Origin: Macrostomum lignano
Lineage: Eukaryota
Direction of reading: 5' to 3'
Assembly: GCA_002269645.1 (NCBI GenBank)
Contig: NIVC01002881.1
Coordinates: 68,295-132,294 of the forward strand
DNA: 64,000 nt
The first letter of the stretch is position 1; the number at the start of each line of letters is the position of its first letter. The position numbers and the translations under genes are program-made. The notes below the pieces were generated by a model that worked only from the letters and a program-made list of their open reading frames with translations, did not search any database and was not told the DNA's origin. Shown here in pieces: positions 1 through 64,000 of this stretch.

Positions 1-1129
1 AAACTCATTACAAAGAATGTCTTAGGCTATCTTTAAATTTCCTAGACTCTAGTCTTCCTGCCTAAAAGTACAAAAAACTGCTCAAAATGCGCAATTTTTT
101 CACTTAATCCTCCATAGCGCCGTTCTACTTCTACCGATTCTCTTTAAATTTGACACAGACAAGTTTTAACTATTTTGACACAATCGTGTAAAATTTCAAA
201 TCTGAAAGTTAATCCTGAATGGCACTGTGCACTTTTAAAGTTTGGCTGTTTTTTCAACAAGGCAGCCACCCCAACCTCCATCCGCCTGCCTTTCTTTCCC
301 CATCTGGGCAAAGGGTGTAAATAGGTTTTAAAACTACTAACTTTCAGCTGCCATAAGTTTGCTCGATATGAAGTGATTAACTTCAAACTTGACACAATTC
401 TTCATTGACTCATTCTCTGTCTAAATGTAAAGTCTCAACTCTATATCTCAATCAGGACAGAAACTGTAAGCATGTAAAGTTTATCTGCTTTTTCTGTTGT
501 TTGTGCCACTTACTCATGTCATTCTCCCAGAGCCAGACGAAGGGTCAGGCAATAGGACTGAATGTACATAGCAAATTTACAGTGTTTTGGAATAACATTA
601 TTTATAGCCTTCTCTGCACCCCGAGAGTGGAGAGGCTACGTTTAGCCATAACAGTTTAGTGAGAAATTCTAACCACTGCCCTCTCCTCTGTATTGGCAAA
701 CTCTGTAACAGTTTAATAGTGGATAGCAAATCAAGGCAATCCAGCATGGTTTGTAAAAGCGAAAGATTTATGAAAAGGCGATGCAATGCAATAAAACCCT
801 ACTAAATTAGTCACAGTCACACTATGAAACTTAAGTTTCTCTTAAAAGTGCTTTGAAATTTAAATGGCCTCCTAAGAAATGCATATTTCCTTGGTTGTTA
901 GACTGATGCAGACTGCAGTGGAGCTGAAAATACACAAATTCCTTTCAGGACTGCAAATTGGCAAGAAAGATGACATGATCAAAGCATGAGAACAGCCATG
1001 AGAGTACTACGTCCCAAAAACTGGCTTTCCAAGTAGGAATGGGCAGACTTTTACCTCAAACTCCAGAAAAGAATCCAGCTTATGGCTGAGGGGCAGTTGA
1101 GAGTGGGGAGAAAAAAGAATAGACTATCA

Positions 1130-1730
1130 GAAAAGAGAGGAGAGGTGGGAGAGGGAATAAGAGAAAAAATAAAAGATAATAAGAGAGATGAGGGAGTGAG
1201 GACAATGAGAAGAGAGAGTAGAGTAGAGTAGCGAGTGGAGAAGAGAGAGTAGAGGAGTGAGTAGAGATGAGCGAGTAGAGAGGAGAGAGTAAAAGAGTGA
1301 ATAGAGAGTAGAGTAAAAGAGTGAGTAGAGAGTAGAGAGTAGAGTAGTGAGTGGAGAAGAGAGAGTAGAGGAGAGAGTAGAGATGAGCGAGTAGAGACGA
1401 GAGAGTAGAGAAGAGAAGAAAGATGGGAGAGGAGAGATAAGAGAGAGGGGGAAGCAAAGAGAAATGAAAAGAGATAGAAGAGAAAAGAGAGAAGAGAAAG
1501 GAGAGATCAGAGCACAAATAAAGATGAGAGAGAAGAGAGGTGAAGGAAAAGACGAGAGAAGAGTGGGAAGAGAGGAAAGAGAAAAGAAGAGAAATGAGGG
1601 AAGATACAAGAAAAGAGAGGAGAGAGGAGAGAGGAAAAAAGAAAAGAGGAGAAGAGAGAGAGCAGAGAGGAGAGACGGGACAAGAAAGAAGAGAGGAAAC
1701 AGAAGAGAAGATAGAAGTTTCAAAGGATCC
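1130..1730. repeat. Purine-rich (GA/AGAGT) low-complexity tract
   Basis: Almost only A/G on +; source of L/S-rich and E/R-rich spurious ORFs. Confidence 0.9.
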
Positions 1731-3879
1731 AAGGGACGTAGTGAGAGTCAGAGGCAGAGGCCAGAGTTTGCCAATACATGTTTTAGAGTCAGACATACAT
1801 TAACTGCCTATTTAAAGTAAAAAGCACCCCCCTCCCCCCCCTCCCAGCCAACAATATCAATGTTTGCCTCAAATCCTAATTTTACGCAAATGTACTTCAT
1901 TTTGTTTACCTCTATCCTACTAACTATTAACAAGTTTTTGTTTGAGTATGGGCTCAGATTTCAGAATATATGCAAAAATAGTTCCGGGGATTGGAATTCC
2001 CTGGGTTCAAATTCCGCGGGTTTCAACAGCTTGTCAATTAATAAGTATCAAAGTTTATGCCAAGACTTAGCAAATGTAATAATAGGCAATATAATAGGCC
2101 TATATCATATGCCACACTCCAGATCATGTAGTATATGCCAATAATTCGGGCATGCATTGGCCTTGCATGCCAAAATTGGGCGTGCACAGTTGGCATGTAT
2201 CACTCCTGAGAAGAAAGTATACGTGCACACCTGGCGTGCACTTTATAGAATCACATGTAAAAGTTATTGTGAAGTAGAAAAAATGATAAAGTTCATGATA
2301 AAGGTTTTTTCAAGCTTGTAGAAAGGCATTTAAACAAATTTTTGCATGTATAATTTTTTTGCCATAAAATAGTATTGCCAAAAAGGCATAAAAAGCAACC
2401 AAATTAACTAAATTATCTGGTAATAAGGGACTATTACGCAATTTAAAAAAAAATATTTTATTGTCACAAAATAAAAAAGGTCATTTATTGTTGGAACACT
2501 GGCATATTTTTGAGAATGGGTATGCACTACATTTTTTTGGTGTGTATTTATAATTATTCAATTTTTGTTCTGGCGTAGACCTAGCATGATCCAGACTATG
2601 GATCATATATAGGCCATAGTCAGGAAGATGGCCTTTTTCATGTAAAATTCTAGCACAAAACAAGGTTTGATTGTTATAAAGTTAATAATCTGTTTGTAGA
2701 TGATAAACAGCATATCTTATAGGGTATTTAAATAGGATAAGGGGGCCTAAAGTACTTCTCTCAAGAAGTAAATAAAATATAAAAAATTATATTGCAATAA
2801 ATTTTGTATTTAAATCTATGATACTATAAATTATAAATATAATATACATGTGTATATTGTTGTTTATGTATTGAATGTTGATAGTATAGAGTAGAAAGGT
2901 ATTAACAAAGTTTCTTAACTTCTAAATTGACTTAATCTTTTGTGACTACTTATTCTTATTCTCAAACAGTATCAAAATACTAGCAATTAGCAACTATGAG
3001 ATACCAACCAACTAAGCAAAAGCTTATCAATTACTAATCAATATTAACTACCAATCTATTCATTAAATAATTTGAAAAACAAAAATAAAAATTTAGACAA
3101 ACTTCATTTTCACTTGGGTAATAGTAATAGGTTTAAAAAGACACTACATGATATAAGGCAAATAAATAAAATTAGTGCAGTGTAAATAAATATTTTGGGC
3201 TCAATTATATTTATATTATAACACTTTTTATGACTATGATATTATGTGGTAGTGATCTTTCAGTTCATTTTCTAATATCATTTTTAAGTTTGAATCAATG
3301 TTACAATATAGTGCCATGGCAGAAAATGATGTCTATGGCCAAAGGGGATAGGAAATAGTATTAGAAAATGCTCTAGCCTTTAACTCTTATCTAATGCTCT
3401 ATCTATTACTTTATCTACTGCTATATCTACAAAAAAACCCACAAAAAAACCATATGGCCCAAAAATAAACCTAGCAATAGGATAGTCATAGTTACATCTG
3501 CTATTTACCCAAAATTTCGCTAATTTTTGCTTTAGTGTTTCTTTCACAGTTAAGTTGTATTTTTTGATCAAAAAGTAAAAGTTGCATGGCTAGTATAAAT
3601 CAGGAGGGTTGCACATGTGTGATCAAAATGATAAAATTATTTCGTATATTATAACAAAATGTTAAATTCTATGCTACTTTGAAAATAAAATTTCCAAGAA
3701 ATTTAAAAACATTTCTACAAATATAATTTTTTTTCAAGTCTTTACCAACCTTTGTATTTAAATTGTTTGACAAAATTCCCACTAAATTTTTGACACAACT
3801 TATTTAAACTATTGCAATTAGCCTTTTATCTTTGTTTATGATTTTCACTATCATTATTAGGCTGATCAAGTAGTAGCTG

Positions 3880-4743
3880 GCATCTAATCAAGGGGTAGCA
3901 CTCACTCACTGAAATCTGATTAAGGGCTAGCACTCACTCAGTGACATCTAGTCAAGGGGTAGCACTCACTCACTGACATCTGATCAAGGGGTAGCACTCA
4001 CTCACTGACATCTGATCAAGGGGTAGCATTCACTCACTGACATCTAGTCAAGGGGTAGCACTCACTCAGTGAAATCTGATCAAGGGGTAGCACTCACTCA
4101 GTGAAATCTGATCAAGGGGTAGCACTCACTCAGTGACATCTAGTCAAGGGGTAGCACTCACTCACTGATATCTGATCAAGGGGTAGCACTCACTCACTGA
4201 CATCTGATCAAGGGGTAGCATTCATTCACTGACATCTAGTCAAGGGGTAGCATTCACTCACTGACATCTAGTCAAGGGGTAGCATTCACTCACTGACATC
4301 TGATCAAGGGGTAGCACTCACTCACTGACATCTGATCAAGGGGTAGCATTCACTCACTGACATCTAGTCAATGGGTAGCACTCACTCAGTGAAATCTTAT
4401 CAAGGGGTAGCACTCACTCAGTGAAATCTGATCAAGGGGTAGCACTCACTCACTGACATCTAGTCAAGGGGTAGCACTCACTCAGTGACATCTTGTCAAG
4501 GGGTAGCACTCACTCACTGACATCTGATCAAGGGGTAGCACTCACTCAGTGACATCTGATCAAGGGGTAGCACTCACTCACTGACATCTGATCAAGGGGT
4601 AGCACTCACTCAGTGACATCTAGTCAATGGGTAGCACTCACTCACTGACATCTAGTCAAGGGGTAGCACTCACTCACTGACATCTAGTCAAGGGGTAGCA
4701 CTCACTCACTGACATCTAGTCAAGGGGTAGCACTCACTCACTG
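3880..4743. repeat. 32-bp minisatellite, about 27 copies, upstream of the LMAN2 lectin exon
   Basis: Unit TGATCAAGGGGTAGCACTCACTCACTGACATC with TGAT/TAGT and CACT/CAGT variants. Confidence 0.97.
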
Positions 4744-4837
4744 CCAAGCTGGTCTTTAGTGCTCTGAGACATTGGGTATCACTCTGCACTCAGGCAGTCA
4801 GCTATAAACAATCTCCAACACTCTACTCGCTCTTTAG

Positions 4838-5460
4838 GCCACTGGGACTTCGGTGGCAGCACAGTGATTGCATCTGATTTCATTCGCCTAACTCCGGACA
4901 GTCAGTCACACCGAGGCGCTGTATGGTGCAAAATCCCAGTCCGAATGCGTCACTGGGAGGTGCAGATGCACTTCCGAGTGCACGGCTCCACTGGCAACCT
5001 GTTTGGCGACGGCATGGCATTCTGGTACATTGACCCGGCCGTCAGCAAGTTCAGCGGGCCCGTGTTCGGCATGCAAGACAAATTCCGCGGCCTCGGTGTA
5101 CTTTTAGACACCTACAGCAACCACAATGGACCGCACAGTCACGACCATCCATACATATCGGCTATGGTTAACAATGGCAGTTTGGCCTATGACCATGACA
5201 GGGACGGCACCCATTCTCAGCTAGACGGCTGCACCGCCCGCTTCAGAAACCGGGATCACGACACCCTGCTATCCATTCGTTACGTCAACAACGCTTTATT
5301 GGTGGCCACGGATATTGAAAATAAGCAAACTTGGCAGCCGTGCTTTCGAGTGCCAAATGTGAAATTGCCAACTCATTTTGTGTTCGGAGTCAGCGCTATG
5401 ACTGGCGACCTGTCGGATAATCACGACCTGCTGTCTGTGAAGGTCTACGAGATTGAACCG
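4838..5460 (+). CDS. LMAN2: LMAN2/LMAN2L (VIP36/VIPL) L-type lectin, lectin-domain exon; upstream signal-peptide exon(s) not located
   Basis: Acceptor tctttag|GC (phase 1), then HWDFGGSTVIASDFIRLTPD...GDGMAFWY...DTYSNH...YDHDRDG...DNHDLLSVKVYEIEP, matching the VIP36 carbohydrate-recognition domain with its D/N/H ligand residues. Donor CCG|gtacat. Confidence 0.92.
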
Positions 5461-5599
5461 GTACATGCCAGTCTGCCAATTGGGAACAGGATGTGCGACT
5501 TTGGGAACAGGGATTAGGGTTCTAGGAACAGGGTGCGATTTTTTGGGAATAGGGATGTCCCTGTTCGGGATTTTGGGGCGGGATTTGCTATTTGGGCAT

Positions 5600-5952
5600 A
5601 TGAGATTTGGGGATTAAAGAATAGGGGTTTAGGAAAGGGATATGAGATTTGGGATTTGGGAAATAGGGATATGAGATTTAGAGATATGAGATTTAGAGAA
5701 TAGGGGTATGGAATTTTGGGAATAGGTATATGGGATTTAAGGAATAGGGATATAAGATTTGTGGTTTGGGTAATAGTGATATGGGATTTGGGTAATAAGG
5801 ATATGGGATTTGTGGTTTGGGTAATAGGGATATGGGATTTGGGGTTTGGGGAATAGGGATATGGGATTTGGGGAATAGGGATATGGGGTTTGGGGAATAG
5901 GGATATGGGATTTGGGGAATAGGGATATGGGATTTGGGGAATAGGGATTTAG
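5600..5952. repeat. ~22-bp degenerate minisatellite in an LMAN2 intron
   Basis: Unit about GGGATATGGGATTTGGGGAATA. Confidence 0.9.
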
Positions 5953-6103
5953 GAATACACGAAAAAAGGTGTCTTGAACTCAGAATTCTCAGAATAGAGA
6001 TCGCACAGAATCGATAGAACTCAGCTTTGGAAGAACACCGAAGTCGCAGTGCTAAGCTAGTCCAAGATTTCACACCCTCACCCCCGCTTCCCCGATTGTA
6101 CAG

Positions 6104-6182
6104 AAAGAGCCTTTGGAGGACAACATGGGGGTGGACTACCGGACCATCGAGCCCTCTGCCGACAGCGCCGAGCCTCCAAGGC
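6104..6182 (+). CDS. LMAN2: LMAN2/LMAN2L stalk exon (KEPLEDNMGVDYRTIEPSADSAEPPR)
   Basis: Acceptor tgtacag| phase 0 and donor C|gtgagt phase 1 fit the neighbouring exons; resembles the VIP36 stalk (IDWTKIEPS). Confidence 0.85.
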
Positions 6183-6219
6183 GTGAGTCACGTGACTGCT
6201 TGCTAATTGATAACTCTGC

Positions 6220-7050
6220 CTCCCCAGTGGCTCCTCTGATTCCCCAGTGCCCCTCTGATTCCCCAATCCCCCCTCTGATTCCCCAGTGCCCTCTCTGATT
6301 CCCCAGTGCCCTCTCTGATTCCCCAATCCCCCCTCTGATTCCCCAGTGCCCTCTCTGATTCCCCAATTCATCCTTTGATTCCCCAGTGCCCTCTCTGATT
6401 CCCCAATCCCCCCTCTGATTCCCCAGTGCCCTCTCTGATTCCCCAATTCCTCCTCTGATTCCCCAATTCCTTCTCTGATTCCCAATCCCCTCTCTGATTC
6501 CCCAGTGCCCTCTCTGATTCCCCATCCCCCCTCTGATTCCCCAGTGCCCTCTGATTCCCCAGTGCCCTCTCTGATTCCCCAATTCCTCCTCTGATTCCCC
6601 AATTCCTTCTCTGATTCCCAATCCCCTCTCTGATTCCCCAGTGCCCTCTCTGATTCCCCATCCCCCCTCTGATTCCCCAGTGCCCTCTGATTCCCCAGTG
6701 CCCTCTCTGATTCCCCAATTCCTCCTCTGATTCCCCAATTCATCCTTTGATTCCCCAGTGCCCTCTCTGATTCCCCAATCCCCCCTCTGATTCCCCAGTG
6801 CCCTCTCTGATTCCCCAATTCCTCCTCTGATTCCCCAATTCCTTCTCTGATTCCCAATCCCCTCTCTGATTCCTCAGTGCCCTCTCTGATTCCCCATCCC
6901 CCCTCTGATTCCCCAGTGCCCTCTGATTCCCCAGTGCCCTCTCTGATTCCCCAATTCCTTCTCTGATTCCCAATCCCCTCTAATTCCCCAATCCCCCCTC
7001 CGATTCCCCAATCCCCCTCTGATTCCCCAGTGGCCTCCCCCAAATTCCCC
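6220..7050. repeat. 20-22-bp minisatellite in an LMAN2 intron
   Basis: Unit about CTCTGATTCCCCAGTGCCCT / CTCTGATTCCCCAATTCCTC. Confidence 0.95.
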
Positions 7051-7114
7051 AATGCCCCCCCACGATTCCACAGTGCCTCTCCTCCATCGCTCCTCCCGTC
7101 TCCCAACTCGGCAG

Positions 7115-7263
7115 CTCACGTGGACTCCCAAGCCGACAGTGGCTGGTCCTTCCTGCGCATCTTCCTGCTGGTTCTGTTCTGCGCCATCGGTCTGGTCACC
7201 CTGCTGGTGCTGGGCCTGGTGTACCACACCAGCCAGCAGAGGAAAAAAAAGCGATTTTATTGA
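7115..7263 (+). CDS. LMAN2: LMAN2/LMAN2L last exon: TM helix and cytoplasmic tail RKKKRFY*
   Basis: Acceptor cggcag|CT (phase 1); hydrophobic FLRIFLLVLFCAIGLVTLLVLGLVY; KRFY C-terminus typical of VIP36/VIPL; TGA at 7261-7263. Confidence 0.92.
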
Positions 7264-7547
7264 CAGCTATCCAATGATATGATCGACTTTTGACTTGGCG
7301 ATATTTTCTTTCATGCCCTAGCCGTCTGTGTAGATGAGGTTTTTTTACTTTTTTAGTAGTCACTATCTCTGTGTTTTTGTTGCATCGCCTTTATTTGGTT
7401 AGTGCTGGCGCCACTCTAATCGGTGGGTGAGGCTGAGACTAGATGAAGCGCTTCTTTTGTACCGTATCTGCCTGCATGTGCGCGCCAATTACTTGCTAAT
7501 CTGTCTCTGTCTCCGCGTCTCTTCACTCTTAACTATTTAGACTTTCA

Positions 7548-9185
7548 TCTTGTCACTCCATCCTCACTCTCTTGTCACTCTATCCTCACACTCTTGTCAC
7601 TCCATCTTTACTCACTCCATCCTCACACTCTTGTCACTCCATCTTTACTCACTCCATCCTCACACTCTTGTCACTCCATCTTTACTCACTCCATCCTCAC
7701 ACTCTTGTCACTCCATCTTTAGTCACTCCATCCTCACACTCTTGTCACTCCATCTTTAGTCACTCCATCCTCACACTCTTGTCACTCCATCCGCAGTCAC
7801 TCCATCCTCACTCTCTTGTCGCTCCATCCTCACTCTCTTGTCACTCTATCCTCATTCTCTTGTCACACTCCATCCTCACTCTCTTGTCACTCCATCCTCA
7901 CTCTCTTGTCACTCTATCCTCATTCTCTTGTCACACTCCATCTTCACTCTCTTGTCACTCTATCCTCATTCTCTTGTCACACTCCATCCTCACTCTCTTG
8001 TCACTCTATCCTCACTCTCTTGTCACTCTATCCTCACACTCTTGTCACTCCCTCTTTAGTCACTCCATCCTCACACTCTTGTCACTCCATCCGCAGTCAC
8101 TCCATCCTCACACTCTTGTCACTCCATCCGCAGTCACTCTATCCTCACACTCTTGTCACTCCATCTTTACTCACTCCATCCTCACACTCTTGTCACTCCA
8201 TCTTTACTCACTCCATCCTCACACTCTTGTCACTCCATCTTTAGTCACTCCATCCTCACACTCTTGTCACTCCATCTTTAGTCACTCCATCCTCACACTC
8301 TTGTCACTCCATCCGCAGTCACTCCATCCTCACTCTCTTGTCACTCCATCCTCACTCTCTTGTCACTCCATCCTCACTCTCTTGTCACTCCATCCTCACT
8401 CTCTTGTCACTCTATCCTCACTCTCTTGTCACTCTATCCTCACTCTCTTGTCACTCTATCCTCACTCTCTTGTCACTCCATCCTCACTCTCTTGTCACTC
8501 CATCCTCACTCTCTTGTCACTCCATCCTCACTCTCTTGTCACTCCATCCTCACTCTCTTGTCACTCTATCCTCACTCTCTTGTCACTCTATCCTCACTCT
8601 CTTGTCACTCCATCCTCACACTCTTGTCACTCTATCCTCACACTCTTGTCACTCCATCTTCACTCTCTTGTCACTCCATCCTCACTCTCTTGTCACTCTA
8701 TCCTCACTCTCTTGTCACTCCATCCTCACTCTCTTGTCACTCCATCCTCACTCTCTTGTCACTCCATCCTCACTCTCTTGTCACTCTATCCTCACTCTCT
8801 TGTCACTCCATCTTCACTCTCTTGTCACTTTATCCTCACTCTCTTGTCACTCTATCCTCACTCTCTTGTCACTCCATCCTCACTCTCTTGTCACTCCATC
8901 CTCACTCTCTTGTCACTCTATCCTCACTCTCTTGTCACTCCATCTTCACTCTCTTGTCACTCTATCCTCACTCTCTTGTCACTCTATCCTCACTCTCTTG
9001 TCACTCCATCTTCACTCTCTTGTCACTCTATCCTCACTCTCTTGTCACTCTATCCTCACTCTCTTGTCACTCCATCCTCAGTCACTCCATCTTCACTCTC
9101 TTGTCACTCTATCCTCACTCTCTTGTCACTCTTTCCTCACTCGCTTGTCACTCCATCCTCAGTCACTCCATCTTCACTCTCTCGT
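7548..9185. repeat. 22-bp minisatellite
   Basis: Unit CTTGTCACTCCATCCTCACTCT with shorter variants. Confidence 0.97.
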
Positions 9186-9887
9186 CATTCCCCACCTCAG
9201 CCAAATGCCTCATTTGCTCAAAACAGTCCACTATGTGTCCAAATTCCGGCATTGAAACTGCAACCTCACAATCCGTTCTTGCTGCAATAAACTGTATTGA
9301 TACCGCAGGCTCAGCTAGAGCTTGAAGCTCACACATTTTTATTTTATTTTTTTATCTACCCGATCAATAAATTTGATTCATTCGATTAAAAAAGAAATTC
9401 AGATGCCAAAAAATTATTTCCCTACTATTAGTAGTGCCGCTTTTTTAGCTCTTTCTTACTTTATTTATATACCGGATTTTTGCTGAAATTTTACTACTTA
9501 GTAACAAAGCTTCAGTAGGCTGTCATGCGTTTGCTTTCGCAAGAAAACAAAACGGTCAAACAGACACTTTGATTTCTTTTACATCCTGCCTTAACTAATT
9601 AGTAGTAAGCGTTTTTTTCTCTATTTGCGCTGATCAAAACTCCATTAATTGCGAGCCTAGTAATCGGTACAAATCATTCGAATGGCTGAATGCTGTGTGT
9701 GAGTTTTATTTCAATTGAAAAAAAACAATAATAATTGAATTTTTTTCAGACTGAAATTATTGACCTCAGTTATTAATATCACTGATGATGCATCGCTGTT
9801 TATTAATTGCTTTTTTATTTTTTACATTGAAATAAATGAATTGCTTGGCTAAAACTGTGTCTCATCATTCATCACTGCTCATTGCCT

Positions 9888-11712
9888 TCTCTCCCCTGCC
9901 TCTCCCCTTCTCTCTTCTCTCTCTCTACCTCTCCCCTCTATTGTCTCTCTCTCCCTCTTTCCCCTCCCTACCTCTCCCCTCTCTCTCCCTCTCCCCTCTC
10001 TACCTCTCTCCTCTCTCTCCCTCTTTCCCCTCTCTCCCTCTTTCCCCTCTCTCCCTCTTTCCCCTCTCTACCTCTCTCCTCTCTCTCCCTCTTTCCCCTA
10101 TCTACCTCTCTCCTCTCTCTCCCTCTTTCCCCTCTCTACCTCTCTCCTCTCTCTCCCTCTTTCCCCTATCTACCTCTCTCCTCTCTCTCCCTCTTTCCCC
10201 TCTCTACCTCTCCCCTCTCTCCCTCTTCCCCCTATCTACCTCTCTCCTCTCTCTCCCTCTTTCCTCTATCTACCTCTCCCCTCTCTCCCTCTTTCCCCTC
10301 TCTACCTCTCTCCCCTCTCTACCTCTCTCCTCTCTCTCCCTCTTTCCCCTATCTACCTCTCCCCTCTCTCCCTCTTTCCCCTCTCTACCTCTCTCCCCTC
10401 TCTACCTCTCTCCTCTCTCTCCCTCTTTCCCCTATCTACCTCTCTCCTCTCTCTCCCTCTTTCCTCTATCTACCTCTCCTCTCTCTCCCTCTTTCCCCTC
10501 TCTCCCTCTTTCCCCTCTCTACCTCTCTCCTCTTTCTCCCTCTTTCCCCTATCTACCTCTCTCCTCTCTCTCCCTCTTTCCCCTCTCTACCTCTCCCCTC
10601 TCTCCCTCTTTCCCCTATCTACCTCTCTCCTCTCTCTCCCTCTTTCCCCTCTCTACCTCTCCCCTCTCTCCCTCTTTCCCCTCTCTCCCTCTTTCCCCTC
10701 TCTACCTCTCTCCTCTCTCTCCCTCTTTCCCCTCTCTCCCTCTTTCCCCTCTCTACCTCTCTCCTCTCTCTCCCTCTTTCCCCTATCTACCTCTCTCCTC
10801 TCTCTCCCTCTTTCCCCTCTCTACCTCTCTCCCCTCTCTACCTCTTTCCCCTCTCTACCTCTCTCCTCTCTCTCCCTCTTTCCCCTCTCTACCTCTCCCC
10901 TCTCTCCCTCTTTCCCCTATCTACCTCTCTCCTCTCTCTCCCTCTTTCCCCTATCTACCTCTCTCCTCTCTCTCCCTCTTTCCCCTCTCTACCTCTCCCC
11001 TCTCTCCCTCTTTCCCCTCTCTACCTCTCTCCCCTCTCTACCTCTCTCCTCTCTCTCCCTCTTTCCCCTATCTACCTCTCTCCTCTCTCTCCCTCTTTCC
11101 TCTATCTACCTCTCCTCTCTCTCCCTCTTTCCCCTCTCTCCCTCTTTCCCCTCTCTACCTCTCCCCTCTCTCTCCCTCTTTCCCCTATCTACCTCTCTCC
11201 TCTCTCTCCCTCTTTCCCCTCTCTACCTCTCCCCTCTCTCCCTCTTTCCCCTATCTACCTCTCTCCTCTCTCTCCCTCTTTCCCCTCTCTACCTCTCCCC
11301 TCTCTCCCTCTTTCCCCTCTCTACCTCTCCCCTCTCTCCCTCTTTCCCCTATCTACCTCTCTCCTCTCTCTCCCTCTTTCTCCTCTCTACCTCTCCCCTC
11401 TCTCCCTCTTTCCCCTCTCTCCCTCTTTCCCCTCTCTACCTCTCTCCTCTCTCTCCCTCTTTCCCCTCTCTCCCTCTTTCCCCTCTCTACCTCTCTCCTC
11501 TCTCTCCCTCTTTCCCCTATCTACCTCTCTCCTCTCTCTCCCTCTTTCCCCTCTCTACCTCTCCCCTCTCTCCCTCTTTCCCCTCTCTACCTCTCTCCCC
11601 TCTCTACCTCTTTCCCCTATCTACCTCTCTCTCCCTCTCCCTCTTTCCCCTCTCTACCTCTCCCCTCTCTCCCTCTTTCCCCTCTCTCCCTCTTTCCCCT
11701 CTCTACCTCTCA
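9888..11712. repeat. 1.8-kb polypyrimidine (CT-rich) compound repeat
   Basis: Modules CTCTCTCCCTCTTTCCC and CTCTACCTCT; essentially G-free on +. Confidence 0.97.
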
Positions 11713-12347
11713 CTGACAAAGAATTTACCAAATTCGAAATATCGGCAATATTAGCTAAATGGACTTTCATCAGTCCTTTCACTGTGTTAGCGCCTGAGAT
11801 TGGAGGTGCCCTCCTCTCTCCCTCTACATCTCCTCTTTCTGTCTATCTCTCCTCACTCTACCTCTGTCCCTCTCTCTACTTCTCTCTTCTCTCATTCTCC
11901 CCCTATCCAGTGCAGTGCAGCAGACAGCCAAGCCAGCTCAAGCAGTTGAGAAATAAAACACGTGCACGTTAATGCTTTGTAAAACACTTGAGCTACAGTT
12001 TAACAGCCAAGTCACGAGATCTACACAATTATTTTGCAGAGTTTACGCAGTCAATGTGCAGCAGCTGTACATGCGAGCACAGCGCCCCAGGCAGATAGCA
12101 CACACAGAATTTTCTAGAACCCTACAGTCTCTCCAACTGCTCAGAGTTCCATTGTTCCATGAAACCTCTTCTCTACCTCTGCATGACCCCCCCCGGTTCT
12201 GGGGCTCGGCAGACATCTGTCTTGCCATTAGTGATAAATACACAGAGGGGCGCGTTTACTGCATCAACTAGGGCTAAAAAATTTCAGACCTTGCATATTC
12301 TTAAACTAGTAAACAGACTGTTCTCAGAAACTTTGAGCAAAGCAACA

Positions 12348-12581
12348 ATGCTAATCAGGCTCTCTTTTTTAATAGCCGTTCTGCTGCTGGTGCAGCTGGA
12401 GGCCAGCAGGTCCTATTCGAGGTCCATGGCGCCGCCGCGGCACTACGCCAGTCGGCACAAGGACACCTGGCTGGAGGCTGAGCGCTTCTGCCGGGCTGCC
12501 GGCCTTGGCGGCCTCTTGACGACTAGGGGAGGCCGACTCGGGGAGTTGGCCAGGCAGCTGAGACCTGGCCGGTGCTACTGG
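12348..12581 (+). CDS. Type I membrane protein with degenerate C-type-lectin-like domain, exon 1 (signal peptide and N-terminal half of the domain)
   Basis: ATG 12348, signal peptide MLIRLSFLIAVLLLVQLEAS, motif TWLEAERFC...CYW; donor TGG|gtgagc phase 0. Confidence 0.75.
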
Positions 12582-12595
12582 GTGAGCTGGGGTCC

Positions 12596-13040
12596 GTTAT
12601 CAGGCCTGTTTCAGGCTGTTATCAGGCCTGTTTCAGGCTGTTATCAGGCCTGTTTCAGGCTGTTATCAGGCCTGTTTCAGGCTGTTATCAGGCCTGTTTC
12701 AGGCTGTTATTCAGACTGTTTCAGTCTGTTATCATGCTGGCCTGTCTCATTCTGTTATCAAGCCTGTTTCAGTCTGTTATCAAGCCTGTTTCAGTCTGTT
12801 ATCAAGCCTGTTTCAGTCTGCTATCAAGCCTGTTTCAGTCTGTTATCAAGCCTGTTTCAGTCTGTTAATCAAGCCTGTTTCAGTCTGTTATCATGCAGAC
12901 CTGTTTCAGGCTGTTACAGACTGTTCTCAAAGCCTGTCACCTTCATGTACAGACTGTTCTCAAAGCCTGTCACCTTCATGTACAGACGGTTCTCAAAGCC
13001 TGTCACCTTCATGTACAGACTGTTTTCAAAGCCTGTCAAT
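12596..13040. repeat. 22-bp, then ~33-bp, minisatellite filling the intron of the CTLD-like gene
   Basis: TGTTATCAGGCCTGTTTCAGGC drifting to AAGCCTGTCACCTTCATGTACAGACTGTTCTCA. Confidence 0.93.
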
Positions 13041-13064
13041 CTCTGTTGTCCTCAAACCGGCCAG

Positions 13065-13925
13065 GTGCACCACTCGGCGAAGTCTTGGAGCAGCGGCAGC
13101 AGCAGATCCGCGCCACCCAGCCGGTGCCCCTGCCTGCTGCTTCGGAGAGGTTCACTCAGGCTGCACCACACCGCCTGCCGGCACCGCTGCAGGTTCCTCT
13201 GCCAGCGCGGCACCCCGATTGACGAGCTGGAGCCCCGGCCTCGGAGAACCACCCCGGTGCCGGGCAGCGGCTTCTCGTCTACGGTGGCTGCAACCAGGAC
13301 CACTACAAAGACTGCAACAAAGACTGCAACAAAGACTACAACAAAGACTGCACATGCAGCTGAAAGTCCCGCTGAGCCTCTTGAATCCTCAGACGACTCT
13401 GACTCGATGATTCCAGCAGCTGAAGGAGACGAGGAAGTTGAGCACGCCAACTCGCAGCCGCTTCTGCCCGGCGACGAGGCTCTGGACCACGCCAAGTTCC
13501 CCGTGATCGCCCTGGGACCCGACGGCCACCCGAAGGGCTGGCTGCCGCCCTGGGGCACCGTCGCCACCACGGCTGCCACCAAGCCGGCGGCCGCGACTGC
13601 CGCGACGGCGTCGCCGAGCTCGCAGGCGCCGCTGATGGTCGACTTTGAGTTGCCCGAAGGGTCGCAAAATTCCACCGGCAAAGGCGGTAGGATGGCCGAC
13701 AAAGATCCTAGGAACGCGTTGAAGGCCCTGATGAACGGCCAGAGCTCCTCCGAGGTGATCACCCTGCTGGTGCTGTACACCATTGTCGGGGTGACGCTGC
13801 TGGTGCTGCTGGGCCTCTGCCTGGTGCGCTGCTGCCGGCGCTGCTGCGGCAAATCTCGCATCCGCTACGTCAAGCAGGTTGACGCCGACGACATCCCCAG
13901 GTTCATGCCTTCCAGCTGGGCCTGA
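13065..13925 (+). CDS. Same gene, exon 2: rest of the CTLD-like domain, Thr/Ala-rich stalk, TM helix, Cys-rich juxtamembrane segment, short tail
   Basis: Acceptor ggccag|GTG phase 0; C..LHHTAC....RFLC; TTTKTATK stalk; TM VITLLVLYTIVGVTLLVLLGLCLV followed by RCCRRCC; TGA 13923-13925. Confidence 0.8.
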   Translation: MHHSAKSWSSGSSRSAPPSRCPCLLLRRGSLRLHHTACRHRCRFLCQRGTPIDELEPRPRRTTPVPGSGFSSTVAATRTTTKTATKTATKTTTKTAHAAESPAEPLESSDDSDSMIPAAEGDEEVEHANSQPLLPGDEALDHAKFPVIALGPDGHPKGWLPPWGTVATTAATKPAAATAATASPSSQAPLMVDFELPEGSQNSTGKGGRMADKDPRNALKALMNGQSSSEVITLLVLYTIVGVTLLVLLGLCLVRCCRRCCGKSRIRYVKQVDADDIPRFMPSSWA

Positions 13926-14141
13926 TTGTGCGGGCTGGCCAGCCTACTGATGAGTAGTGCGCACCGCATATAAGCTCGGATTTTTGCACTAAGCGAACCT
14001 GCGTCATTGCTAACTTAGCAAACTGGCATGAAGACTTGTGATTTGCCATTTTGTTGAGTCTCAAGACCTTTTAAACTGTGACTGTTGTACCCTTAAAGCC
14101 TGACATTTAATTTAAGACTTCTCTTAGGCCTCTTTAACACT

Positions 14142-15379
14142 CTGACACCACCCTGAAGACCCTGACACCACTCTGGAGACCCTGACACCACTCTGGAGAC
14201 CCTGACACCACTCTGGAGACCCTGACACCACTCTGGAGACCCTGACACCACTCTGGAGACCCTGACACCACTCTGGAGACCCTGACACCACTCTGGAGAC
14301 CCTGACACCACTCTGGAGACCCTGACACCACTCTGGAGACCCTGACACCACTCTGGAGACCCTGACACCACTCTGGAGACCCTGACACCACTCTGGAGAC
14401 CCTGACACCACTCTGGAGACCCTGGCACCACTCTGGAGACCCTGACACCACTCTGGAGACCCTGACACCACTCTGGAGACCCTGACACCACTCTGGAGAC
14501 CCTGACACCACTCTGGAGACCCTGACACCACTCTGGAGACCCTGACACCACTCTGGAGACCCTGACACCACTCTGGAGACCCTGACACCACTCTGGAGAC
14601 CCTGACACCACTCTGGAGACCCTGACACCACTCTGGAGACCCTGACACCACTCTGGAGACCCTGACACCACTCTGGAGACCCTGACACCACTCTGGAGAC
14701 CCTGGCACCACTCTGGAGACCCTGACACCACTCTGGAGACCCTGACACCACTCTGGAGACCCTGACACCACTCTGGAGACCCTGACACCACTCTGGAGAC
14801 CCTGACACCACTCTGGAGACCCTGACACCACTCTGGAGACCCTGACACCACTCTGGAGACCCTGACACCACTCTGGAGACCCTGACACCACTCTGGAGAC
14901 CCTGACACCACTCTGGAGACCCTGACACCACTCTGGAGACCCTGACACCACTCTGGAGACCCTGACACCACTCTGGAGACCCTGACACCACTCTGGAGAC
15001 CCTGACACCACTCTGGAGACCCTGACACCACTCTGGAGACCCTGACACCACTCTGGAGACCCTGACACCACTCTGGAGACCCTGACACCACTCTGGAGAC
15101 CCTGACACCACTCTGGAGACCCTGACACCACTCTGGAGACCCTGACACCACTCTGGAGACCCTGACACCACTCTGGAGACCCTGACACCACTCTGGAGAC
15201 CCTGACACCACTCTGGAGACCCTGACACCACTCTGGAGACCCTGACACCACTCTGGAGACCCTGACACCACTCTGGAGACCCTGACACCACTCTGGAGAC
15301 CCTGACACCACTCTGGAGACCCTGACACCACTCTGGAGACCCTGACACCACTCTAGAGACCCTGACACCACTCTAGAGA
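14142..15379. repeat. Near-perfect 20-bp minisatellite, about 61 copies
   Basis: Unit CCTGACACCACTCTGGAGAC. Confidence 0.99.
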
Positions 15380-15809
15380 CAAATCTCAGAAACGTACGCG
15401 CGCATTGCAAGGGTGCAGCTCGCATGTTCCTTTTTATTTATGTTTTTAACATTTAATAAAAAGCAAATTATTTATCTAAAACAAATATTAACATGTACCT
15501 TGTCACTTGGCTGCTCATATAACCGTTACTCACCTTGAATCTCTGTATAAGAATGTTTCAACAGAAATTGCAACTAATTAGACAGCATATTTATTCACCT
15601 TACTTGTTTAATTAACAGGTTTCTTCGAACAAAAAAATAATTAGTCAGAATTCTTTTGTCGAATGTAGGAGAGGGAATAGGGGGAATGAGAGGTCTCATG
15701 AATTTTATGGTGGGGGGACAAAGCCAATAACTTAAAATGTACATGTACATGACTAAATTTTAGCCCTCATTTTGGCACCGAAAGCACTCATTTTACGACG
15801 CGCCTGTGA

Positions 15810-16036
15810 GAGGTAGATAGGGGAGAGGTAGATAAGGGAGAGGGAGATAGGGGAGAGGGAGATAGGGGGAGGGATATAGGGGGAGGGAGATAGGGGGAGG
15901 GAGATAGGGGGAGGGAGATAGGGGGAGGAATATAGGGGAGAGAGCGATAAGAGAGAGGGAGATAGGGGAGAGAGCGATAAGAGAGTGGGAGATAGGGGAG
16001 AGGGAGATAGGGGAGAGGGAGATAGGGGAGAGGGAG
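15810..16036. repeat. ~15-bp G-rich minisatellite
   Basis: GGGGGAG(A)GGGAGATA units. Confidence 0.9.
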
Positions 16037-16624
16037 ACACGTGCTCAAGTAATAATTATGGTAGCGATTCTCCGCCTAAATGCCGGTCTCTTGCGGCTCT
16101 CCGACTCCATTGCGCACCGTCTGTCCTCCCTTGTCTCCCTCTCCCTCCTACAGATATTGAAAGCCGACCCCAGGAGCAACAAAGCAGAGAGCAGTCAGTT
16201 ATTAATCCAACTGAATGGGCAGTACACGGCTGCCAAGGCAACAGAAATCAGCAGTTATTAGGTAATTATATTTCGATGCAAACACGAACGACAAACAAGC
16301 CATCATCAATCCGCTCATTTCGATTTAAATGTTGGTACAAAAAGAGACAAAATCATCAACAAAATAGCTAATTAAAGAGTGCCAGTCATAAAGATTTCAG
16401 CTACTCAAAGTAGTATTCATAGAAAAATAGCACGCAAAAAGACGAGCAAAGTTGCTTCAAGGGATGGGGTAAAAAATAGTACTAGCTAGAAGCAATAAAA
16501 AAGCAAGCAAAATTCACTGCATGGGGAGTGAGTTACTCTGACTGATTCGAGTATTGGATTGCCGCGGTTAGCCGGTATGGTGCATTATGGTACATATTGA
16601 TGAGCAGCTAGGGCTGAGGGAATC

Positions 16625-17220
16625 AGTGACAGGTGAGCGATAGATAAGTGACAGATAACTGAAAGATAAAGAGTGACAGATAACTGAAAGATAAAGAGTG
16701 ACAGATAACTGAAAGATAAAGAGTGACAGATAACTGAAAGATAAAGAGTGACAGATAACTGAAAGATAAAGAGTGACAGATAAGTGAAGGATAAAGAGTG
16801 ACAGGTAAAGAGTGACAAGTAAAGAGTGACAGATAAGTGAAGGATAAAGAGTGACAGGTAAAGAGGGACAAGTAAAGAGTGACAGATGAGTGACAGATAA
16901 AGAGTGACACATAAAGAGTGACAGATAAAGAGTGAAAGATGAGAGTGACAGATAAAGAGTGACACATAAAGAGTGACAGATAAAGAGTGAAAGATGAGAG
17001 TGACAGATGAGTGACAGATAAGTGAAAGATAAAGAGTGACAGGTAAAGAGTGACAGGTAAAGAGTGACAGATAAAGAGTGACAGATGAGTGACAGATGAG
17101 TGACAGATGAGTGACAGATGAGTGACAGATAAAGAGTGACAGATGAGTGACAGATGAGAGTGACAGATAAGAGTGACAGATGAGTGACAGATAATTTAAT
17201 AATTGCTATAAGTGACAGAT
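16625..17220. repeat. Compound GTGACAGAT(AAAGA) minisatellite
   Basis: 12-26-bp variants built on AGTGACAGAT. Confidence 0.92.
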
Positions 17221-18249
17221 AAAGGTGACAAATAGAGTGACAGACAAGAGTGAAATTATTTTGACATTGTAAACAAACCGGCTTGAACTACTCGTAAAAA
17301 AAGGGGCACAAAAACGCAGTCTTTGGCATTGCAGGGTGCATATTGTACTTATTTGCATAATGCGATCAATAATTGCCAGCTAATAACGCAGCACAGATTA
17401 CACAGGTAAGAAATACAATTTGAGCCTTTCAAAAACTGTACAGAAACACACAATAAACACAAGCCATGGAATTTCACCAAGAAGCCTCTTGTTCAGCAAT
17501 GTGTACCAATGAAGATCAGCAATGTTTGAGCAGCAATTTGTAACAAAAAAGAAGATAGGACTACCTGGCTCATGTTAATATGATAATAATGCTAATAATA
17601 ATAATAATGGCAGCTGAAAAATCCTAAAAACTTGACTTTGACCGGGAGCAGCTCACGAGTATTTATTCGTTTAGAAAAAAAGATAAACAGAAAAATTCAA
17701 ACTACTTTACTGTAAGTAGCAAAATTTGCGCACGCAAACCGGAATAGTGAATTTCAGTTAACAAATAATTTGTAAAAATGTTGATTAACAGACGACAGGC
17801 CGAGAGCCGGTGAGCAAGCGGATTACATGATAAATTGTTTTGGCGATTGTGGCAAATTTACATATTGTATAAAATAGTTCAGCAGTTCTTGTGGCAGCAG
17901 AAAAGGCAACAGTTCCAATTCAAGACTTAAGGCAATAAAAATGAAAATAAATATTAAAAAGCTTAAAATTTACAGCCGTAACAATATTAGCTAATGAGAC
18001 GCTCATTAATGTACACTTTTCGACGGATAAATGGGATCAGGATCTTTGAGTTTGGGATCTACGGAATTGAAATCTTCCCAAAATCTGTCAATGGAAATCC
18101 TTAATCCTTAATTGGTAAGTCCAAATAAAAGGTTCCTTGTCCTAAAATTGGAACATAAAGTATAATAAAAGGCTAATTCTGAAATCTAAAAATTGTTGAT
18201 TCTAAAATCCCAGAATTGTTAAAATCATATAAAATAAGTTTCCAAATCC

Positions 18250-18602
18250 AATGATCCCAAATCATAAGATCCTTAATCCCTAGATCCCAAATCCTAAATC
18301 CCAAGATCCCAAATCCCTAGATCCAAAATCCCAAGATCCCAATTCCCAAGATCCCAAATTCCAAGATCCCAAATCCCAAGATCCAAACTTCCAAGATCCC
18401 AAATCCCAAGATCTCAAATCCCAAGATCTCAAATCCCAAGATCTCAAATCCCAAGATCCCAAATCCCAAGATCCCAAATCCCAAGATCCCAAATCCCAAG
18501 ATCCCAAATCCCTAGATCCAAAATCCCAAGATCCCAAATCCCAAGATCCCAAATCCCAAGATCCAAAATCCCAAGATCCCAAATCCCAAGATCCAAAATC
18601 CA
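18250..18602. repeat. 15-bp minisatellite just downstream of the FLYWCH stop codon
   Basis: Unit CCCAAGATCCCAAAT. Confidence 0.95.
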
Positions 18603-18627
18603 TATCAACCCGAATCTAGCAGCTTTA

Positions 18628-19329
18628 TCAGGCCAAGTCCTGGGCCAGTTTGTTGACCCGCTCCAAGCCTTCCAAATAGTTGAGCAGCCTTCCTAACCTC
18701 TCCTGCTCACTGCTGGCACCGCCACCAGCCTTGAAGCCAAACGCTGAGCCGGTCAGCTGTGCCGAACTGTTAGCCACCGACTGGCGTAATATGGCCTCTG
18801 AAACCGCCACAATACCCGACCGGAAGTAGTTCTCTAATCTGCGCAGCTGCCTTCTCAACTGGCTGTTGTCGATCTGGCTCAGAGCCTCTTTCAGCGGCGA
18901 GCTGCTGTGACTGCCGACTGCGGCAAGGGAGAACAGATTAGCAGCAGCAGCTGATGAAGACTGATGAGGGAACTGTTGAGAACTGAGAGACAGATGCTGC
19001 TGCTGCTGCTGAGGCGGCGGGTTGAAGATCGGATTGTAGGGCGGCGGCGGCGGCGGAGGCTGCTGCGACTGCTGCTGACTGTTGAAGCCATTCAACGCCA
19101 TGGCTAGGAGTGCCTTCTGGGTCTGACTGTCCAGTCCTTGCAGATGCTGATGCTGCTGATGGAGCAGCACCTGCTGCTGGTGCTGGTGACTGCTGGAGCC
19201 GCTGGAGGCAGCGGATGGCGTGGACTTCAAGCCTCTCAGCAGAGGCGCGACTGACGCTGTAGAGACCGAGTTCGAAGAGCAGCCCGTCGAATAGCTGTTG
19301 CCATGGAAACCAGCGGCTGTTGCTAGGGC
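18628..19329 (-). CDS. FLYWCH-domain protein, exon 4 (Q/P/S-rich region and helical C-terminus)
   Basis: Open frame to TGA at 18628-18630. Only AAG acceptors give the required phase 0; ttcaag|GCC at 19329 preferred, so the 5' boundary is uncertain. Confidence 0.75.
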   Translation of the reverse strand, partial: ALATAAGFHGNSYSTGCSSNSVSTASVAPLLRGLKSTPSAASSGSSSHQHQQQVLLHQQHQHLQGLDSQTQKALLAMALNGFNSQQQSQQPPPPPPPYNPIFNPPPQQQQQHLSLSSQQFPHQSSSAAAANLFSLAAVGSHSSSPLKEALSQIDNSQLRRQLRRLENYFRSGIVAVSEAILRQSVANSSAQLTGSAFGFKAGGGASSEQERLGRLLNYLEGLERVNKLAQDLA

Positions 19330-19391
19330 CTTGAATTGGTGGACGGGGTTGGGATTCTTTAATATTACTAAATAGTAGTATTTTATTAATT

Positions 19392-20280
19392 CAGATCCCA
19401 AATGAAAATTGGGATTTTCAGATACAAAGAAAAAAGAGGATTTTCACTGATCCCAAATAAAAATGAGGATTTTCACTGATCCCAAATAAAAATGAGGATT
19501 TACAGATCCCAAATAAAAATGAGGATTTTCACTGATCCCAAATAAAAATGAGGATTTTCACTGATCCCAAATAAAAATGAGGATTTTCACTGATCCCAAA
19601 TAAAAATGAGGATTTTCATTGATCCCAAATAAAATTGAGGATTTTCAGATCCCAAATAAAAATGAGGATTTTCAGATCCCAAATAAAAATGAGGATTTTC
19701 AGATCCCAAATAAAAATGAGGATTTTCACTGATCCCAAATAAAAATGAGGATTTTCACTGATCCCAAATAAAAATGAGGATTTTCAGATCCCAAATAAAA
19801 ATGAGGATTTTCACTGATCCCAAATAAAATTGAGGATTTTCAGATCCCAAATAAAAATGAGGATTTTCACTGATCCCAAATAAAATTGAGGATTTTCAGA
19901 TCCCAAATAAAAATGAGGATTTTCACTGATCCCAAATAAAAATGAGGATTTTCAGATCCCAAATAAAAATGAGGATTTTCAGATCCCAAATAAAAATGAG
20001 GATTTTCACTGATCCCAAATAAAATTGAGGATTTTCAGATCCCAAATAAAAATGAGGATTTTCACTGATCCCAAATAAAAATGAGGATTTTCAGATCCCA
20101 AATAAAAATGAGGATTTTCAGATCCCAAATAAAAATTGGGATTTTCATTGATCCCAAATAAAATTGAGGATTTTCAGATCCCAAATTAAAATGAGGATTT
20201 CCAGATCCCAAATTAAAATGAGGATTTCCAGATCCCAAATTACAATGAGGATTTCCAGATCCCAAATTAAAGATGAGGAA
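19392..20280. repeat. 27/29-bp minisatellite filling FLYWCH intron 3
   Basis: GATCCCAAATAAAAATGAGGATTTTCA(CT). Confidence 0.97.
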
Positions 20281-20340
20281 TAAAAATGGGGGGAGTTTCA
20301 GATTCCTATAAAATGAGGATTTCAAGAAGTCGCCTCTCAC

Positions 20341-20853
20341 CTGCAGGCCGCCGCCGCCCTGCGCAGTCTCCAGTCCGGCTACGCCACTCAGCGAGTCCGT
20401 CAGCCTCTGCTGGATGCTCGCCAAGTCCTCCAGCGACTCGTGTCGAACTCGCTTGGCCTGAGGGGCGTCAACTGACTCAGCCGATGAGCCGAGCAGCAGG
20501 GAGGAGTCCCGGTACTGCAGGCCGGGACCGCCTCCGCTCAGAGCGGTCGAGTCAGCATCCAGCAGGCAGTCGTCAGCGACTTGAAGGCCGCCAGCCTCTT
20601 CAACAGCTGACGCGCCGTCGGCATTCCGACACAGCTGCTGCTGCTGCTGTTCTCCTCGACGTCGTTCTCGACGCCGGCGCAGAAGGGCACTTCGCTTTAT
20701 CGACAAGTTCTTCTTGCTGTTGCTGCCGCCGCCTTCCAGATCCTCCGAGGCTGGATGCGAATCTTCAACTACACTGGCAGCTGCCGCTGGGTTGTCATCG
20801 ACGTCCAGGGAGCCGGTGACTGACAGACGAGTGACGGGCCACTTGATGGTCAC
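20341..20853 (-). CDS. FLYWCH-domain protein, exon 3 (basic NLS-like KRSALLRRRRERRR, acidic/Q-rich)
   Basis: Acceptor gctcag|GTG and donor CAG|gtgaga, both phase 0; 171 codons. Confidence 0.8.
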
Positions 20854-20899
20854 CTGAGCATAGAAAGTTGCCGGGTTTTATTGCGGCGCTTTGCAGATT

Positions 20900-21315
20900 T
20901 CAGATCCCAAGATCCCGAACCCCTAAGATCCCAAATCCTTAAGATTCTGAATGCCAAATATTCCAAATCCTCAAAGATCCCAAATCGCGAATCCCAAAAT
21001 TCCAAGTCTCTGACCCAATCCCAAATCCCTAAAGATCCCAAAACCCCAAAGATCCTAAATCCCTAAAGATTCCAGATCCCAAAGATCTAAAATCCCTAAA
21101 GATCCCAAATCCCTAAAGATCCCAAATCCCCAAAGATCCCAAATCTCTAAAGATCCCAAAACCCCAAATATTCTAAATCCCTAAAATCCCTAAAGATCCC
21201 AAAACCCCAAAGATCCCAAATCCCTAAAATCCCAAATCCCTAAAGATCCTAAATCCCCAAGGATCCCAAATCTCTAAAGATCCTAAATCCCCAAGGATCC
21301 CAAATCCCCAAAGAT
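20900..21315. repeat. ~17-bp minisatellite in FLYWCH intron 2
   Basis: CCCTAAAGATCCCAAAT. Confidence 0.92.
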
Positions 21316-21368
21316 AACAAGCCCAAAATCTTAAGATTCCTGTCTTTCAAACCATCTTGCGCCCTCAC

Positions 21369-21728
21369 CTGGGTAGGAGTCCCAGGATTAGCGAAATCCC
21401 CGCGGAAGAACTCCTCCTTGCCAGTAGGCGGATGATTGTGGAACCTCCTGGCGTCAACCTGGCGCACGGAGACCAGCCTCTGCGCCAGGCTGATGGCCGT
21501 GGCTGGGCAGAACCGCTTGCTGCAGCGCCAGAACACCCTGCCGTCCTTGCCAGCCCGGCTCTCCGTCATCTTGTAGCCGTCAATCACTATGCTGGCCTTG
21601 TTTTTCCTGGTGATGTCCCACTTCACGTTCACCAAGCCTCTGGTCTCCATGCAGGAGCGCTCCACTTCCACACTGGCCACGCTGTGAGAGGATGAGCAGC
21701 TGGCGGCCGACTGGGGTTCATCCTGCGG
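21369..21728 (-). CDS. FLYWCH-domain protein, exon 2 (FLYWCH zinc finger)
   Basis: IVIDGYKM...GRVFWRCSKRFCPATA...FHNHPP fits the FLYWCH consensus (DGY..WRC..C..HxH). Tandem phase-0 acceptors at 21728 or 21722; donor CAG|gtgagg. Confidence 0.88.
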
Positions 21729-21744
21729 CTGTGGCGTCGATGAG

Positions 21745-22065
21745 ATGGGGGTGAGATTCTTGCGGGTCTGAGTGAGATTCTTTCGGATCTGGGGTGAGAT
21801 TCTTGCGGATCTGAGTGAGATTCTTTCGGATCTGAGTGAGATTCTTTCGGATCTGGGGTGAGATTCTTGCGGATCTGGGGTGAGATTCTTGCTGATCTGG
21901 GGTGAGATTTTTGTGTGGATCTGGAGTGAGATTCTTTTGGATCTGGGGTGAGATTCTTGCGGATCTGGGGTGAAATTCTTGTGTGGATCTGGGGTGAGAT
22001 TCTTTTGAATCTGGGGTGAGATTCTTTTGGATCTGGGGTGAGATTCTTGCGGATTTAGGGTGAAA
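21745..22065. repeat. 22-bp minisatellite in FLYWCH intron 1
   Basis: GAGATTCTTGCGGATCTGGGGT. Confidence 0.93.
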
Positions 22066-22288
22066 TTTTATTTACAAGAGAAAATATAATTTACAGTTGC
22101 AATTCATATAATCGAATATTACTACTGCAGTGCGACGTTAAGTAGCACAGTTGGGGTATTATTTGTGACAGTCTATTTTTGTTTACAATTTGTTGGACTT
22201 TCAAACTGAAGGTGTTCAAAGAGGGAAGTTCGACATTTAAATAGTAAAAAATTACAGTTAAAAATGAGTTATAATGTTTATTTCTTAC

Positions 22289-22648
22289 AAATTTTCCAAG
22301 AAGTTCCGATTGCGACATAGGCATCGAATCGCCGGGAGCAGAAGACTGCTGCACGGGAGGAGGCGGAGTTCGAAATGAGCAGTGCTCAGGCTCGGGCACC
22401 GAACAGGGACTAGCGGTGGACTTCTCGGCCTCGTCAGCGAACTCAACTTCGTGTTCGTGAACTTCGTGCTCAATTTCGACATCCTCGTGCTGGTGGTCTT
22501 CTTCTTCGGCTTCCACTGTTGCAGAAGTTGCAGTCTTCTGCTTCTGCAAAGCAACCTCGTTAGTTTCTTGTTTGACATCTTTGGAATGGCTGCTTTCATT
22601 GTCGGAACAATTATTATAATTAGTGGTGTCTTCTTCAGCAGTTGACAT
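22289..22648 (-). CDS. FLYWCH-domain protein, exon 1 (acidic N-terminus)
   Basis: ATG 22648; 120 codons; donor TTT|gtaaga phase 0. Four exons give about 644 aa with consistent phases. Confidence 0.8.
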
Positions 22649-24239
22649 TTTGCTTATCTCTAATATCGAATCAATAAGAGAAAATCGAGGGTCTAAAAAG
22701 ATAGATCTAAATAATTGGCCTTTGCATGAAAAATGCTGCGAAATTGACGGATTAGCAATAATTGAGATTATAAACTGCTACCGCTGACTCAAGCAAGTCA
22801 AGTGACAAGACCAGTGCAAGGCGCAGGGCTGTGTGGCGCGTGGAGTCGCAGACAAGGCAATGCGGACGAGATGACGAGATAAAGCGCACGATTGTCGATT
22901 TCTTGTCGCGTGCTGCTTGCTTGCCTGGTTTTTATATCTAGAAAGGCACAGACAAAGATAAAGGCACTGGCTGCTGGCCTGGCTTGCAGCTAAAAAATCT
23001 TAAGAGCTTGTGAATGAACGCTTAGAGGACGCTAGGACCCCTTGCGTTGGAGCAAAATACGGGGGTTGAGGTAAACGGGTTTGGTCTTGGAGGGGGGTAA
23101 TCCTTGTTGAAGGCGCAACGGTTGTAAAGATATGAGCCGTTTTATACGTTTGATACGACAAGCCAACCCCCATCTAGGGCAAGACAAGGGAGAGAGGTTG
23201 GGCGCGGAACCAAGAGGCCTTGGAAGGGAGAGAGGGAGAAAGGCGGACGAGGGGAGAGAGAGCAGAGGCCCTGCCCAAATGATAAGGCGACCAACCCCCC
23301 TCCGCCTATTTTGGTTGATTCAACCTCAATGGCTATTGGGCCATTGAGACGGGCCACCGGGACCCCGCCGCGGAATTCCGACACCCCCCCCGCCGCCGCC
23401 CTCTCGATAAACACGACCAACCCCCCCCCCCCCACTTCCCTCAAATCCGGCGCCGCCAATAACTCCGATGCAATAAAATCTAACTAAACCAACGCACTAA
23501 GGGGTGGAGCCCTTGGGGTTGTTGTACGCGGAGGGGTAGGCGATGTCAATTTGAGCGAATTGAATGAATGAATGAGTGTGTTATGACTGACTGTGTGTGC
23601 AGCAGTTCTTGAAGACATCTGCTGAGTGGGGGGGGGGGGCACACTGTCTGCCAGTGCTTTGTCCAGGGTCGTGTGGGGGCAAAGAGAAGCACACGCCGCA
23701 TAAGCCGTACCGGTTTTTACAATTTAGTTGTTACACTAAGGTATGGGTGGAAGTTTTTAGACCACCAAACCAAATCGGAACAAAGACCCTATAGGGGTGC
23801 CCGCCAGTCAGTCAGCCCCCTCCGTCTCTAATAAACGCGGAATGCACCCCGACCGAGACGAGAACTAACAGGGCAACAACCCATCTCCAGTCCAAGACCC
23901 CCGAAGTTCCCCAAGCCGAAATTAATGTCTTATCTGCCTTTCGCGTCAATTGGAGCCTGAGATTATTGCACAAAAGGGGGGGGTTAAGTAAACACGAAGG
24001 TCCACGGAAGCGGAAAGCAAAGCGAAAGAGATCAAAGCAACAAAGAAGCAACGCAGGCACTCGATAGCCCCTCCCCCCCCTATACTCAAGACACTCTAGA
24101 CCCATACCCACGCGCTCGCCCCACCCGATGGTAACCTTTTTAAACAAATTACAGCTTTAATATCGCATAATAATTTTTTTTCCGCCGAGACCCATACTAA
24201 AAAAGATTATCACGCTAGAGAATCTTACCATGAAAGTCT

Positions 24240-24695
24240 CACCGTGAGAATCTCACCTTGTGAATCTCAACTTGAGAATCTCAGAAACTCACCTTGAGAC
24301 AAGAGTCTCAGAATCTTACCTTGAGAATCTCATAATCTAACCTTGAGAATCTCATAATCTCATCTTGAGAATCTCAGAATGTCACCTTGAGAGTCTCATA
24401 ATCTCACCTTGAGAATCTCATAATCTCATCTTGAGAATCTCAGAATGTCACCTTGAGAGTCTTAGAATCTCACCTTGAGAATCTCAGAAACTCACCTTGA
24501 GAGTCTTAGAATCTCACCTTGAGAATCTCATAATCTCACTTTGAGAATCTCATAATCTCTCCTTGAGAATCTCATAATCTCACCTTGAGAATCTCATAAT
24601 CTCTCCTTGAGAATCTCCGAATCTCACCTTGAGAATCTCTGAATATCTCCTTGAGAATCTCCGAATCTCACCTTGAGAATCTCTGAATATCTCCT
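24240..24695. repeat. 22-bp minisatellite
   Basis: TTGAGAATCTCATAATCTCACC. Confidence 0.93.
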
Positions 24696-24763
24696 TGACG
24701 ATCCCCGCATTTTGCGCTTTATTGTGTAACTGAGCTAATTGGTGCAATGTGTCATATAATTTA

Positions 24764-27700
24764 CTATCCTTGGCCAATAATAATAATAATAATAACAAAA
24801 ATAATAGCAATACCTAATAGTGAAACTTCAATTGCATCTGTATTTTGTCTCGCACTAAACGTTCGTATAAATAACACATTCTCAACCGTCTTAATGTTGA
24901 CAAACAGACAGGCAGACAGAAAGACAGAAAAGCTAAATGTTAAAAAGATATAAATATTCACCAGTTTTATCTGAACACTGCAGTGTCCGGCCAGACTTGC
25001 ACTCGAAGTTCCGCTGCAGTTGCAGGGCTGATGTTGGCTTGCTTACCTGGTTACCTGCATCTCGTAAATGAATGTATCTTTCATTCTGTTTTGTAATTAA
25101 TGTTAGCCTTCGAAGTTGCAAAAGTTCTCTGCCTACTGCACCCCTGGATTCTTCAAACAGCGCAGCAAGCGCGTCTCTCGCTTCCTGCTTCCACCATGGG
25201 CCTCTCGTTATTTTGTTGTTGCGTCTCCAAAGTGCATGTGAGACATTTTTGAAAATGGATTCATTTATACGCATGAGTATGCCAATGTCTATATCTGTGC
25301 CATTATTACGCTGAAATTCTCCCAGCTTCTCTACCTCTCTGTCTGTCTCTGTCTCTCTCTGTCTCTCTCTCTATCCACTCTCTCCCTGCCTCTCACCTCC
25401 CCTCCCTCCCTGCCTCTCACCCTCCACTCTCTCCCTGCCTCTCACCCTCCACTCTCTCCCTGCCTCGCACCCTCCCCTCACTCCCTGCCTCTCACCCTCC
25501 ACTCCCTCCCTGCCTCTCACCCTACCCTCCCTCCCTGCCTCTCACCCTCCACTCCCTCCCTGCCTCTCACCCTACCCTCTTTCCCTGCCTCTCACCCTCC
25601 ACTCCCTCCCTGCCTCTCACCCTACCCTCTCTCCCTGCCTCTCACCCTCCACTCTCTCCCTGCCTCGCACCCTCCCCTCACTCCCTGCCTCTAACCATCC
25701 ACTCCCTCCCTGCCTCTCACCCTCCACTCCCTCCTTGCCTCTCACCCTCCCCTCTCTCCCTGCCTCTCACCCTCCACTCTCTCCCTGCCTCGCACCCTAC
25801 CCTCTCTCCCTGCCTCGCACCCTACCCTCTCTCCCTGCCTCTCACCCTCCACTCTCTCCCTGCCTCTCACCCTCCACTCTCTACCTGCCTCGCACCCTCC
25901 CTTCACTCCCTGCCTCTCACCCTCCACTCTCTCCCTGCCTCGCACCCTCCCCTCACTCCCTGCCTCTCACCCTCCACTCCCTCCCTGCCTCTCACCCTCC
26001 ACTCCCTCCCTGCCTCTCACCCTACCCTCTCTCCCTGCCTCTCACCCTCCACTCCCTCCCTGCCTCTCACCCTACCCTCTCTCCCTGCCTCTCACCCTCC
26101 ACTCTCTCCCTGCCTCGCACCCTCCCCTCACTCCCTGCCTCTAACCATCCACTCCCTCCCTGCCTCTAACCATCCACTCCCTCCCTGCCTCTCACCCTCC
26201 ACTCCCTCCCTGCCTCTCACCCTCCCCTCTCTCCCTGCCTCTCACCCTCCCCTCACTCCCTGCCTCTCACCCTACCCTCCCTCCCTGCCTCTCACCCTAC
26301 CCTCCCTCCCTGCCTCTCACCCTCCACTCCCTCCCTGCCTCTCACCCTACCCTCTCTCCCTGCCTCTCACCCTCCACTCCCTCCCTGCCTCTCACCCTAC
26401 CCTCTCTCCCTGCCTCTCACCCTCCACTCTCTCCCTGCCTCGCACCCTCCCCTCACTCCCTGCCTCTAACCATCCACTCCCTCCCTGCCTCTCACCCTCC
26501 ACTCCCTCCCTGCCTCTCACCCTCCCCTCTCTCCCTGCCTCTCACCCTCCACTCTCTCCCTGCCTCTCACCCTCCCCTCTCTCCCTGCCTCTCACCCTCC
26601 ACTCTCTCCCTGCCTCTCACCCTCCACTCTCTCCCTGCCTCTCACCCTCCCCTCTCTCCCTGCCTCTAACCATCCACTCCCTCCCTGCCTCTCACCCTAC
26701 CCTCTCTCCCTGCCTCTCACCCTCCACTCCCTCCCTGCCTCTCACCCTCCCCTCTCTCCCTGCCTCTAACCATCCACTCCCTCCCTGCCTCTCACCCTAC
26801 CCTCTCTCCCTGCCTCTCACGCTCCACTCTCTCCCTGCCTCTCACGCTCCACTCCCTCCCTGTCTCTCACCCTCCCCTCTCTCCCTGCCTCGCACCTTAC
26901 CCTCTCTCCCTGCATCTCAACCTTCTCTTTAATCCTAAAGAGGCAAAACGGTGTCAGCTGCCGCAGACACTGAAGCCAAGCAATTATTAAACCATTTTTT
27001 GCCAACTGAATCAAATATTAAAAGCCTCTTACAGATGGTATAGTTTCTATAAACAACTGACTCCCATCTGGGAACCCGACCAAACAAAAAGGCATTAAGT
27101 GTTTGTTAATCAAAGGCTTTGATGTTATCTTGATCGCCAAATTACTGGGTCAATAAAATACTTGTCAACTTTGAGTTCAACTCTGACGGAGTATAATTTA
27201 TGACCATATGAATCGAAGTCAATTCATAACTCTAAGGTTCTATTTATAGAGAAATCCTTGAACTAAGATTTATGCAGTTTACCTGTATGCTTTTATGAAT
27301 AGAAAAATTAATAAAATTGTAAATGGAGGGACTGGATAAAAATACAGGGATAGTCGAGAGGGATAGAGGGATAGAAGGATAGAAGGATAGAGTGATTGTG
27401 GAATAGAGGGATAGAGGGATAGAGGGATAGAGTGATAGAGGAATAGAGGGATAGAGTGATAGAGGGATAGAGGAATAGAGGGATAGAGGGATAGAGGGAT
27501 AGAGGGATAGAGGGATAGAGGGATAGAGTGATAGAGGGATAGAGGGATAGAGGGATAGAGGGATAGAGGGATAGAGGGATAGAGTGATAGAGGGATAGAG
27601 GGATAGAGGGATAGAGGGATAGAGAAGGATAAAGGAATTGGGATATAATAGACGGACATAGCGACACAGGACCGGGCAGACATTAGTCACAGGACAGAAC

Positions 27701-28374
27701 ACCATTAAGCGGTTGAGTCGTGCACACACTGCACTCCTATAGCCATTTGGCACTCGTCCAACACCCTGCTCGCACTTAAACACCGAGTTAGTATATAAAT
27801 GACTCAAAATGAGTAATCATTTGGTGCTTACAGTTCGTGCATAGGCCAGCCTCACTACCCAATGACGAATCTCAGGCCCAGACCTTCTCTCTTCTCCGGC
27901 CTTGGCAACAGGCCGAGTTAAAAAAGGCAGCTAAAAGAAGAACTCAAGTGTATGTTCTGGCGTATTTTTTCTCTCACGTGACTCGACTCGTGGGTGAAAA
28001 AAAAACTGGAGCAAAGATTATATTAGAAGCAAGTCGATATCAATACAGGGGTTTACCTTACTTACTGCCCCTGCCAAGGCTTATAAGATTTTTTATGATG
28101 GACAGGTTGCAGCCTGTCTGTGAGACCATTCAGTTCTTGAAGTGACATCTCGTCTGCAGACAGAGGTTGAGGGTTTATACAATACCTACAGTTACCTGAA
28201 CTAAGCTGAGACAGAGGAAGATGAGGCAGAGATTATGCTTACGAGTATTAATTTATTGCTGATTCACACTCTGAAATGTCGCATTATAAAAGACGCACTG
28301 CTGCAGTGCAGTACAGAGATTGAAGTGAATGCAATCGTTTGAGGTAATAATCCTGTGTTCCAGGCACGCAAAAT
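24764..28374 (-). CDS. Putative uncharacterised multi-micro-exon gene (glycosylated ectodomain, hydrophobic C-terminus); 5' end not found
   Basis: Candidate exons 28374-28268, 28205-28196, 28153-28066, 28005-27978, 27930-27832, 27774-~27690, [unresolved], 27067-27033, 26969-26922, 25310-25047, 24889-24764. Short GT-AG introns (62, 42, 60, 47, 57, 63 nt) are phase-consistent and the spliced frame has no stops. Sequons NAT, NGT, NES, NVS; ends LLGIAIIFVIIIIIIGQG*. No homology recognised. Confidence 0.45.
25330..26912. repeat. 25-bp pyrimidine-rich minisatellite
   Basis: CTCTCACCCTCCACTCTCTCCCTGC. Confidence 0.97.
27350..27628. repeat. 8-bp tandem repeat
   Basis: (AGAGGGAT)n. Confidence 0.95.
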
Positions 28375-28389
28375 CTAGGGTAGGTATTG

Positions 28390-29490
28390 TAATTTAGAGA
28401 GGAAAAAAGGTGGAATAGAGAAAGAGATACGAGAGGGGATGGTGGAGACTGGAGAGGAAAGGAGAGAGGAAAGGAGAGGAGAGGAGAGGAAAGAGGAGAG
28501 AGGGGATGAGAGAGAGGAGAGGAGAGGGGAGAGGAGAGGAGAGAGGGGAGGAGAGAGGAGAGAGGGGAGGAGAGAGGAGAGAGGCGAGGAGAGAGGAGAG
28601 AGGAGAGGAGACACGGGAGAAGAGAGGAGAGGAGACACGGGAGAAGAGAGGAGAGAGGGGAGAGGAGAGGAGAGAGGAGTGTGAGATACTCTAATCTAGT
28701 GTGAGATCTAGTTTGAGACAGGGTGAGATCTAGGGAGATAGGGTGAAATCTAGTGTGAGACAAACTACATGTAATAAATGAAAAATTAGCCGCATATTAT
28801 GGAGAGAGAGAGAGGAGAGGAGAGGGGAGAGCAGTGAGGAGAGAGGAGACGAGAGGGGAGAGCAGTGAGGAGAGAGGAGACGAGAGAGGAGAGCAGTGAG
28901 GAGAGAGGAGACGAGAGAGGAGAGCAGTGAGGAGAGAGGAGAGAAGAGACGAGAAAGGAGAGCAGTGAGGAGAGAGGAGACGAGAGAGGAGAGCAGTGAG
29001 GAGAGAGGAGACGAGAGGGGAGAGCAGTGAGGAGAGAGGAGACGAGAGGGGAGAGCAGTGAGGAGAGAGGAGACGAGAGAGGAGAGCAGTGAGGAGAGAG
29101 GAGACGAGAGAGGAGAGCAGTGAGGAGAGAGGAGAGAAGAGACGAGAAAGGAGAGCAGTGAGGAGAGAGGAGACGAGAGAGGAGAGCAGTGAGGAGAGAG
29201 GAGACGAGAGGGGAGAGCAGTGAGGAGAGAGGAGACGAGAGGGGAGAGCAGTGAGGAGAGAGGAGACGAGAGAGGAGAGCAGTGAGGAGAGAGGAGACGA
29301 GAGAGGAGAGCAGTGAGGAGAGAGGAGACGAGAAAGGAGAGCAGTGAGGAGAGAGGAGACGAGAGAGGAGAGCAGTGAGGAGAGAGGAGACGAGAGAGGA
29401 GAGCAGTGAGGAGAGAGGAGACGAGAGAGGAGAGCAGTGAGGAGAGAGGAGACGAGAAAGGAGAGCAGAGACGAGAGAGGAGAGAGAGCG
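28390..29490. repeat. Two purine-rich arrays (28390-28680 irregular; 28801-29490 with a 31-bp unit)
   Basis: 31-bp unit GGAGAGCAGTGAGGAGAGAGGAGACGAGAGA. Confidence 0.93.
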
Positions 29491-29949
29491 GCAGCTTTGC
29501 CAGCCCGCACAGGCAGCAGCGACAGAAGAGACAGAACTAAGAGGAAATTCAGCCGAAGCGCAGGGGCGAACGCAGACTGCAATCAACAGGCCACTAAACT
29601 GCGCAGTTAAGCGGTGGTTCCAATCCAACCACCGCAAGGATCCTGGCATATCACTTAAGAAGCCAGGACCCCGGGACACGACGCATGCGCTATCACCCTT
29701 AATTTTAGCTTGACTTGACTGCGGGACAGGACAGGGATCCATTTCTCGACCAAGCCCTGGGGGGAGCCCCTTGGGTTCCTTGTTCTCCACGCTATTTTAA
29801 GTGCCAGTGCGAGTGCACCAAACCAAACCAAGCAACCACTAACCACTGAGATTCCAATTCTGTACGGCGCAGCATACTTACACTTGTATCGTAATAAAAT
29901 TCGTTATTTACAGCAGCGCCAAAATAAAACAGCAGCCATTGAGCCATCC

Positions 29950-30510
29950 GCCAAAACGGCGCCACTCAAAAAACGGCGCCACTCAAAAAACGGCGCCACT
30001 CCAAAAAACGGCGCCACTCCAAAAAACGGCGCCACTCCAAAACGGCTTATCTCAAAAAACGGCGCCACTCCAAAAACGGCGCCATCCCAAATCGGCACCA
30101 TCCCGAAACGGCGCCCTAAATAGGGCCACTCCAAAGCGGCGCCACTCCAAAGACGGCGCCACTCCAAAGACGGCGCCACTCCAAAGACGGCGTCACTCCA
30201 AAGACGGCGCCACTCCAAAGACGGCGCCACTCCAAAGACGGCGCCACTCCAAAGACGGCGCCACTCCAAAGGCGGCGCCACTCCAAAAACAGTGCCACTC
30301 CAAAAACGGTGCCACTCCAAAGACGGCGCCATCCCGAAACGGCGCCCTAAATAGCGCCACTCCAAAACGGCGCCACTCTAAAGACGGCGCCACTCCAAAA
30401 ACAGCACTACTCCAAAAACGGCGCCACTCCGAAACGGCGCCACCCTAAATCGGCGCCACCCCAAAACGGCGTCCTAAACGGCGCCACTCTAAAACGGCGC
30501 CACTCAAAAA
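29950..30510. repeat. 17-bp minisatellite with a GGCGCC core
   Basis: CCAAAGACGGCGCCACT. Confidence 0.95.
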
Positions 30511-31074
30511 CTTAGGTATAGCTACTACTGGCAATCCAAATGCAACAAATAAAGTGGGCTTTGTCTCCAATCGCAATACAAACACAAAAGCAAAAAACTG
30601 AGAGACTAGTCATGGTCACAAACTGCACAAATTCTAGATAGACTAAGAAAACCGCTCTTTGTTGCACCCTGGGAGAGAGAGAGAGATATGGAAGGCACCC
30701 CTCGCTCCATCGACAAAGAGAGAGAGGGAGAGAAGGGTTCCTCTGTTCCGTCCCGGTCTGCACTTTACCATCTCCTGCCCTCCCTCAAGGCTCTCTGTGG
30801 TGACTCACAGACAGCCGCTTCCCAAAATAGCGCGAGTTTTCTCCCTTGCCCAAATCCCGCAACCCGAAGCCATGTCTTAATTTGGACTTCCATGCTGGCT
30901 GGCCTTGCTAATATGATATATGACCACCGGTCTCTGCTGGGGATGGAGGACAAAGAGCTGGTGGGAGATAAAAAACTTGGGGGGGGGAGACACTGCATTT
31001 TAGACCTGTATGCATCCATGGGCCCATCTAGCTAAGTATGGAAAATAAATTATATATATATATATTCAAATCAG

Positions 31075-31505
31075 AGATAGACATGTAGATAGAGACATAG
31101 ATAGAGATAGAGATATAGACAGAAAAAGTCATAGCGATAGATATAGAGACAGAGATATTCATAGAGATATAGATAGGATAGAGATATGACAAAGATAGAG
31201 AGATAGAGATAGAGATAGTCTTAGAGATAGAGATAGGATAGAGATAAGATAGAGATAGGATAGAGATAAGATAGAGATAGGATAGAGATAGGATAGAGAT
31301 AGGATAGAGATAGGATAAAGATAGAGATAGAGATAAAGACAGAGATAGTCATAGAGATAGAGATAGAGATACAGATAGGATAGAGATAGAGATAAAGGCA
31401 GATATACTCATAGAGATAGAGATAGGACAGAGATAGTATAGTCATAGAGATAGAGACCGAGAGAGGAGAGAGATAGGATAGAGTTAGAGATAGTCGTAGA
31501 GACTG
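31075..31505. repeat. (GATAGA)-type low-complexity repeat
   Basis: GAGATA/GGATA units. Confidence 0.88.
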
Positions 31506-32049
31506 AGACAGGATACAAACTAAACAGCGTCATCATACTGTCGCCAGCACAGCAGGCAGCTGCAAGTCTACCAGTGAAGAGTCACACTCTGACAAGAAGC
31601 CTTGCACTTGCAGTTTGCCTGCGTTCGTTTGCAGCCATATTATTGTAGCGCAGGCAATGTGAGCCACAGTCTATTTCTGGAACACAACCCCCTATGACGT
31701 GTTTTTAAGCTGCACCCCAATCCCCAGCCCCCCAGTCCTCAGAACGGCCTCGCGCGTCGGCCCGTTTCCGTCCGTACTTAAGCGGCTGTATTTGAAAATG
31801 CTACACGCGATACAGGCAAGCACTGACAGGCGGTGTTGACGCCATTAGTGGCTGAAATCGATTAGTGCGTCATGGAAAGGCCCGCGACGGTGGTCAGTGA
31901 GTCAGGTAGAGGGGCAGGATGGGGTGGGGGAGAACGTGGCAGCAGCCGAGGTGGGGGGGTGCTCTTGAAGTGCAGTTTAAGGCCATCTTGGGGAAATTAG
32001 TCATTCTAAATCTCATGGCCACGGATTGAGATAGGTTTCTGGATAGGTA

Positions 32050-32402
<353 letters not shown>

Positions 32403-32939
32403 GAAACCTCCATGCTCATTCAGCGGCCGCAACCGACAAGGCAACGCCAGACAAAGACCCATGCGCCATATGCAGATTAGAATCAAGACCCCAAGAGAAG
32501 CCACAGAAGGACGTATTTGATTTTTTACATCAATTGACTCATTTTGCGGTCTCCCCTGCATGTGCGAGATGTGGGATGAGGGCAGGCAGACGCAGTCCAG
32601 ACTCCATAAATAACCAGTCTGTGTCGCCACCACAGCGTGCATGCATTTAATGACTTACGTGTATAAATCCACAGCCATAAAAACCTCCCCTAATTCCTGC
32701 CGATCTCGATTTTTATGTCGATTTGCATTGAATCTGAGTTGGGATTCTGCACGAATTTCAGTTTTTTATGTTGTTGGTTACGGAATTAATGGCCGCGTGA
32801 ACAGATGGTTGGCGGTAATGGATTGGTGCATACAATGGCGAACGCTGTTAGGGCCAAAATTATCTAAACATAATATTCTTTCAGCACAACTCGGATGAAA
32901 TCGAGAATTGCAAGAATTCGGACCCTAGTTTAGAAATCT

Positions 32940-33340
32940 AGTGAGATCTAGTGTGAGACAGGGTGAGATCTAATGTGAGACAGTGTGAGACAGGTTGAGA
33001 TCTAATGTGAGACAGTGTGAGATAGGTTGAGATCTAATTTGACACAGTGTGAGACAGGGTGAGATCTAGTGTGAGACAGGGTGAGATTTAATGTAAGACA
33101 GGGTGAGATCTAGTGTGAGACAGGGTGAGATCTAGTGTGAGACAGGGTGAGATTTAATGTAAGACAGGGTGAGATCTAGTGTGAGACAGGGTGAGATCTA
33201 GTGTGAGACAGGGTGAGATCTAGTGTGAGACAGGGTGAGTTCCAGTGTGAGACAGGGTGAGATCTAGTGTGAGATCTAGTGTGAGACAGGGTGAGATCTA
33301 TTGAGAGAGTGAGAAAAGGTGAAATCTAGTGTGAGACATT
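32940..33340. repeat. 22-bp minisatellite
   Basis: GTGAGATCTAGTGTGAGACAGG. Confidence 0.93.
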
Positions 33341-34069
33341 TAGGTGAGGCCAATATCTCTTGTATTTACTATTCTAAGTAAACAAACTGCCTCAAAACGC
33401 AACATTTTGTTCTCGGCAAGTGCTTACGGCTTAGTCACACATACATGTAATAAATAATAAATACCCGCATGTTATGATCCATTAATGCTTATATATTTGA
33501 CCTCGGGGTCAAAACAAAAAAGACAGGCCGCAATGGTTGACCCCCAAAACCTGATTGACTGTCCCAGCAGAAGCGAAGCCTCAATGTTGGCTACCAGTGG
33601 AATTCCTTGTTTAAATATTGTATATGAATTGTGTGTGTGCCGGTTGTATCACCTGCTGCGCTGCGACTCAGTTTAGTAAGGAGGGATGATAGGGGTTGGC
33701 TGAGACTCAGGACCAGGGGCAGACAAAGACAGTCAGTTGGTTCGCCCCCCCCCCACCTAACACGAACTCAACGTGCTACTCAGAAATGGAGTCCTCTGAG
33801 CCAACTCAAATGGCGGTCTCGGCTTGGATGTAGGAGCAAGCATTCTAGGTCGACCACCGACAAGGGGTTATGTAACTTCGGTTGAACAGTTTAGTGAGGT
33901 CGCTCAATGGATATTCTGTCACACCACCGTGCAAGCATGTAACTCTCATGTCTCATGGAGTCACTTCTGACACTTCTGCTAGCTTTTTGAGTTCAGTTAA
34001 AAATGCACGTTGAGTTTAAGCTTGAGGATCTGTTAGTGTAATAATTTCAGTTTTAGAGAGCCTTTTAAA

Positions 34070-35392
34070 CCTGATAGAGTGTCATTTTGACTCTGAGAGA
34101 GTGCCATTTTGAATCTGGGAGAGTGCCATTTTGACTCTGAAAGAGTGCCATTTTAAATCTGAGAGAGTACCATTTTGAATCCGAGAGAGTGCCATTTTGA
34201 ATCTGATAGACTGCCATTTTGAATCTGATAGACTGCCATTTTGAATCCGAGAGAGTGCCATTTTGAATCTGATAGACTGTCATTTTGACTCTGAGAGAGT
34301 GCCATTTTGAATTTGGGAGAGTGCCATTTTGACTCTGAGAGAGTGGCATTTTGAATTTGGGAGAGTGCCATTTTGACTCTGAGAGAGTGCCATTTTGAAT
34401 TTGGGAGAGTGCCATTTTGACTCTGAGAGAGTGCCATTTTAAATCTGATAGACTGCCATTTTGAATCCGAGAGAGTGCCATTTTGAATCTGATAGACTGC
34501 CATTTTGAATCTGATAGACTGCCATTTTGAATCCGAGAGAGTGCCATTTTGAATCTGATAGACTGCCATTTTGAATCCGAGAGAGTGCCATTTTGAATCT
34601 GATAGACTGCCATTTTGAATCTGATAGACTGCCATTTTGAATCCGAGAGACTGCCATTTTGAATCCGAGAGAGTGCCATTTTGAATCCGAGAGAGTGCCA
34701 TTTTGAATCTGATAGACTGTTATTTTGAATTTGAGAGAGTGCCATTTTGAATCTTGGAGAGTGCCATTTTGAATCTGAGAGAGTGCCATTTTGAGTCTGA
34801 GAGAGTGCCATTTTGAATCTGAGAGAGTGCCATTTTGAATCGGAGAGAGTGCCATTTTGAATCTGGGAGAGTGCCATTTTGAATCTGGGAGAGTGCCATT
34901 TTGAATCCGAGAGAGTGCCATTTTGAATCTGGGAGAGTGCCATTTTGAATCTGGGAGAGTGCCATTTTGAATCTGAGAGAGTGCCATTTTGAATCTGGGA
35001 GAGTGCCATTTTGAATCTGGGAGAGTGCCATTTTGAATCTGGGAGAGTGCCATTTTGAATCTGGGAGAGTGCCATTTTGAATCTGGGAGAGTGCCATTTT
35101 GAATCTGAGAGAGTGCCATTTTGAATCTGAGAGAGTGCCATTTCGACTCTGAGAGAGTGCCATTTTGAATCTGACAGAGTGCCATTTCAAACCTGATAGA
35201 GAGTGCCATATTAAACCTGATAGAGTGCCATATTAAACCTGATAGAGAGTGCTATATTAAACCTGATAGAGAGTGCTATATTAAACCTGATAGAGAGTGC
35301 CATTTTAAACCTGATAGAGAGTGCTATATTAAACCTGATAGAGAGTGCCATTTTAAACCTGATAGAGAGTGCCATTTTAAACCTGATAGAGA
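34070..35392. repeat. 22-bp minisatellite
   Basis: GAGAGTGCCATTTTGAATCTGG with zonal variants (TAGACT, GACT, AAACCT). Confidence 0.97.
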
Positions 35393-35799
35393 TTGGATAT
35401 CTTAAGTCTAAACAGACGTAACTAAGCCGGAATGGAGTCAGAGCTCAGAGTCTCAGCACAGCATAGCAACAACAAACAATCCATTGTCCAGCCAGTCAGT
35501 CGAAAAGAGCTTAAATCTGATACTCTAATTAATTAGTATTGCTGCTCACACAATGGCGCGTGGACCCAGAGTTGCGTCACCCAGCTCAGTATGATATAAA
35601 TCATTTTTGGTCAACTTGGAATTTCTGGTCTAAAGCTAAATTCGGGTGCACTGCGCATCTTAGCAACAATGTGTCGCTTAGTCTGAGACTTAGCGGCTCA
35701 AAATGACTCAGAAGATGATTGCGCAATGAATTGATAAAATATTGCCGCTGTATGTCTGCATACCTGTCTGCCAGTCTGACCGCGTGTTCTGACTCTAAA

Positions 35800-36508
35800 G
35801 GGAGATGGGGGAGAGTCAGAGGAGATGGGGAGAATCAGAGGAGGAGATGGGGAGAGTCAGAGGAGGAGATGGGGAGAGTCAGAGGAGGAGATGGGGAGAG
35901 TCAGAGGAGGAGATGGGGAGAGTCAGAGGAGGAGATGGGGAGAGTCAGAGGAGGAGATGGGGGAGAGTCAGAGGAGATGGGGAGAATCAGAGGAGGAGAT
36001 GGGGAGAGTCAGAGGAGGAGATGGGGAGAGTCAGAGGAGGAGATGGGGAGAGTCAGAGGAGGAGATGGGGAGAGTCAGAGGAGGAGATGGGGAGAGTCAG
36101 GGGAGGAGATGGGGAGAGTCATAGGAGGAGATGGGGAGAGTCAGAGGAGGAGATAGGGAGAGTCAGAGGAGGAGATGGGGAGAGTCAGAGGAGGAGATGG
36201 GGAGAGTCAGAGGAGGAGATGGGGAGAGTCAGAGGAGGAGATGGGGAGAGTCAGAGGAGGAGATGGGGAGAGTCAGAGGAGGAGATGGGGAGAGTCAGAG
36301 GAGGAGATGGGGAGAGTCAGAGGAGGAGATGGGGAGAGTCAGAGGAGGAGATGGGGAGAGTCAGAGGAGGAGATGGGGAGAGTCAGAGGAGGAGATGGGG
36401 AGAGTCAGAGGAGGAGATGGAGAGTCAGTAGGAGATGGGGGAGATTCAGAGGAGGAGATGGGGGAGAGTCAGAGGAGGAGATGGGGGAGAGTCAGAGGAG
36501 GAGATGGA
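35800..36508. repeat. 22-bp purine-rich minisatellite
   Basis: GGAGATGGGGAGAGTCAGAGGA. Confidence 0.97.
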
Positions 36509-37239
36509 AAGTCTGTCAGTCAGTCAATCTATCTGTCTGTCTTGTATTCCTGTCCAGTCCAGTCCAGTCTCCTGTCTGACTAAGTACAACTTTTAAATGC
36601 AAATATAGAATAAAAAGGTCTAGAAATGCTACTAAAAGTAGTCTAGAGATTCGTCTTGCTAATGAGTCATTGCTAAGTAATCTGTAGTTGAACTATAGTG
36701 AATAATGATATTATAGTGCATGACTAAACAATTATTGGTATTAGAGGCAATTTCGAGTTAGCTTTAGTTGGCGTCAGATTGTTGTACATACTAGTAGTAC
36801 AAATTATTTGCCTTTAGGTAGAATATACGAAACAGCATGACTGCTTGGATACGCAATTAAGTTTACAATATTTAATTTATAAGTATGATTTCAATCCGAA
36901 GACTTCGAATAATTTCAAACTGATTCCAAGAAAACCTTTCTAATTTAAAAAAAGATCTTCTCCATATAGAAATTTAGTTACAATAACCAGTTCGATGTTT
37001 TGATTGAAAGAACCATGCAGTTAAAATAGGCCAGAATGCTTCCAAATAGAGTAACTGTTGTTTCGATTCTTGAGTAAACATGCACTTACATGCACTTTTT
37101 CCTGCGAGATAGTGCCGTACGGGGGCAAGGGTTCCACCGGCTTGAAAATCTGAGAACAACCCGCAACCAGAAAACTGCACTCCTCCAGGAATTAAATGAC
37201 AGAGGTATCGAGGGGATAAAATTTGCTTCCTCTTGTACA

Positions 37240-37908
37240 TGAGACAGGGACACCCACCAAGAGACAGGGACACCCACCAAGAGACAGGGACGCCCACCAA
37301 GAGACAGGGACGCCCACCAAAAAAAAGGGACGCCCACCAAAGGACAGGGACGCCCACCAAGAGACAGGGACGCCCACCAAAGGACATGGACACCCACCAA
37401 GAGACAGGGACGCCCACCAAAGGACATGGACACCCACCAAGAGACAGGGACGCCCAACAAGAGACAGGGACGCCCACCAAAGGACATGGACACCCACCAA
37501 GAGACAGGGACGCCCACCAAAGGACATGGACACCCACCAAGAGACAGGGACGCCCAACAAGAGACAGGGACGCCCACCAAGAGACAGGGACGCCCAACAA
37601 GAGACAGGGACACCCACCAAGAGACAGGGACGCCCACCAAGAGACAGGGACACCCACCAAGAGACAGGGACGCCCACCAAAGGACATGGACACCCACCAA
37701 GAGACAGGGACGCCCAACAAGAGACAGGGACACCCACCAAGAGACAGGGACGCCCACCAAGAGACAGGGACACCCACCAAGAGACAGGGACACCCACCAA
37801 GAGACAGGGACGCCCACCAAAGGACATGGACACCCACCAAGAGACAGGGACGCCCAACAAGAGACAGGGACGCCCAACAAGAGACAGGGACACCCACCAA
37901 GAGACAGG
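37240..37908. repeat. 20-bp minisatellite
   Basis: GAGACAGGGACGCCCACCAA interspersed with AGGACATGGACACCCACCAA. Confidence 0.97.
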
Positions 37909-38015
37909 AGCATCAAGCTAGAGACACCGTGCAAAATCTCTCCAATTAAAACTGTCACGTGCGCCATTGCTGTGAGCCAGGTAAAGGAGTCCAATTCATG
38001 GCAAATCAAGCAGCA

Positions 38016-38816
38016 TCAGGGTTCATAGGGCACAATATCCGACGCATTGCGCTGCCTCTCCTCGCGGCAGTTCACCAGCGCAGCCTTCAGACTGGCGAAG
38101 CTCGGCCTATCAGACGGGTCCCACTTCCAGCAGGCCAGCATGATGTCGTACAGAGAGTCGTCGCACTCAATCCCATTCAACTCGTCGTGTGGATTCCTCA
38201 TGCGATAGCCGTGCTGCACCATTTTAAGTATGTGCCTGTTTGTGTACAGTGAGTATGGTATGCCGCCTCTGGTGACGACCTCGTGGGCTAAGACACCGAA
38301 AGACCAAACGTCTGACTTGTTTGTCAGTTTGTATGCGAAAACTTCAGGGGCCGTCCAACGTATTGGAAATTTAGCATCTCTTGTTAGTTCGCACTCGTCC
38401 TCTTCTAAGAAACGGCTCAATCGAAAATTCCCTATCTTTACACTGTTCTCAAATCCCACGAAGATGTTGTAAGCGCGCAGATCAAAGTGAACGAGTCGTT
38501 TCTCTTCAAGATAGACCATGCCCTCAGCAATCTGCTGCAGCATATGGAGCATCGCTTCGTAGGTAACGAGTTTGCCATTCCTACTGTCATTTCGGAGGTA
38601 CCCTAGCAGGTTTTGACCATTCGACAGCAGCTCAGTAACGATGAAGGGCCTGGGAGCAGCGGTGCAGACACCGAGAAGCTGAACAATCTTGGAATGGTTC
38701 AGCGCTCGCATCACTTCGGCCTCTTGCACGACTGTCTGCTGCTTGTCGTCGCCTGATTCTTCGGGAAATATCACCAAAACTTGTACCACTGAGTTTCCGA
38801 AATTCGCTTTCCAGAA
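38016..38816 (-). CDS. Src/Frk-like tyrosine kinase-fold protein, exon 2 (kinase domain; predicted pseudokinase)
   Basis: Acceptor atgcag|TTC phase 0; QEAEVM, LLGVC, HFDLRAYN, KIGNFRLSR, KFPIRWTAPE, SDVWSFG, PSDRPSF; C-tail PYEP*. Confidence 0.92.
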   Translation of the reverse strand, partial: FWKANFGNSVVQVLVIFPEESGDDKQQTVVQEAEVMRALNHSKIVQLLGVCTAAPRPFIVTELLSNGQNLLGYLRNDSRNGKLVTYEAMLHMLQQIAEGMVYLEEKRLVHFDLRAYNIFVGFENSVKIGNFRLSRFLEEDECELTRDAKFPIRWTAPEVFAYKLTNKSDVWSFGVLAHEVVTRGGIPYSLYTNRHILKMVQHGYRMRNPHDELNGIECDDSLYDIMLACWKWDPSDRPSFASLKAALVNCREERQRNASDIVPYEP

Positions 38817-38966
38817 CTGCAAATGAGTTACATGTAAGACACATCAAGTAAATGATTATGCAAATTCTGATTGATTTAAGTCCAAAGGGGAAATTTTGAA
38901 ACCCATGATGGCCATGGTTATTGAAATGGGACGTGGAGAGGCAGAGAGCAAACGGTGATGACTTAC

Positions 38967-39392
38967 TTTGCCGCCAAAGCTTGGACTTATTTTCTCCATC
39001 AGTTTTACCTGACAAATACTAATCTCATAGTCGCTCCATTGGAGCGGCCGGACGTACTCCCTTGGACAAGGCGCTTTCAACTGGCAGCCGAGTTCAGTAG
39101 TAGTAGTATTCTCATAATGTTCGATCATAGCTTGCAGGCTGTCAAAGAGATCAAGACTAATGTAGAGCCCAAGACTGTCTGCCTGTTTCACCACATGATG
39201 CTGGACCAAGATTCGACTCTCATCGTTGCTTTTCGATCGAACACTCAAGGTGCACACGCTGTGTTCGTCGGCCAGTTCGCACGGACGAAGCAGGAACGTC
39301 CCGATTGGCAGGCCCGGCATCAGAAGTTTCCGCTCCGCCTCTTTGGCATCAATGTCGAACCATTGATTGCCCATTAGTTGCTCATTTTCCAT
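38967..39392 (-). CDS. Src/Frk-like protein, exon 1 (SH2 domain, linker, Gly-loop position)
   Basis: ATG 39392; QWF...EAERKLL...GTFLLR...TLSVR...FDSLQAMIEHY...LGCQLKAPC is an SH2 domain; donor AAA|gtaagt phase 0; 150-nt intron; 408 aa in total. Confidence 0.9.
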
Positions 39393-39816
39393 TTGAACTG
39401 TTTATTAAACAGCTTTTTACTTTGCTCTAAACGTCTATGCGGCCCTACATGTTAATAAATCTTAAGAATATATCCAGTTCGCAAATTAAATGTACACAAA
39501 TTCGTATGCAAGTCCATTACAATTGAGTGCAGTGTGCTCCAATGTACACCCACCCATCCTGGGTCATTGTGGGTCAAGCACGTTGGTATACACTAATTAT
39601 TGTCGTGGTTCATTGTATGCACATTGCGCACACTTTACTGCCGTATTTTGCTGCAGGCCGTTTAATTCGCGGATTTTGCAGAAATGACAGATCCTGCATG
39701 ATGATGCATTTATTTACAGCTTAATACTTTGTTTGTTAGTCCTGCTGTTGGCCTACCTTTCTACGTCATTTTAGTAACCATTAAAATACTCCTTACACAA
39801 ACTATTAGTTAATAAG

Positions 39817-39920
39817 GCTGTCTGTCTGTCTGTCTGTCTGTGTCTGTCTGTCTGTCTTGGTGTCTGTCTGTCTGTCTGACTGTCAGTGTGTCTGTGTGTC
39901 TGTCTGTCTGTCTGTCTTGG

Positions 39921-39957
<37 letters not shown>

Positions 39958-40024
39958 TGGTGTCTGTCTGTCTGTCTGTCTGACTGTCAGTGTGTCTGTG
40001 TGTCTGTCTGTCTGTCTGTCTTGG

Positions 40025-40061
<37 letters not shown>

Positions 40062-40096
40062 TGGTGTCTGTCTGTCTGTCTGTCTGTCTGTCTTGG

Positions 40097-40141
<45 letters not shown>

Positions 40142-40150
40142 GCCTGCCTG
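39817..40150. repeat. (GTCT)n-based compound microsatellite
   Basis: GTCT runs punctuated by CTTGGT. Confidence 0.95.
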
Positions 40151-40889
40151 CTTGTCCACAGGGCCAGCCCTTCATCCACAGAAAGCTGAGATCCATTTAA
40201 CACCTGGCACTTCGATAATCAAATACCGAAGCAGTCAAATAGCCACATGCAAATATTGCAGACCCAGGAAAATAAAATCGAGTAAAAAAGCTGTCTTTCC
40301 GCAAATAATTTATTTCCATTTTTACTCGACAGAGTTGAAGTTTACAACTTATATAAGAGCATGAAAGTATACTTAGGCTTAAAAATATCAGCAAGTCCTT
40401 TCAGCAAAATTATAAGTTCATAATTGGCACTAATTATAATTCAAAAATATTCTATTTGATAACAAAGAAGTTTAAAATCAAGCAGTTATTTTGTAAGTGA
40501 AGTAAAGTAGAGTGTCAAAACAAATCCTATTCCCCCGTATTCTTCGGTCCAAGCTCATTCGTTGTCGAGATCTGAAATTTGAATATTGCAACAAAATTAA
40601 TTGGACACTACTGACAGTAGACTAGTTAAGATAAAAACCGAGAATTTTAATAATAAACACTGCTTTATGCGTCACTTGGTTGACTGGCTGGTCTAAAAAA
40701 ATGCAGAGGACACGGCAAAAATTATTTACATAACCTTGGCTTGGCGCAGTTTAGCGTGCGTTCGGGCGGCTTTAAGGACACGACCGCACTGCTATCAAAA
40801 TCACCACATGGAGCTTTCAGAGGGAAACCAAATGCCTATAAGCTACATGTAGTGTTCTGACAATAGAGGCAGACAGGCAGAGGGGTGGG

Positions 40890-41630
40890 GGAGTCAGAGG
40901 TGAACAGTCAGAGGAGGAGATGGAGAGTCAGAGGAGGAGATGGAGAGTCAGTGGAGGAGATAGAGAGTCAGAGGAGGAGATGGAGAGTCAGTGGAGGAGA
41001 TGCAGAGTCAGAGGAGGAGATGGAGAGTCAGTGGAGGAGATAGAGAGTCAGAGGAGGAGATGGAGAGTCAGTGGAGGAGATGCAGAGTCAGAGGAGGAGA
41101 TGGAGAGTCAGATAATGAGATGCAGAGCCAGATAATGAGATGCAGAGTCAGATAATGAGATTCAGAGTCAGATAATGAGATGCAGAGTCAGATAATGAGA
41201 TGCAGAGTCAGATAATGAGATGCAGAGTCAGATAATGAGATGCAGAGTCAGATAATGAGATGCAGAGTCAGATAATGAGATGCAGAGTCAGATAATGAGA
41301 TGCAGAGTCAGATAATGAGATGCAGAGTCAGATAATGAGATTCAGAGTCAGATAATGAGATTCAGAGTCAGATAATGAGATGCAGAGTCAGATAATGAGA
41401 TGCAGAGTCAGATAATGAGATGCAGAGTCAGATAATGAGATTCAGAGTCAGATAATGAGATGCAGAGTCAGATAATGAGATGCAGAGTCAGATAATGAGA
41501 TGCAGAGTCAGATAATGAGATGCAGAGCCAGATAATGAGATGCAGAGTCAGATAATGAGATGCAGAGTCAGATAATGAGATGCAGAGTCAGATAATGAGA
41601 TGCAGAGTCAGATAATGAGATGCAGAGCCA
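40890..41630. repeat. Two abutting 20-bp minisatellites
   Basis: GAGTCAGAGGAGGAGATGGA (to ~41105), then GAGTCAGATAATGAGATGCA. Confidence 0.96.
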
Positions 41631-42129
41631 GAGGAGGATGGACAGTCCAGTTGTGCACATCACAACGGTCAGCCGGCAGACTCAAACCGACACAAGAGGG
41701 TGAGGCAAGAGCAGCGACCCCTGACAGCAGGGACTGAGGAGTCAGAGACTTGCTAATGCTCGCGATGATTACGTAATAACCAGCGAGGGTAGGGAAGGGG
41801 TTGGAGGAGGGAGGGTGCTTTGCGGCCTGGGCAGGCAAGCAGACAGCTGCGAGAGTTTGAGCACACAGGGTGATCTATGGCGGGGGCATTGCAGCTGACA
41901 CGGCACCCATAGGCCAAGGGAACGGACAAAAACTTCATGCGTACTGCGTTAGCCAATTAATTCTCTGCGCGTTTTATAGCTGGGGCTTGACTGCTGAGTC
42001 CCTTCTCATATTCCTAGGAACAGATGGTCCTGTATGCACCAAATTTGATACTGGTTACATAGATTGCATGAATACTATGCTGGACCAGTCTGATAGTAAT
42101 GCAGTCAAACAGCCGACTCGAAAGCAAAG

Positions 42130-43308
42130 AGGAGAAATGAGAAATGAGAAAGGAGAGGGAGAGATGAGAAAGGAGAGGGAGAGATGAGAAAGGAGAGGGA
42201 GAGATGAGAAAGGAGAGGGAGACATGAGAAAGGAGAGGGAGAGATGAGAAAGGAGAGGGAGAGATGAGAAAGGAGAGGGAGACATGAGAAAGGAGAGGGA
42301 GAGATGAGAAAGGAGAGGGAGAGATGAGAAAGGAGAGGGAGAGATACGAAAGGAGAGGGAGAGATGAGAAAGGAGAGGGAGAGATGAGAAAGGAGAGGGA
42401 GAGATGAGAAAGGAGAGGGAGAGATGAGAAAGGAGAGGGAGAGATGAGAAAGGAGAGGGAGAGATGAGAAAGGAGAGGGAGAGATGAGAAAGGAGAGGGA
42501 GAGATGAGAAAGGAGAGGGAGAGATGAGAAAGGAGAGGGAGAGATGAGAAAGGAGAGGGAGAGATGAGAAAGGAGAGGGAGACATGAGAAAGGAGAGGGA
42601 GAGATGAGAAAGGAGAGGGAGAGATGAGAAAGGAGAGGGAGACATGAGAAAGGAGAGGGAGAGATGAGAAAGGAGAGGGAGAGATGAGAAAGGAGAGGGA
42701 GAGATACGAAAGGAGAGGGAGAGATGAGAAAGGAGAGGGAGAGATGAGAAAGGAGAGGGAGAGATGAGAAAGGAGAGGGAGAGATGAGAAAGGAGAGGGA
42801 GAGATGAGAAAGGAGAGGGAGAGATGAGAAAGGAGAGGGAGAGATGAGAAAGGAGAGGGAGAGATGAGAAAGGAGAGGGAGAGATGAGAAAGGAGAGGGA
42901 GAGACGAGAAAGGAGAGGGAGAGATGAGAAAGGAGAGGGAGAGATGAGAAAGGAGAGGGAGAGATGAGAAAGGAGAGGGAGAGACGAGAAAGGAGAGGGA
43001 GAGATGAGAAAGGAGAGGGAGAGATGAGAAAGGAGAGGGAGAGATGAGAAAGGAGAGGAGAGATGAGAAAGGAGAGGGAGAGATGAGAAAGGAGAGGGAG
43101 AGATGAGAAAGGAGAGGGAGAGATGAGAAAGGAGAGGGAGAGATGAGAAAGGAGAGGGAGAGATGAGAAAGGAGAGGGAGAGATGAGAAAGGAGAGGGAG
43201 AGATGAGAAAGGAGAGGGAGAGATGAGAAAGGAGAGGGAGAGATGAGAAAGGAGAGGGAGAGATGAGAAAGGAGAGGGAGAGATGAGAAAAGAGAGGGAG
43301 AGATGATA
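42130..43308. repeat. 20-bp purine-rich minisatellite, about 58 copies
   Basis: GAGATGAGAAAGGAGAGGGA. Confidence 0.98.
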
Positions 43309-43852
43309 AAGGACAATGGAGAACAGAGGCGAGAGGGGAAGACAAAGTGATGAAGGAAACAAGAAGCAAGAGGAAAAAAGCCAGTGAGGGGAAGAATTCC
43401 CGGCAATCCCAAGGCTTCTTATGTTGAATCACCCTCTCGCTCCGCTGCAATGCCTCCCGATATAAAAAAGGGTATAGTGTTTTTATAAAATCCCAGAAAA
43501 AAATTGTGCAGCTGGGGTTTTTTAGTCAGCCTGTTGTGCAACAACCTCGGTTTGGCAGCCTTCCTGCTGGGCTATACAGGGGTAGCTTGCATTGTGAGAG
43601 AAATCAGGAAAAAATCATCATCAAATTGGTCGTTCTGCGCTGTCCCGAGGGCGGAAGCGAACAGCACCGTGTTTGACTCTGACCCAACCCAACACTTAGT
43701 CACTCTTTAAGCTGCTGCTGGCAAATCTACCAGCTAAATGCTAAAGAGACGAGGATAGAACGAGTTTACGTTACCATGGGAGTCAGTCACACGGCTAAAA
43801 TGGTCTACCGGTGCAAGAAATCTGAATGGAGAAAACCAAACTCAAACGAATT

Positions 43853-44690
43853 GAATGTACATTCAAGCGAGTCAGACATCCACCTCATTCCTCGGAACTG
43901 GGCGGCTAGACTTAGAGTGAGTGTACATTCAGGCGAGTCAGACACCCACCTCACTCCTCGGAACTGTGCGGCTAGAGTGAGTGTACATTCAGGCGAGTCA
44001 GACACCCACCTCATTCCTCGGAACTGGGCGGCTAGACTTAGAGTGAGTGTACATTCAGGCGAGTCAGACACCCACCTCACTCCTCGGAACTGGGCGGCTA
44101 GACTTAGAGTGAGTGTACATTCAGGCGAGTCAGACACCCACCTCACTCCTCGGAACTGGGCGGCTAGAATGAATGTACATTCAAGCGAGTCAGACATCCA
44201 CCTCATTCCTCGGAACAGTGCGGCTAGAATAAGTGTACATTCAGGCGAGTAAGACACCCACCTCACTCCTCGGAACTGGGCGGCTAGACTTAGAGTGAGT
44301 GTACATACATTCAGGCGAGTCAGACACCCACCTCACTCCTCGGAACTGGGCGGCTAGAATGAGTGTACATTCAGGCGAGTCAGACACCCACCTCACTCCT
44401 CGGAACTGGGCGGCTAGATTAATTTACATTCAGGCGAGTAAGACACCCGCCTCACTCCTCGGAACTGGGCGGCTAGAATGAGTGTACATTCAGGCGAGTC
44501 AGACACCCACCTCACTCCTCGGAAATGGGCGGCTAGAGTGAGTGTACATTCAGGCGAGTCAGACACCCACCTCACTCCTCGGAAATGGGCGGCTAGAGTG
44601 AGTGTACATTCAGGCGAGTCAGACACCCACCTCACTCCTCGGAAATGGGCGGCTAGAGTGAGTGTACATTCAGGCGAGTCAGACACCCAC
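43853..44690. repeat. 60/66-bp minisatellite
   Basis: GTACATTCAGGCGAGTCAGACACCCACCTCACTCCTCGGAAATGGGCGGCTAGAGTGAGT, with or without CTTAGA. Confidence 0.96.
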
Positions 44691-44792
44691 CATAACCTCA
44701 CAGAAAAAGTTCCTTACCTGCATAAAAGTAGCAGATTAGAGAAGTCAAATATTGAAGCCCGCAAAACAGAAAAAGACTCCAATGAAGCAGCA

Positions 44793-44919
44793 CTAGCCTC
44801 CACTAATTGGCGGTATAACAGCTAATTCGTCGCCAGATTTGACGCTAATATCGCAATCCTCCGGATGGACGTACTCTTGATTAACACTGAGAACAAAACA
44901 TCCGTTTAACTGAGCGAGG
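44793..44919 (-). CDS. MOCS2: Molybdopterin synthase sulfur-carrier subunit (MOCS2A/MoaD), last exon
   Basis: Acceptor ttacag|C (phase 2); FVLSVNQEY...GDELAVIPPISGG* with the diagnostic C-terminal Gly-Gly. Confidence 0.93.
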
Positions 44920-45012
44920 CTGTAAAAATTAGATGCGAGGTTAATGAGTTTTGCATGAATAAATCCAAAGTAATAAAGCCTTTGAACGTATAACAAAATA
45001 AAAGAAACAAAC

Positions 45013-45143
45013 CAAGGAAACAAGGTGCAAATCTGATCCTTGAGACTGGCGCCAGTGGCGAAGTTGTCCCGATCCAGCGCGATGTCTGCTTCGCTGCAAC
45101 CAACCAGCTCTTTGCTCTTGGCGAAGAAACGCAATTTCACCGA
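45013..45143 (-). CDS. MOCS2: MOCS2A/MoaD first located coding exon (no ATG inside)
   Basis: Acceptor ttcccag|TCG GTG AAA (SVKLRFFAKSKELVG, compare MoaD V.VLFFA.ARE.VG); donor TG|gtttgt phase 2; about 86 aa with an added Met. Confidence 0.88.
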
Positions 45144-45229
45144 CTGGGAAGTGAGGGGGGGGGTTGAAATACGTCCAGCCTTGAGGAAATGGAAATAACA
45201 AAGCTGTTTTACACAGGAACCCCCCCCCC

Positions 45230-45870
45230 CGCCCTAGCCACGCCAATGTACGCACAGGAGACGAGAGTCAACCCTCCCCTAGCCACGCCAATGTACGCAC
45301 AGGAGACAAGAGTCAACCCTCCCCTAGCCACGCCAATGTACGCACAGGAGACGAGAGTCAACCATCCCCTAGCCACGCCAATGTACGCACAGGAAACGAG
45401 AGTCAACCCTCCCCTAGCCACGCCAATGTACGCACAGGAGACGAGAGTCAACCCCTCCCCTAGGCACGCCAATGTACATACAAGAGACGAGAGTCAACCC
45501 CTCCCCTATTAGGCTCGCCAATTTGCATACAAGAGACGAGAGTCAACCCTCCCCTAGCCACGCCAATGTACGCACAGGAGACGAGAGTCAACCCCTCCCC
45601 TAGGCACGCCAATGTACGCACAGGAGACGAGAGTCAACCCTCCCCTAGCCACGCCAATGTACGCACAGGAGACGAGAGTCAACCCTCCCCTAGCCACGCC
45701 AATGTACGCACAGGAGACGAGAGTCAACCCTCCCCTAGCCACGCCAATGTACGCACAGGAGACGAGAGTCAACCCCTCCCCTAGGCACGCCAATGTACAT
45801 ACAAGAGACGAGAGTCAACCCCTCCCCTATTAGGCACGCCAATGTACATACAAGAGACGAGAGTCAACCC
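45230..45870. repeat. 45-bp minisatellite just upstream of the MOCS2A acceptor
   Basis: GCCACGCCAATGTACGCACAGGAGACGAGAGTCAACCCTCCCCTA. Confidence 0.96.
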
Positions 45871-46784
45871 TCCCTCCAACCCCGGCTAATGTACAACCGA
45901 GAGTCAAACATAAACCCATGTAGTCTTACGCAGGCCCCTAAAAACTTTTAAGAGAATAAAATTTGCAACACTTTTACCCTAAAAAAGTCGCGGCAGAATG
46001 CGGCGCCCCGACAGAGCAAAGAAAACAACCACAACATCAACGTAGTACAAGTGTTAGGCTATGCTGCGAAATAAATCTCCGAAATACGAGTAGTTTGAAC
46101 CGGAAAACTGAAACTGCAGTTTTTATTATCGATAATTTATTCTCGCTCCAATCCGTAGCCATCGACTAAGGAGTGCGGATGTAGACTTTCAGAAAAAATA
46201 TTATTGTACTTGAAATCGCTGCTTTCAGTGCAACTGAAGGCGAAATATATTATATATGCATAGAAACTTAGCAGACAGCTGATGACCCCACAGCGACATT
46301 ACAAGTAAAGTACAATATGCAACATCAAATAGTTTCTCTTCTCTCTCCCTCCCTAACCTCGTTCGCTCTTTTACGCGGTCGTAAAACTGCTACGCCGATG
46401 CTTTTGGAGCTTAACCAACTGGACTGTGTACTTTACTCAGCCCAAAATATGCTTGGCGCATTAATTACAGCCGCGCCTGGAAACACATGAAATATAATTA
46501 ATTAGGCTTAGTTGAAATTGCCATACTATATTCTGCATAATAAAAATGCCTAATCTCAGAAAGTACTGCTGTAGTTAGCATTAGCAGAGCCCCCCCCCCC
46601 CCAGTATAATAATCCAATCCAAGTATACTAAAAAGGAATTAGCACTGAATAGGGTTCAAACAAGGTCAACCTATCAGGTCACACATCCGTTCCTGACGCT
46701 CTCACTCGTCTTTTGTTAGAATTTTAAGGACACATAGCAATATATACAGGAATACCAATATCCTATAATACTTTCAGAACATCC

Positions 46785-47570
46785 AATCTCATGTCTCTTT
46801 GTCTAGATTCGGTACATCTAATCTCATGTCTCTGTGTCTAGATTCGGTACATCCAATATCATGTCTCGGGGTATAGATTCGGTACATCCAATCTCATGTC
46901 TCTGGGTCTAGATTCGGTACATTCAATCTCATGTCTCTGGGTCTAGATTCGTTACATTCAATCTCATGTCTCTTTGTCTAGATTCGGTACATCTAATCTC
47001 ATGTCTCTGTGTCTAGATTCGGTACATCCAATCTCATGTCTCGGGGTCTAGATTCGGTACATCCAATCTCATGTCTCGGGGTCTAGATTCGGTACATCCA
47101 ATCTCATGTCTCTGGGTCTAGATTCGGTACATCTAATCTCATGTCTCTGTGTCTAGATTCGGTACATCCAATCTCATGTCTCTGGTCTAGATTCGGTACA
47201 TCCAATCTCATGTCTCTGGGTCTAGATTCGGTACATCCAATCTCATGTCTCTGGGTCTAGATTCGGTACATCCAATCTCATGTCTCTGGGTCTAGATTCG
47301 GTACATCCAATCTCATGTCTCTGGGTCTAGATTCGGTACATCCAATCTCATGTCTCTGGGTCTAGATTCGGTACATCTAATCTCATGTCTCTGTGTCTAG
47401 ATTCGGTACATCCAATCTCATGTCTCTGGGTCTAGATTCGGTACATCCAATCTCATGTCTCGGGGTCTAGATTCGGTACATCCAATCTCATGTCTCTGGG
47501 TCTAGATTCGGTACATCCAATCTCATGTCTCTGGGTCTAGATTCGGTACATCCAATCTCATGTCTCTGTC
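46785..47570. repeat. 35-bp minisatellite
   Basis: CCAATCTCATGTCTCTGGGTCTAGATTCGGTACAT. Confidence 0.97.
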
Positions 47571-48679
47571 TCTACATTCCATACGTAGGTACATTTAATC
47601 TCATGTCTGCGCATCGACATCCAGTAGTTTGTCTATCGAAACATCTAATCTCATATCACTACATCTATCGGCAGATCTAGTCCCATATATTCTCTATATA
47701 ATCTTTAGCCTATAAATGTCTATACTTGCCCCAGATTTCCAGCATATTCAACTAGCTAAACGCCAGCAACAAGGAGTCGGACGCAAAAAAGTTATACCGA
47801 AAAATTGAAAAAACCCAATCGTTTTGCGTCTTTTTCGATCGATAAAAAGTCAATTTCAAGTTGGCCACACCAGCACGAGACAGAAAAGTAGTGATGTGGT
47901 TGAGCTCCATGCGAGGAGGACAGAAAAGCACTTTTCAGTCTGCACACGCAATGCCATCATCTGCTTCAGATAAAAAGGCGAAATGCTCACTCTATCAAGC
48001 ACAGCGCATTCTGCACTGGCGACTTGGAGGGAGACTGAAGTCTGAAGCTGAATAACTCCTGGTGGGAACAGGACACACGGATTTAATGTCTGTCTGTGCT
48101 TCAAACGGATCCGTGTCTGTGTCCTGTGTGTCAGTCTGTCTGCTTGTCTATCTGCCGGCCGGCCTGTCTGTCTGTCTGTCTGTCTGTCTTAGTGCATTTA
48201 ATTGCGGGAAGCGTTTATGAGGCCTGTGTCTTCAAATTTGTAAAATTAGATAGCTGGTTTCGATTACCACCTCAGGGCCAAGGGAAGGTCAGCGAATGCT
48301 CACTCCAAGAACAAGAATTTCTGCTTTTGGTAAAAGAAAATCTGTCTGCCGGGAAGGGTGAGGGCGACTTCGCCTTGGTTTGGTCTAAACAAATTGGTTA
48401 TGCAATCGGGCACTGAAAGCATTTTATCTGCCGGTTCTTCTTTTTCTTTTCGTTCTCCGCCAGTTTGCTTCGCCTCACTCTTGACAGAGAGAGGCCTCTG
48501 CAAGGTTTACCAAATCAATTTCCTCTCCGGATCGGACTATGCTGAGAGAGTCCTCAATGCTCAATACTGGCTGGTGTTCGAGTGCGTCTCTCTCATGAGA
48601 GGCAGACATTTTCAACTAGGAGTCCAGAAGACGTTGGTAGAATATGAGTAGAATGATGCAAACTGAAGCAATTTGATCC

Positions 48680-48710
<31 letters not shown>

Positions 48711-48737
48711 GGCAGGCAGACAGGCAGGCAGGCAGGC

Positions 48738-48800
<63 letters not shown>

Positions 48801-48825
48801 TAGACAGACAGACAGATAGACAGGC

Positions 48826-48862
<37 letters not shown>

Positions 48863-49362
48863 GGCAGACAGACTCACAAGCAGTCCCACCGCTAATCTGC
48901 GCCAGCCGAATGGGAATCCCACAAGCTGGCCAGGGTGTCCGAGGCAGAATCCCCCCCCCCCCCCGCGCGCCTGCAAGCCGTGGGTGGCACCAGAAAAGCT
49001 ATCCGTCAAAAGAGACGGAGAAAGAAGCAGCGAAACGAAAAGAGGGAACAGCAGGGTGAGAGAAAATGGCTGAGAAAGTCTGGTTGCAAAGCGTCATAAT
49101 AGAGAGCGCATTCATGCCCCGCTGGGCTCCCAGTTTCCTCTTTTGGGAAGCAGTTATTAAGCTGCGTTGGTTGGGGGTATGTTTAGTACTTTAATAATTT
49201 AGCGGAATTGATGATGGGAATCTTGCGAATTATGAATAGATAGATTGGTCAATAAATTGATAAATAGATAGATTGGTCAATAAATTGATAAATAGATAGA
49301 TACAGAAGAAAGACAGACAGACAGGTGGGCAGACAGACAGGCAGGCAGGCAGACAGGCAGGC

Positions 49363-49460
<98 letters not shown>

Positions 49461-49467
49461 TCAGAGG

Positions 49468-49500
<33 letters not shown>

Positions 49501-49524
49501 TCAGAGGGACAGACAGACAGACAG
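48680..49524. repeat. Two (GACA)n microsatellites (48680-48872 and 49310-49524)
   Basis: GACA/GGCA tetramers separated by unique sequence. Confidence 0.93.
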
Positions 49525-50221
49525 CCCAGGCCACTCACCACAGCTGTCATGCTGCCGCAGTCAGCTGAAGAAGTCAGTATTGCAATATGATGAGCAGTTT
49601 AAAAGCAGTTCTCTTGAATTGTCTGCCCGAAGAAGTGGTGCCCGTCTTTCAAAAGCATGAAGGGGAGTCAAGAAGAGAGGCAAAATTCTCTAAGACACAG
49701 GCATCATGACGAGGTGTACCTCATTGCTTTCCTAAGTGAGCTGTAACCCATGGGTTTATAACAAAAAATGTACCCTACAATCTAGATAGCGCTGGACAAC
49801 AAACGCATTAGCTTGATAACAACTGCCGGCATAGACTAGAGCAGAAAGTACACAGACACACAATCTATATAGGAAAGAACAGCGCACACTGCACCCAAGT
49901 AACTTCAAATCCTCTCAACCGGGGAATCCTGACGAATAACTTTGGTAGCCAAAGTAGGAAATAGCGAATTTTCCGCTTCCTACGCCCTGTGCCACTGTCC
50001 CCTAAAAGCAGACAGTCAAGTCAGTAAGTTAGCGCGTACAGCTGATTTGCACTACAGCCTTGGATACTGCAAAACAGACCATTCTACAGGTTTATATTCA
50101 TAATTCGTAACGTGGCCTTGGGAAAATTTTTCAATATAATAGAAATTCTTGTGGAACTAAAACAAACTTTATTGACAGACATGCTCAGAATGCATAACTT
50201 CTTTCTTTCATAACGATTTAA

Positions 50222-51682
50222 TTCAGGGTGTTTAAGGGTTCAAAATGCAGGGTGTTTAGAGTCCAGAGTGCAGGGTGTTTAGAGTTCAGAATTCAGGGTG
50301 TTTAGAGTTCAGAATTCAGGGTGTTTAGAGTACAGAGTGCAGGGTGTTTAGAGTTCAGAATTCAAGGTGTTTAGAGTTCAGAATTCAGGGTGTTTAGAGT
50401 ACAGAGTGCAGGGTGTTTAGAGTTCAGAATTCAGGGTGTTTAGAGTACAGAATTCAGGGTGTTTAGAGTACAGAGTGCAGGGTGTTTAGAGTTCAGAATT
50501 CAAGGTGTTTAGAGTTCAGAATTCAGGGTGTTTAGAGTACAGAGTGCAGGGTGTTTAGAGTTCAGAATTCAGGGTGTTTAGAGTCCAGAGTGCAGGGTGT
50601 TTAGAGTCCAGAATTCAGGGTGTTTAGAGTTCAGAATTCAGAGTGTTTAGAGTACAGAGTGCAGGGTGTTTAGAGTTCAGAATTCAAGGTGTTTAGAGTT
50701 CAGAATTCAGGGTGTTTAGAGTACAGAGTGCAGGGTGTTTAGAGTTCAGAATTCAGGGTGTTTAGAGTCCAGAGTGCAGGGTGTTTAGAGTCCAGAATTC
50801 AGGGTGTTTAGAGTTCAGAATTCAGAGTGTTTAGAGTACAGAGTGCAGGGTGTTTAGAGTTCAGAATTCAAGGTGTTTAGAGTTCAGAATTCAGGGTGTT
50901 TAGAGTACAGAGTGCAGGGTGTTTAGAGTTCAGAATTCAAGGTGTTTAGAGTTCAGAATTCAGGGTGTTTAGAGTACAGAGTGCAGGGTGTTTAGAGTTC
51001 AGAATTCAGGGTGTTTAGAGTCCAGAGTGCAGGGTGTTTAGAGTCCAGAATTCAGGGTGTTTAGAGTTCAGAATTCAGAGTGTTTAGAGTACAGAGTGCA
51101 GGGTGTTTAGAGTTCAGAATTCAGGGTGTTTAGAGTACAGAGTGCAGGGTGTTTAGAGTTCAGAATTCAGGGTGTTTAGAGTCTAGAGTGCAGGGTGTTT
51201 AGAGTCCAGAATTCAGAGTGTTTAGAGTTCAGAATTCAGAGTGTTTAGAGTTTAGAATTCAGGGTGTTTAGAGTTCAGAATTCAGGGTGTTTAGAGTTCA
51301 GAATTCAGGGTGTTTAGAGTTCAGAATTCAGGGTGTTTAGAGTTCAGAATTCAGGGTGTTTAGAGTTCAGAATGCAGGGTGTTTAGAGTTCAGAATTCAG
51401 GGTGTTTAGAGTTTAGAATTCAGGGTGTTTAGAGTTCAGAATTCAGGGTGTTTAGAGTTCAGAATTCAGAGTGTTTAGAGTTCAGAATGCAGGGTGTTTA
51501 GAGTTCAGAATTCAGAGTGTTTAGAGTTCAGAATTCAGAGTGTTTAGAGTTCAGAATTCAGAGTGTTTAGAGTCCAGAATTCAGAGTGTTTAGAGTTCAG
51601 AATGCAGGTTGTTTAGAGTCCAGAATGCAGGGTGTTTAAGGGTTCAAAATGCAGGGTAGTTAGAGTTCAGGGTGTTTAGAAT
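50222..51682. repeat. 23-bp minisatellite with higher-order variant pattern
   Basis: CAGGGTGTTTAGAGTTCAGAATT and a ...GTACAGAGTG variant. Confidence 0.97.
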
Positions 51683-52539
51683 CCAAAAAAGACAAAACAA
51701 TCTGTCGGAGCACTATAAAAGTTTAAATTAACCAAGCCAATTAAAAACTGACACTAATCCGGTTGTGTGTCTCAAACGATTAAATCGATAATTTTTCTTA
51801 TCTGAACAGTCGAGATTGCATTTTAGTTTTACAGGCCAAATACAGGTGCAAATCGTATTCACGTAGAAAAGCATCATAAATACGCAAGCAAGATAAGCAA
51901 ATTGTTATCGCATTTTTAGCTTAAATTCCAAATTAACAAAGACAAGAAAATTTTCGCGTCAAAATAACTATAATTTATATTATCCAATAAGGTTTTAGTA
52001 ACGCAACAACTAGCACTGTTTATAAATAATTATAGAGTCAACTGAAACATCAAAAAGCACAACACAACGATTTGTACCTATGAATTATCGAGCTATTCTT
52101 TATTAATAATAATTAGCATAGCATTGTTATTAATATTAGGATCTATAACAAACTGAAAGCAAAGCAGGCTAATTACTTACTATAAATTACAATATTATAA
52201 AGTAGCAGTATGTGCATCCGAAGAAAGGGTCATGTAACGTCAAACAGACACAGAAACCAAGTGTTAAATTAATTAATTTCAATATTTAATTACAATAGAT
52301 CGGATTTCAGTATACACAATGGACATGGATTGCATTAGGTTTAGTGAAAGATAGAGAGATGAGATGACACAGTTGAGTATAAGCAATATTAATACAGCGA
52401 TATAGGAGTGCGCTAAGACGCTTTTTATTGAGACTTTAAAAAGCGCTCAAGTTTATATATTAATTAATAATCTGAATGACCTCATGACCCAAATCGATTA
52501 GAGTCTCAAAATCACCTGCGTCTTATATGAGATTAAAGC

Positions 52540-53070
52540 TTCAGAACTTCATCTCCCAACTATGAGATTAGAGCTTAAAGATCTTATCTCTTACCTATAA
52601 GATTAGAGCTTCAGAATCTCATCTCTCACCTATGAGATTAGAGCTTCAGAATCTCATCTCTCACCTATGAGATTAGAGCTTCAGAATCTCATCTCTCACC
52701 TATGAGATTAGAGCTTCAAAATCTCATCTCTCACCTATGAGATTAGAGCTTCAGAATCTCATCTCTCACCTATGAGATTAGAGCTTTAGAATCTCATCTC
52801 ACCTTTGAGATTTAAGATTTAAAATCTCATCTCTCACCTATGAGATTAGAGCTTCAAAATCTCATCTCTCAGCTGAGATTAGAGCCCAGATAATCTCATT
52901 TCCGCTATGAGATGAAACCTCAAAATCTGAGTTCTCACCTCGCATCTATGAGATTAGAGCTCGTAACTCTTATTTCTCACGTCTGAGATAAGAATCTCAT
53001 ATTCACATCTCTTGACACTTATCTATGAGATTAGAGCTTTAATAGGTGACTTATCTGTCACCTATGAGAA
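52540..53070. repeat. 35-bp minisatellite, degenerating at both ends
   Basis: TATGAGATTAGAGCTTCAGAATCTCATCTCTCACC. Confidence 0.9.
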
Positions 53071-55684
53071 TAGAGTTTAAAATCGCCAGCATAGAGAATT
53101 GGTCAAAAAAAACAAATAGACAAATATAACGCGCAAATATTGCTAAAAATATTTCAGATTATAACACTGGGGAATCTGGGAAGCCAGCATGACTTACCAA
53201 CGCGTTGCTGAATTTAAATTTAAAAAACCAACCTCTTGCGCGACAAACTTTAACAAAAATTTGCGTTCAATAAAACACAACTAGAGGATGCATGCATTAA
53301 ATTGAATGATTTTAAGATGAGCATTGATGACACAAGGCCGCCAAAGTACAAACTATATTGTTAATAATATTGAATAATTACACAGATTTTTTGAAACGGC
53401 TAAGGCAGTTTAAAAATCAAGGGTTTGAAGAGAATATTAAATTGGCAAAAAGTGTAGGCTGTACATGCAATTGCAGTAGTTTAAATAAAAAAGGCTAACT
53501 TCTAGCCATATAATAATTAGTCGGCACAATTAGCAATTTTCTTTTTTTAAAAAGGCGATAACAATTCTATGTAAAAACTCGATTAAAGACATTATAATTA
53601 GACTAGTTTTAGATGTAAGGGACAGTTTAAAAAACTTCGAAATTAGACAGTCACAGAGACAGACAGGCGCAGGATTAAAAAATCGTTTTTTTCAAATATT
53701 TCGTAACAGGATTAATTAAAAAACATCCGAGTGTCTACTCCGGTTTTTATTTCTAGCAGCAAAAATTATTCAGTCAAATTAGTCAGAACTGCTGTTGCTG
53801 TCATTTTTTACTATATACAATGCATACTTTGTTCCATTTCATTCTTAGTTCTGTACTGGCCCAAGGCCAGGGCATGATTAAACACAGTTAAGCTCTTCCA
53901 GACCAGACATAACAGCGTAAAGAGAAGACAATGTTATGACAATACTTGGCCTATAGTCCTTTTATTATAACACGCACGCTATTATTATTAACAAATGAGC
54001 GAGTAAGATAGATAGGAAAAATGATTCTGTGTAAGAATGGGAGGGCTTGAGCCCGGTGAAGACTGGAGGACTGCGGAGGGGAGGGGGTTCGGATTTGGGG
54101 GTTCCGCTTTCCGCCGGCTTGTGTGCACTTACTAATTTTAGGACCAGCAGTTTGCCTGAAAAACTGACGTCACCGTTGTGTCATGCCCGCTGCCCTCTCC
54201 TCTCCATTAAGCTACAACAGTGTAATAAAAGAAGCTAAAACTATTATTAACCCCGCCGTCACCCCTACCCGCTCTCTCTCTCTATCTCCCTCTCGCGCGT
54301 TTACTCTTGCTCGCATTAATCTATCCCCCAACACCCCCCAATCTATCTGAACCAGCCAAGTGTACATTGGAGAAGCGCGCCGGTCGCCAATGTACGCCGG
54401 GGGCCACACACCCACCCCCGCTGACACAGGAACGCATCTGTACAGTGTGGACCGGGGTGTGTTGGATAGATAAGAAAGAGAAGGAAAGGAGGAAGGATGA
54501 GACAGCACAGTAGGAATCGAAAATGGAGAGGAGGCCTATAGGGCTCGTATTGGGCCCGTAGAGGTCAACAGAGAGCAAGAAGGGCGCACTACTACTTACT
54601 GCACGCACGCAAAACACAACACACTCCTTTTAAGTTTATAGCTTTAACCACATGGTTAAGCTAAGCTAATCATATATACACGCATTAACCCCTACTGTGT
54701 GACGGTTGTATGTATCAAATCGCGCTGTTTCATACTATTAGCATTAGCAGATGCCCATGCCCACAGGACAAATTTAACTTGCGTGTATCAGCATCTGCCT
54801 AGTGCTTGACTGCTTATATATACAACGCAGATACACACTTTATAGTACAGTATAATATACGGCTATAGCTATATATCTTAACACTTGGCCAGGCAAAGTT
54901 GCGACTGACGGGCACAGTGATACATACAGTTCAAACCCTTACATTTTATCTTACAATTTTAGCGCACCACACAGTCACAAGCTAACAGCAACAGCAGCTG
55001 GAATATTTTAAGATGTTGCGTCAACGTTTTTTCCCCTTCACTTTACATTCTCTATACTTATCTGCTTTTTTATCTACCAGGTCTATCTATCCCTTATCTA
55101 GCCCAACACATCTGGGACAACATCATATTCTGTGCAGCCTGGGGATTTTAGAGACTTACAAGACTTGAAGATTTAAATAATATATATAATATGTGCAATG
55201 CGTATGAGGCGTGGCTTTAGGGGGCTGTACTAATAAACACCGGAAAACAAGGATTGCGAACTACACAATAACATAACTAGTAATAGAGAAATGGGCAAGA
55301 ATTAATAAATATCCCAGATTTATAAAGTAAACTGGAATAAGCCTTAGATTAAATCATTCTCATAATTAAATAAATTATTAACACGCATAAATTAGTTAGC
55401 ATAAATTATGAATTACTCATACGCTAAAATTTGCCCTGTATATCATAGTAATTTGTAATAAAAAAAGTTACAAGGCAGTATGAAAGATATAAACTCACAA
55501 AGAATTATATATGTATAAAACTATCAAGACTATTTATATGACATAATACAAACTTGAAAGATTAAAAAACAGATCATTCGAAATTCAGGAATACGTAAAT
55601 GTGTACTATTTATTAGCTTATACAGTTTATTTAATTAAATTTGCTTAGCACAAATTTAGTCAGTTTAGTGGTCCATTGTCATGG

Positions 55685-55759
55685 TCACCAGTTGCACTTT
55701 GACAGGGTCATAAAGTACACCTGCGAGCCGTTGCCTGACTTGGCGCTGGTGAAGAATAC
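55685..55759 (-). CDS. MAP4K4: MAP4K4/MINK1/TNIK/misshapen-family kinase, last exon (end of CNH domain)
   Basis: Acceptor ctctcag|GTA; VFFTSAKSGNGSQVYFMTLSKCNW* matches the family C-terminus VFFASVRSGGSSQVYFMTL...W*. Confidence 0.9.
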   Translation of the reverse strand, partial: VFFTSAKSGNGSQVYFMTLSKCNW

Positions 55760-56114
55760 CTGAGAGTTATAATAATAATAATAATACCAAATTAATAAAT
55801 AAAAATATCATTATAAGTCAGATAAACGAGAAGGATAGTTTAGGGATAGAAAATGTTGCGTCATAAAAAAACTACTTCACTGATTACGTAATAAGCATGG
55901 ATGCCCGAGGCTGGGCAGGGAACTCTGAGAGAAATATAGAAAGCCAATCGAGCTTAGAAAATGTCTCTACAGACCACAGGGAGTTAGCGATTAGCTAGGA
56001 TGGCAAGCCAGCAAACTGCGCAAAATGCTTCAATGCATGCAGCTACCAAATATAGATTGCAAGTTTGTTCATCTAGTTGAACACGCAGAATTTTTTCCAG
56101 AAACTAAACACCCA

Positions 56115-56575
56115 CAGAATTCCCCTAAAATGTTAAATCCACAGGAGAATTCTCCTAGAGAATGATAATCTACAGAATTCCCCTAGAGAATGTTAAATCC
56201 ACAGTAGAATTAATTCCCTTTAAGAATGTTAAATCCACAATAGATTTCCCCTAGAGAATGTTAAATCCACAGTAGAATTCCCTTTAAGAATGTTAAATCC
56301 ACAATAGATTTCCCCTAGAGAATGTTAAATCCACAGTAGAATTCCCTTTAAGAATGTTAAATCCACAATAGATTTCCCCTAGAGAATGTTAAATCCACAG
56401 TAGAATTCCCTTTAAGAATGTTAAATCCACAATAGATTTCCCCTAGAGAATGTTAAATCCACAGTAGAATTCCCCTTAAGAATGTTAAATCCACACGAGA
56501 ATTCCCCAAAGAATTTTTAATCCACAAGAGAATTTCCCTGGAGAATGTTAAATATACAGGGGAATTCACCTAGAA
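56115..56575. repeat. 32-bp minisatellite organised as a 64-bp dimer (MAP4K intron)
   Basis: Alternating GAATGTTAAATCCACAGTAGAATTCCCTTTAA and GAATGTTAAATCCACAATAGATTTCCCCTAGA. Confidence 0.93.
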
Positions 56576-56707
56576 TCATTAACCCAGACAGAATTCCCCT
56601 CAAATGAACCTAAACAGTAAACACATAGGTCTCTCAAAAAGAAACTAAGGCACCCAGATAATTCCTCTCAGAAACTGATCCGCTGCTCAAAGCCTATTAA
56701 GACTCAC

Positions 56708-57265
56708 CTTGTCGCTCTTCTCGCACAGGAACTTGAGCTTCTGCTCCCGCCGGTGCATGAACACGCCATCCAATTGTCCAGTGTCCACAGCCCGAATCTC
56801 AATGGCTTTATTGCCCCAGCCCATAAACTGGCCAGTGCTGATATAAGCAACACTTGAAGGCGGCTCGGCCCAGTGCACCACAACGTCCTTGAGCCGGCGT
56901 CCATTGGTGTCGTAATACACACCTTCGTTATTGTACAGAAGCAACAGGTGCCGTCCCTGACTGTCCGGCAGGATTACAATAGCGTGAGGCTTAACATCTC
57001 CCGGATCAACTGAGCTCGGCACGAACACATCTAAATAGGCATTCGAATCCAGGTCGATAGCGTGAAATCCGCAGTTGGATCCGTACAGTACCTTCATCTT
57101 TGTATCGTTCTCGAATGTTAAATCAACCGTGATTGGCGTGTAGGGCAAACCCGTGAACGATTTGAAGGCCATGAACTGGTTGTTGGGCTTGGGCGCCCAG
57201 GCATACAGTTCGATGCTGTCCTTCAGGGCTATCACTAGGAATTTGATGCGCTCGTAACGGACAAC
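56708..57265 (-). CDS. MAP4K4: MAP4K4-family kinase, CNH-domain exon (intact frame)
   Basis: Acceptor ctcgcag|GTT, donor AAG|gtgagt, both phase 0; [16 protein letters not shown]...YAWAPKP...[10 protein letters not shown]...[20 protein letters not shown]. Confidence 0.93.
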
Positions 57266-57419
57266 CTGCGAGTTGAAATGGGGATTTGGGTGCAATATTA
57301 TGGGCTGCGTTCTGGCTGGATTCTTTTATTTGTCTGTCTGTCTGCTGTCCTGCGTTTGTGCCCATCTACTCTCAGTATCTGTTCATCTACTCTCAGTGTT
57401 TGTCCATCTATTTTCAGTG

Positions 57420-57720
57420 TCTGTCGGTCTCTGAGTCCTAGTGTCTGTCGGTCCCTAAGTCCTAGTGTCTGTCCCTGAGTCCTAGTGTCTGTCGGTCCCT
57501 GACCCTGAGTCTTAGTGTCTGTCGGTCCCTAAGTCCTAGTGTCTGTCGGTCCCTAAGTCCTAGTGTCTGTCGGTCCCTAAGTCCTAGTGTCTGTCCCTGA
57601 GTCCTAATGTCTGTCGGTCCCTGACCCTGAGTCTTAGTGTCTGTCGGTCCTAAGTCCTAGTGTCTGTCGGTCCCTAAGTCCTAGTGTCTGTCCCTGAGTC
57701 TTAGTGTTTATCCTTGAGTC
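57420..57720. repeat. ~24-bp minisatellite (MAP4K intron)
   Basis: GTCCCTAAGTCCTAGTGTCTGTCG. Confidence 0.92.
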
Positions 57721-57762
57721 TCAGTGCCTGTCCATCTCACAGCAACGCCAACATGAAGTCAC

Positions 57763-60251
<2,489 letters not shown>

Positions 60252-60289
60252 TCATTATTCTTCAGGTGTTTTTAGGGGTGATTATTTTT

Positions 60290-62735
60290 CATTTGTGGTT
60301 CAGGGCTATTCTTCATTTGTGGTTCAGGTGTGATTCTTCATTTGTGGTTCAGGGGTGATTCTTCATTTGTGGTTCAGAGGCGATTCTTCATTTGTGGTTC
60401 AGGGGTGATTCTTCATTTGTGGTTCAGGGGTGATTCTTCATTTGTGGTTAAGGGGTGATTCTTCATTTGTGGTTCAGGGGTGATTCTTCATTTGTGGTTC
60501 AGGGGTGATTCTTCATTTGTGGTTCAGGGGTGATTCTTCATTTGTGGTTCAGAGGCGATTCTTCATTTGTGGTTCAGGGTGATTCTTCATTTGTGGTTCA
60601 GGGGTGATTCTTCATTTGTGGTTAAGGGGTGATTCTTCATTTGTGTGTTCAGGGGTGATTCTTCATTTGTGGTTCAGGGGTGATTCTTCATTTGTGGTTC
60701 AGGGGTGATTCTCCATTTGTGGTTCAGGGGTGATTCTTCATTTGTGGTTCAGGGGTGATTCTTCATTTGTGGTTTAGGGGTGATTCTTCATTTGTGGTTC
60801 AGGGGTGATTCTTCATTTGTGGTTCAGAGGCGATTCTTCATTTGTGGTTCAGGGGTGATTCTTCATTTGTGGTTCAGGGTGATTCTTCATTTGTGGTTAA
60901 GGGGTGATTCTTCATTTGTGGTTCAGGGGTGATTCTTCATTTGTGGTTCAGGGGTGATTCTTCATTTGTGGTTCAGGGGTGATTCTTCATTTGTGGTTCA
61001 GGGTGATTCTTCATTTGTGGTTCAGAGGCGATTCTTCATTTGTGGTTCAGGGGTGATTCTTCATTTGTGGTTCAGGGGTGATTCTTCATTTGTGGTTAAG
61101 GGGTGATTCTTCATTTGTGGTTCAGGGGTGATTCTTCATTTGTGGTTCAGGGTGATTTTTCATTTGTGGATCAGGGGTGATTCTACATTTGTGGTTCAGG
61201 GGTGATTCTTCATTTGTGGTTCAGGGGTGATTCTTCATTTGTGGTTTAGGGGTGATTCTTCATTTGTGGTTCAGGGGTGATTCTTCATTTGCGGTTCAGG
61301 GGTGATTCTTCATTTGTGGTTCAGGGGTGATTCTTCATTTGTGGTTCAGGGGTGATTCTTCATTTGTGGTTTAGGGGTGATTCTTCATTTGTGGTTCAGG
61401 GGTGATTCTTCATTTGTGGTTCAGGGTGATTCTTCATTTGTGGTTCAGGGGTGATTCTTCATTTGTGGTTCAGAGGCGATTCTTCATTTGTGGTTCAGGG
61501 TGATTCTTCATTTGTGGTTCAGAGGCGATTCTTCATTTGTGGTTCAGGGTGATTCTTCATTTGTGGTTTAGGGGTGATTCTTCATTTGTGGTTCAGGGGT
61601 GATTCTCCATTTGTGGTTCAGGGGTGATTCTTCATTTGTGGTTCAGGGGTGATTCTTCATTTGTGGTTTAGGGGTGATTCTTCATTTGTGGTTCAGGGGT
61701 GATTCTTCATTTGTGGTTCAGGGGTGATTCTTCATTTGTGGTTCAGAGGCGATTCTTCATTTGTGGTTCAGGGGTGATTCTTCATTTGTGGTTCAGAGGC
61801 GATTCTTCATTTGTGGTTCAGGGGTGATTCTTCATTTGTGGTTCAGGGGTGATTCTTCATTTGTGGTTCAGGGGTGATTCTCCATTTGTGGTTCAGGGGT
61901 GATTCTTCATTTGTGGTTCAGGGGTGATTCTTCATTTGTGGTTTAGGGGTGATTCTTCATTTGTGGTTCAGGGGTGATTCTTCATTTGTGGTTCAGGGGT
62001 GATTCTTCATTTGTGGTTCAGGGGTGATTCTTCATTTGTGGTTCAGGGGTGATTCTTCATTTGTGGTTCAGGGGTGATTCTTCATTTGTGGTTTAGGGGT
62101 GATTCTTCATTTGTGGTTTAGGGGTGATTCTTCATTTGTGTTCAGGGTGATTCTTCATTTGTGGTTTAGGGGTGATTCTTCATTTGTGGTTTAGGGGTGA
62201 TTCTTCATTTGTGGTTCAGGGGTGATTCTTCATTTGTGGTTTAGGGGTGATTCTTCATTTGTGGTTAGGGGTGAATCTTAATTTGTGGCTCAGGGGTGAT
62301 TTTCATTTGTGGTTCAGAGGCGATTCTTCATTTGTGGTTCAGGGGTGATTCTTCATTTGTGGTTCAGGGGTGATTCTTCATTTGTGGTTTAGGGGTGATT
62401 CTTCATTTGTGTTTAGGGGTGATTCTTCACTTGTGGTTCAGGGGTGATTCTTCATTTGTGGTTTAGGGGTGATTCTTCATTTGTGGTTTAGGGGTGATTC
62501 TTCATTTGTGGTTCAGGGGTGATTCTTCATTTGTGGTTTAGGGGTGATTCTTCATTTGTGGTTAGGGTGAATCTTAATTTGTGGCTCAGGGGTGACTCTT
62601 CATATGTGGTTCGGGGCTGATTCTTCATTTGTGGTTCGGGGCTGATTCTTCATTGTGGTTCAGAGTCGATTCTTCATTTGTGGTTCAGAGTCGATTCTTC
62701 ATTTGTGGTTCGGGGCTGATTCTTCATATGTGGTT
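60290..62735. repeat. 25-bp minisatellite, about 98 copies, filling the first located MAP4K intron
   Basis: TTCTTCATTTGTGGTTCAGGGGTGA. Confidence 0.98.
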
Positions 62736-62752
62736 CAGAGACGTTTCACTCA

Positions 62753-63255
<503 letters not shown>

Positions 63256-64000
63256 TCAGTCTCAACTCTCAAGAAACTTGATAAACAAGAAGACAGATAG
63301 AAAGACAGGGTGAGAAATGATAAAAGTCTGTATTCGCTTGACAGGTCAGATCAGATAGCCGTACAATCTCTAAACATGCTTAATTATTTGCCAGATCTTG
63401 TTCGACTGTGAGTGCTTCGATTCTGAGATGCTACACTAAAGCAGTAAGATCAGTTAATAGGTACATTTTGAAAGGCAAGTAACTACTAATAAGACTCAAA
63501 ATATAGTTATGTTTTCCTTGATCCTAAAGTTAAACAAATTACATATATTTAGGCTATAAAAACAAAGATTGTAATAAATTTTTTATTTAGAAAGCACTAG
63601 ACTAGCCCATTAAGCCCCTATAAGGGCATTCAAATTCCAAATTCAAAACACCAAAAGCATTAAAAAACATGTTTTTAAATACTTGACTCATTTTCAAATC
63701 GATTTTTCATTGTTTGAAGTTTTACATAAGCACCCTAAGCCCTATGGTATGTGTTTGAATTTAAAATTTAAATATTGAAAACAATTAAAAACATTGTTTT
63801 TTTAATATTTGACCCATTTCCAATTATGGTATAAGTATTATATACCAATTTTCCAAATGAATATGAATTAACTGGGCACAGATATTGCCCCATCTGCAAC
63901 TATGTCACCTTTGATGTATTGTAAGATAACAAACAAGATCAGAGCAGATTAGGGGATTGATGAAAAAAAGCCTTTGCACTCTGCATTTCAACCTTTTCAG

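What the first reader, a model, noticed from the sequence alone, without database searches (positions are those of the whole stretch)
38016..39392. SH2-containing Src/Frk-like pseudokinase that keeps its regulatory parts but lost catalysis
Seen: Gly loop is ISPSFGGKFW; the VAIK strand reads VVQVLVIF (no Lys); HRDLRAAN is HFDLRAYN; DFG is NFR; the activation-loop Tyr is absent (DECELTRD). The alphaC Glu (QEA), WTAPE, the SH2 phosphotyrosine-binding Arg (FLLR) and a C-terminal Tyr (PYEP, compare Src PQYQP) are retained. The ORF is intact with a clean intron, no SH3 and no myristoylation Gly. Established: the beta3 Lys and DFG Asp are needed for Mg-ATP catalysis, and Src-family kinases are normally active. 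Inference: a catalytically dead SH2-kinase scaffold or decoy, possibly still switched by Csk-type tail phosphorylation. I know of no described Src-family member like this.
Basis: partly seen in the sequence, partly recalled or inferred. Interest (0 to 1): 0.78.

Follow-up and report, generated by a model that had tools for sequence, protein, structure and literature searches.

The report
Flatworm Src-family SH2 pseudokinase gene
This is a two-exon gene of the flatworm Macrostomum lignano, a truncated duplicate of a Src-type tyrosine kinase that kept its SH2 domain and kinase fold but lost the residues needed to bind ATP and catalyse; it is a lineage-specific "dead kinase" of a familiar kind, mildly unusual only because it arose in the Src family.

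Summary
A 408-aa protein is encoded on the minus strand: exon 1 39392-38967, a 150-nt GT-AG intron, exon 2 38816-38016. It has an SH2 domain and a tyrosine-kinase domain.

Its closest relatives are active SH3-SH2-kinase paralogues of Macrostomum lignano (about 51% identity). They share the same single phase-0 intron in the Gly-loop, so this is a 5'-truncated DNA-level duplicate.

Of 80 positions at least 95% conserved in 113 Src-family proteins, three of the active paralogues keep all 80 and this protein loses 19. The losses cluster in the ATP and catalytic site, including bulkier residues at all three adenine-sandwiching positions, as in VRK3.

Four results argue for continued selection rather than decay: the intact ORF, in-frame indels only, losses restricted to the active site, and three synonymous to three nonsynonymous differences from a near-identical second copy.

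The "regulatory parts kept" claim is only partly right. SH3 and the myristoylation site are gone. The SH2 alphaA2 Arg is lost. The canonical tail Tyr is replaced, with a new Tyr 6 residues further on.

Expression could not be tested. This is a new member of a known kind, of moderate to low interest.

The parts
38967..39392 (-). Exon 1 (142 codons): start ATG at 39392-39390, SH2 domain, SH2-kinase linker and the first half of the degenerate Gly-loop (ISPSFGGK).
   Evidence: An in-frame TAA lies 4 codons upstream. The donor is GTAAGT.
38817..38966 (-). Intron, 150 nt, GT-AG, phase 0. It sits at the same codon boundary (after GSFGE / SFGGK) as the single intron of the four active M. lignano paralogues.
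38016..38816 (-). Exon 2 (266 codons plus TGA): the rest of the kinase domain and the C-terminal tail.
39114..39353 (-). SH2 domain (aa 14-93). The FLLR Arg36 (39285-39296) and the betaD4 His65 are kept. The alphaA2 Arg is Ala16.
   Evidence: Pfam PF00017, 33 bits; per-site table.
38079..39011 (-). Tyrosine-kinase-fold domain (aa about 128-388, interrupted by the intron).
   Evidence: Pfam PF07714, E=3e-64. Best PDB sequence match c-Src, E=5e-66. AF2 model mean pLDDT 89.5.
38766..38780 (-). Beta3 strand VLVIF (aa 155-159) in place of xVAVK. It has no catalytic Lys, and the adenine-contacting Ala is Val.
   Evidence: K 113/113 and A 111/113 in the family.
38466..38489 (-). Catalytic loop HFDLRAYN (aa 252-259). 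The HRD Arg is Phe; the catalytic Asp254 and Asn259 are kept. The next-but-one residue, Leu (113/113), is Phe261.
38421..38429 (-). NFR (aa 272-274) in place of DFG.
   Evidence: D and G 113/113.
38376..38399 (-). Activation-loop segment DECELTRD (aa 282-289). The autophosphorylation Tyr (97/113) is Cys284.
38016..38048 (-). C-terminal tail ...QRNASDIVPYEP plus stop. The canonical tail-Tyr position is Ala400. Tyr406 (38025-38027) lies 6 residues further on.

Best explanation
This is a Macrostomum-specific paralogue of the Src family. It arose by DNA-level duplication of an SH3-SH2-kinase gene and lost the 5' part of exon 1, which encodes the myristoylation site, unique region and SH3. It then evolved into an SH2-pseudokinase.

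Shown:
- The domain architecture.
- The intron shared with the active paralogues.
- Loss of the beta3 Lys, two Gly-loop glycines, the HRD Arg, the DFG Asp and Gly, and the activation-loop Tyr.
- Bulkier residues at the three catalytic-spine positions that sandwich adenine (V->F, A->V, L->F).
- Retention of the rest of the fold.

Inferred:
- The protein does not bind ATP. Its purine pocket is filled by side chains, as in VRK3 and in engineered C-spine mutants, so the kinase fold is a stable, nucleotide-independent module.
- It acts without catalysis as a soluble adaptor or competitor in Src-type phosphotyrosine signalling. It would use its SH2 domain (probably weakened) and the conserved C-lobe and substrate-binding surfaces (FPIRWTAPE, DVWSFG and the alphaH-alphaI core). 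It would titrate ligands, substrates or regulators away from the membrane-anchored active paralogues.
- The gene is, or was until very recently, kept by purifying selection.
For: Origin:
- Best hits are M. lignano Src-family proteins at 47-51% identity; every protein from another species listed in the table is at most 42%.
- An NJ tree places it inside the Macrostomum clade.
- Its single phase-0 intron is at the same codon boundary as in P0001, P0002, P0004 and P0009.
- No SH3 remnant exists in the window.

Loss of catalysis:
- 19 of 80 family-invariant positions are lost, against 0/80 in P0001, P0002 and P0004.
- In the kinase domain, 12/24 invariant positions in the ATP/catalytic segments changed, against 6/47 elsewhere (Fisher p=0.0012).
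- V143F, A157V and L261F are the C-spine residues around adenine, and G136S and G138S lie in the Gly-loop. This is the pattern described for VRK3, which binds no nucleotide (PMC4718504). Engineered Val/Ala->Phe C-spine mutants are dead but stable (PMC12721161).

Selection:
- The dN branch is 0.289, against 0.097-0.157 for the active paralogues (three-point estimate).
- If that excess of about 0.16 substitutions per site had accumulated neutrally, P(no stop codon) is about 0.001.
- At least four lineage-specific indels are all multiples of 3 nt.
- Splice sites are intact.
- Against the near-identical second copy behind A0A1I8FII3, visible differences are 3 synonymous to 3 nonsynonymous, where about 1:8 is expected under neutrality (binomial p about 0.02; 0.06 counting only the four found by the script).

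Fold: the AF2 model is confident (mean pLDDT 89.5, pTM 0.83) and superposes best on assembled Src and Fgr structures (TM 0.75-0.78).
Against: - No expression evidence could be obtained.
- The gene has no counterpart among the transcript-based NCBI proteins of M. lignano. That annotation excluded transcripts overlapping repeats (PMC5730564), and this gene is hemmed in by minisatellites.
- The 5' truncation leaves the promoter or trans-splice site unknown.
- dS against all paralogues is saturated, so no proper branch dN/dS exists.
- The test on the recent copy rests on six substitutions read from a gene model of an error-prone assembly.
- A neutral phase of up to about 0.02-0.05 substitutions per site cannot be excluded (P of no stop 0.39-0.10).
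- The AF2 model was driven by an alignment of active kinases, so it is not independent evidence.
- The non-catalytic role itself is pure inference.
Confidence: 0.6

Rival explanations
1. It is an unexpressed or recently dead duplicate, that is, an unprocessed pseudogene whose ORF happens still to be open. On this reading the 5'-truncated copy landed in a minisatellite-rich region without a promoter and is drifting. The active-site losses simply mark relaxed constraint.
For: - The 5' truncation removed the original start, and presumably the promoter.
- The gene is a 1.4-kb island between tandem arrays.
- It has no model in the transcript-based NCBI annotation.
- The two UniProt models of it from ML2 are frame-shifted patchworks.
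- Its amino-acid branch is 2-3 times longer than those of its paralogues.
- A short neutral phase is compatible with an open ORF.
Against: - The ORF, both splice sites and all lineage-specific indels are in frame, despite about 0.16 excess nonsynonymous substitutions per site (P about 0.001 if these were neutral).
- Invariant positions outside the active site are kept 41/47.
- Half of the visible differences from the second copy are synonymous.
- The frameshifts in the ML2 models are plausibly assembly errors. ML2 has 32% error-free bases by REAPR and fewer intact ORFs than Mlig_3_7 (PMC5730564).
- The NCBI annotation dropped transcripts overlapping repeats.
Confidence: 0.22
2. This is the first reader's specific version: a decoy still switched like Src, with Csk phosphorylating the C-terminal Tyr and the SH2 domain clamping onto it.
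For: - A Tyr lies 3 residues from the C-terminus (PYEP). The paralogues end ...QYE...QYEH or ...QYSQND.
- The FLxR Arg and the betaD4 His are kept.
- AF2 places the SH2 domain against the C-lobe, as in closed Src.
Against: - The conserved tail-Tyr column (Y 110/113) is Ala. The Tyr is 23 rather than 17 residues after RP(S/T)FA.
- The acidic-aromatic motif before the tail reads V-N-C here; 103/113 family members have E or D at the first position and 110/113 have F, Y, W or L at the third. From my own recollection, not checked here, that stretch of Src contributes to Csk docking.
- The SH2 alphaA2 Arg is lost.
- The SH3 domain, which is half of the Src clamp, is absent.
- One Tyr among the last six residues is expected by chance in roughly one protein in six.
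- The AF2 pose is likely inherited from training on Src structures.
Confidence: 0.1
3. It is an atypical but still active kinase, using a non-canonical arrangement as WNK and CASK do.
For: - The catalytic Asp254, Asn259, the alphaC Glu174 and the substrate-binding P+1 loop are retained.
- A Lys follows the last Gly-loop glycine (K142).
- Some proteins first called pseudokinases turned out to be active (CASK; PMC4718504).
Against: - Lys at position 142 also occurs in 3 normal family members, so it is not a compensating change.
- The beta3 Lys, DFG Asp, DFG Gly and two Gly-loop glycines are all lost together.
- All three adenine-sandwiching residues are enlarged.
Confidence: 0.06

Closest known systems
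Active Src-family paralogues of Macrostomum lignano (PAA87856.1 / BOX15_Mlig022589g1 = P0001; also P0002, P0004, P0009)
   Same: They have 43-51% identity over SH2 plus kinase. The single phase-0 intron is at the same place in the Gly-loop. They share clade-typical motifs (FLLRPC in SH2, KIVQLLGVCT, FPIRWTAPE, VTRGxxPY), and their tail ends shortly after a Tyr.
   Different: The paralogues have Gly2, a unique region, SH3 and all catalytic residues; P0001, P0002 and P0004 keep 80/80 family-invariant positions and P0009 keeps 76/81. The candidate lacks the N-terminal 120-150 residues and 19 invariant positions.
VRK3 (vertebrate pseudokinase paralogue of VRK1/2)
   Same: It is a pseudokinase born from an active family. 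Its Gly-loop glycines are replaced by side-chain-bearing residues and its purine pocket is filled by larger hydrophobic residues that complete the C-spine without nucleotide. The active site is poorly conserved while the fold is conserved (PMC4718504). The candidate shows the same substitution pattern at the homologous positions.
   Different: VRK3 belongs to a different kinase group (CK1/VRK, Ser/Thr) and has no SH2 domain. It keeps the beta3 Lys-alphaC Glu pair. Occlusion in the candidate is inferred from sequence only.
JAK JH2 and other tyrosine-kinase-group pseudokinases (HER3, EphB6/A10, PTK7, ROR, RYK)
   Same: They are tyrosine-kinase-fold domains without normal catalysis that signal by scaffolding or allostery. 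JAKs also combine an SH2-like domain with a pseudokinase domain.
   Different: None of these derives from the Src family. JH2 sits in cis with an active JH1 and binds ATP, and the others are receptors. Searches of the held literature found no description of a Src-family pseudokinase. The main survey, Kwon et al. 2019, was not available.
SLAP/SLA adaptors (Src-like adaptor proteins; recalled from general knowledge, not tested here)
   Same: They are Src-family-derived proteins that have no catalysis and act as negative adaptors through Src-type modular domains.
   Different: SLAP keeps SH3 plus SH2 and the myristoylation site and has lost the kinase domain altogether. The candidate is the converse: SH3 and the anchor are lost, and a dead kinase domain is kept.

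Membership tests
Src-family kinases (SFK) | Kinase domain and SH2 domain most similar to, and phylogenetically nested within, Src-family sequences | tested here: met
   c-Src is the best PDB sequence match, E=5e-66, against Abl 1e-55. The top 120 database hits include the named Src-family proteins. In the NJ tree it falls inside a Macrostomum Src clade (bootstrap 0.6; 0.8 when a cestode sequence is included). The intron is shared.
Src-family kinases (SFK) | N-terminal Gly2 myristoylation site and SH3 domain | tested here: not met
   The protein starts MENEQ, with an in-frame stop 4 codons upstream. tblastn finds no SH3 in the 64 kb even at E<=50.
Src-family kinases (SFK) | Catalytic residues: beta3 Lys, HRD Asp, DFG Asp | tested here: not met
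   The beta3 Lys is absent and DFG reads NFR. Only the HRD Asp is kept, as HFD.
Src-family kinases (SFK) | Activation-loop Tyr (Src Y416) and C-terminal inhibitory Tyr (Src Y527) at conserved positions | tested here: not met
   The Y416 column is Cys284. The Y527 column (Y 110/113) is Ala400. A non-homologous Tyr406 lies 6 residues downstream.
Pseudokinase (sequence definition: lacks at least one of the VAIK Lys, HRD Asp, DFG Asp) | Kinase fold with at least one of the three residues missing | tested here: met
   Pfam PF07714, E=3e-64. Lys and the DFG Asp are missing. The AF2 fold is confident.
Pseudokinase (functional definition) | No phosphotransfer activity, with or without nucleotide binding | not testable with these tools
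   This needs purified protein, a thermal shift with ATP/Mg, and a kinase assay. The sequence pattern (C-spine V->F, A->V, L->F) predicts no nucleotide binding.
Pseudogene (non-functional gene copy) | Disabling lesions (stop codons, frameshifts, broken splice sites) | tested here: not met
   The ORF of 408 codons is intact, the intron is GT-AG, and all indels relative to the paralogues are in frame.
Pseudogene (non-functional gene copy) | Neutral evolution (dN/dS about 1) and no expression | tested here: inconclusive
   dS is saturated against the paralogues. Indirect tests argue against long neutrality. Expression could not be tested. The gene is absent from the NCBI transcript-based annotation, but that annotation filtered repeat-overlapping transcripts.
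Processed retrocopy | Loss of the parental introns | tested here: not met
   The parental intron is retained at the same position and phase.

The most novel reading that the evidence does not exclude
This would be the first natural pseudokinase of the Src family. It would be a soluble SH2-pseudokinase whose adenine pocket is filled by its own side chains, a natural counterpart of engineered C-spine mutants. Selection would keep it in Macrostomum as a non-catalytic, dominant-negative or allosteric regulator of the expanded set of active Src paralogues.
Probability: 0.35. Interest if true: 0.5.

Novelty: new member of a known kind. Interest (0 to 1): 0.35.

Why it matters
About a tenth of kinases in any kinome are pseudokinases, and new ones arise often after duplication, so the kind is familiar. 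What is slightly unusual is the parent family. I found no description of a Src-family-derived pseudokinase in the held literature. The substitution pattern also looks like a natural version of the "fill the adenine pocket" mutants used to separate scaffold from catalytic functions.

If it is expressed, M. lignano offers a direct test of what the non-catalytic part of a Src-type kinase can do in vivo. The animal is transparent, amenable to RNAi and transgenesis, and regenerates.

If it is not expressed, it is only one more decaying duplicate in a highly duplicated, repeat-rich genome.

Tried and rejected
P0003 has no contig on record. The DNA of the second copy could therefore not be fetched, and dN/dS had to be inferred from its multi-frame protein model.
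- Pairwise dN/dS against the paralogues gave dS of 1.9-3 or undefined, which is saturated. Only dN branch lengths were used. An earlier run with the ML and YN00 methods timed out.
- A second homology search with the N-terminal 187 aa, looking for transcript fragments, found only the two UniProt models. I do not read this as lack of expression. The active paralogues also have no Logan-derived members, so M. lignano runs seem to be absent from that part of the database.
- The third homology search used the neighbour's CNH exon, to learn whether the window's own annotation is in the database. It returned no Macrostomum protein at all, so it was uninformative for that purpose and only confirmed the neighbour's identity.
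- WNK-like rescue by Lys142 was rejected, because Lys occurs there in 3 normal family members.
- A missed upstream SH3 exon was rejected.
- A retrocopy origin was rejected because the intron is kept.
- Literature searches for a described Src-family pseudokinase, or for a M. lignano kinome, found nothing relevant. Kwon et al. 2019 is not held.
- The AF2 and Foldseek results are reported, but I give them little weight because the alignment and the training data are dominated by active Src kinases.

Full report
**What is there.** On the minus strand, an ORF of 142 codons (39392-38967) ends at a GTAAGT donor. A 150-nt intron ends in TTTGCAG. A second ORF of 266 codons (38816-38016) follows in phase 0 and ends in TGA. 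The 408-aa product has a weak but significant SH2 domain (residues 14-93, 33 bits) and a strong tyrosine-kinase domain (residues 147-388, E=3e-64). By sequence its best solved relative is c-Src (E=5e-66), ahead of Abl (1e-55). An in-frame TAA lies four codons upstream of the ATG. No SH3-like sequence exists anywhere in the 64 kb, even at tblastn E<=50.

I aligned the protein to Src and to 113 Src-family proteins.
- The Gly-loop GxGxFG reads SPSFGG.
- Beta3 reads VLVIF, with no Lys (K is 113/113 in the family).
- HRDLRAAN reads HFDLRAYN (R 113/113). The catalytic Asp and Asn are kept.
- DFG reads NFR (D and G 113/113).
- The activation-loop Tyr is Cys.
- The alphaC Glu, the P+1 loop FPIRWTAPE, DVWSFG, CW..RP.F and the SH2 FLxR Arg are kept.

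Two points were missed. The alphaA2 Arg of the SH2 domain (R in 110/113) is Ala. The conserved tail Tyr column (Y in 110/113) is also Ala. The Tyr in PYEP lies six residues further on, 23 rather than 17 residues after RP(S/T)FA. The acidic-aromatic motif that precedes the tail reads V-N-C here; 103/113 family members have E or D at the first position and 110/113 have F, Y, W or L at the third.

**Organism and origin.** The best database hits are Macrostomum lignano proteins. Four are complete SH3-SH2-kinase Src-family members at 44-51% identity (P0001 = PAA87856.1, P0002, P0004, P0009). Two are short UniProt entries from the older ML2 assembly (A0A1I8FII3 = P0003, A0A1I8JQ21 = P0121). These two are patchwork, frame-switching models of this same gene or of a near-identical copy. 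They carry NFR, DECELTRD, HFDLRAYNIF and VVQVLVIF, so the substitutions are not an artefact of one assembly.

I fetched the loci of the four active paralogues. Each has exactly one intron, phase 0, between GSFGE and V. That is the same codon boundary as SFGGK|F in the candidate. In those genes the SH3 domain is encoded in the same first exon as the SH2 domain. The candidate is therefore a DNA-level duplicate, not a retrocopy, that lost the 5' part of exon 1. An NJ tree puts it inside the Macrostomum clade, with a root-to-tip length of 1.18 against 0.81-0.96 for its paralogues.

**Is it a gene or a wreck?** dS against every paralogue is saturated (1.9-3 or undefined), so a proper branch dN/dS is impossible. 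Four indirect tests all point the same way.
1. The candidate's dN branch is 0.289, against 0.097 for P0001 and 0.157 for P0004 (three-point estimate). If the excess of about 0.16 per site had accumulated neutrally, simulation gives a probability of about 0.001 that no stop codon would have arisen. For a neutral phase of 0.02-0.05 per site the probability is 0.39-0.10, so a recent death cannot be excluded.
2. At least four candidate-specific indels are all multiples of three.
3. Losses are not spread evenly. Of kinase-domain positions at least 95% conserved in the family, 12/24 in the ATP and catalytic segments changed, against 6/47 elsewhere (Fisher p=0.0012). Three of the active paralogues keep 80/80.
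4. I mapped A0A1I8FII3 onto the three reading frames of the locus. This shows six base substitutions relative to the window. Three are synonymous in the true frame (39306 CCA>CCG, 38577 AAT>AAC, 38109 GAT>GAC). Three are nonsynonymous (W97L, H270Y, K>N). Only about 11% of visible changes are expected to be synonymous under neutrality (binomial p about 0.02; 0.06 for the four found automatically).

The many frame switches in the ML2 models are plausibly assembly errors. ML2 has 32% error-free bases by REAPR and fewer intact ORFs than Mlig_3_7 (PMC5730564).

**What I could not get.** I found no expression evidence. The gene has no counterpart in the transcript-based NCBI annotation. That annotation discarded transcripts overlapping repeats. 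This gene is a 1.4-kb island between a 20-nt minisatellite starting 108 nt after the stop codon and a (CTGT)n array about 425 nt upstream of the start. The Logan part of the protein database seems not to include M. lignano, since the active paralogues have no Logan members. Its silence is therefore uninformative.

**How it probably works.** Catalysis is very unlikely. The beta3 Lys, the DFG Asp and Gly, and two Gly-loop glycines are lost together. The HRD Arg and the activation-loop Tyr, which normally pair after autophosphorylation, are both gone.

More telling, all three catalytic-spine residues that sandwich the adenine ring have become bulkier: Src V281/A293/L393 correspond to F143/V157/F261 here. 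The hinge Met is Leu, and the Gly-loop glycines now carry side chains. This is the pattern described for VRK3, whose purine pocket is filled by hydrophobic side chains so that the C-spine is complete without nucleotide (PMC4718504). It is also the logic of engineered Val/Ala->Phe C-spine mutants, which are dead but structurally stable (PMC12721161).

From this I infer a nucleotide-free, stably folded pseudokinase attached to an SH2 domain. It would be soluble, having no lipid anchor, and would act as an adaptor or competitor in Src-type signalling.

AF2 gives a confident model (pLDDT 89.5, pTM 0.83) that superposes best on assembled Src and Fgr structures (TM 0.75-0.78). I give this little weight, because the alignment and the training data are dominated by active Src kinases.

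**Comparison and novelty.** By descent it belongs to the Src family. By the family's functional hallmarks (anchor, SH3, catalytic residues, Y416, Y527) it fails. By the sequence definition it is a pseudokinase. It is not a retrocopy and shows no disabling lesion.

Pseudokinase paralogues are common, at about 10% of kinomes (PMC4718504). I found no described example derived from the Src family in the held literature. The main survey was unavailable.

I rate it a new member of a known kind, interest 0.35. It is worth a look by anyone working on M. lignano signalling, mainly if RNA-seq shows it is expressed.

Noticed in passing
window 56687-63240, minus strand: This is a MAP4K / TNIK / misshapen (mig-15)-type gene. 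It has STE20 kinase-domain exons ([37 protein letters not shown]), a poly-Gln-rich middle part (about 58000-59804) and a C-terminal CNH domain (57295-56687; Pfam E=1e-31; 60-66% identical to the CNH domain of TNIK/MINK/mig-15).
   Followed up: partly
window 60284-62738: A 2.45-kb minisatellite (25-nt unit, about 99 copies, 94% matches) lies inside the intron that splits the kinase domain of the MAP4K gene.
   Followed up: no
whole window (e.g. 3877-4743, 6221-7077, 7548-9161, 9947-11710, 14142-15380, 25374-26923, 34055-35391, 37241-37908, 42139-43313, 50220-51670): The density of minisatellite arrays with 15-60-nt units is extraordinary (65 TRF rows with score >=200). Many are open in several reading frames and produce long spurious ORFs. 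This fits the reported 15% simple and tandem repeat content of the M. lignano genome.
   Followed up: partly
window 37106-37174, minus strand: UniProt model A0A1I8JQ21 joins ...HFDLRAYNIF (ending at 38460) to a short ORF piece here, beyond the 20-nt minisatellite. It could be an alternative 3' exon or a gene-prediction artefact; this was not resolved.
   Followed up: no
L002 3001-4717 and 7457-7717; L004 and L005 (contig NIVC01000815.1, 95-103 kb and 125-133 kb): The active Src-family paralogues of M. lignano lie in tandem or near-tandem clusters: P0002 sits next to a P0001-like gene, and P0004 lies about 22 kb from P0009. The pseudokinase has no Src-family neighbour within this window.
   Followed up: partly
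hits P0096, P0116 (Echinococcus 'Blk') and several ENA or Logan proteins: Several flatworm and other Src-family hits have SH2 plus kinase but no SH3 by Pfam, yet keep all catalytic residues. An SH3-less architecture is therefore not unique to the candidate. Some of these may be partial models.
   Followed up: no
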